The notes under the pieces were generated by a model. That model saw nothing but the letters and a program-made list of their open reading frames with translations, searched no databases and was not told the DNA's origin. A DNA stretch of 52,819 nt from a virus. Taxonomy: Duplodnaviria; Caudoviricetes. The stretch is from positions 1-52,819 of the IMG/VR virus record IMGVR_UViG_3300024520_000098; one strand, 5' to 3'. The position numbers and the translations under genes were made by a program. The first letter of the stretch is position 1; each line of letters opens with the position of its first letter. Shown here one piece after another: positions 1-52,819 of this stretch.

Positions 1-2
1 GC

Positions 3-267
3 GTGTAATACAAGTGTAATACAGGTGTAATACACCTATTCGAGGGAAGGATTGCTGTACGGTGGGGAAGACTCTTCAGATACGAACGACAGACGAGCTA
101 TACGAGGAGTTTTGCCGTCTACGCGATGAAGGCAGATTCTCGTCAAACACTTTTTTGGAGACGCTGATTAGTGAATATATTAAGTCAGCTTGTAATACAC
201 CTGTAATACAACACGACTTGGCTCCAGTACCACGAATTGAGTCAGAGTGTAATACAGTTGTAATACA
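3..267. repeat. Iteron/operator array: 7 copies of near-palindromic TGTAATACA at 11-bp spacing (4-12, 15-23, 26-34; 191-199, 202-210; 248-256, 259-267)
   Basis: Exact 9-mer copies seen upstream of and inside the initiator gene, followed by an AT-richer tract (~305-375); lambda-O-like origin layout. Confidence 0.85.
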
Positions 268-814
268 CCCAAAATCCCTTTCCCCCCAGACCCCCCTATC
301 CCTACTGAACGTAACAAATATAAGTAGTAACAGTAGTTCTCTAATGGGGACTACTAGTTCTACTCTTAATAGGGACAGGGTAGATTCACTAGAACTCTTT
401 ATGGAGGAGTCATGGCCTGGACTGGTAGGAGAGGCTGAGACGCTCTCTGCATGGATACAAAGCTGTTCCAACGCCTACCCCGGAGTAGACCTCCTGAGAG
501 AGGCGAAAGCAGCCTTAGCGTGGACCCTGGAGAAGCCTGGGAATGAGAGGAAAGCTATCCGGCAGTTTCTAAGGAACTGGTGGAGGAAGGCTATGCCCAA
601 GGATGACATCTCAGGGATAGCGGCAGAGAAGTGGCTTCGCATGAATAACAGCAAGCCTGACTACTTGCTGAAGAGCTTCCTGCGGGGCAAGGATATATCA
701 GAGACGTATGTGCATAGATTCGTGAGCTATCAGCAAGTGAAGCCACCATCGAGCGCTACAGAGGTTGTGAGGTTGTACAGAGACAATATGTATGAGCAGC
801 ACATGCTGCTCTAA
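62..814 (+). CDS. Phage replication initiator / replisome organiser with RHH-like N-terminus
   Basis: GTG start; N-term KTLQIRTTDELYEEF..FLETLISEY is RHH-like; C-term YPGVDL..W..P..RK..FLRNW resembles phage initiator C-domains; contains iterons; directly upstream of DnaB. Confidence 0.7.
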   Translation: MGKTLQIRTTDELYEEFCRLRDEGRFSSNTFLETLISEYIKSACNTPVIQHDLAPVPRIESECNTVVIHPKSLSPQTPLSLLNVTNISSNSSSLMGTTSSTLNRDRVDSLELFMEESWPGLVGEAETLSAWIQSCSNAYPGVDLLREAKAALAWTLEKPGNERKAIRQFLRNWWRKAMPKDDISGIAAEKWLRMNNSKPDYLLKSFLRGKDISETYVHRFVSYQQVKPPSSATEVVRLYRDNMYEQHMLL

Positions 815-829
815 GGAAGGTGTGGGGAA

Positions 830-2116
830 ATGGGTTCAGATAATTCAGAGAGGGCGTTGCTCGCCCTTTGTCTGAGAAGACCAGAGTCAGTGGATGACGC
901 GCTGTCTCATGGGATTAAAGCGAGCTACTTCGGTAGCGGCAAACATAGGCTGCTATGGAAGGGGTTCGCGGAAGACAGAGCAAGAGGCATAGGGCCAGAT
1001 GAGGCTACCCTCTATGACAGACATGAGTCGTATGTAGGCGAAGGAAGAATCTTTGATTCGTGGAAGAGCTTTAACGACTTCATCAAAGAGCTAAAGGTGT
1101 CACCTTCTTCCAAGCATAGCCTGAGTGGGTATGTGGAAAAAATCGCGGAATCAGCGAGAAGGCGGCAGATAGTAGGGGCGGCTCAAAGCCTCATAGCTAT
1201 GGAGCAAGATAGCTACTCGATGGAGTCGATACTGGAGGAGGCGTCTAAGATAACGTCTGCGTCTAACTGGGCTCCTGAAGGAGCGTCAGACCCGCTGCTC
1301 GCCTATGACATCGTAGAGGATTACTTCGATGAGCTAGAGGCGCAGAGGAGGGGTGAGCGAGCTACAACGCTAGTCCTTACCGGCGTAAAGGCATTGGATG
1401 ACATTCTTATAGTGCGTCCAGGGCAGATGGTTGTTGTGGGGGGTAGGCCCAAGCAGGGCAAGACGCATTTGACGATCTCCATATTGAAAAATATCGCGAA
1501 GATCTACTCCAAGCCCGCGCTGATGATTTCAGCAGAAATGGGGAGGGGGCAGCTAGGAGAGCGCATGGCTACCTCGGGAGCGAAGATGGGGATGACGCTG
1601 GGAGAGGCGCAAAGCGCAAGGGAGCTAGTCCTTGAACAATGGCAAGGGGTGCCGCTCTACTTCGATGACAAGCCGAAAAGCGTTAACTCAGCAATCACAG
1701 CTATACGAACAGCTAAGAGAAACCTGGGGATATGCGTAGCGGCAGTGGACTACTTGCAGCTTCTGAAGATGGGGAACGAGTCCAGCAGAGAGAGACAGGT
1801 TGCAGAGGCGTCGTCCTCGCTGAAGAGACTTGCTATGGAGCTAGATATTCCCATCTTTGTAGTCGCCCAGCTAAACAGAAAAGCAGACTACCGGGATAAC
1901 AAGAGACCCGTCCTTAGCGACCTACGAGACTCAGGTCAGATTGAACAGGACGCTGATGCGGTCGCCTTCGTCTATAGACCAGCATCATACGATGACGAGT
2001 ATGAGCCCAAGAGCGACGTAGAGGTGATCGTCAGGGCGCAGAGAAACGGACCCACAGGAACCGCTCGCTGTCACTGGGAGCCGGGAGAGGGGTGGTTTCA
2101 AGATGTCAGAGACTGA
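830..2116 (+). CDS. dnaB: Replicative DNA helicase, DnaB family
   Basis: Walker A GRPKQGKT, SAEM, VDYLQLL, AQLNR, RPVLSDLRDSGQIEQDAD, QRNGPTG. Confidence 0.96.
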   Translation: MGSDNSERALLALCLRRPESVDDALSHGIKASYFGSGKHRLLWKGFAEDRARGIGPDEATLYDRHESYVGEGRIFDSWKSFNDFIKELKVSPSSKHSLSGYVEKIAESARRRQIVGAAQSLIAMEQDSYSMESILEEASKITSASNWAPEGASDPLLAYDIVEDYFDELEAQRRGERATTLVLTGVKALDDILIVRPGQMVVVGGRPKQGKTHLTISILKNIAKIYSKPALMISAEMGRGQLGERMATSGAKMGMTLGEAQSARELVLEQWQGVPLYFDDKPKSVNSAITAIRTAKRNLGICVAAVDYLQLLKMGNESSRERQVAEASSSLKRLAMELDIPIFVVAQLNRKADYRDNKRPVLSDLRDSGQIEQDADAVAFVYRPASYDDEYEPKSDVEVIVRAQRNGPTGTARCHWEPGEGWFQDVRD

Positions 2117-2519
2117 GCTAATCACACACCTGCTCTCCTATAAGCGAGGAAACAAGGTCTGCGAAGTACACCCTATTGATAGGAATGAATGGCGCTCATG
2201 GGCAGCTTCTGTCTATGCACAGTCGGTAAGAGAAGCAGAAACATCGAGTGCGGAGCTTCCCATGCTCATCGCCTCGTGGATGGCTATGCGAGCCAAGAGG
2301 CATGGATGGGAAGACCTCTTCTGCAATTGGGCAGACAGAGCGCATAAGTATGGGCTTCCAGACAAGGCATCGTTTGGGAGACATGTATTTCTGGACCTGG
2401 ATAAAAGGCTGCTCTCGGAAGAGAGATACAACCAAGCCTTTCGATCATTCAAAGATAACTACGAGGAAGCGATGGGCTACCCGGTATCAAAGAGTTCACT
2501 AGCTGATAAGGAGACGTAG
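2103..2519 (+). CDS. Hypothetical protein
   Basis: Tightly packed between dnaB and ruvC-like genes. Confidence 0.7.
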   Translation: MSETELITHLLSYKRGNKVCEVHPIDRNEWRSWAASVYAQSVREAETSSAELPMLIASWMAMRAKRHGWEDLFCNWADRAHKYGLPDKASFGRHVFLDLDKRLLSEERYNQAFRSFKDNYEEAMGYPVSKSSLADKET

Positions 2520-2521
2520 AG

Positions 2522-3018
2522 ATGAAGACATACATAGGAATTGACCCAGGGCTATCTGGGGCAATGGTTGCTGTAAACGGAGACGGAGAGGTTGTTGGAC
2601 AACTCGTCATGCCAAGGACAAGCGGCAGCAAGGGTCCGCTGGACGTTAAGTGCATCCTCGCTTGGCTGGTTGAGGTAAAGGGAGGCTCTACGGTGACAGC
2701 CTCGCTGGAGCGAGTATCAACTAGGCCAGGACAGTCAGCTACGTCCACTCTTACAAGCGGGGTGAACTGGGGCAGGCTAGACGCTCTCCTTACCGCGCTT
2801 GGAGTTCGATACGACACCCCAACCCCGCAGCAATGGAAGCGCAAGCTAGGGCTACCCAAGAGGCCAGCTAAGGAGCGGCAGCGGTCAAAAATGGATGCCG
2901 TAGAGCTAGCTGGTAATCTCTTTCCAGCCTGGAGCTTATGCCAGGAAAGAAAACCACTCCTCACGACGGGCTTGCAGACGCAGCCCTGATTGCGGAATAC
3001 GCGAGAAGAACACTTTGA
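2522..3018 (+). pseudogene. ruvC: RuvC-like Holliday junction resolvase, frameshifted near 2927 (in-frame ORF stops at 2989; true C-terminus in -1 frame ends 3018)
   Basis: N-term YIGIDPGLSGA, SLE, PQQWK; the -1 frame encodes LELMPGKKTTPHDGLADAALIAEYARRTL*, carrying the C-terminal catalytic Asp motif. Confidence 0.8.
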
Positions 3019-3024
3019 TACCTG

Positions 3025-3052
3025 TTGACGCAAGCACAATCACTGTTATTGT
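3025..3052 (+). promoter_or_regulatory. Putative sigma70-type promoter (TTGACG-16 bp-TATTGT, extended -10 TG)
   Basis: Consensus-like hexamers in the intergenic gap before RBS GGAGG and ATG 3073. Confidence 0.55.
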
Positions 3053-3072
3053 GTCGGAGAAATGGAGGACGC

Positions 3073-3381
3073 ATGTTCGACCCTACTGACCTTACCGTAA
3101 AGGACGCTCGCTCTAGACTCAGCGAGCTTTCTATGGATGACCTTTCCGCCGTTATGAAGCTAGAGGTAGACGGTAAGCACCGATCATCCCTTATCGCTGA
3201 TATTGGCAGGGCTATTGACGCCCTAAAAACCGCTGAAGAGGAGGAGCCGATGGTAGAGGCTCTTGCTCCCACGCCGCCTGAGTACGAGACGATTACGCTA
3301 GAGCAATACTTCAGTCTAAAGCGCTTGCAGAAAAGAACGTGGGAGCGCGCAGCAGACGGGAGCTTTAGGAGGTTGCGATGA
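3073..3381 (+). CDS. Hypothetical protein (small helical N-terminal domain)
   Basis: GGAGG RBS before ATG 3073; ATGA overlap with next gene. Confidence 0.75.
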   Translation: MFDPTDLTVKDARSRLSELSMDDLSAVMKLEVDGKHRSSLIADIGRAIDALKTAEEEEPMVEALAPTPPEYETITLEQYFSLKRLQKRTWERAADGSFRRLR

Positions 3382-3776
3382 AGACTTGCACTGTATGCAA
3401 GAAGTCTAAAGGCTTAATAGGATTCCATAAGGACAGTCGGATTAAGAGTGGTTATCGCTCTTCCTGCAAGGACTGTGTTTCTAAGTGGACCTTTGAGCAG
3501 ACAGGCAAAGAGCCTGTCCGAGATCCAAGCATTACTCATAAGGACTGCCCTCGCTGCGAGCGAGAAAATCGCCCGCACCTTCACCCGGTATCCAACTTCG
3601 GCCTAGCTCGTCGCCGGATAGACGGGCTTAACTCGTGGTGCAAGCGCTGCTGCGTAGAGGTGTCGTCTGCGTGGCAACAGACAGAGGTGGGCAAGCAGAA
3701 GCATGCAGAGGCCGTTAATCGGTATCGCCAGAGGGCGCAGACCGCTAGGCTTAGGTCAGCGTCTGATGGGGGGTAA
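3378..3776 (+). CDS. Zinc-binding protein with two CxxC...CxxC modules
   Basis: KTCTVCK..F..D..SGY.S.CKDC and CPRC..F..DGL.SWCKRC, like the Zn modules preceding phage HNH/EndoVII nucleases; no catalytic domain seen. Confidence 0.75.
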   Translation: MKTCTVCKKSKGLIGFHKDSRIKSGYRSSCKDCVSKWTFEQTGKEPVRDPSITHKDCPRCERENRPHLHPVSNFGLARRRIDGLNSWCKRCCVEVSSAWQQTEVGKQKHAEAVNRYRQRAQTARLRSASDGG

Positions 3777-4248
3777 AAATAAAGGCGCGGTAGACATCCC
3801 GTCATTCGCCTCTGACGAGGATAGGTACGAGTGGGAAGTGGACCAGCGCTTTTACTCGATGGATAAAATGGACAGGTGGGTGTCTGCGGAAGGCATTCAA
3901 ACGATAGGACCCCCCATTCCCCCAGGAGCCTCTGTCTTCCACGGAGGTAATTCTCCAAAAGAAGCGTTTAGGCTTGCTGATGAAGAGGGCTACCTAGCCT
4001 GTCGCCCAGCGTCAGAGATTCTAGGTTGTCACTACAAAACGGTTCGCAGGCTTGCAGATAGGCTTGAGTGGTTAACAATCGCTTACTCTACCTACGACGG
4101 TAAGGTTAAAGGAACTCGTTATCATTGCCGGATGTTGCGAAAGAAAGAGCTTCGCTCTCTTAAAAAGCAGTACAAGGATCGCGTGAAGGGGATGGAAAAG
4201 GGTGGCAACAAAAAGACAACGGCAGCAAACATTCGCAGAACTGGCTGA
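3766..4248 (+). CDS. HTH DNA-binding protein, possible terminase small subunit
   Basis: ASEILGCHYKTVRRL is HTH-like; immediately upstream of and overlapping TerL; start uncertain. Confidence 0.55.
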   Translation: MGGKNKGAVDIPSFASDEDRYEWEVDQRFYSMDKMDRWVSAEGIQTIGPPIPPGASVFHGGNSPKEAFRLADEEGYLACRPASEILGCHYKTVRRLADRLEWLTIAYSTYDGKVKGTRYHCRMLRKKELRSLKKQYKDRVKGMEKGGNKKTTAANIRRTG

Positions 4249-6142
4249 GCTAGAACTTACGTCAGGCAAGCACACTAACTTCGCTGTCTTTGCAGAGAAG
4301 TACCAGCGCATCCAAACGAAGTCAGGCGAGCTTGTTCCATTCAAGCTGAACAGGTCTCAGCTTCTCCGCGAGAAGATGCTGGTCGAGATGGAAGAGGCTG
4401 GACTGCCCCTTCGCGTCTGGGAGGCAAAGGCCAGACAGGCTGGCTGTAGTACGCATATACAGGGGAGAATGTTTTGGAAGTGCGTCACCAATAGAGACGA
4501 GGCGGCTCTTATCGCCGCCCATGCAGACCACTCAGTTCACAATATCTTTACAAAAGCTAAGATATTCCATGACAATTTGCCTGGAAACCTTCGCCCTCTA
4601 ACGAAGTACAACAACAGGAACGAGCTAGACTTTAGGGCTCCTGCCGGCGCTACCGGGCTTAGAAGCAGGCTTAGTGTGATGACCGCTAAGAGCGTTGAAG
4701 ATGCTCGCGGAACCACTGCTCGTCAGGTGCATGCGTCAGAGGTTGCGTTCTACAAGCGTCCCGAAGAATACTTCCTTGCTACCTTGCAGTCAGTTCCTGA
4801 CCAGCCGGGGACGATGGTCTATTCAGAGTCTACGTGTAACGGTTCTGGCGACTTTCATCACACGATGTATTTGAGCGCAAGAGTGTGGGGAGGGGAGCCC
4901 TACCCTTGGATGACTCTGAAGAAGAAGCACCCTGGAGATCCAGACTCAGCTTGGTATGCGTACTTCACTCCCTGGTTCCTCGTTGAGGAGTATGAGAGGC
5001 CCCTTTCTTGTTCAGAGAAAGAGTTTAAGGATTCTCTTAATCTGGAGGAGCAGAACCTCCTAGAAGAGTTTGGCGAGTGGATAACGTTTGAAGGACTTTC
5101 CTGGCGACGGGCAACCATTGCCACTAAGTGCGGAGGCTCAGTCGAGCGCTTCCATCAAGAATACCCGTCTACAGATGAGGAGGCTTTTTCTGCGTCAGGG
5201 CACCCTGTGTTTGACAGGGCTCTTATCGAGCGACAAAAGAACGACTTCGCTTGCTGGTGCGAGATGTGCCTTCCTCACTCTGGAGCAACAAAGCCGGACG
5301 GGAACTCTTGCCCAGAGCATGGGTGGTACGAGATTCAGGACACGGCGGTTGGCGTTTCTGGTCGTGAGCGAATGTTCTCCACCTACAAGCCAGCGGTAGA
5401 GAAGACCTCTCAGGGAGCAGGAAGGCTGTCTATCTGGGAAGACCCCATTCCAGGCACTAGGTATGTGATAGGGGTTGATGTTAGCAAGGGGGAATACTCT
5501 AAAGATTGGGACCACGCTTTCATTGTGAACCTAGCTACCCTTGAGCAGGCTGCTGAGTGGCGCGGTCGAGTAGACCTAAACGACTTGTCTGAAGTCTGCC
5601 TTCTTCTCTGCGCCCACTACAATAATGCGATTCTTGCACCGGAGGTTACGGGGCTTGGCGCTGGGCTGCTCGCCATTCTTGAGCGGGCTAGGTACTGGAA
5701 TCTATACAGGCGAGTGACGGTAGACACGATTGGAGGCCCTACTGTGATGCTTGGCTGGGACACCAATAGGAAGACCAAGCCCGCAATGGTGAGCTTGATG
5801 CAGAAAGCCCTGAGAGAGGACTACATCAAGATTCGGTCAAAGAAGGTTCTTGAAGAGATGGGCGCGTACACAAAGACGATTCTTTACAGCAAGTCTGGGA
5901 TGGACGACAACACCGCAAAGATGTCTGCTCCGTCAGGGAAAAACGATGACGCCTGCGTTGCAGCAATGATTGGCAACGCTGTTTCTCACTACACCCCTGG
6001 GGGGCTAACGAAGGCTGGCAACGTAGAGGAGAATAAGACAACACCTCTGGACCACAGGAAGTGGAGCAGCGACGATTGGGATGTCTACGAGAGGGCTGCT
6101 ATGAAATCAGCTAGAAGGCTCTCAGGTAAGAGGCGGCAATAG
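4202..6142 (+). CDS. terL: Terminase large subunit
   Basis: KARQAGCST (Walker A), VHASEVAF (Walker B), ESTCNG, FHQEYP, IGVDVSKG, KNDDACVA nuclease motifs. Confidence 0.93.
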   Translation: MATKRQRQQTFAELAELELTSGKHTNFAVFAEKYQRIQTKSGELVPFKLNRSQLLREKMLVEMEEAGLPLRVWEAKARQAGCSTHIQGRMFWKCVTNRDEAALIAAHADHSVHNIFTKAKIFHDNLPGNLRPLTKYNNRNELDFRAPAGATGLRSRLSVMTAKSVEDARGTTARQVHASEVAFYKRPEEYFLATLQSVPDQPGTMVYSESTCNGSGDFHHTMYLSARVWGGEPYPWMTLKKKHPGDPDSAWYAYFTPWFLVEEYERPLSCSEKEFKDSLNLEEQNLLEEFGEWITFEGLSWRRATIATKCGGSVERFHQEYPSTDEEAFSASGHPVFDRALIERQKNDFACWCEMCLPHSGATKPDGNSCPEHGWYEIQDTAVGVSGRERMFSTYKPAVEKTSQGAGRLSIWEDPIPGTRYVIGVDVSKGEYSKDWDHAFIVNLATLEQAAEWRGRVDLNDLSEVCLLLCAHYNNAILAPEVTGLGAGLLAILERARYWNLYRRVTVDTIGGPTVMLGWDTNRKTKPAMVSLMQKALREDYIKIRSKKVLEEMGAYTKTILYSKSGMDDNTAKMSAPSGKNDDACVAAMIGNAVSHYTPGGLTKAGNVEENKTTPLDHRKWSSDDWDVYERAAMKSARRLSGKRRQ

Positions 6143-6685
6143 CTTGTAGTAGCCTCGTCTGGTTGAAGTGATTGTGTCGTAGTTGCTGTAAACAACTTTC
6201 TGAACGTGCTTCCTATCAACGCCTACGCTTTTAATTATCTCTGCGAGCTTCGTCTCACCGTTGTCTTTTAGATAGCTAACAATAGAGCTATAGATTGATT
6301 CTTCGCTCGGCTCTTCAGAGACTTCTTCGCCGTCATGCTTGTAGGTCGTAACTCCTAGCTTGGACTTCCCTGGTTCCTTGCTGGTTCCGTCATCCACAAC
6401 CAAGCGTCCAGCCACTGCTGCTTGCCGATCTCTTTCGGCTTTACTAGAGAACTCCATTCCACGAATCTCAGGGCTTGACGTTCTTCCCCACTTTCCTCGG
6501 ATCGTAAGGTCCGCAGGAGCAGAATCGGGTGGGTATATGCGGGTGGCTCCCAGCCTTCCGCAAACAACGCATCTACAGTCTCTGAAGTCATCAGCCTTAC
6601 TTCTCATGTAGAGGTCTGGTTTTGTGTGCCAGTCAAAAAGCCTGTCACACAAATCGGAACTGCACTGCATCGGATATATAGCCAT
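6122..6685 (-). CDS. FmdB-like zinc-ribbon protein with C-terminal wHTH-like segment
   Basis: MAIYPMQCSSDLC...CVVCG; coupled to the portal stop (TAATG), where such genes often lie in podoviruses. Confidence 0.7.
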   Translation of the reverse strand: MAIYPMQCSSDLCDRLFDWHTKPDLYMRSKADDFRDCRCVVCGRLGATRIYPPDSAPADLTIRGKWGRTSSPEIRGMEFSSKAERDRQAAVAGRLVVDDGTSKEPGKSKLGVTTYKHDGEEVSEEPSEESIYSSIVSYLKDNGETKLAEIIKSVGVDRKHVQKVVYSNYDTITSTRRGYYKLLPPLT

Positions 6686-8679
6686 TAAAACCCACCTCTT
6701 GTCTGTAAATGTTGAATGAGTCCAGCGGTGCCCGATTGGGCGTTGCCAGACTGCTCACCTCTTGGCCCTGTCCCAGCAAGGCTTTCTCCATTCTGAGGGT
6801 TGAGCCCCATGCTTTCAACCCCTTCTGGCCCAACTTGTCCTTCGGCGGTTGGTTGTGCTTGTAGACCAGCGCCTCCCATTGCAGCCCCCTGTAGTTGAGA
6901 CAGCGGCCCAACAAGAGCCTGTCTGTCTTGACGCCACACGCTAAAGGCTTGGTCCATGAAGTTTTGAATGGAGTCGGGGGGTAGGATTCCTCCCTGAACC
7001 AACGGCATCATGGTTCCCATAACCTGCTGCATGGTTTGCAGTAGACCAAGGAATGCCTGCTGTTCCTCCGCTGGATTAACCGGAAGGGTTGAGCCAGCCT
7101 GCACATTCACGTCGTAGTACCCCTGAATGTCTGACGAAGTGAACGCGATGAACTCATCCTCTCCATCTGAGCCGTTGATTCTCAGGTATCTCGTTTCGTC
7201 CCAGTATTGGCGAATGATGGAGAGAATCTTTCTGGATATGTGAGAGACAAACCTCTCGGTTGCCTCAAGGCGTACCCCGACTCGGCCCTGAGTTGCGGCA
7301 GAGGCGATAGCTACTTCTGTAGCAGTGGTTCCCTTTCGGCTTGCCCCTCCTCGCTGGAACGAATCGACTCCGCTGATTTCGTACATCATCTTTTGGAGAC
7401 CGCTTATAACCATAGATGTCGTTGAGGGAGGCGGTGCTTCGGGAAGAATCATAAGAGCGTCTTGGATTCTTGCTACACCAGCGGGAATCTCGGCAACCTC
7501 CATGTCTTCTTCAGACTCAAGGAGTGCTGTTAGCTGCCCGCCCTCAAGAACCCCAGGCATGGCGACAAACTTGCGTCGAGAGGAGAGCCGGTGGTGCCTA
7601 AGAACGTAAGCCCACTCGTCGTTTAGCCTGTTGGATATTCCTCGAATGGAGGATAGGTCTGATACATGTGTGCTGTAGAAGGAGTCGGGGACATCAATAA
7701 ACTTGAGTGTCTCGTATGGGTAGCCTTTCATCTCTATCGGATCATCAATGTGTCGAAGGACGGAATCCATAGAGTCGCCAGACCCTGGGTTCTTGGTGAG
7801 CCACATTATCCGTCGCCGCATCCCATTCTCTGAGTTAGCCCAATACCTAAGCTCGTAGATAACTACATAATCAGGAGCAATCTCGGGCTCTCCGGTGATG
7901 TTGTCTTCTGTTGAGCCAAGCGATTCTGGGACAGCATCTGACAGCCAAGAGTCAGGCTTTATGTCTTCTGGCACATCGAATCGGTCGTCTGCGCGAAGGT
8001 CGTCTAGTCGGACAACAAGTCTTTCAGCGACCCAAGGGCATTGGTTTAGGTCTGTATATCCTGGGGGTACAATTAGGTTCCACGGAGCTACTCGCGTAAG
8101 CATTGGATTGTCGTTTGGCCCCTCGTCAAAAGAAAGCTGTTCGTTCCCAAGGAAGTCTCTAAGTCTTCGTTGCTGAGCCTTGCTTATGGGGTCTTTGCCC
8201 TCACCCGGCATTTCCTGCTCTGGCCCGGTGTCGTAATCCTCTTGGGGGAAGAACGCATCGCTCGGGTCGTATCCAACCTTCCCGAATCCAAGTCCGAACA
8301 AGAGGGCGTCTAAGACAATCTTTCTAGTTGTCTGGTTCGCACCTATCTCATTCCAGATGTAGTTCAGGGCTCCCTGGGCAATCCTTGCGGAATCTTTATC
8401 TCCCGGCCTTCTCGGCTTCACATAGATATATGGATTAGCGGAGATAACCCCTGGAAGAATTGTGTTTGCGTTAGACAGGAGGAAGTTGAACTTAACCTCT
8501 CCCTCGCTGTCTCCGTAGAAATCAAGGCCCCCGCTTTGTGACGGGATTGCTGAGTAGTCCTGCTGCACCGCTCTCCAGTACGGAAGATGGTTCTCTTCTA
8601 AAACTTGCTCTGAAGAGTCAATCTTTTGGAGCCATAGCTCTACTGATTCGTGGTCAATTTCTATTTTAGAGTCAGTCAT
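6685..8679 (-). CDS. Portal protein (P22/T7-like podovirus type)
   Basis: 664 aa; DALLFGLGFGKVGY, EISGV, TATEV motifs; Q/G-rich C-terminal tail; lies between TerL and scaffold. Confidence 0.88.
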   Translation of the reverse strand: MTDSKIEIDHESVELWLQKIDSSEQVLEENHLPYWRAVQQDYSAIPSQSGGLDFYGDSEGEVKFNFLLSNANTILPGVISANPYIYVKPRRPGDKDSARIAQGALNYIWNEIGANQTTRKIVLDALLFGLGFGKVGYDPSDAFFPQEDYDTGPEQEMPGEGKDPISKAQQRRLRDFLGNEQLSFDEGPNDNPMLTRVAPWNLIVPPGYTDLNQCPWVAERLVVRLDDLRADDRFDVPEDIKPDSWLSDAVPESLGSTEDNITGEPEIAPDYVVIYELRYWANSENGMRRRIMWLTKNPGSGDSMDSVLRHIDDPIEMKGYPYETLKFIDVPDSFYSTHVSDLSSIRGISNRLNDEWAYVLRHHRLSSRRKFVAMPGVLEGGQLTALLESEEDMEVAEIPAGVARIQDALMILPEAPPPSTTSMVISGLQKMMYEISGVDSFQRGGASRKGTTATEVAIASAATQGRVGVRLEATERFVSHISRKILSIIRQYWDETRYLRINGSDGEDEFIAFTSSDIQGYYDVNVQAGSTLPVNPAEEQQAFLGLLQTMQQVMGTMMPLVQGGILPPDSIQNFMDQAFSVWRQDRQALVGPLSQLQGAAMGGAGLQAQPTAEGQVGPEGVESMGLNPQNGESLAGTGPRGEQSGNAQSGTAGLIQHLQTRGGF

Positions 8680-8755
8680 TTTTAAGTTGGGCCTTGACAG
8701 GGGTTGCAGATTGCTTCTGAATTACTTTTACGCGGTTTCTACGCAGGAGGTACAG

Positions 8756-9574
8756 ATGACAAATGTTGTTTCCGACAACTTTGAGGAGACCCTCGATACA
8801 GAGGATAACTCCGATGAGATCGGTTTTGAGAACAATGGTGTCGAAGAAGATGGTTACGCAGGACACGAGCAAGAAGCAAGCTCGGAAGACAATGGAGACG
8901 CTTTTTGGAACGGCAATCCAGAGGAGCTTTCTGAAGACCTAAAGCCCGTTTACAAGAACATGCAGGCTGCTTTTACAAAGAGGATGCAACGAGCATCCGA
9001 CTTGGAGCAGAAATACATGGATTCTATTGAGGCGGCTAACGCTGTCTTGGTGAACGGTCGAGGTCAGGGAGCACCCCAGGAGAACGCGCCGGTCGAGGAA
9101 GTTAGAGATGTTCCAGACATGTCTAAGGGCGCTAAGCCCGAAGAGGTTATTAATTACTACGTTCAGCAAGCTGTTGGCGAAGCAATTAAGAAGTCTGGAA
9201 TCAGTTCCGTTGTTGACCAAGTGCAGCCGCTTGCTAATCAGCAGAAGGTCGTTTCGGCCTATCAACAATATGCTGCTGAAAATCCAGGGATAAACCACGA
9301 GGCCATTGCTGGTCAGGTGGGGAGTATCTTGGATACTAATGCGGACCTTGGCGCTCTCGCAGCAACCAATCCAGGCGCTGCTATTCGTATTGCTGCTCAA
9401 ATGGCTCAATCGAATGTGGCAACTAAAAACAAACGTTCTAAAGAAAAACAACGCCGTCAGGCTGCTCCTGTCTCTGCTAGACAGGGCTCGGTTAAATCAA
9501 GGCGAAAAGAGTCTATGCTCGATGCCGCGACCCGTGCCCTGCAAGAGGTTGGGCTTCAACCAGATGGCTTCTAA
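8756..9574 (+). CDS. Capsid scaffolding protein
   Basis: AGGAGG RBS before ATG 8756; acidic N-term, YKNMQAAFTKRMQ coiled coil, basic C-term; precedes MCP. Confidence 0.8.
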   Translation: MTNVVSDNFEETLDTEDNSDEIGFENNGVEEDGYAGHEQEASSEDNGDAFWNGNPEELSEDLKPVYKNMQAAFTKRMQRASDLEQKYMDSIEAANAVLVNGRGQGAPQENAPVEEVRDVPDMSKGAKPEEVINYYVQQAVGEAIKKSGISSVVDQVQPLANQQKVVSAYQQYAAENPGINHEAIAGQVGSILDTNADLGALAATNPGAAIRIAAQMAQSNVATKNKRSKEKQRRQAAPVSARQGSVKSRRKESMLDAATRALQEVGLQPDGF

Positions 9575-9587
9575 CTAGGAGAAAGCC

Positions 9588-10664
9588 GTGCCAGCAGTCA
9601 CAGCTACGATCCCTTTTGATAGGGTCTATTCAACAACTGCCGCAGTTGAACGTTCGACAGTCGCGATGGAAATCGTGCAGGCGAACCCTCTCCTGTGGCA
9701 CATGTACCGTCAAGGTGCAGTCGCTTACGAAGGCGGCACCGAGTGCCGTGTTCCCGTAGTCCTGAATGAGTCTTCCAACGTGGGAGCCATTGGCACCTAC
9801 GCGACCTTCTCGACTACCCCCGAAGACGGTCCCGACAAGGCTCGCTTCCCTGAGTGGTATAAGAACCGCGCATCAATGGTGATTGACAACACTGAGCTTG
9901 CACAGAATCGTGGCAAGTATCAGATCGTCAACTTGCTCAAGGCCAAGCAGGCAATCGCAAAGATTAGCTTGGTTAACGAGCTAGGCCGTCAGATGTACCA
10001 GAACAACGCAGCCCGACCCCTAGAGCTTAACGGTCTTCAGACTGGCTTCTTTGAGTTCGCGGCAGAGGCGGCTCAGGCCGCTATTGTTGGTGGAATCAAT
10101 AAGGCTGCTTACCCCCGCTGGCGCAATCGCTACGGCCTTATGACCGCCTTTGGCACTGACGGACTGGATACTTGGGAAGAGGTGTACATGGATTGTAGCC
10201 AGCGCGGCACACATCCTGACATCATTTTTGCCGACCCAATCATTTACCGCTTCTTCAAGCGGCTCGTTGCCCCGAATCAGGAAGAGCGCGATGTTGCTCT
10301 CTGGAACCAGGGCTTTGAGAACCTGCTCTTTAACGGCACCCCGGTTGTGCCCGACGAGGAGTTGGATGGAACGGGTCAGACCTATTTCGTTACGACCACT
10401 GGCCGACGAAGCGTCACCGACTTCAACTTGAAGCCGGAATACTTTGAGGTCCCTGGCAAGAACCCCTTGGTGCAAGCAAAGGCTACCGGCATCGGTATGC
10501 AGCTTGCTATCTTGAAGGACGACGACTTCCGTCAGACCGCCTTCTTGACGCCGCCTAACAGTGATGTGATTCTCTCGCACCTGTACTTCACAGCAATGAT
10601 GACCACCTCCAGCGAAGGCCGACAAGGCTGCACAGATTTCGCTGGTGGCGCTCCAGTATTTTAG
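9588..10664 (+). CDS. Major capsid protein (HK97 fold)
   Basis: 358 aa after scaffold; STT...NPLL...GG..CRVPV N-term and GFENLLFNGTPVVPD pattern typical of a widespread MCP family; strong RBS. Confidence 0.88.
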   Translation: MPAVTATIPFDRVYSTTAAVERSTVAMEIVQANPLLWHMYRQGAVAYEGGTECRVPVVLNESSNVGAIGTYATFSTTPEDGPDKARFPEWYKNRASMVIDNTELAQNRGKYQIVNLLKAKQAIAKISLVNELGRQMYQNNAARPLELNGLQTGFFEFAAEAAQAAIVGGINKAAYPRWRNRYGLMTAFGTDGLDTWEEVYMDCSQRGTHPDIIFADPIIYRFFKRLVAPNQEERDVALWNQGFENLLFNGTPVVPDEELDGTGQTYFVTTTGRRSVTDFNLKPEYFEVPGKNPLVQAKATGIGMQLAILKDDDFRQTAFLTPPNSDVILSHLYFTAMMTTSSEGRQGCTDFAGGAPVF

Positions 10665-10676
10665 GAGGCTGAGAAT

Positions 10677-11213
10677 ATGTCTGGATTTATGCACGGAGGC
10701 TCAGCCCTCACCCTAGATATTGGTTGCCGTAACGACACTGGCGCTGCCTGCTCTGGTGGCGACATTGTGCAGATTGACTTCCTCCAGCTTGTTGGTGGCG
10801 TCAATGTGGCTCAGGACGGGCTTGGGGCTATCACCCCTCCCGCTCTTGGCGCACCAGCCCTCAACGGCTGGGCGTTCGCCGCAGCCGACCTTGGCTCTGG
10901 CTACATGTCAGTGACAGGCGCTGTCATTGCTCCGCAAGGCCATACAATTATGGCTACCGAAGAAATGACAATCCGCGTGGCTGGCGTTGCCGAGGTTTCG
11001 GTACTTGGTCCCGGTGGCGGCTTAGCCATTGGCGACCTTCTTGATATTAGCCCTGGCGCAAGCAACCTTGTTGATTCTGCGCTGAGCGGTGGCAACCTGG
11101 GAACGGCTACTCCTGCCACGGCAGGACTTCTCCGAGGGGTTGCCCTGGAGACTGTTGCTGCTGGCGTAACCGCCGTTATCTCTGTCTGGCTTAAGCCTTT
11201 CGGTGGTATCTAA
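10677..11213 (+). CDS. Capsid decoration/cement protein
   Basis: G/A/V-rich; GDIV, IRVAGVAEV, GVALE pattern; follows MCP. Confidence 0.65.
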   Translation: MSGFMHGGSALTLDIGCRNDTGAACSGGDIVQIDFLQLVGGVNVAQDGLGAITPPALGAPALNGWAFAAADLGSGYMSVTGAVIAPQGHTIMATEEMTIRVAGVAEVSVLGPGGGLAIGDLLDISPGASNLVDSALSGGNLGTATPATAGLLRGVALETVAAGVTAVISVWLKPFGGI

Positions 11214-11227
11214 AAACTAACGTGTGA

Positions 11228-11250
11228 GCCGGGGGGCTTTGCTCCCCGGC
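11228..11250 (+). terminator. GC-rich hairpin after the capsid/decoration genes
   Basis: GCCGGGGGGC-TTT-GCTCCCCGGC with one G-U pair; no U tract. Confidence 0.55.
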
Positions 11251-11273
11251 AATCACAGCTAGGAGAATTGAAA

Positions 11274-11735
11274 ATGGCTGTAGCAGTACACGTTGGTCGA
11301 GTAGCAAAGGAGTACACTCCTTACGGCTATTCGATTATGGAAGACGTTTCAGGAGCTTTCCGGTTTACCGCCGGTGCTGGCGGTGCGACCGTCTTTTTGC
11401 CTATGTTTGACGATGCAGATGCTCGTATTGAGGCTATCAGTATTATCAGCGAAGGCGGTTATAATCAGGGAGCAGATAACGCTGTTAATAGCTGGGTTAT
11501 ACGGCTTGCAAGCTTTGACGCAGCAGGGGCCGCTACAACGCATGCCCTGGTGATGGACACAAGCACGGTAGTGACCGCAGCACCCCAGATTGGCGCTAAT
11601 GTTAGGGTTTCCGCGACCGCCTCAACCCCGGTGATTGCAGCGGGAAGCACGCTTGCAATTATTGTGGGTGAGAATGGAACCGCTAACGGAAACATTGACG
11701 CGACTGTTTTGGTCCGCGTTCGTCGCAAGGCATAG
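11274..11735 (+). CDS. Virion structural protein
   Basis: AGGAG RBS; beta-rich; in structural operon. Confidence 0.7.
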   Translation: MAVAVHVGRVAKEYTPYGYSIMEDVSGAFRFTAGAGGATVFLPMFDDADARIEAISIISEGGYNQGADNAVNSWVIRLASFDAAGAATTHALVMDTSTVVTAAPQIGANVRVSATASTPVIAAGSTLAIIVGENGTANGNIDATVLVRVRRKA

Positions 11736-11772
11736 TTAATCCCCCGCCCACCTACTCTTTGGAGGGTCGTTC

Positions 11773-13146
11773 GTGAACCTTTCGGAACTCAGAACGGCCC
11801 TCCAAGATAGGCGCGAGGACTATTCGCAAAGCAAGGCGAAGCTTAATCGCCGTATCAATCAAGCGTACCTAGACATGTGCTCTAGGCGTAAGTGGGGCTG
11901 GCTCCGTCGCGAGTACAGCGCCATCACAACTGCCCCCAATACGCAGTTCACGCAGGTTCCCTTCACACAGGGCGACCACGAGATTGACATCCTTGCTGGC
12001 ACAGACGCCCTAATTAGAACTCCTCCGACTGTTTTTGGGACGAGTCTTTTGGTTAACGGAGGGGTCTATAAGGTTGTTTGGGTTGGCGACCTTACTGGGG
12101 TTGTTGGCGCAGAGAGCCAGATCGTTAAAATTGAGCCGCCGTTCCAGGGCGCTACCGGGAACTACGACATCACGATCTTGTACAACGAGATTGCGCTGCC
12201 GAAGGGGTCTTCAGGGGTAGAGGCGGTTTCGTTTACATCAGCCAACTCAGAGCAGCCCCTGTCCTTGGTTGCTTTGTCCACGGCTCAGATGATGTACAGA
12301 GATGCGGGAGAGCAGGGACAGCCTTCCCAGTTTGCCGTGAGCAAGAAGGACCTTATCTCCCGCCCTTTAACGGCGATTCCTCCCGCAGCTATTACCCTAT
12401 CTGCTGGCACCGGAGACGCTACCCAGCGACCGCCGCAGCCGTTAACAGACCCGACTGTAAACCCAAGGTATTACGCATATACCTATGTGAATAACCAGAC
12501 CGGAGCGGAGTCTATTCTCAGCCCGCCCACCGTAAGCCCAACCACAATGGCTGGGGCTCCCGGTGGCGAGCTTAGGGTTCTCTTTCAAAAGACAGACCTC
12601 ACCATAAAAGAAGATTTTACAATCAACCTCTACAGCACAACTGCGGGTGGAGACGCAAACACCTTTTACTTTGTGGGTGATTCGGGTGGGGTCACTGACC
12701 CAATGTTCCGTCTTCAAAACAACGCTAGCGACCAATACTTAATTGAATCTGGTAAATACAGAGCGCCAGACTCCGGTGGCATTCTGTCTCTTCGCTTCTT
12801 CCCAACACCCAACGACATCTACAAGGTGACTGCTGTTTACAGCGTGTCTGCTAGGGCTATGGGCGAAGATGCCGATGTCCCTGTATTCAACGCAGACTTT
12901 CACCAAGTCATTCTCGACGGGGCAGAGGCCCTTATGCTTGAAGCCTCTGATGAGCAGCGCAGAGCGAATCAGGCGCGAGGTCGATACGAGCAGGGTATCG
13001 CTCGTATGATTCAGCTAGACCGGCTCAACGCACAACAAAGAGTTGTTATCGGCGGGAAGAGGCGCATCACTGGTCGCCTAACCGCATGGAACAACTCATT
13101 CCCCAACTGGGGCCCAAGCGGTCCCGGCTGGCCCTACCCGCCGTAG
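11773..13146 (+). CDS. Head-tail adaptor (tail tubular A-like) with large inserted domains
   Basis: N-term LSELR..INQAY..WGWL and C-term P.P..Y..D.DVPVF..DFHQVI..GA adaptor signature. Confidence 0.75.
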   Translation: MNLSELRTALQDRREDYSQSKAKLNRRINQAYLDMCSRRKWGWLRREYSAITTAPNTQFTQVPFTQGDHEIDILAGTDALIRTPPTVFGTSLLVNGGVYKVVWVGDLTGVVGAESQIVKIEPPFQGATGNYDITILYNEIALPKGSSGVEAVSFTSANSEQPLSLVALSTAQMMYRDAGEQGQPSQFAVSKKDLISRPLTAIPPAAITLSAGTGDATQRPPQPLTDPTVNPRYYAYTYVNNQTGAESILSPPTVSPTTMAGAPGGELRVLFQKTDLTIKEDFTINLYSTTAGGDANTFYFVGDSGGVTDPMFRLQNNASDQYLIESGKYRAPDSGGILSLRFFPTPNDIYKVTAVYSVSARAMGEDADVPVFNADFHQVILDGAEALMLEASDEQRRANQARGRYEQGIARMIQLDRLNAQQRVVIGGKRRITGRLTAWNNSFPNWGPSGPGWPYPP

Positions 13147-13149
13147 CCC

Positions 13150-15393
13150 GTGTCTGACGGTAAGGGAAAGAGGAAGAAGTTTGAGCCGCTACAGATACGC
13201 GGAATAGATACCCGCGTCTGGCAAAAGGAGGGCTCTTCTAACGATATAAAGGGAGCGCTCTTCACTGTCAGGGGAGAAGTCGCGAAGGCTCCAGGCATAA
13301 AGCCTATATACGATGTCTACCATCCAGACGGGGGAACCCCTCTCTTTTGGCCGGGGATGAAGTTAGCAGGCCCTGGCGGGGCAAGCACCCCATTCAACGG
13401 TCCTCTATACGCGCTAGGGGCGTTTCACCACCACGGCATTACCGACTTAATCGCCCAATTCAATGACTCGGGCGGCGAGTTTAGCCATCTTGTTGTCATT
13501 AGACCGACAATTGGCAGTGCGGTGACAATAGACCCGTTCGTTGGGGCTCAGCTTAACGGGCTATCTCCAGCGCGAGGACCCGGAGACTCTTATAGGTTTG
13601 TTCAGTCTGGTGACATACTTATATGCACGAATGGAGTTGACCCGAACTACAAGTGGGATGGGTATAAGTTTTCTCCGCTAGGGATAAGCGATCTCCCGCC
13701 AGCCCCAGTTGTTCCGGTAAAGTCCGTGACTGATGTTTCGTATATAGTCGGCTCTGGTGCCTCCCTTTTTGTCAACAACGCTCAGGGGCCTTGCTATATC
13801 GAGAATAGTCCAAAGGGCCTGTGGGGCGACTTCTCGATAAAGGTAGACACCACCTCTGTTCAGCCTCAGAGATTCCAGTATCGAATGACTTGGGTGAACG
13901 ACAAGGGCCAGGAGTCTGAGGGGGGCAGCGTGTCTAACTCGCTGACTGACGCCGGGTGGGTTTCGACAGACTCTATATTGCCAAACCCAAGCGACGTTCC
14001 CTTTCCAGAGTGGGGAAACAACAACGGCGCTTATTATGTAGTTAAGGTTGATGGGCTAGCCGCCGACGTTCCGTCTATAGACATTGTGGCTAGGCACCTC
14101 TATCGCTCTACCGATGGGGGGCTTACATGGCTATTTCACTCAAGGCTTCCTGGGAACAACACAGAGACGCTTTGGGATTATGTGAGCCCAGGGGAGCTAG
14201 ACCCTACCGCAGAGCTTGCCTCAGACGGGTCTGGGAAGGCCCCTCCCATCGCAACGTGGGCATTTCCCTACAGAACGAGGACCTACTACGGGGGCCTCTA
14301 CTCGATGAACTCTACCCTCGCCTACTCCAACAAGAATGGCGGCAAAGAGGGGGTGGCTACAGCCAACTACATAGATCTCGGGAGCCACGACCCAGACGCG
14401 CTTACTGGGTATTCGGTATCCCAGGATTACGCCCTGATATTTAAGCGAAGAAGCTTTTACATGCTTACGCATGACAAGGAAGAGCTTCCAATCATTACTC
14501 CAATATCTCAGGGAGTAGGGGCTGTTTCTGATAAAGCCATAGCCTCCTTTGAGGGAAAGACTTATTGGATCTCAGAGATGGGCTTTTACTCATACGATGG
14601 GTCTAAAGCGTATGCCATGAGCCTGGAGCTTAATGAGAGGTTTAAGAGCCTTCCCCCAGCGAAGCTTAGGGACGCCTTCTGTTGGATAGATCCAGCAGAG
14701 CGAAGAGTCATGTTTAGCGTTTGCGGTGGCCCAGGTGATGTGAATGAAGACGTTTGGGCGATTCACGTAGACAGCGGAGCCTTCTCCATACTTGATGGTT
14801 ATGAGATTGCCTCCGCTGTTAGCTACGACAAGTACACTTATGTTGGATATAGAGACACAAATAACAACATCTATGACTTAGGCATGTGGGGGGTTCAGAG
14901 CGAGATAGGTGGGTACCACTCTGTAACCCCCGTACTTCCCCCGTCTCCTACCAGTGGTTCGTTTGAAACAGCGTGGCTTACCCTAGACAACCCAAACTCT
15001 GACAAGACCTTTCAGCGCCTTGATGTCTTCTATGTCCAGACAACTAAAAATCCAATCAACTTCTCTTGGTATTTAGATTGGGATGATCGCTACTCTGGGA
15101 CTAAATCAATAACCCTTGCAGAGGATGCGGCGACCACATGGGGAACATCGGCAAGCACGATTAACTGGGATAGCGGAATACTCTGGGACTCAGAGCGGGT
15201 TCGCTCTCTTAGAATTGACTTGGTTGATACCGAGGAACGCTCTCTTCACGGCAAGGCCATTAAGTTTAAGTTCAAAGACAAGGACGTTGTGGAGGACACG
15301 GAGACCCCCTGGAAGATTGTTGGATTCCTCCTTTGCTATACAGACTTTGGAACGAGGTCAGAGGGCACAGACCTCTCCCCGGAGACGGCATGA
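13150..15393 (+). CDS. Tail nozzle / tubular protein B-like (beta-propeller)
   Basis: 747 aa after adaptor; NGVDPNYKWDG, LIFKRRS, GVGAVS, GFYSYDG, KTFQRL motifs. Confidence 0.8.
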   Translation: MSDGKGKRKKFEPLQIRGIDTRVWQKEGSSNDIKGALFTVRGEVAKAPGIKPIYDVYHPDGGTPLFWPGMKLAGPGGASTPFNGPLYALGAFHHHGITDLIAQFNDSGGEFSHLVVIRPTIGSAVTIDPFVGAQLNGLSPARGPGDSYRFVQSGDILICTNGVDPNYKWDGYKFSPLGISDLPPAPVVPVKSVTDVSYIVGSGASLFVNNAQGPCYIENSPKGLWGDFSIKVDTTSVQPQRFQYRMTWVNDKGQESEGGSVSNSLTDAGWVSTDSILPNPSDVPFPEWGNNNGAYYVVKVDGLAADVPSIDIVARHLYRSTDGGLTWLFHSRLPGNNTETLWDYVSPGELDPTAELASDGSGKAPPIATWAFPYRTRTYYGGLYSMNSTLAYSNKNGGKEGVATANYIDLGSHDPDALTGYSVSQDYALIFKRRSFYMLTHDKEELPIITPISQGVGAVSDKAIASFEGKTYWISEMGFYSYDGSKAYAMSLELNERFKSLPPAKLRDAFCWIDPAERRVMFSVCGGPGDVNEDVWAIHVDSGAFSILDGYEIASAVSYDKYTYVGYRDTNNNIYDLGMWGVQSEIGGYHSVTPVLPPSPTSGSFETAWLTLDNPNSDKTFQRLDVFYVQTTKNPINFSWYLDWDDRYSGTKSITLAEDAATTWGTSASTINWDSGILWDSERVRSLRIDLVDTEERSLHGKAIKFKFKDKDVVEDTETPWKIVGFLLCYTDFGTRSEGTDLSPETA

Positions 15394-15593
15394 GCGAAAA
15401 GCAACGTCTCATAGATAGGCTTATGACTGCGTTGCAGGAGCTTGATGTTGGGTTTTCCACCGCATCAGCAAGGCTCAATCCTTTGATAGCCGTAAACAGA
15501 GCCCTGTCCAAAGCAGGGGCTGCAAGAATAAACAGCATAGATGAGGTGACTGAGCTACGAAGAGCGCTCTCTTCCGCAGAAAGGCTTCTCTGA
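15390..15593 (+). CDS. Small hypothetical protein
   Basis: ATGA overlap with nozzle gene and TGATG overlap with next gene. Confidence 0.65.
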   Translation: MSEKQRLIDRLMTALQELDVGFSTASARLNPLIAVNRALSKAGAARINSIDEVTELRRALSSAERLL

Positions 15594-16285
15594 TGCTGTA
15601 TGTCAAGAAGGGTATGTTTGCCAGCCCAAACGTGGCTTCAGCAGAAGAGCTAAACAGGGAGTTTAATCGTGCAGTTGATTCTGTTTCCAGAATTGACCAC
15701 ATGATGATTTTTCCGTCCTCACTCAGTAGAGACAACTTCTTAAAGCCATACGAAAGCACCAGGGCTCCTTCGTCAACTCACAACATTGCTTACGCCATAG
15801 GAGGAGGGTCCGCTCAGACGTTGTTTCAGGTATCAAAGGTGACTGGCGCTGGAAACCTCGTAGATTTTAATGAGTACGGCAATAGGGTGCTGGTAGACCT
15901 GAGAGACGGGACCCTAGCGGTCGCATCCCAAAGCCCTCGCATGGAGCTAAACTTTTACCTAGCTGATTATGCAAAGGTAATTATTGTTGGTTGCTGTCAA
16001 TACACAAGCAGCTACCCAGGAGTTACCCATCCAGATTTCGTAGACCTCAGGCTCCAGGTTGTCGTTAACGGGACCAGGGGAAGCATTGAGCAGAGAGCTA
16101 TTGAGGGGGACGGGTATGGCAAGGTTCAGTGCGGCCTAAGCATCCTTGATAGTGTGGTGCTTCCAGGGGGCACCCACAGGATTGGCCTTGCTGTTTCCGA
16201 GGGGATGGATGAAGCCTCTGTTACCGGGGGCTTGCAGGGAGAGATAACCAAGGCAACGATTTCTGCGATTGGCTTGTATAGATAA
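15593..16285 (+). CDS. Tail-associated protein (paralog 1)
   Basis: N-term ASAEELNREFN tail-anchor-like motif; beta-rich C-term. Confidence 0.65.
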   Translation: MLYVKKGMFASPNVASAEELNREFNRAVDSVSRIDHMMIFPSSLSRDNFLKPYESTRAPSSTHNIAYAIGGGSAQTLFQVSKVTGAGNLVDFNEYGNRVLVDLRDGTLAVASQSPRMELNFYLADYAKVIIVGCCQYTSSYPGVTHPDFVDLRLQVVVNGTRGSIEQRAIEGDGYGKVQCGLSILDSVVLPGGTHRIGLAVSEGMDEASVTGGLQGEITKATISAIGLYR

Positions 16286-16932
16286 TGTCTGGCGTAAGCT
16301 TTAAGTTCATCCCAGGTGAAGCGATTACCAGGGCAACTGTTAATCAGAACTTTACGGATTTGGTTACAGCGTCATCTACCATTGAGCCAAGCGCGGTGCT
16401 TGATGGGACGATTCTTCCAGTCCATATAAACCCAACTGATGCGACTGTCCTAAAGGACTTTTACCAGCATAAGAGAGAGGTAAGCGTTGCTGCCGCTGGC
16501 GCAAAGACTCCCATAGCCGGAAGCAACGCTACAGGAGGAGCCCAGATAACCCAGGTTGGCAATAACGATGTAATCCTTGTCTCAGCCTTTGCTGAGTTTG
16601 AATACAACAATCCCCTCGCTGCGGCTGTGTTCCTTGCTTATGACATAGGAACCCTAAGCATAGATTCGGGGATACCCGCCGCTAATGTCCCGATCCCTGG
16701 CGATGGAGGGGTTGACTCCTGCTCTAGGATTTACGAAACACAGCACGGGGTTAACGGCGGGAAGTATGATTCAATAGTTAGGACTACGTGCCAGCTTGAC
16801 TGGACCTTCCAGGCTGTATTTCCTCACGCAAATAGCCCTCAGTACATAACGCTTTACTGGCACCCCCCGGTGACTAACGCAAATCTGACTTGCACTAGCG
16901 CTGGTGTATACGTTTACATAATAAAACGATGA
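16285..16932 (+). CDS. Tail-associated protein (paralog 2)
   Basis: N-term FIPGEAITRATVNQNFTDL; beta-rich C-term. Confidence 0.65.
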   Translation: MSGVSFKFIPGEAITRATVNQNFTDLVTASSTIEPSAVLDGTILPVHINPTDATVLKDFYQHKREVSVAAAGAKTPIAGSNATGGAQITQVGNNDVILVSAFAEFEYNNPLAAAVFLAYDIGTLSIDSGIPAANVPIPGDGGVDSCSRIYETQHGVNGGKYDSIVRTTCQLDWTFQAVFPHANSPQYITLYWHPPVTNANLTCTSAGVYVYIIKR

Positions 16933-17687
16933 CTACTTACGTACCTACCGTTATTGGCGCTGGACCGTTCGATGGCTCCGTTGTTGATGACAATTTCGAC
17001 AAGTTTCAGACAGCGACTGGAGCGCTTACCGGGACTAACTTTGCCAACACAGACGACCTTGGCTTCAGAAACATGCACCCAGGCTCTGTAACAGAGACCT
17101 TTGTGGAGAATGGGAACCCTGTCGTTGCGATATACAATGCGTTTTCGGCCCTTGATTCGAACCTAGCAAGACAGCCTTACCCTAGCGGGAAGAGAAGCCC
17201 TTTCGTGAACGTGGTTCACGACACCGAGGTTTCCTTTGTAGCAAAAGCTGATGGCGAAGTTTTTGTGGTTTCTTCAGCAGCCCTTAGCAGGCCTAAGTGT
17301 CACTGGATAGTAACGGCCACAAATAGAACTTATTTCAATGTGTACGCCTACCTAAGAATGGCCGAGGGCCTTAACCAGGGGACCGCAGCCAGTACGGGCA
17401 TAATTGGCGCGGCTAACTACACATGGACATTTGGGCAAGAGTCCTCTGAGCGAGTTGGGCAGGATCTTAGGGCTTGCGGTCATCAGACCATAACCTCTGG
17501 GGAGAGGTATTCTTTTTGGCTGGAGCTAAGCATAAGTGCCTCGACAGTTCTCCCTACCGGGGTGATTGCAATGGACCCCTGGCCGATTGGGTCAGCGACT
17601 AACCCAACATACTTTCCTGAGGGGGCTCCTGCTGTTTCCATTTATGGTTCTTCCAGACAAACGGTTGCTACCTGTATATACAAGTAG
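16929..17687 (+). CDS. Tail-associated protein (paralog 3)
   Basis: N-term GPFDGSVVDDNFDKF; beta-rich C-term. Confidence 0.65.
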   Translation: MTTYVPTVIGAGPFDGSVVDDNFDKFQTATGALTGTNFANTDDLGFRNMHPGSVTETFVENGNPVVAIYNAFSALDSNLARQPYPSGKRSPFVNVVHDTEVSFVAKADGEVFVVSSAALSRPKCHWIVTATNRTYFNVYAYLRMAEGLNQGTAASTGIIGAANYTWTFGQESSERVGQDLRACGHQTITSGERYSFWLELSISASTVLPTGVIAMDPWPIGSATNPTYFPEGAPAVSIYGSSRQTVATCIYK

Positions 17688-17698
17688 AGGAGTGATTT

Positions 17699-18271
17699 AT
17701 GGCTGCTACTGAGTTCACATGGGACCCTGCTGTTGAGGCACAACGAGCTTCGGCTGAAGAGTCTCGCCTTGCTGGGTCGATGGACCAGCAGCTTCTTCGC
17801 GGATACCAAGACCTTTTTGACGAGGAGTCTCGTGCTCAACTAGCCGGGGCTCAAGACAAGAAGCTCGCAAACTTTGCGCGACTTAACCAATCCATGCTGT
17901 CGCCCACTCGCCCAGGCTCTGCCGGAATTACATACGGAAGAGATGTTGCAAGGGCCGCTGCGACTCGTGGAGCGCTTCAAAGGCTCTTCGAGAGAGACGA
18001 GCTTGCTGGTCGATTTGCTGCTGATGCAGAGCAGCAGGCGGCTACAAATAAGTTTCTTCAAGAGAGGCAGTACGCCAGAAACCTTGACCAAATGGCTAAG
18101 CTTGGCCTCTTCAACCAAGTAACGGGCGCTGCTCTTACAGGGGGAACGATGGCGGCTCATGGCATTCAGCGGGCTGTTCCCAGGAATACTGGAGAAGTAG
18201 GCCCTGCTCCAGAGACTGTTGCTTTGAATAACCAGTTAGGCCCTGCGCTTGACAATGTATACAGGAGCTAG
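17699..18271 (+). CDS. Internal virion / ejection protein
   Basis: Helical, A/Q-rich, Cys-free; position after tail genes. Confidence 0.6.
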   Translation: MAATEFTWDPAVEAQRASAEESRLAGSMDQQLLRGYQDLFDEESRAQLAGAQDKKLANFARLNQSMLSPTRPGSAGITYGRDVARAAATRGALQRLFERDELAGRFAADAEQQAATNKFLQERQYARNLDQMAKLGLFNQVTGAALTGGTMAAHGIQRAVPRNTGEVGPAPETVALNNQLGPALDNVYRS

Positions 18272-18274
18272 GTT

Positions 18275-19069
18275 ATGGCTATTGAGACAAGGCAACAGCT
18301 TGATAGGGCTATAGCCGACAGGGGTCGATCTGCTGTTGAGCAAGAGCTTCAAAGCGGTGACTTTGGGGTATCTCTTTCCGACATAAGCGAAGGGCTTTAT
18401 CAGAAATGGGCTCGCGATAAGGCGTCAGGGATGATTCGGGGGAACCCTGTTTCTGGTGCGTTTGGTAGGTCTGCTCAGACAGCGCTAGGCAGACTGTCTG
18501 GCTTAAAGGCCGCTGTGAGGCCAGAGTTTGAACTGGCCGGAAAAGAAGCCTTTTCAAATGAGATGAAGAAGGCCCGCGTAGACGCTCAAAAGCTTGCTCA
18601 GAAAGCAATGCCTGGAATATCTCAGGGCTACAGGAGCGCCTTAGAGGGCTTGGCTAGGGCAAGAGGGAATCGCTTGGAAAACGCCAACCTAGCGGGAGGC
18701 ACGGCGCTTGGCCTTCTCGGCGGGGGATTGGGGGTTGCTGGCGGAATACTTTCAGCAATTCCTATTACAGCCCCTCTCGGCATTGCCCTTACTGCCGCTG
18801 GCGCTGGAACAGGGATTGCCGGTAAAGCGGCGCAGGCCGCAGAGACAAAGAGGATTGGTGAATTAACACAGAAAGACCTCACTACGGCTGGGGGGTTCAC
18901 GACTCCCGAGGTTCGCGTTGATAAGCTTGACCTCCCGTCTTCAAATATAAGTCTTGCTGGCTCGTCTTCCGCCCCACGGTTTAATCTTCTGGGCCAGGAA
19001 GATCAGGATTACTTCTCCAACGCTCTTCGCGGCTTTAATACCTATCCCGATCAAGAAAGGTATCTATAA
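18275..19069 (+). CDS. Internal virion / ejection protein with glycine-zipper membrane segment
   Basis: GTALGLLGGGLGVAGGILSAIPITAPLGIALTAAG; Cys-free. Confidence 0.65.
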   Translation: MAIETRQQLDRAIADRGRSAVEQELQSGDFGVSLSDISEGLYQKWARDKASGMIRGNPVSGAFGRSAQTALGRLSGLKAAVRPEFELAGKEAFSNEMKKARVDAQKLAQKAMPGISQGYRSALEGLARARGNRLENANLAGGTALGLLGGGLGVAGGILSAIPITAPLGIALTAAGAGTGIAGKAAQAAETKRIGELTQKDLTTAGGFTTPEVRVDKLDLPSSNISLAGSSSAPRFNLLGQEDQDYFSNALRGFNTYPDQERYL

Positions 19070-19072
19070 CAA

Positions 19073-21367
19073 ATGGCTATCAACCTCCCCGCAGGATACG
19101 ACCTTGGCCCAGCGATAAGAAAGCAGGGAGTGGGGGATGCTCTCAATGCAATGGTTGGCGGGATGGAGAGGGGCCAGAGAATTGGGCAGGGCTTCGTTAA
19201 TACCGAGCTTGCTATCCGCGACCAGATGGAGCAGGAGAAGGCCGCTCGTCGCAAGGAGGCTATCGACGAGGCTGCTCTTTTAGAGGCCGCAGCTTGGGAG
19301 GCTGGCACTCAGGACATTGGGGGTCCTGGGCACCTACTCCGCACAAGGGGTAGCAGGAGGTCTTCTGGCGGGACCACTGGCGGTTACTCTCAGGCCCTTT
19401 CTGCGGGCGCTCCGATTGGAATAAGCAGGGCCGAGGCGGCAGAGGCTATGGCATTGCAGCAACAAGCAGCCATTGAGCAGGATGCTGTCAACAGGGCTGC
19501 GATGATGGGAGAGCGGTCTCGCCTTCAGGAGGCTCTTGATGACGCCCGGATTGATTGGGACAATGCAGAGGGGCGTCATGTGGCAGGGGTTGCTGGGTCG
19601 CAGTTCCCAGGGGCGCTTGACGAGGGTGAAGTCATGGCGGCACTTAATGCCCTTAAGCAAGACGCAGGCGCAGCGCCGGTAGGCCCAGAGTACGTCGTTA
19701 AAGAGGGGGATAGTCTCTCTGCGATTGCTCGTGAGCTTGGCATTCCCCTTGAAGAGCTATCTGCCTTAAACAGAGGGCTTACCCACCCAGAGCAGGCGAG
19801 CGAAGGAAGGCTTGCTGGAGAACCCCGCATTCACCCTGGAGAGACTGGAGAGCGCAGGAAGCTTTTGGTTGGAGAGAATCTTCTCTATCCAGGGGAGAAG
19901 CTGGCTCTTCCTGGCGCTCCTACCGATCCTAGCCCTGTTGCAGCGGCGGTTGGTAGCCCTGCCGCTGGGGGGAGCCGACCTGTATCAGAGCTTCAGGCAG
20001 CGATTGGCGCATACGATAAGTCAATTGAAGCGCTTCCCCAGCCTAAGCCTGTCTCTAAGAACCCCTTCCACACCCGCTTTGGGAAGAACAAACTTCCTGA
20101 CCCGAAGGCTGTTGCTAGCGCTGTTCGGCTGGCCAGCAAGGGCGACTATGGAATGATTAACGAGATTGCCGGAAGGCCCGTTAAGAAGAGCGAGCTTGAG
20201 GGCCTTTACTCTGACTACGAGGGCTACATCGTTGACGTTGAAACCTTTGGCAGGGCGAAGGTTGTTAGCGACAGAGAGAAAAAGCTTATCGAGGAAGAGG
20301 CCAAGGTTCAGAAGGACAATGAGTCCAAGCGGGAAACCTTAATGACCGGGATAACGCTAAGCCTTGGCGAGGGCGGTCGATCTGGATTAACTGAAGAGCA
20401 GATAGGCGACCTTGCCGGTGGAATAGCCGACACATGGCTTCTTGATAAGGCTCTTGGTAGCGCTCAGCTTAGCAACCTGCTGAAGATGGGCACCGAGGAC
20501 AGGGCGACTGCTGCTCTTATAGCTAAAAAGAGCAGGGCCTCTAGGAGAAAGTCTACCGCAGAGCTACAGGGCCTCTACCCAGGGCTGAACGTAAAGTATT
20601 ACGACGCAGCGAGGGCGGCAGACGCAGCCCTAGACACTTGGCTTGGTCAGCTTAATACGCTGGAAGAGAGAAGGACTGGAGGGGCAGACCCTGAAGCGAT
20701 TAAGCTTCTTCAGCTAGGAGTCGATGCTGCTTACAATAACTACACCAGGGTTAGGGACGACTTTAAGGATGTGTCTGGTCGTGCGCACAAGGCAAAGACC
20801 GACGAAGAGAAGGCGACGCTGCGGGTGAAAAGAATAGAGGAAATGGCTAAGGCCATAAAGAGCGGCAAGGTGACTCCAGAGGCTGTCAAGAGTCGAGCCA
20901 TTGATAGATACGGAAGCGCTGAAGGGTCGTCTATTGCAGCCGCTGCCGCAGAGATGGCTAAAGAAACCTCTGAAGCTACTTCAGGCGGCGGCACCAAGAC
21001 ACCTCCTTTGGGGGATGGCGCGAGGGGCGGCGAGCCAGAGGCACCGCAAGACTCTCCTAATGGATTAGATAAACGCATAAGAGAGCTTCGTGGAGAGGGG
21101 ATAGGGCTGGGTGCCTTTTCTCAAAAAGGGCGTCTTGGGCAAGCTTTTGACGCGGCTTTTACGGACAAACATAGGCCACTCGCTCTCCTTGAGAGGGACC
21201 TTGAAGACCTTCTAAGGGAAAGAAAGACCCCACAACTTAGGGACAGCCCTGGGCTGGAGAAGAGGATTGAGGATAAGGTTGCCGAGATAGAGGCTTGGTA
21301 TGCCTCCAGCGAGGGAAGAGAGTTGAAAGATATCTATAAAGCCCAAAGACTTCTAAGAACCCAATAG
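19073..21367 (+). CDS. Ejection protein with LysM domain
   Basis: YVVKEGDSLSAIARELGIPLEELSALN...LYPGEKLALP LysM signature; Cys-free. Confidence 0.75.
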   Translation: MAINLPAGYDLGPAIRKQGVGDALNAMVGGMERGQRIGQGFVNTELAIRDQMEQEKAARRKEAIDEAALLEAAAWEAGTQDIGGPGHLLRTRGSRRSSGGTTGGYSQALSAGAPIGISRAEAAEAMALQQQAAIEQDAVNRAAMMGERSRLQEALDDARIDWDNAEGRHVAGVAGSQFPGALDEGEVMAALNALKQDAGAAPVGPEYVVKEGDSLSAIARELGIPLEELSALNRGLTHPEQASEGRLAGEPRIHPGETGERRKLLVGENLLYPGEKLALPGAPTDPSPVAAAVGSPAAGGSRPVSELQAAIGAYDKSIEALPQPKPVSKNPFHTRFGKNKLPDPKAVASAVRLASKGDYGMINEIAGRPVKKSELEGLYSDYEGYIVDVETFGRAKVVSDREKKLIEEEAKVQKDNESKRETLMTGITLSLGEGGRSGLTEEQIGDLAGGIADTWLLDKALGSAQLSNLLKMGTEDRATAALIAKKSRASRRKSTAELQGLYPGLNVKYYDAARAADAALDTWLGQLNTLEERRTGGADPEAIKLLQLGVDAAYNNYTRVRDDFKDVSGRAHKAKTDEEKATLRVKRIEEMAKAIKSGKVTPEAVKSRAIDRYGSAEGSSIAAAAAEMAKETSEATSGGGTKTPPLGDGARGGEPEAPQDSPNGLDKRIRELRGEGIGLGAFSQKGRLGQAFDAAFTDKHRPLALLERDLEDLLRERKTPQLRDSPGLEKRIEDKVAEIEAWYASSEGRELKDIYKAQRLLRTQ

Positions 21368-21373
21368 GCAATC

Positions 21374-24300
21374 ATGGCTGAAGAAGACTTCTCGTGGCTC
21401 TATGACAAGCCTACGCCGACCCCCCCTCCAGCGGTCCCTGTTGCTCAGGCTCGTGCCGAGGCTATGGAAGAGGCGATCCCAGAAGAGGACTTCTCCTGGC
21501 TCTATGGCGATGAGGCTCCTGTAGACGCTGTTCCTGTAGACGCTGTTCCAGAAGAGGAACCTCAAGAGGCTGTTGCAGGCCCCCCTAGCGATGAGGGCGG
21601 GGAGGATTTCTCCTGGCTTTATGGCGACACGGCTGGGCCTCCTATTCAAGCGCCTCCTGCTGAAGAGGACTTTGAAGCCCCGCCAGACCCGTCGCCCTTC
21701 CCTGCACAGCCACTAAGTGATTCTGAGCTTGATAGGGCCTTTGGGCTAAGCGCCGATGCTGGCCTAAGCATGGAAGGCATAATTCCAGGCTTTAGCGCTG
21801 GCGCTACGGCAGCGGAGTCCTTGCTTCCAGAGAACCTTCCAGAGGAGGTCCCGTCCACTATTTCGGGAGACAGGAAGGGAAGGCTTAAGGGTGATGACCT
21901 TCGCCGCGAGTGGGCGAAGATGCAGTACATCTATAAGAAGTCTATTACTCCAGACAGGCGGCTAGAGGCTGTCGGAGAGTTTGTTCATAAGTGGAGACCA
22001 GAGCTTGCTGAACGCGCTGGTTGGTCCCCAGACGGGTATCAAGAGCCAGAGGGATTGTTCGGGCTCTTCGACTGGATTGACAAGCTTGGACCTCGCCCCG
22101 TTCGCGCCCTGGCTAGGTCACTCAGAGAGCTTGAAGTTCAGAGAGCGGCGGCAGAGATTTCTGGCACAGAGCCTCCGTCTTTTGATGACGCGCTGAAAGC
22201 TATTTCTAGGAAGTACGAGGAGGACAAGGGCTACCCCGAGCATGGCGAGAGCCTTCTTAGGGATGCGCTTCTTTACTTTGGTGGCTCTGACGACCCAGAG
22301 GAAATCCTTAGCCAAGAGGCGGCTAAGAACAGGGGAGAGAGTTGGGCCGATAAAGCTTTGGATTCCTCCGCAGAGGAGCTTACTAGGTTTGGCTATGAGA
22401 TTGCCAAGCACCCCATCATCTCAGGAGCACTTGGCGGCGCTGCCGGTCTCTCTGGCTTTGGTCTTTTTGGCCCCATTGCAGCGGCTGCTGGTGGCATCGC
22501 TGGCGGCATTGGTGGGGCGTACTTTGGTGCTGGGGTTGATAGCGACGTATACGACACCGCAAAGGAAGAGGCGGTAGCGGCTGGCTCAGAGGGCGGGCAC
22601 TTCGCCCAGGGCCTCATCGCCTTGATGCTCTTTGACCCCCTTAACTTTATAAGTTTGGGTAAGTTCAGAGGAGCTACTGACTCTGCCAAAGACCTTATTG
22701 AGAAGGGGATGGGAGTCACGCGGAAGGGGGATGAGGCAGTTTCCGCTGAAGCTATCTCCTACCAGCGGGCCGGAAGGCAGCAGTTCGTACAAGAACTCCT
22801 AGAGGAGGCCCCAGAAAGCGTAGAGGCTGCAACGATAGGTCGCCTCTCCAATCAGCTTGATAGGGCAGAGGAGGCTCTGGACAGTGCTACGAGGTCGGTG
22901 AGGCTTAGGGAGGGTCTTTCGGAGTCTGCCGCAGCCCGAGGCGCTGACGACCTAGATGTGTTTGACGATGTTCGCTCTGCTTCTCAAGAGAATGCAGTAG
23001 TGGCTCAAGAGGCTTTTGATTCTATAAGGCAACAGTTTGACAATGCAGTGGAGTCGTTCACTGGCGACCTCCCTGCTGTAGCGAGAACAGCAGATCAGGC
23101 TCAGCTTATTGCAAAGAGTGACCTGCAAAGGGCGGCTGTTGCTGCTTTCAACATAGGGGCAGAGCTTAGGGGCTCCTTTGCTCCAGCACTTCTGGCGAAG
23201 CTTAGGGAAAAGGCCGTCCTCCTTGGGGTCGGAACAGATGAGGCGCAGAAGGCGTGGCAGGCTGGCCTGAGAGCGGCAGACGACCAGCGGCTTATCTTGG
23301 TGGGCTTTGAGGATGTCGCTGGAACAGCAATAGGGACTATGAAGGCGAAGCCAATCCTCAAGGATGTGGGCGCTGCTCGCGTGTATGAGATGGCGAAGAG
23401 GGGGGAGCTTGGTGTTGACGCGAGAGTTGCCGCAGAGCGACCCCAGTACAACGCTCTTGAGAAGATCATTGATAAGAGAAGCGGCAAGTCTTTTAAGGAG
23501 CTTTCGGACGAACTTACCGATGTCAGCTATCGCCCGAAGGAGGGCGTGGGCAGATTCGTAGACCCTACGTACTTGATCAGAAAGACTCTGGAGAGCACAA
23601 AGGGTGCTGGCGAGCTACAGGCTATTCGGGGAGAGGCTCAAAACATAAAGAGGCTGCTCAGAGATCCAAAGGTAAAGGGCGCTGCTCGCTCTGGATTAAA
23701 GAAGCGCCTTAAAGACCTTCAAGAGATGAGCAAGCAAGCCTCTTCAAAGAAGGGCCTTAGCAGAGAGTTTAAGCTCCTTCAGGAGGAGCGGCTAGTAACC
23801 GACCTCAACCCGATCTCCATGACCATAACCAGAAAGATACTGGACATGGCTCCGTGGCTTGACCCGCCTCGACAGTTTCTTCAAACCATCGGCAGGGGGA
23901 CTTTAAGCAGGACAGGGCAGCGACCACAGTTCTACACAAAGACAGGGCCTGAAGGGAAAAGGGTTCTTCGTGACAAGAACGAGATGGTTTACCCGCCAGC
24001 CCACTACCACGTCGAATTGCTTGAGCAGGCAAGGCATAGAGCTAGGTCTTTAGGCAAGGTTATGTGGCCTTCCGTTAGGGCCAAGATCCTCACCATCACT
24101 GAAGACGAGGAGGTACTTCGGGTTGCCAGGGAGTTTGTGGAGCTAGGCTATGCAGCACCACTAAAGGGAGTTAAGGGCGCTGAGCAACTCGTAGCAGCGA
24201 TAACCATTAGAGAATTGAATAGGGTTCTCAACCGCATCACTCAAGAGGGGACTCAGGGAACCGCTAGGGGCGACGGCTATCAGATGCTTAACGAGGAGGA

Positions 24301-27300
24301 AACCAAGCGGGCTATCAATGCCATAGACACTCTTGCAAGTACTCATCCAGAGATGGACACGTCTAACCTCAGAGCAGCGATAGAGGAGTACGGAGAGACT
24401 ACCGCTGGCATCTTGAGAGAGAGGGAGAATGAGGCCCTTTGGGCTCCCGGTAGCGACCTCGATAACGCAAGAAGGGACCGCCTCAACGAGACTCGCCTTG
24501 AGCTAGCCGTGTTTGAAGGCGCGTATAACAACATTGTTACCGAGAAGTTCCTCATGGGCGCAGAGCTTGAGGCTGCTGAGAGGGCAGAGCGTCTTCGCCC
24601 AGAGCTTGAAAGGCTTCAGTCAGAGGTTCATCGGATTAACGAGTTGCTTGGTAGCAAGGAAGTTACCTCTGAGCAGGCTATGGATGACCTCATTGAGACG
24701 CTGCTCCGCGAGGCAGAGGACATGCCTGGGGTCAATCTCAACCGTGATGAGCTTATCCCCATCGCTATACCGAGGAGTCCAGAGTACCTAGAGGCTGCCA
24801 AGGGCCTGGAGTCTGAGGCGCTAGTCGCTCACAAGGTCGTCCTTCGCGACCAGATTATCGAGATGTTTGACGAGACTGCTGCCAACACCGTCATGGACGT
24901 GATGGATAGGTGGGCTCAGATAGCCTATGAGCAGGGGAAGGTTACTCGCAAGGACGAGTGGTATCAGCAGGTCACTGGCATCCATGACGTGAAGACAGCG
25001 TTCTCTGAGGCTATGGGTCCAGGGATGCTCTTTCACGAGTACGAAGCAGCCCCAATCTTCTACTCCCAGCTTTATCGGTCTTTGGAAAAGGTTGGAGTCC
25101 CAGAAAAGGTTTCCCTAAATACGCTCGTAGACAACCTTGTTAGCTCTGGCGTTTCCCAGTCAACAATAGATGAACTGGACCTGACCGGCTGGGTACAGAG
25201 AAAGCTTGACGACATTGGAGAGTCCTTCGATGAGTCTTACCGAGGACCCCCAGAGAAGCAGGCTGGAATTAAAGAGCGCTCCCTTGAGAAGGCGACTGTT
25301 CGTCCTATCGATATAAAGAATTACATAGAGTCAACCGGACATGAGTCTGGAGACATCCTGAACAGGCTTGTGGGCGGCGATGTTTCCCTAAAAGACCTAA
25401 GCAAAATAGTTAAGAGCCTTGGCGTTGAGGTAAAGAACACAGGGCTTGCAGAGCTTTTGGTTGGCGAGATTAAATTACGTCTTGGCCGAAAGCAGTTGGA
25501 CGATTTTGAAGACCTTATTGCGAATAGCAAGTACGGGCTGTCAGACGCACTTAAATCTCCTCTTGTTCAGGACATAAAGTTCACGAGGGAGGAACTGCTT
25601 AGCTGGGTCAACACGTTCAGGACGCAGATTGGCGACGATGTTCGCGGCTATTTCTCCGACAAGGGCGACCTGAGCAGGCGGCTTGACCCTACCGAAGACC
25701 TTGTTCCCTGGAACGATCTTGCTGAAGACGTGTTGGGTAGACCGCTCTTTGGGGATGACTTTATTGGCGGTCACTCTCCTCGCCTTGATGAGTACATGGA
25801 GGCCCATCCAGTTCAGCGTCATGAGGAGTTGCTTGATCCGACTACGCGAATCCCAGAGGAGGACTTTCGGGTAACTGACGGTGATGCCTATCTATTCACG
25901 ATAGAAAATCTCACCGCAGACCCTGCGACGGGCAGGCTACGGGCTGAGATTGAGTTTACTGCCGAGACTCCCTATGGCGCTCAGGAGTTTGTGATTGAAA
26001 GGGGTATCGACCCAGAGGACTTCGGTGTTTCAGAAGAACTATTTCGTAGCTACTCTAAGCACTACGACGAGTCGGGGAAAAGGACCGACGAGAGCCTTAT
26101 GGGGGCTGAAAAGCGCGACGTAGCTTTCCCAGAGACAGACCCGTTCGACATTGGCCTCAACCTAAACACGCCGGGACAGGAGAAGTACACAGAGTGGCTT
26201 CTCATCAACAAGGGGGAGAGCGCAGAGGGGGTCACTAGCTCTGGCTCTGTTGCTCACTTTGGTGACACGAAGGACATCATTACCCATGTGCGGTTTGGCG
26301 TTCGCAAGGGGCCAGACGGCAAGCAATGGATGCACATCGAGGAGATTCAGTCTGACCTAGCCCAGGGGCTGAATAAGGCGAAGCGAGGCGATGCGGCGAC
26401 AAAGCTAACGGAAGACCTTTATGGCTTGGGAGACTCGGGGCGCACCGTCTCTGGCGAAAAGGCTCTTTGGGAGAGGCTAGCGTTCGACAGAGGGGTGGAA
26501 GCGGCAGACGAAATAGCGGCCATCGCTGAAGACACTATTTCCTGGCTAAACGAAGCCAAGGCGGCTCTTGGCAGCGCAGCCTTTAAGAGGATTGTTGATG
26601 AACTGCCTGAGGAGGCTCTTTGGTCTGAGTTCAACGGATACGACCCAAGAACTATGTCTGCCGGGAATCTCGACGGGCTTGCTCTTGAAGACTTCGGCAA
26701 GCTAGTCGATGCTCTTGTGTCATCAAAGGGTGGTATTGGCGAGACTGCTAACACCGGAAGACAGGCTGGAATATCGGCAGACACCAAGCTCCCCTATGAG
26801 AAGGGATGGATAGACCTTGCTATCAAGCGACTGGTTGCCTTTGCCGTAGACGGGGCAGACGAGCCCATTCATGGCATCTCTTGGACGACAGGAGACGTTC
26901 AGGACACCCGGTACATGGGGCTTGCTAAGGACGCCCTGATAGGCCAGTACGACACTGCTATGCCCGCTAGGTTTAGAAGCCTGTACGGAAAAGATACCGG
27001 GGGAATCGAGCTAAAGGACTTCTCGTTTAAGACAAGCGATACGGTGGTTGACGACCTTGATGACGCTGGCGATGTAAACCAAAGCCTTTCTCGCTTTCTT
27101 GACGAGCTTGGCGAAAGAGACACGGGGTCACTAGCTCTGGACTTCGGAAGCGGTGTTATTTGGTACATCTACAAGAGCCTTGGCAAGGAAGGCCGCAAGC
27201 GCTACGGGGTTGCAGAGATAGAGACTACTGCCTTTAAGGAGTTTGGCGCAGACATTCGCGAGACAAGGCAGGCGCTTCTGGACTCAAAGCTTGCAAAGAT

Positions 27301-30300
27301 TCCTGTAAAGGACATCGACTTCGGCTCAGAGGTTCACGGCTTTGAGATAACTCCAAAGCTTAAAGAGCATGTGCGCAAGGGTCAGGCGCTTCACCACCTG
27401 AAGGACAAGGTTGTTCGCGGGGCAATGAAGCTTGAGGAGGAGGGTCGCGTCTCCATCCACGCCTTTGAGTCTGCAACCGTAGGCACCCTGGTTCACGAGA
27501 TGGGCCATGTGCTGCGTCGCAACCTCCAAGAGGGCGAGCTAAAGACCGTAAAGGACTGGCTTGTTGGCGAATCGTCTAGGCTCAGCAAGCTCCCGAGGGA
27601 GGAGCTAAGCAAGGACATAGCCCACCTCTTTGAGGCAGAGGGAGTCGTTAGGGTTGTAGACAACAAGGGCAACTTCACCAGAGAGGGCGAGGAGATTTTC
27701 GCTCGTGGCTTTGAGCGCTACCTCATGGGCGACCCGCCAAGAGGGGCTTCTGACGATGTTCTTAAGCTCTTTGAGAAGATGAAGAAGTGGCTTACCGACA
27801 TCTACAAGGCTGTAACTGGCAACGACGTTGAGGTGTCCCAAGAGATCAGGCAAGTCTTCGATAGGTACATTGCTGGCGGGGAGCAGCCCAAGGTTGCGGC
27901 CAAGGAGAACTGGCAGATTAAGCGCGTCGATGTGGGAGCAAAGCCAGGGCAGACGCTAGAGGAAGCTCTGGAGCTACACCGGGGTCAGGTCGAGGCCGCG
28001 ATAAACAGGGGAGACGACGTTCCTGCTGAAGTCCTTATGGACTACGAAGACCTCCTTCTCGACATCGCCAACAAGGCAATCAATCGCGGCAAGGGCGCGA
28101 CGAAGGATGCAGGCAAGCGCCTTAACAAGGCAGCTAAAGAGATGGGGAAGATTGCTGATGAGGGTGTTGAGGCTCCAGAACCAAAGAGACAGCGCACCAG
28201 GTACGACGGTCTAACACCGGAAGAGGCTTTTGAGCTGTATCAGAAAAATGTTTCTTCTCTTGAAGCGAGCTTCTTTGCAAAAAGAGAAAAGATCAAAGAC
28301 AAGAGAAAGCAAGAGATACTCAGTAGGCAGTTTCTTGATGAGAGGGTGAAGCTCGATGATGAGTATGACCTCGCAAAGGAGGTTGTTGATAAAGGGGCAG
28401 CCCGTGGTCGCAGGAAAAGGGCTGGCAACCTAGACATAGCCAGGGAGAATGTAAGGAAGGCTCTCAGTGTAATCAGAAGGGCCTCCAAGGATAAGAAGTT
28501 CTCAACGGCAGCAAAGCAACTAGAGGCAGTCAAGGCTCTTAAGGCGGGGGAAGAGCTTGCCGTCAAGGCTGGAAGCCGCGAGAGACACCTTCTTGAGGCT
28601 CTAAAGTCCAAGTACGAAGACCAGACAGGAGAGCTTCTTCAGACAATAGACTCTTCTAGGGTAGAGGCTAGGTCGAACGCACGTAGAGCGGCATACATGC
28701 TTACGAGGGGTGTCCTTCGTGGAGAGCAAACCGTGGCTCCCGGCCAGGGAAGGGCTCAGCTTGAGCAGGCTATCGACCTAGTGTTGAGTCAGTTCGGTAG
28801 GGGCGCTGACCCGCTTGACGTGCTTCAGAAGGGTGTCACTAAGGGGCTTGTTCAGCGAGCGACTATGGCTCTTCCAGAACGCATCATCGCTGTAGAGAAA
28901 AGGATAAGCGACCTTGAGATAAAGATTGATGAGAAGGCAACGAAGGGCTTAAAGAGGCAGCTTGCTAATCAGAAAAGAAAGCTTGCTACCCTTCGTGAGC
29001 AGGCTCAGCCAATCAAAGATCAGATCGTTGTAGGCCAAGAGGACCAAGTAACAGGGCTTGGCAGGGCCGTTAAGGAGCTTCGCGCTCAAGAGAAGGCAAC
29101 CAACAGAGTTCTGGGAGGGGTTGAACCCACCGTAAAGGCTGTGACTGACCAGCTTTCTGACATCGAGGGAAGCCTTGACCGCCTCGCTAAGTTTGCCGAA
29201 AGCATGGACTATGACTTCAGGCTACCGGCAGACATCAGGCGCGAGATTTACAGCGCCAAGCAGTCGTATCTGAACAACATCGAAGCGCACAGAATAAATT
29301 ACGACGGCGCGATGCAGGCATTTAGGGAGGCAGAAACCGGCAGGGCAATGCTGAACATGACCAATGATGAGATGACTCGCGTGAAGAGGCTCGTCAAGGA
29401 CCCCAATCTTCATGACCTGACTGCTGGCAAGGAGAAGCTGCTGAAGAAGGCTAGGGCTGAGACAACTAGGCTCTCCGCTTCAATTGCTCGCTTGAAAGAT
29501 TCCGGTAAGGATACCTCTAAGCAAGAAGCTGCTCTTAATTCAGCGCGTCGTCGGGTTGACATCCTAGAAGATGAGGGGATGACCAAGGAGGTCATCGAAG
29601 CAGCTAAGTTAATTAAGAACTTCTTTGACGACTGGCTTGAGAAGCTCAAGGAGAACGGCGTCCTTGATAAGGGCTTTGACGAGGAAGCGTTCTTCGACCG
29701 GGTAGATATTGCTGGCTACATTCCTCACGTAACAACTGTCACGACGCGAAGGAAGATCGAAGCCCTGAGAGGGAAGGGGATGCTCCCGAGAAGGGGAGAG
29801 CCTGGGTTCGCCAAGAAGCGGAAGATAGCTGGAACGATTGATGAGATCAACGCCCAAGCGAGAACCAGCGTGGCTGAGTCAATCGCCTACCACCTTGCCT
29901 CGACCCATCAGTTTGGCGATGAAGCGGTGGAGGCTTCCAAGCTAGCGGGGGACCAGCTTAAAGAGGTGCTTAAGAAGAATGGCATTGAGTGGACTAAGCT
30001 TATTGATGAGATCAAGTCAGACGCTGGTCTGGATGACATATTTGAGTTCTTTGAGACTGACCCGATGGTTCTCATGGAGCGATACAACGACTCTGCCTCC
30101 CAGCTTGTTGCCGATAACAAGTTCATCGAGGACATACTTGAGCTATTCCCGTTGGGTCGCGAGCTTGGCGACATGTACGGCGAGTTTGCCGATGCACGAG
30201 CCCTGTCTCTTGGGTACGAGCGGCTCTCTTCTGTAGAGCAGTTGCAGGTTGTGATGGGCAAGAAGCTGCCCCCACAGCTTCGTAACTTTGAGTCCCTAAT

Positions 30301-32167
30301 CAAGCAGCAGTTGGCTGAAGGGGTGCCTCTTAATGAGATTGTCGATGACCTCATTGCGAAGGGGGTAAGCGCTGAGCTTATCTCTCCTGACATCGTTCAG
30401 GGGTTTGCCGCAAAGCAGTGGTACGTGCCCTCCTCTGTGGCTGAGTACCTTCGCTACATGAATAAGCCAGACAAGTTCTTGGGGATGTCTGCTGACCATA
30501 AGTTTGTTCAAGTCTTCGACGGAATCCAGTCTTGGATGAAGATGATGGCAACCATCGCGGCTCATGCCCACCTTGGTCGCAACTGGATTGGAAACGTCAT
30601 CTCTCCGATTCAGGAGATGGGCCTTGGGGCCTTGGACCCAGAGTCTCAGTTTGCCGCCATAATGATATGGGGATCGTGGAGCGATAAGCATTTAGGCAAG
30701 ACGCTTGAGTTTGCTGGCAGGAAGATGACCATCAAGGAGTGGCGTGAGTTCTGGCAGGTGCGTGGTGTTTACGACTCTCCCGTTTCTTCCGAGTTCATCA
30801 AGGAGACGATGGGGGTCCAGGGCCTTCAGGAGGTTCCCACCATAGAGAGGCTTGCTAAGCAGCTTGGTGGTACTGGAGCGGGAGCGGCTCTTGGGGGGGT
30901 TGTGGCTGGCCCAGCGGGGGCCTTTATAGGGGGCCTTGCTGGAGCCTTCATCACGGCTAAGCCCTTTAGAAACAGGGCATGGACTAGCTTTGTCGATGAC
31001 ATTGGCAGCGCTGTTGAGGCTGGCCCAAAGAGGGCTATACCTGCTATCGGTCAACATGTTTCTGGCGTAGGCACTGGCGCTGTCATTGGGTCTGCGATTG
31101 CTCCTGGGGTTGGCACTGCAATTGGCGCTGCAATTGGTGGGCTATCCTTCCCTGATTACATCAAGATGATGTCGGGTCTTAACCAATCCATTGAAGCTCA
31201 GGCTCGCGTAAGCATGGCTATGGCGCTTTTGAAGAAGGGTGAAACTCCCGATGCTGCTCTTGCTGCGGTTAACAGGGCGCTGAGAAACTATTCAGACCTA
31301 AACCCTTGGGAGCGTAGCGTTATGCGCCGGGTGTTCTTCTTCTACACATGGGACGCTGGCAACATCAGGTTCCAACTTCGTCAGCTTCGCCGGAAGCCGA
31401 GAGAAGCAAAGGTCGTAGCGTCCTTTGGCAACGGTGTTTACAAGGGGCAGTTCTCTGAGGAGGAGATCAATGCGCTTCCAGAGCACCTGCGGTGGAGGGT
31501 TATCTTCAGGACTGGAGCTACCAAGCTAATATCCCTCTCTGGTCTTCCTCATGAGCCAGCTATTGAAATACTTAGTCGTGGAAAGCACGGAATCCCAACA
31601 GGTCTTGTCTCTAGGATTAGGCCAGACGTGCTTACCTTCATTGAGTGGGCTTTCGGTGGCGGCAAGAGCACCTACTACGGGAAGCAGTGGGAGCAGATAA
31701 ACAATGTTCGTTCTCTGAAGAACGCCCCTCCCCTTCTTAAAGCAATGGTTGGTTTCCCGGAGGACGGGGAGACGCTTCGCGTTCCTATCTATAAGAACGG
31801 AAAAAAGACTGGGAAATACAGGACAGAATATAGGGCCAAAAACCCAAGGCTTATGTACTTAATGCAAAGGGTTCCTGGCTACCGAGTCATAAACGAGTAC
31901 AACAAAATTGTTACTGACACGTTTCAAAGCTTTGCAATGGACCAGGGTGACGATACTCTTGCGGCCACTGGCTCAGAGAGGTTCTGGGCATTTGCCTTTG
32001 GGCAGAAGCCGACAACGATTGACTGGGACGGTCAGATTCAATACATGGCATACCAACTTGAACAGCGTCTTCTGGACATAGTTGACAACGAGAACTCAAG
32101 AGCGGTTAAGGAAATAAAGGCTCTTAGTCCCACATGGACAGGACCAGCAGAACCAGTGGCCCAATAA
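21374..32167 (+). CDS. Giant (3597 aa) polyvalent internal virion/ejection protein with zincin-like metallopeptidase domain
   Basis: TLVHEMGH...EEIFARGFE; FYSQL...HIEEIQSD domain; coiled coils; glycine zippers; C-term YSDL..WER..RRVFFFYTW; no Cys found. Confidence 0.85.
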   Translation: MAEEDFSWLYDKPTPTPPPAVPVAQARAEAMEEAIPEEDFSWLYGDEAPVDAVPVDAVPEEEPQEAVAGPPSDEGGEDFSWLYGDTAGPPIQAPPAEEDFEAPPDPSPFPAQPLSDSELDRAFGLSADAGLSMEGIIPGFSAGATAAESLLPENLPEEVPSTISGDRKGRLKGDDLRREWAKMQYIYKKSITPDRRLEAVGEFVHKWRPELAERAGWSPDGYQEPEGLFGLFDWIDKLGPRPVRALARSLRELEVQRAAAEISGTEPPSFDDALKAISRKYEEDKGYPEHGESLLRDALLYFGGSDDPEEILSQEAAKNRGESWADKALDSSAEELTRFGYEIAKHPIISGALGGAAGLSGFGLFGPIAAAAGGIAGGIGGAYFGAGVDSDVYDTAKEEAVAAGSEGGHFAQGLIALMLFDPLNFISLGKFRGATDSAKDLIEKGMGVTRKGDEAVSAEAISYQRAGRQQFVQELLEEAPESVEAATIGRLSNQLDRAEEALDSATRSVRLREGLSESAAARGADDLDVFDDVRSASQENAVVAQEAFDSIRQQFDNAVESFTGDLPAVARTADQAQLIAKSDLQRAAVAAFNIGAELRGSFAPALLAKLREKAVLLGVGTDEAQKAWQAGLRAADDQRLILVGFEDVAGTAIGTMKAKPILKDVGAARVYEMAKRGELGVDARVAAERPQYNALEKIIDKRSGKSFKELSDELTDVSYRPKEGVGRFVDPTYLIRKTLESTKGAGELQAIRGEAQNIKRLLRDPKVKGAARSGLKKRLKDLQEMSKQASSKKGLSREFKLLQEERLVTDLNPISMTITRKILDMAPWLDPPRQFLQTIGRGTLSRTGQRPQFYTKTGPEGKRVLRDKNEMVYPPAHYHVELLEQARHRARSLGKVMWPSVRAKILTITEDEEVLRVAREFVELGYAAPLKGVKGAEQLVAAITIRELNRVLNRITQEGTQGTARGDGYQMLNEEETKRAINAIDTLASTHPEMDTSNLRAAIEEYGETTAGILRERENEALWAPGSDLDNARRDRLNETRLELAVFEGAYNNIVTEKFLMGAELEAAERAERLRPELERLQSEVHRINELLGSKEVTSEQAMDDLIETLLREAEDMPGVNLNRDELIPIAIPRSPEYLEAAKGLESEALVAHKVVLRDQIIEMFDETAANTVMDVMDRWAQIAYEQGKVTRKDEWYQQVTGIHDVKTAFSEAMGPGMLFHEYEAAPIFYSQLYRSLEKVGVPEKVSLNTLVDNLVSSGVSQSTIDELDLTGWVQRKLDDIGESFDESYRGPPEKQAGIKERSLEKATVRPIDIKNYIESTGHESGDILNRLVGGDVSLKDLSKIVKSLGVEVKNTGLAELLVGEIKLRLGRKQLDDFEDLIANSKYGLSDALKSPLVQDIKFTREELLSWVNTFRTQIGDDVRGYFSDKGDLSRRLDPTEDLVPWNDLAEDVLGRPLFGDDFIGGHSPRLDEYMEAHPVQRHEELLDPTTRIPEEDFRVTDGDAYLFTIENLTADPATGRLRAEIEFTAETPYGAQEFVIERGIDPEDFGVSEELFRSYSKHYDESGKRTDESLMGAEKRDVAFPETDPFDIGLNLNTPGQEKYTEWLLINKGESAEGVTSSGSVAHFGDTKDIITHVRFGVRKGPDGKQWMHIEEIQSDLAQGLNKAKRGDAATKLTEDLYGLGDSGRTVSGEKALWERLAFDRGVEAADEIAAIAEDTISWLNEAKAALGSAAFKRIVDELPEEALWSEFNGYDPRTMSAGNLDGLALEDFGKLVDALVSSKGGIGETANTGRQAGISADTKLPYEKGWIDLAIKRLVAFAVDGADEPIHGISWTTGDVQDTRYMGLAKDALIGQYDTAMPARFRSLYGKDTGGIELKDFSFKTSDTVVDDLDDAGDVNQSLSRFLDELGERDTGSLALDFGSGVIWYIYKSLGKEGRKRYGVAEIETTAFKEFGADIRETRQALLDSKLAKIPVKDIDFGSEVHGFEITPKLKEHVRKGQALHHLKDKVVRGAMKLEEEGRVSIHAFESATVGTLVHEMGHVLRRNLQEGELKTVKDWLVGESSRLSKLPREELSKDIAHLFEAEGVVRVVDNKGNFTREGEEIFARGFERYLMGDPPRGASDDVLKLFEKMKKWLTDIYKAVTGNDVEVSQEIRQVFDRYIAGGEQPKVAAKENWQIKRVDVGAKPGQTLEEALELHRGQVEAAINRGDDVPAEVLMDYEDLLLDIANKAINRGKGATKDAGKRLNKAAKEMGKIADEGVEAPEPKRQRTRYDGLTPEEAFELYQKNVSSLEASFFAKREKIKDKRKQEILSRQFLDERVKLDDEYDLAKEVVDKGAARGRRKRAGNLDIARENVRKALSVIRRASKDKKFSTAAKQLEAVKALKAGEELAVKAGSRERHLLEALKSKYEDQTGELLQTIDSSRVEARSNARRAAYMLTRGVLRGEQTVAPGQGRAQLEQAIDLVLSQFGRGADPLDVLQKGVTKGLVQRATMALPERIIAVEKRISDLEIKIDEKATKGLKRQLANQKRKLATLREQAQPIKDQIVVGQEDQVTGLGRAVKELRAQEKATNRVLGGVEPTVKAVTDQLSDIEGSLDRLAKFAESMDYDFRLPADIRREIYSAKQSYLNNIEAHRINYDGAMQAFREAETGRAMLNMTNDEMTRVKRLVKDPNLHDLTAGKEKLLKKARAETTRLSASIARLKDSGKDTSKQEAALNSARRRVDILEDEGMTKEVIEAAKLIKNFFDDWLEKLKENGVLDKGFDEEAFFDRVDIAGYIPHVTTVTTRRKIEALRGKGMLPRRGEPGFAKKRKIAGTIDEINAQARTSVAESIAYHLASTHQFGDEAVEASKLAGDQLKEVLKKNGIEWTKLIDEIKSDAGLDDIFEFFETDPMVLMERYNDSASQLVADNKFIEDILELFPLGRELGDMYGEFADARALSLGYERLSSVEQLQVVMGKKLPPQLRNFESLIKQQLAEGVPLNEIVDDLIAKGVSAELISPDIVQGFAAKQWYVPSSVAEYLRYMNKPDKFLGMSADHKFVQVFDGIQSWMKMMATIAAHAHLGRNWIGNVISPIQEMGLGALDPESQFAAIMIWGSWSDKHLGKTLEFAGRKMTIKEWREFWQVRGVYDSPVSSEFIKETMGVQGLQEVPTIERLAKQLGGTGAGAALGGVVAGPAGAFIGGLAGAFITAKPFRNRAWTSFVDDIGSAVEAGPKRAIPAIGQHVSGVGTGAVIGSAIAPGVGTAIGAAIGGLSFPDYIKMMSGLNQSIEAQARVSMAMALLKKGETPDAALAAVNRALRNYSDLNPWERSVMRRVFFFYTWDAGNIRFQLRQLRRKPREAKVVASFGNGVYKGQFSEEEINALPEHLRWRVIFRTGATKLISLSGLPHEPAIEILSRGKHGIPTGLVSRIRPDVLTFIEWAFGGGKSTYYGKQWEQINNVRSLKNAPPLLKAMVGFPEDGETLRVPIYKNGKKTGKYRTEYRAKNPRLMYLMQRVPGYRVINEYNKIVTDTFQSFAMDQGDDTLAATGSERFWAFAFGQKPTTIDWDGQIQYMAYQLEQRLLDIVDNENSRAVKEIKALSPTWTGPAEPVAQ
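21380..21627 (+). repeat. Three EDFSWLY peptide repeats at the N-terminus of the giant protein
   Basis: Degenerate DNA copies near 21380, 21482 and 21601. Confidence 0.85.
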
Positions 32168-32212
32168 TAATTACTTTGATAACTTCTTTTTAACAAAGTC
32201 GTAGGAGCGACA

Positions 32213-32635
32213 ATGCCTTATTACAACAGAGTATCCGACCTAGTTTTAACTGGTCACAACTTCGACACCGGAGCGGGGGGAGTTAACCCAACCGTCCTTT
32301 CTGGGCTGAACCTTGGGGTTGCGACTAAGCCACTACAAAGCGGCAGGTTGTGCGGGTTAGCCGTTACGCTTCAGGACAACACCAATAATAGCGGTGGTGA
32401 CTACGTGGTTGAGATCTACACAGAGAACTCAGGCACTCTTACTGCGGGGACTACGGTGGCGAACGTATACACAGCGACCTTTTCGTTCGCTGATGAGGAA
32501 GAGACAATCGTTGATACCCTGAGTCAACCGATACCGTTCCTTGAGCAGCCGTTCGTTCGGGTTTCGCAGACATCTGCTGTACAAATATCCAACACGCTGA
32601 ACATCAAGTTCTTTGTGGAAGCAACTGATAACTAG
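32213..32635 (+). CDS. Structural/hypothetical beta-rich protein
   Basis: AGGAG RBS; T/N/V-rich. Confidence 0.7.
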   Translation: MPYYNRVSDLVLTGHNFDTGAGGVNPTVLSGLNLGVATKPLQSGRLCGLAVTLQDNTNNSGGDYVVEIYTENSGTLTAGTTVANVYTATFSFADEEETIVDTLSQPIPFLEQPFVRVSQTSAVQISNTLNIKFFVEATDN

Positions 32636-32643
32636 GGGGCGTT

Positions 32644-33456
32644 ATGAGCGTTCAACGCTCCAATCCTAGAGTAGAGTCGCCCACTAACGCCAACGGTGTC
32701 CTTCGTGACAACCCAAGGCTTTCGTTTGATCCACGAAACATGCAGACCCCACTGGCTGTTTGGGTTCGCTCCGATCTAAGCACCACCATGAACGGCTCGA
32801 CTGTTTCGGGCTGGGCCGACATGAGCGGAGAGGGCAACAACTTCGCGCAAGCCACTGCTTCGCTCCAGCCAGCACTTACAGCCAATGGCATTGGCGGTCG
32901 TCCAGGCATTTCCTTTGATGGAACGTCTGACCAGATTAACGGTCCCAGCTTTTACGGCCTGCTCAGCGATCCCGCAGACTGGACGATCTTCGCGGCGGTA
33001 GGTAGCGGATGGACGTGGGGTCCAAGCATTTACGCCTATTATGGTCGCGGCGTGGTCGGAGCCCCAGTAGGCCTTGGCAGTTGGTTTTATGCCAGTGTCA
33101 CCTCCGAGGCGGGCCCCGGCTTCGGTGTCGGGTACTGGGACAACCCTGCCTTGACTCACCGAATAGGCTACGAAGACTCCGCATCCGAAGGGGAAAATGT
33201 GGTCCTCTCTTTCGTGAGCGACTCCAGCAACTTGACGACGAGCGTGAACGGATCGGCGGGCTCCACAACAGCCGGTGGTGGTCCTGGGGTAGGCTCATCC
33301 GCTACGACTCTCCAGATTGGCAAAGGAAACGGCAACCTCCTTTATTGGGACGGGTCGATCTCTGAGGTGTTGATCTTCGATGGCACCCTGAGCGGCGACG
33401 AGATCAAGCAGGTCGAGCAGTACCTTGGCGACCGTTACAACATCGGGGTGCGATGA
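32644..33456 (+). CDS. LamG/concanavalin A-like domain protein (putative receptor-binding/virion appendage)
   Basis: W.RSD..GSTVSGWADMSGEGNN, FDG..D, IG..WDGSISEVLIFD..LS..EI.QVEQYL..RY. Confidence 0.8.
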   Translation: MSVQRSNPRVESPTNANGVLRDNPRLSFDPRNMQTPLAVWVRSDLSTTMNGSTVSGWADMSGEGNNFAQATASLQPALTANGIGGRPGISFDGTSDQINGPSFYGLLSDPADWTIFAAVGSGWTWGPSIYAYYGRGVVGAPVGLGSWFYASVTSEAGPGFGVGYWDNPALTHRIGYEDSASEGENVVLSFVSDSSNLTTSVNGSAGSTTAGGGPGVGSSATTLQIGKGNGNLLYWDGSISEVLIFDGTLSGDEIKQVEQYLGDRYNIGVR

Positions 33457-33746
33457 TGAAGTGGTTAGTCCTAGAGACACTGGGAGCCGCTGAGAGTCGC
33501 GCAGACGACCTGACTGAGGCTATGGGGTATCCGCACCCACTCACCGACACAGAGCGCGCCTCGCTCCCTATAGAGCATCCTACTAACGACAAGGGCGCGG
33601 TTCCTATAGGCCCGAGCGTCTGGTCCTGGGTTGCTGGCAGTCTTATCGACATGGCTTCTTTGTTGACATCGACTGAGCAGGCTGCTTTGTATGACCGCGC
33701 AGAGATGGACTCTGCCGGATGGTTTCCGTTAGTTCCAATGGAATAG
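33453..33746 (+). CDS. Hypothetical protein, possible chaperone of the LamG protein
   Basis: Coupled by ATGA overlap. Confidence 0.65.
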   Translation: MMKWLVLETLGAAESRADDLTEAMGYPHPLTDTERASLPIEHPTNDKGAVPIGPSVWSWVAGSLIDMASLLTSTEQAALYDRAEMDSAGWFPLVPME

Positions 33747-33748
33747 TT

Positions 33749-33937
33749 ATGGACCTCTTCATACAGTCTTGGCCTGTCCTTTTATCTGGTGCGTCCCTTG
33801 TCGTTGGCGGCTCCCTGTGGGCTGGCAAGGTCTTCTTCATGCTGCAAGGCATCGAGGCGAAGATCGACTGCATGTCTCAGAACATTGCTACGCACGAGCA
33901 TGACCCAGAGGGTCGTGTTGTTATCCCAGCGAGGTAG
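33749..33937 (+). CDS. Small membrane protein (holin-like)
   Basis: One hydrophobic segment; immediately upstream of the endolysin. Confidence 0.5.
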   Translation: MDLFIQSWPVLLSGASLVVGGSLWAGKVFFMLQGIEAKIDCMSQNIATHEHDPEGRVVIPAR

Positions 33938-33939
33938 TT

Positions 33940-34347
33940 ATGCCTTCCTTCAGTAAGAGCAGCAAGGATCGCCTTGCTACATGCCATCCAGACCTCCAGA
34001 AACTGATGAACGAGGTGATAAAGCACATCGACATCAGCATTCTTGGAGGGCACCGCAGCGTGGAAGAACAGGCGGAGATTTTCCGGAGAGGGATGTCTAA
34101 GCTCAGTGGTGCTCCGGGGCAACTGAGCAAACACAACCACTCTCCAAGCCTTGCTGTGGACTTCAGCCCCTATCCAATTGACTGGCAATCACGCGAGCGC
34201 TTCATTGCCGCCTCGTACTTTGCTAAGGGCATCGCGACTCAAATGGGAATCAAGGTAAGGCTCGGATGTGATTGGAACGCGGACCTCGTATTCTCAGAGG
34301 GCTTCTTTGATGGGCCCCATCTGGAACTGGTGATTGATGATGGCTGA
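33940..34347 (+). CDS. Endolysin, peptidase M15 (L-Ala-D-Glu peptidase type)
   Basis: FSKSSKDRLATCHPDL, GHRS.EEQ, SKH..SLAVD, GCDW, DGPHLEL. Confidence 0.9.
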   Translation: MPSFSKSSKDRLATCHPDLQKLMNEVIKHIDISILGGHRSVEEQAEIFRRGMSKLSGAPGQLSKHNHSPSLAVDFSPYPIDWQSRERFIAASYFAKGIATQMGIKVRLGCDWNADLVFSEGFFDGPHLELVIDDG

Positions 34348-34519
34348 AAAGACTAAGAACATCCTTATCCTCATTGCTGTTGCTGCCCTGTTTGTGTCGA
34401 TGATAGTGGTGCAGTGGAGCCCACCCTCTTCTCCATTGTTGGATGACGACGACAGCGCCTCTTCTGGTGATGACGATTCTTCTGGTGATGACGATTCAGC
34501 GGAGGGAGCCAGTGAGTGA
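34334..34519 (+). CDS. Small membrane-anchored protein with acidic GDDDS repeats
   Basis: TM segment then DDDDSASSGDDDSSGDDDSA. Confidence 0.65.
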   Translation: MMMAEKTKNILILIAVAALFVSMIVVQWSPPSSPLLDDDDSASSGDDDSSGDDDSAEGASE

Positions 34520-34944
34520 CCGACGACCTGCCACAGTGGTCAACCACGAAGACCATCGCGACCGTCAAGGAAGCGATGATGGAGGGGTTGGCAGAAAGGG
34601 ACGCCACGGAGGTTCAGGAGGCGAAGCTGCCTCTGAAGGTGGTAGTCGGTCTGTGCGTTTTTTTAATAACTCAGGCGCTTACGGTAGCTGGGCTTTATCA
34701 CGATATTCGGTCAGACGTTCGGAGTCTCCGGGAGGCTCAGAGTGACCTTGAGTCCCTGGCTGCGGAGTCTGACCTTGACGCGGTGCGTGTTCGCATCGAC
34801 TCGGTGCATTCGATGGTGACGGAGCTAGAGTCTGACATGAGGCAACCGCCTACCAACCTTGACCACCTTCGCGTGATTGGTGAAATCAAGGCTGACATGA
34901 GGCTCATCGAGCAGCGAGTGAAGTGGCTGGAGAATAGGCTGTGA
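34516..34944 (+). CDS. Membrane-anchored coiled-coil protein
   Basis: One TM helix plus heptad-like C-term; in lysis region. Confidence 0.65.
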   Translation: MTDDLPQWSTTKTIATVKEAMMEGLAERDATEVQEAKLPLKVVVGLCVFLITQALTVAGLYHDIRSDVRSLREAQSDLESLAAESDLDAVRVRIDSVHSMVTELESDMRQPPTNLDHLRVIGEIKADMRLIEQRVKWLENRL

Positions 34945-34986
34945 GCGGACACATAGTGCTGGCCCTGGCAACGCAGGGGGCGCTCA

Positions 34987-36060
34987 ATGTCGTCATTTGA
35001 GGGCTTGCTTCGCCAAAAGACCGCCCTGCCCTCTTATACGCCTGAGGGCGTAAGGCTTGAAGCGCCGCCCATAGACATGAACCAGATCATCGGGGAGTCC
35101 ACTCTCCGTGGAGTCCTGGGCTCGATACCTCTTGCGCCCACCTACGAGGGGCTGCTTGCTGCCACGCAGCCGCAGGGCGAAGGACAGCTTGTGTTCCGTG
35201 GAATCAGGGGCGAGGGCGTGAACCCATTGGCTCACCCCGAAGGCAAGCCAATACCGGTAAGCGATAACCCGTATGTCTCCCACACATACACCACGTCCAA
35301 GCGCCACGCGAAGGCGCGCCCAAGCGCTGTCGGGGCGGGACAAACCTACCCGCTCCGGGTGTTTCCAGATGAGCTTGTTGAGGTTGGCGCAACAGAGGTC
35401 GGGGGGCACCTAAGGCCAGACCCAAGCCCGCCACCGGGAACTGTCTGGACAAGGGGTAACATTACTAACCCAAGGTCTCCCATTTGGCACGATCCCGGCG
35501 GCGTAGACCCAGAGGAGTTCTGGAAAGAAGGCTCTAGGCAATCCCTATGGGGCAAAGGAACAAGGTCGATGACCTCTGGCAAGCCGCTGGGAGACGCGGA
35601 AACGAGGGAACTCTGGAAAGACGCTGCAAGGAGGATTGACGTTTCCCCCAACCCGGAGGGCCTGACCAGCGAAACAAAACAACGCATCCTGAAAGAAATA
35701 CTTAACGACCCTAGATTCGAAGCCCCCCTTGCGTCACGAGTTGGGCTTGGCTTGCGCTCCCTTGGCAAGGGGCTTTTGAAGGGGCTTACCCCGGCAGCGC
35801 TTCTTGAAGGAGCCTTGCTTGCTGGCCCTATTTCCGGACTTGCTGGTGGTGCTGGCTACGCCTATGACGCTCCAGAGTCAGCTGGCCTATTTACTCCACC
35901 TGGCCCTGGCTATGAAAGCGTGCTTTCAACAATGGACATTGAGGAGGTGGCTATGCAAAAGGAGTTGGAGAAGGAGGCCAGCAGGTTGCGGTTGATAGAG
36001 CAGCATCGGGCCTCTGGCTACGACATTCCTGACAACGCAAGGGTATCCTCACTGCGATGA
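34987..36060 (+). CDS. Cys-free protein with possible ADP-ribosyltransferase-like N-terminal domain
   Basis: LVFRG...PVSDNPYVSHTY...TYPL resembles ART core motifs; Gly-rich hydrophobic C-term. Confidence 0.55.
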   Translation: MSSFEGLLRQKTALPSYTPEGVRLEAPPIDMNQIIGESTLRGVLGSIPLAPTYEGLLAATQPQGEGQLVFRGIRGEGVNPLAHPEGKPIPVSDNPYVSHTYTTSKRHAKARPSAVGAGQTYPLRVFPDELVEVGATEVGGHLRPDPSPPPGTVWTRGNITNPRSPIWHDPGGVDPEEFWKEGSRQSLWGKGTRSMTSGKPLGDAETRELWKDAARRIDVSPNPEGLTSETKQRILKEILNDPRFEAPLASRVGLGLRSLGKGLLKGLTPAALLEGALLAGPISGLAGGAGYAYDAPESAGLFTPPGPGYESVLSTMDIEEVAMQKELEKEASRLRLIEQHRASGYDIPDNARVSSLR

Positions 36061-36431
36061 CCACCTCTGACTACATGGACTTAGCTGTTCGAGCAGGCGG
36101 TATTTCACTGGCGACCTATGCGGTTATCGGGCAGGTAGCAAAGCCTGGGATTAGGATGCTGGCGAAGTACCACTCCCACCCAATCGGCAAGCTGACAAAG
36201 GGTCAGGAGGAGTTCTATCGATGGTTAACCCGCACTCTCTGTGTTGTTATCGGCGGCATCATGGGCTACATGCCTCTCTGGCCCGGTTGGTTTGAACCTA
36301 GTTGGGGTCCAATCCTTGGCTGCATCGCCGGTTCTATGTCCCCTGGTATCTACCTTGCCGTTTCTAAAGCCCTACCAAAGAAGCTCCAGAAGCTCATCTC
36401 CGGTGCCTCTGTTTCGGGCAGCAGTAAATGA
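36057..36431 (+). CDS. Holin-like multi-TM membrane protein
   Basis: About 3 hydrophobic segments, basic C-term. Confidence 0.6.
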   Translation: MTTSDYMDLAVRAGGISLATYAVIGQVAKPGIRMLAKYHSHPIGKLTKGQEEFYRWLTRTLCVVIGGIMGYMPLWPGWFEPSWGPILGCIAGSMSPGIYLAVSKALPKKLQKLISGASVSGSSK

Positions 36432-36775
36432 GCACGTATCTGATAGGCATGGCTGTGGCCTTGGTAACAGCCTTGGTTGTTATTGGCGTTGTCGCGGCGA
36501 AGAACGAGGAACTCAGGACGAAGCTTGTGGGGGTAGGTCTGGGAATTGCCGGTGCCCTTGCTGCAATCGTTGCGCTGATGTTGGCTAATTCTGACGCAAA
36601 GAAGGCGCGCAGAGTTATGAACTCTAAGAAGGAAATTAAAGATGCAGTTAAGGATTCTAAAGAGCGGCATGCTGAAGAGGTTAAAGATGTGTCTGCTATT
36701 CAAGACGAAGTGGATGCAATTTCAAACGGATCTTCGGGCTTGGATGCGCTCGCTGCTAGGATGAACGAGAGGTAG
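36428..36775 (+). CDS. Membrane protein with coiled-coil tail (i-spanin-like?)
   Basis: Two TM segments then a charged helix. Confidence 0.6.
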   Translation: MSTYLIGMAVALVTALVVIGVVAAKNEELRTKLVGVGLGIAGALAAIVALMLANSDAKKARRVMNSKKEIKDAVKDSKERHAEEVKDVSAIQDEVDAISNGSSGLDALAARMNER

Positions 36776-36777
36776 TT

Positions 36778-36912
36778 ATGGCTGTCAAAGGAAAGAAGTG
36801 CGTGGTTAAGCGAAAGTCATCCTCAAAGAAGGGTGCTCGCAGACAGCCCGTTAGCAAGATGCGAACGGCAAGGAAGAAGAGTAAGCCCGGTGGGGCGAAA
36901 GGTCCGTACTGA
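36778..36912 (+). CDS. Lys/Arg-rich microprotein (44 aa)
   Basis: GAGG RBS; MAVKGKKCVVKRKSSSKKGARR...; TGATG-coupled to next gene. Confidence 0.65.
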   Translation: MAVKGKKCVVKRKSSSKKGARRQPVSKMRTARKKSKPGGAKGPY

Positions 36913-37142
36913 TGAAATCACATCGCCCAGACGAAGCGAAGAAGCACATGAAGGAAGAGGGCCATAAAGACCGGGAGAATGCGCACCATTCTGGAGTAAA
37001 GATCGTCATCAATGTGGGCGGTCCTCCGATGCCGATGGCTCTGCCTATTGGAAAGCCGCCGAGGAAGCTGCTTAAGAAGAGGCTGAAGAAGCTTAGTGCT
37101 AAGGGACCGATGGAAGCTGCTCTTAGCGAGGCCTGCTGCTAA
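36912..37142 (+). CDS. Small basic protein
   Basis: Coupled at both ends (TGATG, TAATG). Confidence 0.65.
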   Translation: MKSHRPDEAKKHMKEEGHKDRENAHHSGVKIVINVGGPPMPMALPIGKPPRKLLKKRLKKLSAKGPMEAALSEACC

Positions 37143-37291
37143 TGCCGGTCAAGCCCTGCAAGTCTAAGGGCAAGCGGGGCCACAAGTACGGCACCAAGGG
37201 CAAGTGCTACACAGGGAAGAGCAGCAAGGGCAAAGCATCAAGACAGGGGCGAGCTATCAAGGCGTCTCAGGGAAAGAGAAGCGCCAAGTAG
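37142..37291 (+). CDS. Lys-rich microprotein (49 aa)
   Basis: MPVKPCKSKGKRGHKYGTKGKCYTGK...QGRAIKAS; TAATG-coupled. Confidence 0.7.
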   Translation: MPVKPCKSKGKRGHKYGTKGKCYTGKSSKGKASRQGRAIKASQGKRSAK

Positions 37292-37299
37292 CCGCTTGA

Positions 37300-37859
37300 T
37301 TAGAAATTGTGCAGTGGGTACGCTCCCCACTGATCTCCAAGGGATGCGTCTCCCCACAATCAGCGCATCTCTTGCCTATGGCCCCCGTCCAGTACCTCAA
37401 CCTCCTGGGCGGGCGGCCTATTGGGCAGAGCACACCCCCATCCAGCGACCCCTTACTGCTGAGCAGCGGATGGACGCTTACATGCTGGACAGTTTCAGCT
37501 TAGCTACCCTGGTCGCATGCAGGCAGCGTCACCTTTTCGGTTCATCACTAAGCAGACGGGGGTATATCTGCTTGACCCACAGCGATGCTGCGTGATTCAC
37601 CGAGCCTAAAATTGAAGAATCTTCTTCTCCCTGTACAGCACCCTGCTCTTGTTTCGCCCTATGAGGCTGGGGCCACTCGGAGCAGGGGTATGGCGGGGAC
37701 CGTAGCAGGGAGGGGTTGCGCTTGGCAACGGTCTAGGTTATTTTTCCACCGTGTTGCGATGAGGCTCGCTGGCATCCTTCTTCCTTTGCCAGCTTGACGC
37801 AACACGTTTGTACAGCAACAACTCCCCCTCACACCTGACCGTGGGGGGGAGTTGCTGTA
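37300..37859 (+). ncRNA. Candidate large highly structured non-coding RNA (~560 nt), family not recognised
   Basis: No credible ORF; about a dozen nested helices, G-U wobbles consistently on the + strand, complementary loops suggesting pseudoknots. Confidence 0.7.
37811..37859. terminator. Long hairpin at the convergence of the + and - arms (possible bidirectional terminator / ncRNA 3' end)
   Basis: CAACTCCCCCTCAC/GTGGGGGGGAGTTG; TACAGCAAC/GTTGCTGTA. Confidence 0.55.
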
Positions 37860-38300
37860 TCAGGGCCTCGATATAAGAAGAGCAACTACTGCAATCATCG
37901 CAGCGCCAGTTCCAACGCTCACACCCAGGAAGAACATCTTTGGCTGTGCGTTAAGAGCGGCCTTCGTCTGGTACTCCTGCGCTGCAAGAATCTCCTGGGC
38001 TAGCTCTCTATCGCTTTCCCTGCCCTTGTAGGAGACATCGAGAGCAAGCTTTGTCTGGGTGAGGAGGTCTGACTCATCGAGCAGAGCCTCAAAGTCATTG
38101 GGAGGCACCAGCATTCCTACGCAGTCAGGGTCGATACCGGGTCCGATGGGCTGCGTATTCACGCACCACTCATCGTTGTTCGCCGGAATCTCTATGTCTG
38201 GAATCTCTACGCGAGGAAAGGGTTCCTCGAACAATGCTTGAGATGCTGGAACATGAGCGCACCCGCCAAGCAGAATCAGTAAGGGAATCATCTTATTCAT
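37860..38300 (-). CDS. Lipoprotein with C-terminal TM helix (unimolecular-spanin-like topology)
   Basis: MNKMIPLLILLGG-C lipobox; C-term MFFLGVSVGTGAAMIAVVALLI. Confidence 0.65.
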   Translation of the reverse strand: MNKMIPLLILLGGCAHVPASQALFEEPFPRVEIPDIEIPANNDEWCVNTQPIGPGIDPDCVGMLVPPNDFEALLDESDLLTQTKLALDVSYKGRESDRELAQEILAAQEYQTKAALNAQPKMFFLGVSVGTGAAMIAVVALLISRP

Positions 38301-38500
38301 AGCCGTCTGGCCTTCCACATTTGGTTAAAGCTAAAGCTAGCAAGCGGTCTCTTGGATGTCCTTATCCAGTTCTCGTATCCGCACTCGCACTCTTGTAGCC
38401 AGAACGCAGGTAGCTTAAGAGATTTCCTAAACTCTTCGTCTGTCTTATCAGTAGGGTTGTGCATCTTCCAAGGACCATACTTATGGCGGTGCTTGCTCAT
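38297..38500 (-). CDS. Hypothetical protein (CECG)
   Basis: ATGA overlaps on both sides. Confidence 0.65.
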   Translation of the reverse strand: MSKHRHKYGPWKMHNPTDKTDEEFRKSLKLPAFWLQECECGYENWIRTSKRPLASFSFNQMWKARRL

Positions 38501-38952
38501 CCTCCGATTGAAGACAGGAAGCCCTTTGTCGCCCCTGTCAGGCCCGCGATAAGCGCACCCATTTTATCGACCGCCTCTACGCGAACAATCCTTGGGGCGC
38601 TGAGCAGCGCGATTGGCCTCCCGATGTGGAAGGACTTGCTTGCCCCACTGCGCATCTCCTGAAACTCTACCTCCTGCGCTGCAAGGCACCACTTTGAACT
38701 AATCTTTGTATACCCAACAGCCCACGCCTCCCTGGAGCGGCGAACCCCTGGAGTTGTCGCATCAACCCAAGGCCCCACGCTTAGGTGATGCTCGGGTTGG
38801 TCAAGCCAGTATGTATCGCCCACTCCCATCGACCCAAGGCGCTCCTCTATGGAAAGGATTCTCTCATTCAGCCTGTCTGTCGCCTCGTTCAGGGCGCTTG
38901 CTACTACAGACAATTCCCTAAGCCCTTTCTCTAAGTCGTCGCTTGCAGGCAT
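38497..38952 (-). CDS. Hypothetical protein
   Basis: RBS and tight packing. Confidence 0.7.
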   Translation of the reverse strand: MPASDDLEKGLRELSVVASALNEATDRLNERILSIEERLGSMGVGDTYWLDQPEHHLSVGPWVDATTPGVRRSREAWAVGYTKISSKWCLAAQEVEFQEMRSGASKSFHIGRPIALLSAPRIVRVEAVDKMGALIAGLTGATKGFLSSIGG

Positions 38953-38956
38953 GCCC

Positions 38957-39454
38957 CTACCCTCCACTGATGGTGAAGTGCGGGGATGGAACCAACTGCC
39001 TGCTCAGCAAGGGCTCGTTGGATAGCGTTACCTCTTGGCTCTCGCTCTCCACCGTGACGACGCGAACGTTGTACTTGCTCATCCAGAGGAGCAGCTTAAC
39101 GACATGCTCGCTGATCTCTTTAGTCGCTTGGTGGGGCCTGCTAATCCCATCCCTATGGTACGGACCAGTGCCTTCAGTAATTGGCACAGGAGTCCTCACC
39201 ACTTTGCGCGTAGGCTTCCTGTCTGTGTAGTTCGCTGGGCGAGGATTGTTCTTTCCTCCTCGCGGGAGTTTGCCGAGCCCATGCTTGGTTCGGTAGTCCC
39301 TTACCGCCTTGTAGTATTGAGTGCGCCCGGTGCTCACCCCCTGACGCTTACACTCTTTATCAAAGTCAATAACTGTCATCTCTGGATTCTTGTTGATAAG
39401 AGCCCCCGCCCACTTGGCTAGGGACGTGTAGTCGATTGGATCTAGTCTTGTCAT
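38957..39454 (-). CDS. Hypothetical basic, possibly DNA-binding protein
   Basis: GGGGA RBS before ATG 39454; basic helical N-term. Confidence 0.65.
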   Translation of the reverse strand: MTRLDPIDYTSLAKWAGALINKNPEMTVIDFDKECKRQGVSTGRTQYYKAVRDYRTKHGLGKLPRGGKNNPRPANYTDRKPTRKVVRTPVPITEGTGPYHRDGISRPHQATKEISEHVVKLLLWMSKYNVRVVTVESESQEVTLSNEPLLSRQLVPSPHFTISGG

Positions 39455-39617
39455 TGTGTTCCCCACGTTGATATTAAATGCTGGTTTGAACGCCTTCTGC
39501 AAGGCGCTCCGTTCTCCACCACCAGCAGGCATAGCCGGTTATCCGTCGCCCAAGTTAATGTCTTCTATAGCCGCCACAGGCGACTGAACGCCGGTCATTG
39601 GAAAGGAGTTGTGGCGA

Positions 39618-40100
39618 CTAAAACGGTATCTCGTCCTCATCGTCATCCTGAACAACCTCTTCGCTGGTTTCCCCCAGCCTGTCGATGTAGACGTTGATGA
39701 ACTCTCGGTTGCCCTTGCGAGCAGTTTTCTGAGTGATGACCACTGGCTTGCCAAGCACGCCTGACCGCACGTTTCCTGTGTAGCCAGTGTCCTCGTTAAA
39801 GAGGTCCCCCCATTCAGGGATCTCACCCGTCACCGTGCGAACGTCCTTCTTTATGTACCCAACTGTTGCCGGTCCAACCATAGAGAACCGCTGTAGCTGC
39901 TCTCCCTTGGCTGCTCCGTTAGTGAGGTTGAACCACCACGAAACGTAGTAGTCGCCCTCCTTGCTTGAGAACACGCTGAAGTCGTCAACGACCGCCTGAT
40001 AAGTTCCATCAGGTATGCGGCTCATCTCTCGCTTCTGCCTTGTTTCTGAGTTACCCGGATCTTCAGCGGGTGTGCTGTTAAATAGTTTTTCAATACCCAT
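39618..40100 (-). CDS. Single-stranded DNA-binding protein (DUF669-like)
   Basis: IPDGTYQAVV OB-like start; acidic tail DDDEDEIPF; next to Sak4-like ATPase. Confidence 0.8.
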   Translation of the reverse strand: MGIEKLFNSTPAEDPGNSETRQKREMSRIPDGTYQAVVDDFSVFSSKEGDYYVSWWFNLTNGAAKGEQLQRFSMVGPATVGYIKKDVRTVTGEIPEWGDLFNEDTGYTGNVRSGVLGKPVVITQKTARKGNREFINVYIDRLGETSEEVVQDDDEDEIPF

Positions 40101-40110
40101 AGCTTCTTCC

Positions 40111-40836
40111 TTACTTAAAGCTGTTTCTGAACGACTTGCTCAGAGAATCAAATGACATATCAATCGTTTCTGGAAGCTCCCTGACGCCAAGCTGTCCCCT
40201 TGCCTTGGCCTCAATCCTCTCCCTCTCGTTCTCTATTGGCTGAGTGCGAAGGATTCTGTTGTTCTCTGGGGTGATCTCGCACCTCAAGATGAAATCAACA
40301 GCCCCATGAAGCATCTCTCTCGCCTTACCGGGAAGCGCACTGCTCACGTAGTAGCGACCAGTTGCTACCTCCTTGCTCCCCACCTTCTCTCTAATCTCAT
40401 CCCTCTTCTCGTGGCTAATAAACACCACGCACATTGGAAGAGCACGAAGCTGAGCTATTAAGTTTGTGAACTCACGGCTCACCGCTCGCCAGCCTCTGCC
40501 CCAATCGCCGTCTGCAACATCGACCCATCCGTTCTGGTCGCAGACATACGAGGAACAAAGCACATGAGCTACGTCTACTGTGTCGAGTACGACAGTCTTG
40601 TACTTATGCTTCTCTGTCTGGATTGCCTGTAGAAGAACGTCGAAGTCCTTCCATGTAGCGATGTCTACTTTCGCAGCATCCATGCCAGCGGTTCCTGCTT
40701 CAGTGGCAAGGAACAACGGGCTTGGGAACTGGCTTGCTAGTGTTGTTTTTCCTACGCCCGGTGCTCCGTAAAGCAGCCAAACATAATCACTCATCTTATT
40801 ACTTGGGGCCGTAGGCCCATCCGGAAGAATCCCCAC
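40111..40836 (-). CDS. AAA_24 / Sak4-like recombination ATPase
   Basis: LLYGAPGVGKTT, TEAG, TVVLDT, FISHE. Confidence 0.88.
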   Translation of the reverse strand: MGILPDGPTAPSNKMSDYVWLLYGAPGVGKTTLASQFPSPLFLATEAGTAGMDAAKVDIATWKDFDVLLQAIQTEKHKYKTVVLDTVDVAHVLCSSYVCDQNGWVDVADGDWGRGWRAVSREFTNLIAQLRALPMCVVFISHEKRDEIREKVGSKEVATGRYYVSSALPGKAREMLHGAVDFILRCEITPENNRILRTQPIENERERIEAKARGQLGVRELPETIDMSFDSLSKSFRNSFK

Positions 40837-40838
40837 AA

Positions 40839-41714
40839 TTATCTCCTTAGTTCTGGGTGTGTGTCATCGAGTTTTCTGAAAGCTGTCTTTGGCACCGCAC
40901 CAATGCAGTGGTCAAAGTAGGGACATCTTCCCCGGCTTATGCAGCTATTTGTATTCATTAAAGGAACGCGACCAGCCTTGAGTCCAAGAACCCGTTTGTG
41001 CATTTCCCACGCCTGCTCTTCCCAACCTCTAAGCTGCTCGTCAGTTCTGGTGACAAGAGTCTCGTAGAAATAATGCTCTTGCCGGTCCAAGTAGTCAAGG
41101 TGAAGCCTCTCCAAATACTCGTCTAGTGTTTCGGTTTTCTTCTGCTTGATTGTTGGTTTCTTAATTACCCTGTAACGCACCTTTCTAACGGGTTTCCCAA
41201 AGTGCCTGCTAGCTGCAACTAGATAAGCTGACACTTGAAAGTCGATGTCTAATCTAAGTATGTAATCTTCATTCAAGATGCCTGCTGTTTTCCACTCACC
41301 AAGTATCACCTCGTCTCCGTCTGTCCAGGCACCATCCCAAACACCGGACAGAACATGCTTTCTGCTTGCCCTCCCGGTCTTTGGGTTTCGCAGCGGTAGC
41401 CTGAAGACAACCTCTTGCATGTCAGGCCAGTCAGACCACATGTTAAGAGCGCCTCCTACCATTGCGGATACGTGCCCCTCTCGTAGCTCGTGCTTCTCTT
41501 TCTCAAAGGGTAGCCAGACAGGGCCAGACATTTCTCTGAGAGCCTTTATCCCCTCGTCTACAGATGCAGACCTCAGCCCCTCGTGAACCGCTACCCCCAT
41601 GCTTAGCGCTGGGTGGGTGTTCAGTGGAACAAGCCCCTCCACGTATCGCATCGTGTACCGCTTCTCGCATCGGCTGAGTGTCATGCACTCTGATTGCGTC
41701 ATCTCTTCCATCAC
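40839..41714 (-). CDS. Cas4/RecB-like PD-(D/E)XK exonuclease
   Basis: N-term C.KR, G.AVH, GVWDG..GEWKT, QVSAY, C-term C..RCPYFDHC. Confidence 0.85.
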   Translation of the reverse strand: MMEEMTQSECMTLSRCEKRYTMRYVEGLVPLNTHPALSMGVAVHEGLRSASVDEGIKALREMSGPVWLPFEKEKHELREGHVSAMVGGALNMWSDWPDMQEVVFRLPLRNPKTGRASRKHVLSGVWDGAWTDGDEVILGEWKTAGILNEDYILRLDIDFQVSAYLVAASRHFGKPVRKVRYRVIKKPTIKQKKTETLDEYLERLHLDYLDRQEHYFYETLVTRTDEQLRGWEEQAWEMHKRVLGLKAGRVPLMNTNSCISRGRCPYFDHCIGAVPKTAFRKLDDTHPELRR

Positions 41715-42031
41715 TTCTCCTTGTTGACGAAGACAGGTATCCCGTACCTCGTTCGCTTCTGACTCACAGCCTGCCTGCTGACACCTAGCTTGGTAGCAAG
41801 GTCGCCGTCAGGCATCATTCCCATTAACTCCCAGCCCCCACTCTGAGGCGTGAGTCCATCAGGGCGACCACTCCTCCTAACCACAACACCCCACTCCCTC
41901 AACCTTCCAGAGAGGGTTGATATTGATATGCCAAAGTCCTTGGCTATAGATACGAGGCCCTCCCCACTCTCGTATCTCATAGCCATGCTTTGCTTTTCCT
42001 CTTCCTTAAACGTTCGCCTTCGGTTGCTCAT
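41711..42031 (-). CDS. HTH DNA-binding protein (two HTH motifs)
   Basis: SIAKDFGISISTLSGRL; DLATKLGVSRQAVSQKR. Confidence 0.8.
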   Translation of the reverse strand: MSNRRRTFKEEEKQSMAMRYESGEGLVSIAKDFGISISTLSGRLREWGVVVRRSGRPDGLTPQSGGWELMGMMPDGDLATKLGVSRQAVSQKRTRYGIPVFVNKEK

Positions 42032-42996
42032 GATGCAATTTCCAGCAAGGCCTTGGTTCCGACCCGCACGAAGTTGGCAGAGGGACCATCAACCAGACTG
42101 GCAAACCTACGCTCGTCTCCGTTGCTTCCACGAGTAGGGAACTGGTAGCTGGAGTATTCAGTAAGAGCGTTGTACGCACCCCATGCAGTTCCGCGAACTC
42201 CAGGGATCTCAGTGCCTCGACCGTCCATGTACAGGTTGGTAAGCACTCGCCTGTTGTTTTCAGCGCGGGTTACAGCGACCTTGCTAGATTCATCCTCTGT
42301 TGGGAAAGACCTCTCGCATAGCTCAATCCACTGCTTCATAGAGAAGGGTGTGTCGGCAAGCTCCCTGAAGAACTTTGCGTTTGCGTCAAAGGAATGTCGA
42401 GCCATCCCTAGCGCCTCCCTTGCGTCTTCAATTCGGTGCATCACATTCTTGGTGTGACGGATGCCGATTCCAGACTTGAGTCCTTCACGCAAGGCGATTC
42501 GTGCAGTGTTTGCACAGACAACTCTTACGTTAGTGAAGAAGCATCGGAACTTGGTCTTACCGTCGTGCCCCGTGTAGAGAAGCAGATAGTGGTCAACCTT
42601 ATCTCCTGGGATAATCTCGCTCTCGTGTGCCTTGGCGAGAAGCCAAACCTTTGTGCCGCCGAACAGCGATCCCGCCGTGTGATACCGAACCTCCCCGTCC
42701 TCAACCAATGCGTCTAGGAAATCAAACGACTCACGGTTCTGAACTGGGAAGTAGTTGGGTGATGCAATACCAAGCGGCTTGCCATCGCTAAGCCGAACGA
42801 TTGCTTCATGCGTGTCGATGTCAATGACACCGTGCTCGTCTGTGTGGCTGAAGAGAGGCTTTAATCCAACCTCCCAGTCCAGCCCCGCTCGAATGATTGC
42901 TTCGTCAGAGAGGATGTCTTCATCCCCGACGTAGGTTCCAAAGCCATGCCAGGGGGTTTCCCCGACGTACATCATAGTTTCTACGTGTGCGCTCAT
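42028..42996 (-). CDS. DUF932 family phage/plasmid protein
   Basis: MMYVGETPWHG, AGLDWEV, VQNRESFDF, TAGSLFGG, GHDG, RVVCANT, GTAWGAYNALTEY; AGGAG RBS. Confidence 0.88.
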   Translation of the reverse strand: MSAHVETMMYVGETPWHGFGTYVGDEDILSDEAIIRAGLDWEVGLKPLFSHTDEHGVIDIDTHEAIVRLSDGKPLGIASPNYFPVQNRESFDFLDALVEDGEVRYHTAGSLFGGTKVWLLAKAHESEIIPGDKVDHYLLLYTGHDGKTKFRCFFTNVRVVCANTARIALREGLKSGIGIRHTKNVMHRIEDAREALGMARHSFDANAKFFRELADTPFSMKQWIELCERSFPTEDESSKVAVTRAENNRRVLTNLYMDGRGTEIPGVRGTAWGAYNALTEYSSYQFPTRGSNGDERRFASLVDGPSANFVRVGTKALLEIAS

Positions 42997-43006
42997 ATCT
43001 ATTCTC

Positions 43007-43552
43007 CTAATAGTGGACTGGGTTAGTCGTAATTGAATCGCCAGGACTGAACTCAACCTCGTTCGTGGCGCTTGTCGAATGTGTGTTCGTTGACTCTGTA
43101 TTATTGCTTGCAGCCGGGACAGCCCCTGTCCTGGGTAGAATCTCTGCGTCTTGAAGAGCAACGACAAGAGCCTTGAGTGCTGCTGTTACACCCGACAGAG
43201 ACTCTTTGCCCTCGCCTCTTAGCGCCTCAACAATCGCATCCGCTTCGTCTGCGTTTCCACACGGAAGGCCAGACTCGACACTGAAAACGTCAAGCGCGGC
43301 GACAAGCATCTCGTCTCGTTCGATGTACTCATCAACATCGTCGGGACTAACGCCATGTTTGTCGGCAACGTCTATCCACTCGGAACCCTTCTCAAGAGCC
43401 TCAACCACCTCCGCGCCATCGCTCCAGCCCTCGTTCTCAATCGTCTCCCAAGACTCTGCTGCCTCTGCTATCTCGTCAACACGCTCCCTCAACAACTCAG
43501 CGCATGACTCAATCTCGGAACAGGCGCTTCTTATTTCGTGTGTATCAACCAT
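43007..43552 (-). CDS. Highly acidic helical protein
   Basis: D/E-rich; first gene after promoter at ~43600. Confidence 0.7.
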   Translation of the reverse strand: MVDTHEIRSACSEIESCAELLRERVDEIAEAAESWETIENEGWSDGAEVVEALEKGSEWIDVADKHGVSPDDVDEYIERDEMLVAALDVFSVESGLPCGNADEADAIVEALRGEGKESLSGVTAALKALVVALQDAEILPRTGAVPAASNNTESTNTHSTSATNEVEFSPGDSITTNPVHY

Positions 43553-43593
43553 CTGACACTCCTCTCAATCTGGGTTTCCCCGTTGGTTTCTAT

Positions 43594-43646
43594 CGCTGAC
43601 TTAATCAGCTTATCGAATCAATTTATCTCTGTCAACAAAAAAGTTT
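43594..43646 (-). promoter_or_regulatory. Early sigma70-type promoter (TTGACA-17-TAAGCT, then GATTAAGTCAGCG)
   Basis: -35 at 43630-43635, -10 at 43607-43612; member of the repeat family. Confidence 0.85.
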
Positions 43647-43651
43647 GGCAA

Positions 43652-43912
43652 CTATTGCGGGGGTATGCGTCCGTCGCTTATGGCTCCCTCGCGTATCCAC
43701 GCTTGGAAGGAGTACACGCACCCACCGCAGAGCGCTCCTCCTACTGCCCTTGGGCCAGCCTTTTGGTCGCCCCTCACCTGACCTATGCAGGCCCATTTCT
43801 TATCCTCTATCGGTTCCTTGCCACATCGCACACAGCTTTGAGCATGCGAGCACCTGTCAAGGAAGCTCTCAAGGGTAGATGAGATTATTGTTCGCTCAGT
43901 TAAAGAAGCCAT
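43652..43912 (-). CDS. Small CxxC-containing protein (start uncertain)
   Basis: CVRCGK...LCGGC. Confidence 0.45.
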   Translation of the reverse strand: MASLTERTIISSTLESFLDRCSHAQSCVRCGKEPIEDKKWACIGQVRGDQKAGPRAVGGALCGGCVYSFQAWIREGAISDGRIPPQ

Positions 43913-44357
43913 ACCAAGACTCCCCTACTGGCTTTAGAGTTTTGTCTATGTCTCTGCTAACCGTTCCGTCTGGCATCACCTGGGCCTCAAGGAATCTGCT
44001 CTCCATGCTTTTGCATTCCATTATTGAGGTAAGGCATTCGGACGCTCCTTCAAACTCGCTCGCCTCCATGCCAGAGTTAAGCGCACAAAGCAGGTTCATC
44101 CCATCAACCCCATCGGGAACATCAATCCCGAACGACTCTGCCACGGTTATAACGGCATCCGCCCTAGACGTTTCTATAGCTGAGTGAATAGCTCCCTCCC
44201 ACTCGCCCATATCGTCTCCGCTATCTGGAACTAGAATCATTGGCTCCGCACCGTTTCTTGGGATGACGAAAGCAATTGCAGATAAGACCCCATCGGTCTC
44301 CTTCATTCTTATTGCCTGGGAAAAGATTGCGTCCTGCATTTCTTCAAGGTTGTTCAT
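43896..44357 (-). CDS. Hypothetical acidic protein
   Basis: AGGAGG RBS; ATGA overlap. Confidence 0.7.
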   Translation of the reverse strand: MNNLEEMQDAIFSQAIRMKETDGVLSAIAFVIPRNGAEPMILVPDSGDDMGEWEGAIHSAIETSRADAVITVAESFGIDVPDGVDGMNLLCALNSGMEASEFEGASECLTSIMECKSMESRFLEAQVMPDGTVSRDIDKTLKPVGESWYGFFN

Positions 44358-44542
44358 GCCTCCTCCTTGCTGGCATGGGGGGCGACGGCTTTCTGAATCT
44401 CCCACACTGCCTGTCCAGTTGCCGTCCTACACTGGCTCTCGGCTAACCTCTTCAGGGCGTCGAACTCCTCCTGCGTAAGACTTATCGTGATCTTCCTGGT
44501 TGCGTCCTTCTTGCTTCGTCCTCTGTGTACCGTGTCGCTCAT
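44354..44542 (-). CDS. Arc/RHH-like DNA-binding protein
   Basis: RKITISLTQEEFDALKRLAESQCRT..Q. Confidence 0.7.
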   Translation of the reverse strand: MSDTVHRGRSKKDATRKITISLTQEEFDALKRLAESQCRTATGQAVWEIQKAVAPHASKEEA

Positions 44543-44919
44543 GCTTCCTCCTTCCACTTAGGACAGTCAGAGTTGACTCCAGACTCTATGCCTGGACACA
44601 CGCCGCCCAACTTGTCTCCAGGGCACCATGCTCCCTCCTCTGTTGCCTTTTCGTATGCGGCAACTAGCACCCTAGATGCTTCTTCGTGGAACACTTCGCC
44701 GGTTTCCCAGTTCAGGCAGTGGATGGCGTCGGCTACAGCAGCCAGCAATTCATCCCGTTGCCTCTTTGTCTCAGGCGCACGTTCAATGAGCAGCCTGTTG
44801 GGGTCGTCGATTGAGTCTCCTGGCGGCAGATGGACGCCAGAGCCAGACTCGTCGCGGATGAGCCAGTAGCAGGGTCTCTGCCACTCGACACCCCACGGTC
44901 CAGGTGTGTGCTTGCTCAT
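44539..44919 (-). CDS. Hypothetical phage protein (HTPGPW type)
   Basis: MSKHTPGPW...NRLLIERAPE. Confidence 0.75.
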   Translation of the reverse strand: MSKHTPGPWGVEWQRPCYWLIRDESGSGVHLPPGDSIDDPNRLLIERAPETKRQRDELLAAVADAIHCLNWETGEVFHEEASRVLVAAYEKATEEGAWCPGDKLGGVCPGIESGVNSDCPKWKEEA

Positions 44920-45344
44920 GCTTCCTCCTTCCTTGCGACAGCCTCAAGGTGACGCTCCTCTTCGTCCTTCATGTACCGCTCCATGCGCTTCATGAACTGA
45001 GTTCGTGTCACCGTACTCACGTTGGTACTCAGTCCGATGTGCCTTCGCACGTCGTCAATGCCAACAACCCTAGTGGCCCAAGTGATCTTGCCGTTCTCGT
45101 CCTCCTCTGGCTCTTGAAGCATTGGACCCATCACCCCCTGCCACATGAGCAGGCGAGTCGCAAACTCGACGTAGTTCTTCTGGGTAATCTCGCCCATGTC
45201 GATACCCATCGTTCCCCACACAAGCACATCAGTTACCCCCGAAACCTTGAACAACGGATTACCGTCTTCGCTAAGCTCGCCAGTCTCCGTCCAGCACAGT
45301 TCCTTGTACCCATCAATATCTTCAAAGTTAAAATTAAGCGACAT
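44916..45344 (-). CDS. Hypothetical protein
   Basis: GAGG RBS; ATGA overlap. Confidence 0.7.
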   Translation of the reverse strand: MSLNFNFEDIDGYKELCWTETGELSEDGNPLFKVSGVTDVLVWGTMGIDMGEITQKNYVEFATRLLMWQGVMGPMLQEPEEDENGKITWATRVVGIDDVRRHIGLSTNVSTVTRTQFMKRMERYMKDEEERHLEAVARKEEA

Positions 45345-45975
45345 CCTCAACCTCCTTTATGTGGGACCACTCGCGCCCCATCGCGTTTGTAAGGTCGCCC
45401 CCGTCAAGGACAACCATCATGAAAAGATAACCAAGCTCTGCATTCCAGCCAACAACAGTTCCAGCACCACGACTGGCGTCCAGAAACACTCGTTCCCCAA
45501 GTTCAGGGCGACTGTCGCAACTCCACACGAGGTAGTCAGTGGGGGACTTGTACGTTGCTGCGTCTTGATTCTTGTGCTCGTCCTTTAGCTCGCGAAGGAC
45601 AGGTACATCTGGCAACGGCTTGGTGGCTACAGTGACGTACACGTAACCGCCAGACGCCTTTGCCGTTACCTTGATGAACCAGTCCTCAAGAAAGACGACA
45701 GCCTCGCTTCCTGACGACTCCATCTTCCAGTTGTTCTTTGCCTCGCGGAAAGCCTCCTGTATCTCATCAAAGACCGACCGCATCATAAGCCTGTGAAAAG
45801 CCATGAGCGCAGCCTTGTCTTCCTCGCTTGCGTCCTGATCTATAGGCTTGCCTCGCAAGTACCAAGTTTGCCTGTCGCCAAGGAAGCCAATGCTCTTCCC
45901 GTCGTCAATCCCTCGCGCCCCCCATGCAATATCTCCAGCCTCTGCAAGTGCTGGGCTGTAACCAAATGTAAACAT
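45334..45975 (-). CDS. Hypothetical protein
   Basis: AAGGAGG RBS. Confidence 0.7.
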   Translation of the reverse strand: MFTFGYSPALAEAGDIAWGARGIDDGKSIGFLGDRQTWYLRGKPIDQDASEEDKAALMAFHRLMMRSVFDEIQEAFREAKNNWKMESSGSEAVVFLEDWFIKVTAKASGGYVYVTVATKPLPDVPVLRELKDEHKNQDAATYKSPTDYLVWSCDSRPELGERVFLDASRGAGTVVGWNAELGYLFMMVVLDGGDLTNAMGREWSHIKEVEDVA

Positions 45976-45988
45976 TCTCAACCTCCTT

Positions 45989-46011
45989 GCCCCCCTACAA
46001 AGCCGGGGGGC
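45989..46011. terminator. GC hairpin between the clamp-like gene and the next gene
   Basis: GCCCCCC-N9-GGGGGGC. Confidence 0.4.
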
Positions 46012-46029
46012 TTGGCTGTGGTTAATGAG

Positions 46030-46614
46030 TTAGTCGAGCCTTACAGGCATGACAATCATGGAAGCGCTCTTGAACAACTCGTCATCACCGTCAAAGCTAA
46101 AGACTGCCGGGGCTAGCGCATCGTTGTGCTGCAATGTAATCGGCGTAGTCTTTCCTCGACCGGACAACTTGAGCGCCTTGAGTATCTTGTTCAGCGAGTC
46201 TAGGTACTTCGCACTGAACCCGATGTAGGAAGACGGCTTCTCAAAACCCTGCGGAAAGACTTGCCTAACATCTGGGAAGTCGTAGCCAGAATCGGAGCGC
46301 ACAAGCTCGGCGTGCCCCTTACTGTCAACGAACTCCTTTACCGATGCCCCCGCCAGCAACATGTGGCACTCGCCTTCAGTGTTGTGGATGGGGCCTGTCT
46401 CAATGCACAGCAGCACATGGCCGTTGGTTGAGATAAGGAAGGTTGCGTCCTCGTGCATCTCAATAAACACAGAGTCGAGCATGGGCCTGTCCTTGCCTCC
46501 CATGCACTCGTTCAATGCTTTGAACATGGGCACATTCTCAGGGCCAAAGGATGGGACGGTCGTCTCTTCCCTTGGCGGCAGGGATGCTCCCCGGTATCGA
46601 ATCGCAGTAGTCAT
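46030..46614 (-). CDS. DNA polymerase III beta-clamp-like protein (partial length)
   Basis: RPMLDSVFIE, ISTNGHVL, FPDVRQVFP, IGFSAKYL, IVMPVRL match beta-clamp motifs. Confidence 0.8.
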   Translation of the reverse strand: MTTAIRYRGASLPPREETTVPSFGPENVPMFKALNECMGGKDRPMLDSVFIEMHEDATFLISTNGHVLLCIETGPIHNTEGECHMLLAGASVKEFVDSKGHAELVRSDSGYDFPDVRQVFPQGFEKPSSYIGFSAKYLDSLNKILKALKLSGRGKTTPITLQHNDALAPAVFSFDGDDELFKSASMIVMPVRLD

Positions 46615-46694
46615 GGGTGTGTACTCCTCATGCCGGGTACGAGGCCCCCGGCTGGCGCTGTTGGTTTCAGTTGGTTGGGAAGGCTCAGGGGTAG

Positions 46695-47015
46695 CTACGC
46701 ACCCCCCTTCTTGCTCGCAGCACGTTCAGCAACCGCATTCTTGGTGCTCTTCTTTGAGCTACGCCGCTTGGTTGCAGGCGCTGCCTTGACCTGGGGCGCA
46801 TCGCTTGCCATCCGCTCAAGTGCAGCGAGGATGTCTCGCAGTTGAGCCTTGGTGAATGCCTTGACGGGGCGACTCTTGTCGCCTGTGGTCATCACTCGCA
46901 CCTTGGGCTCAAACGCCCTCCCATCCTCGTTCGTGTAGAAACTCTCGACCACACGAAGGTCGCCGCTTGTAGATTTCTCTTCGCCTAGCTCAGTCATAGT
47001 TCCGGTAAAAGCCAT
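46695..47015 (-). CDS. Basic protein with histone-like tail (paralog of 52034..52546)
   Basis: AAGGAG RBS; KST.G...R..T.G.K.R..K.F...Q; K/A-rich tail. Confidence 0.7.
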   Translation of the reverse strand: MAFTGTMTELGEEKSTSGDLRVVESFYTNEDGRAFEPKVRVMTTGDKSRPVKAFTKAQLRDILAALERMASDAPQVKAAPATKRRSSKKSTKNAVAERAASKKGGA

Positions 47016-47069
47016 ATCGCTTGTCTCCTTGCCCCTTGTGTTGTGAAGCCAGGGAAGTCGGGGCAACCT

Positions 47070-47140
47070 CGCTGACTTAATCAATCTAAATGGTTATCGT
47101 TTCGATGTCAACAACTATTTTTCCAACTACGAAGTAGTTG
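47070..47140 (-). promoter_or_regulatory. Early promoter (TTGACA-17-TAGATT) with upstream palindrome CAACTAC-GAA-GTAGTTG
   Basis: -35 at 47106-47111, -10 at 47083-47088. Confidence 0.88.
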
Positions 47141-47151
47141 TTTCGCGTGTC

Positions 47152-47685
47152 CTATATGCATCGCAACACAGCCACGCCGCCCTCCTTCAGGCTCACGCTG
47201 GTGTAGTTGTCTATGAACAGGTCGCGAGCCAGTCGCTCCCAGTCGATGTAGATTCCGAGAAATCCGTCGGTGTCCTCGCCCATGCTGACGACAAACTCAA
47301 AGGCGAAGTCTTCCTCGCTCTCATAGGTGCCCACATAGGCGTCTTCGATGTACTCGTTTACCTGCTCAAGGCTTGCGTCCCCGCCGTGGTAGTCGAGTGC
47401 ATGCTCCAGCACTCCGTATGCATGGTGGTTGGAGTTGCAGACCTCATCGACCAGAAGCCCTAAGCGCAAAGCCACAGACGGGCTGCACTCATCCCTGATT
47501 GGCAGGCCCTCGTGGTCCATGACCCAAAGCTCTTCAGCGTCCTCTACTGGCGAGCTACCAAGGACTCGCTTGAGTCCCTTATTGAACTCATCCTCATCGT
47601 CACAATCAAGCCACTCGCCATGCAGTATTCCTGAGTTGTATGCGGCTAGGCATCCGACCCATGCTCTCGGTTCTATTGCGCTCAT
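47152..47685 (-). CDS. ardA: Antirestriction protein ArdA (type I RM inhibitor, DNA mimic)
   Basis: WVGCLAAYNSGILHGEW, AEELWVMDHEG, YVGTYESEEDFA, YIDWERLARDL; very acidic. Confidence 0.92.
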   Translation of the reverse strand: MSAIEPRAWVGCLAAYNSGILHGEWLDCDDEDEFNKGLKRVLGSSPVEDAEELWVMDHEGLPIRDECSPSVALRLGLLVDEVCNSNHHAYGVLEHALDYHGGDASLEQVNEYIEDAYVGTYESEEDFAFEFVVSMGEDTDGFLGIYIDWERLARDLFIDNYTSVSLKEGGVAVLRCI

Positions 47686-47720
47686 ACCTTCTCCTTCTTG
47701 CTTTGCAGCGACATCATTGC

Positions 47721-47790
47721 CGCTGACTTAATCAATATATCGAAGTGATTAAACTCTGTCAACAACTATTTTTCAATTACGAAGTAATTG
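47721..47790 (-). promoter_or_regulatory. Early promoter (TTGACA-17-TATATT) with upstream palindrome CAATTAC-GAA-GTAATTG
   Basis: -35 at 47757-47762, -10 at 47734-47739. Confidence 0.88.
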
Positions 47791-47826
47791 GTCCCACGTA
47801 CTGCTGTTCGCGGCCCATGCCCGCTC

Positions 47827-48258
47827 CTAAATCCAGTCCGACGAATGGTCTTCGTCGTCTATGTGTTCCTCGATTAGCTTTGCAATTTTCTTGTGCGAGT
47901 TTGTGTCCCTTGTCCATTCGCACACATCGCCTAAGTCGGTGCGCTTCATGCCAGCCCACTCACACACATGCTCTGGAAATCTTGCGAAGGTTTCATGGGG
48001 TTCCCAATAGACCTCGCCGGTATCCCAATCCATGTGCTTAATGCTTGAGCGAAACCCCCAGCGATGCCACGGTCTGTCAATCCATGCTGCGTCTATGTCG
48101 TCGCCAAGCGTTATGTAGACCTCAAGCAACACACCAAGGGCGCTTCGTGCGTCTGAGGCTGTGCGGCACCTGGGTATCACCCCCTTGCGTGAGTTAGTCC
48201 TCGTGTACGAACCACTGAGCAGTTGCGTAGTCCAAGCCGCTTTGACTATGGACCTCAT
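47827..48258 (-). CDS. Hypothetical protein
   Basis: ATGA overlap; W-rich. Confidence 0.65.
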   Translation of the reverse strand: MRSIVKAAWTTQLLSGSYTRTNSRKGVIPRCRTASDARSALGVLLEVYITLGDDIDAAWIDRPWHRWGFRSSIKHMDWDTGEVYWEPHETFARFPEHVCEWAGMKRTDLGDVCEWTRDTNSHKKIAKLIEEHIDDEDHSSDWI

Positions 48259-48479
48259 GCCCGCTCCGCTCTCATGGTTTCTTCGTACTCGTTTTTATCC
48301 AGGGACTCCGAGCCCGCTGAGCAGTGGCAGTAGGGCTCAAAGCCATCGCGGGTTAGTCGCTCGCCTGTGTTCAGGCAAGTCGTACACTCGATTTCATAGG
48401 TGTGGTTCCATCCCTTGAGTTCGTCAATCATGCGGGCTAGCAACTTAACCTGATTGATTAGTGCCTTTTCCTTGCTCAT
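48255..48479 (-). CDS. Small Cys-rich protein
   Basis: CTTCLNTG...CHC; RBS. Confidence 0.7.
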   Translation of the reverse strand: MSKEKALINQVKLLARMIDELKGWNHTYEIECTTCLNTGERLTRDGFEPYCHCSAGSESLDKNEYEETMRAERA

Positions 48480-48991
48480 GCTTCCTCCTCTGCATCCATC
48501 AGTGCTCTGTGCTCCTCAAGTGCATCCACAAAGTTATCTCTTGCTTGCTCTAGTGCTGACCATCCGTTGCCAGCAACTACCTCTTCTTCGTACTCCCAAT
48601 CGCTACCGTCCCATGCGATTCCAGTCACGATTACCTTGCTTATCCTTTCCCACGGCTTGAGTTCCTCTGCCGCAAGTCGGTCCTCGTTTGAGGCAGAGTG
48701 GAACCTCCTGCCGTCACGCATCACAAGGAGCAAGCCATCGTCGCTGTACCTTTCAGTAGCCCTAAGGCAGGACCGAATGGGCGCTATGCCAGCCCAATCA
48801 CAGAAGGAGTAAATGCTGTCATGTGCTGGCTCTAGGTCATGCTTCTCATAACAATCAGAGTCACCAACAGAGCCACACTTCGGGCACTCAGGGCAGTCGC
48901 AGTTATCTACGTGGTTAAGGCATACGTCGCAGCCTTCTTCATGCTGGGCGCAGTGTCTATCCCATGCTTCGCTTGGACATTCGATGCTCAT
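48476..48991 (-). CDS. Protein with Cys-rich N-terminus
   Basis: CDVC...CDCPECPKCG..GD..CY; RBS. Confidence 0.7.
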   Translation of the reverse strand: MSIECPSEAWDRHCAQHEEGCDVCLNHVDNCDCPECPKCGSVGDSDCYEKHDLEPAHDSIYSFCDWAGIAPIRSCLRATERYSDDGLLLVMRDGRRFHSASNEDRLAAEELKPWERISKVIVTGIAWDGSDWEYEEEVVAGNGWSALEQARDNFVDALEEHRALMDAEEEA

Positions 48992-49239
48992 GCTCCCCTC
49001 CATTCCCTTGCTGCCTCGACTAGCGGGCAGTCTGGCTCGCCACTCGTACACTGCGCGCCCTGGTCGAGGATGAGTCCCTCGGTGTCATAAGCCCACGCAA
49101 TCGCGCCAGCCTCCGTTGTGATGCTTCCCTTTTCGAGTAGCTCGATGATGTCTTTGTCATCCCAGCACTCGTCTATGTATGTGCATGACCCACGTCCCAC
49201 ACGCTTATCGTTCCTAATTGCTTCGATTAACTTGCTCAT
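48988..49239 (-). CDS. Hypothetical protein
   Basis: ATGA overlaps, RBS. Confidence 0.7.
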   Translation of the reverse strand: MSKLIEAIRNDKRVGRGSCTYIDECWDDKDIIELLEKGSITTEAGAIAWAYDTEGLILDQGAQCTSGEPDCPLVEAAREWRGA

Positions 49240-49397
49240 ACCTCTTGCTCCCTTGCGGTTAGTGCGACGAGTGCCACAAGGCACACGCCGCTTGCGTTGA
49301 ATAGAAATAACCATCCTCCGTCATGCTCTGCCGATGCGAGTAGTAAGCCTGCACACACAGCACAGGCTTGGATGAAGTGTTTGACCTTGTGGTTCAT
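49236..49397 (-). CDS. Small two-TM membrane protein
   Basis: GGAGG RBS; hydrophobic. Confidence 0.6.
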   Translation of the reverse strand: MNHKVKHFIQACAVCAGLLLASAEHDGGWLFLFNASGVCLVALVALTAREQEV

Positions 49398-49960
49398 GCC
49401 GCCTCCACTTCCTTGCCTCGCCATACGGGCAGCGGGCTGAAGGCGTCAACGAACTCGCTTGCGTACCTACCAATCTTCACAACCTCGATTCGCTTTGCCT
49501 TCATGCGCTCAAGTGCCTCGACTACAGCGCGAGGCTCGTCTAGCTCGTATTGGTAGCAGTCCCTTGGTCCGTAGTATCTGCCCAGCGACTTCGCTATGTC
49601 GCGAGAGATTCCAACCAGCAACTTGCAAGCCCACTGCATTACGTTGAGTCGCCTGCACCTTTCGATTTGGTGTCGGCAATAGCTCTCGTGCCCGTCGTCG
49701 CTAGTGTAGTGCTGCCAGTGAAGCTGCACCCCCTTGTCGCAGTCAAGCCAGTAGTAGGTGTCATGACCGAGCCTTGCGAGCTTCTCCCACTGGTCAGGCT
49801 CCCCGTAGTGGTTTGGGTCTTTGGTGCAATTGGCTATCTTTCTCACCACGCTTCTTGGGGTGCATGGCGAGAGAGTTATGTATGTGTGTCCGTACCCACC
49901 GTTATCGCAGTCGATTACCTCGATTCGATAGGTGAGGATTTCTTCCTGGGCGTTGCTCAT
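49394..49960 (-). CDS. Hypothetical protein
   Basis: ATGA overlaps. Confidence 0.7.
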   Translation of the reverse strand: MSNAQEEILTYRIEVIDCDNGGYGHTYITLSPCTPRSVVRKIANCTKDPNHYGEPDQWEKLARLGHDTYYWLDCDKGVQLHWQHYTSDDGHESYCRHQIERCRRLNVMQWACKLLVGISRDIAKSLGRYYGPRDCYQYELDEPRAVVEALERMKAKRIEVVKIGRYASEFVDAFSPLPVWRGKEVEAA

Positions 49961-50103
49961 CGGGCTACCTTTCCTTTGTGCTTTGCGTGTCTGTACCCTT
50001 TGCGGCCAGACCCACGCAGCGCTTTGTTTTTGTGCTTACCTGCCCCGCTACGCTGAAACGCAGCGACAGCAGTCCAGTTGCGTACCTTTCGGCGCTTCGT
50101 CAT
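49957..50103 (-). CDS. Basic microprotein, ArfA-like pattern
   Basis: AAGGAG RBS; RN....KHKNK..RGS.RK..R..KHK. Confidence 0.65.
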   Translation of the reverse strand: MTKRRKVRNWTAVAAFQRSGAGKHKNKALRGSGRKGYRHAKHKGKVAR

Positions 50104-50130
50104 GGCAGGACTCCTTTCGGCCAGCGACCA

Positions 50131-50185
50131 TCGCTGACTCAATCAATCTAAATCAATAGGTTCGGTCTGTCAACAATTATTTTTC
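50131..50185 (-). promoter_or_regulatory. Early promoter (AAAAATAATTG-TTGACA-17-TAGATT)
   Basis: -35 at 50168-50173, -10 at 50145-50150. Confidence 0.88.
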
Positions 50186-50474
50186 ATCCTTCCGGGCAAA
50201 GCATCGGGTGAAAAGAATCCTCAGTCGGCAGCCACTCCGCACTACATATGCCGCCGTGCGCCTGCAACTCTGCACGGGTAGCAAGCGTCATGTAGTGCGA
50301 CTCATCGTCGCCAGACTCGCTGACACGAGCGATGAACTGCTCTCGACTCTCGCCTGTACGCTGGCGAAGATGCGACACGCTAGGCATCGACTCAGTTGGG
50401 TGCGCGACTATGGACAAGCCCTCTTCAAGCGCCCATTGAATCGTCTGCGGCATGTAATCGTCTCTCAAAGGCAT
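50184..50474 (-). CDS. Hypothetical protein
   Basis: AAGGGG RBS before ATG 50474. Confidence 0.6.
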   Translation of the reverse strand: MPLRDDYMPQTIQWALEEGLSIVAHPTESMPSVSHLRQRTGESREQFIARVSESGDDESHYMTLATRAELQAHGGICSAEWLPTEDSFHPMLCPEG

Positions 50475-50559
50475 GACTGCCCCCTTTCGTTGTTGGGAAC
50501 CCCCTGCATCGAGCCACCACTCTCGATGCAGGGACGCACAGGGCCTAATCCCACCCTGC

Positions 50560-50805
50560 CTATGCAGACACTTGCACGGGCTCGCTGCCCGCCCAGACAT
50601 GAGCGCTCTCATGCAAGTGCCACTCGCCGCCATGAATTACGAAGGAAAAGACACCGTAGTGCTCGTCTGCGATGTCGAGGGTTTCCCCTTCCGGGTGCAT
50701 GCCCGGTACGGGGAGGAGGAGTTCGATGATGTCGCCTGCGATTTCCGCGATGGCGACGTAGGTGCTGCCTTGGTGCAGCGGGGCGATGGTGAATAGTGGG
50801 GACAT
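50560..50805 (-). CDS. Hypothetical acidic protein
   Basis: AAGGA RBS; first gene after promoter. Confidence 0.7.
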   Translation of the reverse strand: MSPLFTIAPLHQGSTYVAIAEIAGDIIELLLPVPGMHPEGETLDIADEHYGVFSFVIHGGEWHLHESAHVWAGSEPVQVSA

Positions 50806-50842
50806 GGCTGGTTCCTTTCGGGATGCAGCGAGACGGGATGTT

Positions 50843-50897
50843 TCGCTGACTCAATCAATGTAATCCGGTTAACTCTGGCTGTCAACAATTATTTTTC
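50843..50897 (-). promoter_or_regulatory. Early promoter (TTGACA-17-TACATT)
   Basis: -35 at 50880-50885, -10 at 50857-50862. Confidence 0.88.
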
Positions 50898-50978
50898 AAT
50901 GGGCCTTCAGTGTTGCTTTTCTTGCGCAACACGCATGATGGAGCGCACAGGTGTGTGCCTATGCGCTCGACATGCGTG

Positions 50979-51248
50979 CTACGCAGTGATGTGCCCCCAT
51001 CCGCGTGGCGCGCTATCCGCATGCTCTGTGCGCTCAAGCGTGTTCGCGAGTGCTGCAAGGCGCGTCTCCGCTTCCTCCCACGATCCCGCGATGTCAACGA
51101 ACGGGGTTTCGCCGGGTGCCTGATACTCGAACTCGTACATACCGGGTGCGATTTCCCACACGTAGCCCACGAGTATGTCCCCATCGCGCTGTAGCGCTCG
51201 CGTGGGCACACTGTGATGCTCGCTATCGTCTATGAATTGCAATTCCAT
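50979..51248 (-). CDS. Hypothetical acidic protein
   Basis: AAGGAG RBS. Confidence 0.7.
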   Translation of the reverse strand: MELQFIDDSEHHSVPTRALQRDGDILVGYVWEIAPGMYEFEYQAPGETPFVDIAGSWEEAETRLAALANTLERTEHADSAPRGWGHITA

Positions 51249-51327
51249 ATCTCAACTCCTTATATGTGTGCGCTTGTTAGTGGGCGCAGTCGTACGCACG
51301 AGCGAACTCGTGCGCACTCAGCGACCG

Positions 51328-51573
51328 CTACTCAGCGGGCCAAATCTCGTTCGCGAGCCGCTTGCATGCGAGCCCGTCGCGGAGCGAGTGAGTGGTCCAG
51401 TCGTGCTCGCGAGACCCCAGACAGCGCAAGCGCTCCACATGTGCGAGTAGTGCGGGCCAGCCACGACGCTTGCGGGCGACAGGCTCGCCTGCCTTGCCTA
51501 CGCCTCGCACGATGGCGCGCATGCCTCCGTGAGGGCCTGAATATCTGTAGAAAATTGTGGGAACGTTAAACAT
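51328..51573 (-). CDS. Hypothetical basic protein
   Basis: AAGGAG RBS before ATG 51573. Confidence 0.55.
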   Translation of the reverse strand: MFNVPTIFYRYSGPHGGMRAIVRGVGKAGEPVARKRRGWPALLAHVERLRCLGSREHDWTTHSLRDGLACKRLANEIWPAE

Positions 51574-51596
51574 GCTCAACTCCTTGTGTGTGTGTG

Positions 51597-51965
51597 CTAT
51601 GCGCACACGGTTTCGACTGCGGTAGGCCAGTCGGTTGCTTGCTCAAGTGCGACTCTCGCGGCCATGCGCAATTGCTTGACCGAACGTCGCCGGAATCGCT
51701 CAACTCGTGCGACCGCATCCTCGCTATGTGCGATGGCGTATTCGCGCCAGGGCTTGTCGCCGCGCTCGCTATTGCATGCGCTGCATGCGGTCACGAGATT
51801 TCGAGGATGGTTGCCCCCGTCCTTGCTCACGGGGCGCAAGTGGTCGAGTGTCAGGGCTTCGTTGCTCTCGCAGTACACGCAGCGACCGTGGTCGCGCATG
51901 TAAATCGCGAGCCTAAGGTCCTTGCGTATCCAGTTCATCCCTTGCCAATTATCTCGACGGCACAT
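51597..51965 (-). CDS. HNH endonuclease
   Basis: IYMRDHGRCVYC...LTLDHLRP.SK.G.N...NLVTACSACN..RG. Confidence 0.92.
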   Translation of the reverse strand: MCRRDNWQGMNWIRKDLRLAIYMRDHGRCVYCESNEALTLDHLRPVSKDGGNHPRNLVTACSACNSERGDKPWREYAIAHSEDAVARVERFRRRSVKQLRMAARVALEQATDWPTAVETVCA

Positions 51966-52033
51966 AGCTGCTCCTCATGTGTGTGTATGCGAGGGGGCGG
52001 GACGCACACCATGTGCGCCCCGCGTCATATGCG

Positions 52034-52546
52034 CTACTTACGAGCGCGCCATGCGACACCGGCTGCTTTCATCGAGTGACCATCCTTCATGGCGCGACCA
52101 CTAAACGTGCGCCACGAGTCCTTCTTGCGCGGGCTCGGGCAGGCACCCTGCGAGGGTGCGGATTCGGGCATAGGACCCATTGCAGCGTCAAGCGACTCCT
52201 CAGACGCCTTGACTCCGCGACCTTGCGATTTGACGGCTTTCTTGCTCGCACCCTTGCTCGCCTTGCGCTTGCTCGCCTTGCGGGTGGGTGTGGGTGTGGG
52301 TGTGGGTGTAGGCTCGCCTTGCGCAAGTGCAATGGCTTGAGCGAAGGCTTGAGCCTGCTCGCCTGAGAAGGACTTGAGGGCACGAACCTTGCCCCCGACT
52401 GTGTACGCTCGAAGGCGGGCATCCGAGCCTCCGCAAGATGTGCGAGCGACGATGATAGTCGCCTTGCCGAAAGTGGACTTCACGCCCTTGCCAGTGCAGG
52501 TGTGATTGGCGGGAAGGGTGAACTTGTTTACGAGTGAAGTGGTCAT
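52034..52546 (-). CDS. Basic protein with PT linker and KAS(K/R) histone-like tail
   Basis: AGGAG RBS; first gene after the terminal promoter. Confidence 0.75.
   Translation of the reverse strand: MTTSLVNKFTLPANHTCTGKGVKSTFGKATIIVARTSCGGSDARLRAYTVGGKVRALKSFSGEQAQAFAQAIALAQGEPTPTPTPTPTRKASKRKASKGASKKAVKSQGRGVKASEESLDAAMGPMPESAPSQGACPSPRKKDSWRTFSGRAMKDGHSMKAAGVAWRARK
52282..52309 (+). repeat. (GGGTGT)n tandem repeat encoding a PT linker; G-quadruplex-compatible on the + strand
   Basis: GGGTGGGTGTGGGTGTGGGTGTGGGTGT. Confidence 0.8.
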
Positions 52547-52592
52547 AACTTGCTCCTATGCCCCGTGGGGCGTTGTGTGGTGCCAACGTCGT

Positions 52593-52632
52593 GTTGACCC
52601 AATCAATCTACGTTATTTTTCGATTTGGTCAA
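52593..52632 (-). promoter_or_regulatory. Variant early promoter (TTGACC-16-TAGATT, then GATTGGGTCAAC)
   Basis: Same -10/downstream motif as the other five copies. Confidence 0.7.
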
Positions 52633-52819
52633 ATGGGGTACTGCTCTCTACTTTGCAGACCAGTGCAACGATTATTTTTCTCAATTTAATTTTACGATTG
52701 TAGAGCAGTGGCACGTTTGCTCCTTAATAGGGGTCGTTGTGTGCGGTTTTGGGTTGTGTGTGGTGCGTGCGCCGCCCGTGGCACGCTGCGCATGCTGCGT
52801 ATCGCATGTGCTCGCATAG

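Follow-up and report, generated by a model that had tools for sequence, protein, structure and literature searches.

Structured RNA lying 3' of an operon is known from lambda sib, from the T7 RNase III sites and from 'excludon'-type overlaps of 3' UTRs, where it sets the stability of the mRNA or couples convergent transcription units. These elements are single hairpins or defined antisense overlaps, and they are experimentally supported. The interval described here, 568 nt of gene-free DNA in the genome of an uncultured marine phage, is likewise a candidate structured RNA 3' of an operon's last gene. A second group for comparison consists of large RNAs. In the parts of a recent preprint that deal with them, ROOL and GOLLD are phage and prophage RNAs of unknown function, which often occur near tRNA islands and are defined by covariation (bioRxiv 10.1101/2024.12.08.627333). 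Like ROOL, GOLLD, OLE and HEARO, the interval is phage-encoded, non-coding, a few hundred nucleotides long and rich in helices. However, it matches no Rfam model, and while those RNAs are defined by covariation over many homologues, no homologue of the interval was found. It also differs from ROOL and GOLLD, as far as that preprint's account of tRNA islands goes, in that the 52.8-kb record around it has no tRNA. The third and nearest comparison is with the junction spacers of related phages (loci L006-L024 and L119-L132), which lie, as the interval does, between the last late and the last early/middle gene. In both, a very stable GC hairpin adjoins the early block. However, the related spacers measure 0-166 nt and hold one or two hairpins, while the interval has 568 nt and about nine. 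The explanation that we favour, tentatively and with slightly less than even confidence, is that a hairpin spacer has expanded here in one lineage, that it both terminates and protects transcripts, and that its 3' ~270 nt are probably + sense RNA.

Genome context of the interval

The window, by which we mean the whole stretch of DNA that was analysed, is a single IMG/VR virus record (52,819 bp, linear, completeness estimated at 95%). All 24 listed public runs containing part of it were marine, seawater, vent or viral metagenomes, and eight runs cover 27-99% of the words sampled from it. The phage belongs to an uncultured marine group without close relatives in culture (the top capsid-protein match among GenBank phages stays below 26% identity), and a search of genome collections gave 18 distant prophage-like matches and no clear host. 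On the + strand, the genes up to 37291 encode a helicase, a terminase-like protein, capsid and tail proteins, a 3597-aa protein and an Rz-like protein; on the - strand, those down to 37860 encode ArdA, a PHROG-1221 protein, an exonuclease, Sak4-like and SSB-like proteins and small ORFs. The interval lies between the two blocks, from the stop of a 49-aa + strand ORF (37291) to the stop of a - strand gene (37860). The features of the junction are as follows.

36778..37291, + strand: the last three ORFs of the late block (44, 76 and 49 aa), all tiny and strongly basic, with positive codon scores
37292..37859, no strand assigned: non-coding interval of 568 nt between the converging late (+) and early/middle (-) blocks
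37860..38300, - strand: 152-aa gene with a lipobox (LLGGC) at the N-terminus of its translation and a hydrophobic segment at the C-terminus

The first-pass annotation had called this the largest gap without a credible ORF in a gene-dense genome, and our results agree: it is the largest gene-free stretch of the 52.8-kb record, the next-largest gap in a greedy gene call being 259 nt. The greedy call itself placed ORFs of 99 and 70 aa in the interval, and both were rejected as genes. ARAGORN detected 0 genes for tRNA or tmRNA in the whole window. Among 57 ORFs scanned with Pfam and/or PHROGs there was no reverse transcriptase, integrase, other recombinase or TnpB-type protein; a reverse transcriptase, an integrase or a TnpB-type protein would have pointed to a retron, an attP site or a guide RNA.

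Coding potential

Six ORFs of the interval (40-99 aa) had codon-usage scores of -0.03 to -0.39 bits/codon, within the distribution of a spurious-ORF reference (-0.21 +/- 0.16 bits/codon, from 81 ORFs inside long genes). The corresponding scores of 11 neighbouring genes, including the 44-, 76- and 49-aa ORFs, were +0.11 to +0.44. None of the six ORFs matched Pfam or PHROG at E up to 0.1, the 99-aa ORF had no relative among 5.8 billion predicted proteins, and 1-nt indels in strain contigs at 37453, 37621 and 37663 would break the frames. Genome-like codon usage, protein homologues and an open frame preserved among strains were thus all lacking, no codon-type conservation emerged, and the interval is non-coding on these four lines of evidence. 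It is true that the 99- and 70-aa ORFs tile most of the + strand. However, since their scores are negative as in spurious ORFs, the composition of the interval ORFs is not protein-like, and the family searches, the protein search and the strain indels all speak against them, it is extremely improbable that the interval encodes one or more small proteins, be it from these two ORFs or from the 58- and 57-aa ORFs of the - strand.

Hairpins, folding and strand polarity

The helices listed in the first-pass annotation were all located, by direct reading and in stem lists. They make up the following hairpins (energies in kcal/mol).

H1, 37312..37332, + strand: 7-bp hairpin CAGTGGG/CCCACTG; -10.1 on +, -11.6 on -
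H2, 37338..37374, + strand: 11-bp hairpin with one G-U pair on + and CUCCCCAC in the loop; -16.0 on +, -12.9 on -
H3, 37373..37427, + strand: extended, bulged hairpin with a CCUC-rich loop; -32.7 on +, -26.1 on -
H4, 37445..37516, + strand: GCGACC/GGTCGC around an inner helix
H5, 37523..37591, + strand: GCAGCGTC/GATGCTGC around AAGCAGA/TCTGCTT; -20.8 on +, -25.1 on - (stabler on the - strand)
Pa+H6, 37627..37700, + strand: outer helix 37628-34/37693-99 around the hairpin CCCTGCTC/GAGCAGGG
H7, 37698..37733, + strand: hairpin GACCGT/ACGGTC, followed by a U-run at 37741-37746; -13.9 on +, -8.4 on -
H8, 37750..37806, + strand: two-tier hairpin of 9 bp plus 7 bp with the pyrimidine loop UCCUUCUUCCUU
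H9, 37811..37859, no strand assigned: terminal hairpin of ~20 bp against the stop codon of the - strand gene; z -4.22

The 5' arm of H4 has an alternative pairing partner at 37704-37719, and Pa+H6 shows the strongest + strand preference of the hairpins (-40.4 kcal/mol on +, -28.5 on -). The sequence 3' of H9 reads UAUCAGG on the + strand and ACAAACG on the - strand, with a U-tract on neither. In a scan of 36500-38600 no intrinsic (Rho-independent) terminator, that is, no GC-rich hairpin with a direct U-tract, was found inside the interval on either strand. A promoter-like site was not found, and the interval has no iterons or meaningful direct repeats; short A/T-rich patches separate its hairpins. 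Pseudoknots or kissing loops had also been proposed, on the ground of complementary loops. The complementarities are present, but they stand at chance level by an arithmetical estimate: among ~160,000 position pairs, many loop-loop matches of a 6-mer, or of a 10-mer allowing G-U, are expected by chance.

The interval folds better than its dinucleotide shuffles on both strands (MFE -243.6 and z -5.10 on +; MFE -240.7 and z -4.77 on -; 0 of 100 shuffles as good in each case), as a check suggested in the first-pass annotation revealed. The signal is uneven. The 3' half (37595-37860) reached -122.2 kcal/mol and z -5.89 on + and -107.9 kcal/mol and z -4.29 on -, with 0 of 200 shuffles as good, while the 5' half (37292-37594) was marginal: its z was -2.24 on + and -2.18 on -, and 3 of 100 shuffles equalled it. 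The description of the interval as almost fully tiled by helices therefore holds for the 3' half and fails for the 5' half. The larger claim, a ~560-nt ornate ncRNA, is partly supported: the interval is hairpin-rich and non-coding and has no Rfam match, but most of the fold signal comes from the last ~270 nt and so does not point to one ornate RNA of ~560 nt.

Caution is also needed because a fold z of about -5 against shuffles becomes about -2 to -2.7 sd when the phage's own genome serves as background. Among 174 GC-regressed windows of 569 nt, the interval ranked third on + (-2.0 sd) and first on - (-2.65 sd); it is thus ~2-2.7 sd out and not extreme. Among 300-nt windows of the genome (n=526), 37601-37900 ranked third on +, and 37301-37600 ranked 140th on + and third on -. 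Counts of perfect stems, which take no account of strand (at least 7 bp, span up to 120), gave nine in the interval against a mean of 3.06 +/- 2.03 and a maximum of 11 in 1046 windows of 569 nt, 17 of which reached nine. The 12 densest windows (counts 9-11) comprise seven that overlap the interval and five at 46.65-46.75 or 50.85-50.9 kb. Our results revealed that the interval is more hairpin-rich than chance and is one of the genome's two most hairpin-dense places.

The G-U wobbles had been taken to argue for an RNA of + polarity. Six G-U pairs do lie on the + strand in the helix arms listed earlier, and an unbiased stem search in which G-T and A-C were treated alike gave a G-U:A-C ratio of 4:0-1 in the strongest hairpins; however, over all 36 stems, many of them mutually exclusive, the ratio was only ~10:5. 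Seven of nine hairpins are stabler on + (H1 and H5 are stabler on -), a count that is biased by the definition of the hairpins on the + strand. In the 3' half the + strand fold exceeds that of the - strand by 14 kcal/mol in stability, and the overall fold is nearly equal on both strands. The polarity thus does no more than lean to +.

A fold that is almost equal on both strands would suit an element that works at the DNA level through its inverted repeats, for instance an origin of replication, a signal for single-strand initiation, or a site of recombination or packaging. The third rank of the 5' half among 526 windows on the - strand, the SSB, Sak4 and exonuclease genes 1.7 kb from the interval, the maximum of the cumulative GC skew, which falls at the interval, and the A/T-rich patches between hairpins are consistent with this. 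However, the change in gene orientation explains the skew turn equally well, the terminase gene lies 31 kb off, and the G-U asymmetry and the per-hairpin energies favour one strand. Considering also that iterons and meaningful direct repeats were not found, that an integrase or other recombinase is absent among the 57 ORFs scanned and that related phages do without the interval, we regard a DNA-level element as very unlikely.

Comparison with known RNA families

A scan of the whole window against Rfam, which had been proposed as a check, returned 0 matches at gathering score, and so did a scan of 11 further loci. ROOL, GOLLD, OLE and HEARO were absent from 37100-38000 even at E up to 10. The remark that the interval could not be matched to tmRNA was also right, given 0 genes by ARAGORN and 0 families by Rfam. 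Below threshold, the model of Atu_C7 (RF02501), an sRNA of Rhizobiales, gave a full-length match of 23.8 bits to 37703-37856 (gathering score 45); the likeness consists of a two-tier hairpin with a pyrimidine loop plus a terminal hairpin. However, at E up to 1 the same model matched eight of 14 unrelated control genomes, and in five relatives' records it gave only a 7-bit match in one. Identity with Atu_C7 was therefore rejected, and the match was taken as noise.

Related phages at the junction

No homologue of the interval was found by blastn in the GenBank phages (50,697 records), nor was an exact 26-mer of it in IMG/VR. The phage loci searched numbered 109 in all: 84 loci (2.37 Mb) and 11 loci encoding the 49-aa basic protein gave no match with blastn and nhmmer, and 14 loci with the 124-aa late protein gave none with blastn. 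Five whole records of relatives, one of them 97% complete, yielded only matches of 18-19 nt (E 0.05-0.3).

Relatives were reached through the neighbouring proteins. The PHROG-1221 protein led to 80 viral loci, 11 of which are syntenic through the early genes at ~45-67% protein identity, and the 124-aa late protein led to 14 further loci at 73-96% identity. The 357-aa protein led to one viral relative (38%) without synteny and to three short metagenome contigs, all ending before the interval; the 152-aa, Sak4-like and 191-aa proteins gave no relatives as search anchors. In this way the convergent junction was mapped in 19 related loci. In 18 of them the spacer is ~0-166 nt or the ORF ends overlap, so that the interval is 3.4 to >10 times longer, and in L127 it is 337 nt. 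The L127 gap was considered as a counterpart of the structured interval and rejected, since its fold is not better than shuffles (z +1.0, unstructured) and it is partly covered by an ORF. An apparent 1-kb gap in L115/L116 was also discarded because a long, open-ended ORF runs across it. In another relative that is 97% complete the largest gap is 222 nt.

Of six relative spacers that were folded, five contain one or two hairpins of high stability (z -4.15 to -6.90), the sixth, in L007, having z -0.09. H9 is the positional counterpart of these strong junction hairpins. The spacers could not be aligned with each other or with the window (mean column identity 39%), and canonical U-tracts are present in L012 and L127, while the interval has none. 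The missing homologue, together with 19 mapped relatives that lack the element, indicates by comparison of sequences that the interval is specific to the narrow lineage of the window, and that a hairpin spacer at the junction is the rule.

Strain variation and RNA-library signal

A DNA contig (X4) spans 36700-38500 with 58 differences from the window. Forty are listed, running by position to 37804, and the 18 others probably lie beyond; 35 of the 40 fall in 36700-37291 and five in the interval. Among the differences listed, the interval therefore has 5 in 568 nt (0.9%), compared with 12 in 380 (3.2%) in the adjacent small ORFs (p 0.012) and 35 in 592 in 36700-37291 (p 1e-6); if all 18 others fell in the interval, the contrast would have p 0.18. 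Furthermore, 23 of the 35 flank differences are crowded into 147 nt, a recombinant-looking patch. The low density of X4 differences in the interval, seen in one contig with a mosaic flank, suggests constraint at the level of sequence beyond simple hairpins. The centre of the interval is not invariant: a 151-nt contig (X5, 37549-37701) carries 13 substitutions and two deletions.

Some of the differences touch the helices. G37693A, in the outer helix of Pa+H6, turns U-G into U-A, and A37804G, in H8, turns U-A into U-G; both keep the pairing on + and each gives A-C on the - strand in one allele. However, as about half of the transitions in stems keep pairing, two pair-preserving changes out of two are not significant. 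X4 has one 1-nt deletion in the interval. The indels at 37621, 37663 and 37840 fall at unpaired positions, and four 1-nt indels lie in loops or linkers of the hairpin model; the strain differences at 37294, 37309 and 37430 disrupt weak long-range pairs in the minimum-energy fold of the whole interval. Strain variation thus hints weakly at constraint and at pairing on the + strand.

An oligo-dT RNA library (X10) contains two 151-nt contigs of depth 2, at 37590-37740 and 37739-37889. They are the sole RNA-library cover of a 1.8-kb stretch and coincide with the structured 3' half. The two contigs represent one duplicated read pair, are strandless and cross the terminal hairpin, and they may be DNA carry-over.

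These observations bear on whether the interval is a discrete, functional, + sense structured ncRNA of a new kind, comprising the whole ~560 nt or, more likely, a 3' domain of ~270 nt, and functioning as an RNA by itself, for instance as a scaffold, as a sponge or with a protein partner. The non-coding status, the z of -5.89 and the third rank among 526 windows of the 3' half on +, and the failure to match known RNA families are all in keeping with such an RNA; so are the X4 substitution density, which is below both flanks among the differences listed, the two pair-preserving changes, the confinement of indels to loops and the position of the only RNA-library contigs. However, without a homologue in the 109 loci, the 50,697 phage records and the five whole relative records there can be no covariation, and the interval is missing from phages whose neighbouring proteins are up to 96% identical. 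In addition, no promoter-like site was found, the 5' half hardly beats shuffles, the - strand folds nearly as well overall, the pair-preserving transitions are not significant and the RNA signal is one duplicated fragment. We consider such a discrete RNA unlikely. Less probable still, and in our opinion doubtful, is the bolder form, a new kind of + sense structured phage RNA restricted to one marine lineage, which would cover the whole interval or at minimum its 3' ~270 nt and maybe form a small late ribonucleoprotein with the 44-, 76- and 49-aa proteins. The interval may be a folded RNA; nothing yet shows that it founds a family of large RNAs. As a discrete RNA, if it is one, it would extend by a lineage-restricted member the handful of big phage RNAs whose function is unknown.

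Remodelling of the late block and probable origin of the spacer

Directly after the 124-aa gene, the proteins fall from 96% to 56% identity with those of L119. In the mapped relatives the late block mostly closes with an Rz-like gene, next a gene of ~177-180 aa and last one or two paralogous genes of ~120-135 aa. The ~177-180-aa gene was seen in L007, in L012 and in eight loci of L119-L132 (as a ~180-aa ORF), and has 148 aa in L120; the window's homologue of it is the lipobox gene, which is on the opposite strand. The product of this 152-aa gene would be u-spanin-like and of lysis type, from a reading of its translation. It has 50% identity to its L120 homologue (E 3e-38), which is on the strand of the L120 late genes, and further matches to relatives at E 9.5e-5 and 2e-3. 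As its homologues in L120, L007 and L012 are on the late strand, the gene is inverted in the window. An invertible segment was considered and rejected because flanking inverted repeats were not found.

The ~120-135-aa paralogues end the late block in 6/6 clustered relatives, and ORFs of similar size occur in the other mapped relatives. In the window, a profile of 12 members of this paralogue family gave a best E of 6 in the region and of 1.1 overall; with no profile trace, the idea that the interval is a pseudogene of these paralogues was dropped. The late block of the window ends instead with the 44-, 76- and 49-aa basic ORFs, which are probably real genes to judge from their sequences: in the X4 contig, 20 of their 33 differences are at third codon positions, and with the 115-aa gene 21 of 35 (p 0.001). 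Judged by gene order and protein identity, the interval lies at a mosaic, rearranged module boundary.

Such a place could also leave a functionless scar of module exchange, that is, left-over DNA with fossil terminator hairpins from successive recombination. The interval is lineage-specific, it sits where the identity to L119 falls, relatives hold two genes here that are absent from the window, the neighbouring gene is inverted, and the hypervariable patch of X5 (13 substitutions and two deletions in 151 nt) would fit left-over DNA. However, gene decay does not raise the density of hairpins to 3 sd over the mean of the genome, the lost gene family leaves no trace, and the X4 substitution density, among the differences listed, is lower than in the flanking genes. 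Phage genomes are moreover compact, as seen from the next gap of 259 nt in the window and the 222 nt of a 97%-complete relative. A scar is, in our judgement, rather unlikely.

For the expanded hairpin spacer that we favour, we infer transcription, a polarity and a role as terminator or stabiliser. The stacked, stable GC hairpins and the ~20-bp end hairpin would stop or slow RNA polymerases arriving from both sides, and the stack would shield the 3' ends of both mRNAs against exonucleases. The last ~270 nt (about 37595-37859) would be + sense RNA and form the 3' UTR of the late mRNA, a stable piece of which may be released by cleavage. The position between converging blocks, the hairpin spacers of relatives, the hairpin density, the lean to + and the remodelled module speak for this explanation. 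Several observations speak against this explanation: no hairpin of the interval has a U-tract and the terminator scan was empty on both strands, a plain terminator role does not need 568 nt, the low density of X4 differences suggests constraint beyond simple hairpins, three strain differences break pairs of the global fold, and the X10 contigs cross the terminal hairpin, which is a misfit with efficient termination there. If the interval is an enlarged terminator or 3'-UTR spacer, it would be a modest example of hairpins accumulating at phage mosaic boundaries. The growth of the spacer probably accompanied the remodelling of the late-block end, in which two genes common to most of the compared relatives would have been lost, a pair of tiny basic-protein genes gained and the lysis-type gene inverted. 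The 49- and 76-aa protein pair has relatives in other phages.

Genes flanking the hairpin-rich interval

The late block of the window terminates in three tiny ORFs of 44, 76 and 49 aa, which are extremely rich in Lys and Arg, and the other side of the non-coding interval is adjoined by a gene with a lipobox:

36778-37291, plus strand, the 44-, 76- and 49-aa ORFs
37860-38300, minus strand, lipobox gene, listed together with 36428-36775 (plus strand)

Relatives of the 49-aa protein were found in 11 other viral contigs, with identities of 56-78%. A homologue of the 76-aa protein was located downstream of the 49-aa relative in 7 of these 11 contigs (directly in 5), and the genomic contexts were different. 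Comparison with L119, a locus brought by the 124-aa late protein, revealed a sharp mosaic boundary in the window at 36431/36428: identity was 96% for the 124-aa protein, 56% for the next gene and 43-44% for the early genes.

In six related viral loci (L006, L007, L011, L012, L013 and L024), the late operon ends in paralogous proteins of about 116-136 aa, with two adjacent copies in each locus (for example, 13898-14699 in L012). The same position is occupied by ORFs of 118-126 aa in most of the loci brought by the 124-aa protein (L119-L132). No member of the paralogue family was found anywhere in the window.

The product of the lipobox gene carries the lipobox LLGGC and a hydrophobic segment at its C-terminus, a predicted layout that is u-spanin-like. 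In L120, L007 and L012, its homologue comes after an Rz-like gene on the late strand, whereas the window has the gene in inverted orientation, overlapping a 67-aa early-block gene at that gene's end.

Other genes, and a repeated motif in the early block

Two further genes of the window are as follows:

21374-32167, plus strand, 3597-aa ORF
47152-47685, minus strand, early-block gene for an ArdA-type antirestriction protein (Pfam E 2.2e-26)

No Pfam domain was found in the 3597-aa ORF, and its PHROG matches, to one unknown family and one tape-measure family, were all weak; the record of a relative (G001) has a 2792-aa protein at the corresponding position.

The 19-nt motif TGTCAACAAYTATTTTTCA was present in four copies of one shared orientation, where 0.01 matches were expected by chance:

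47106-47124
47757-47775
50168-50186
50880-50898

All of them sit in small intergenic gaps of the minus-strand early genes. Read on the minus strand, the motif is A/T-rich with TTGACA at its end, and the copy at 50880 is followed 17 nt further on by TACATT. From their sequence, the copies together resemble a group of sigma-70-type early promoters that have UP elements.

Other structured regions of the genome

By perfect-stem count, the genome's second hairpin-dense region lies at 50200-51050. It contains the longest perfect stem of the genome, 12 bp at 50502-50533; further stems of 10 bp occur at 50238-50299 and 50941-51035, and the stems lie partly within predicted early ORFs. The strongest plus-strand fold outlier of the genome was observed at about 10600-11500, around the genes after the major capsid gene, with -3.1 sd for the 300-nt windows at 11101 and 11201 and -2.85 sd for the 569-nt window at 10892.
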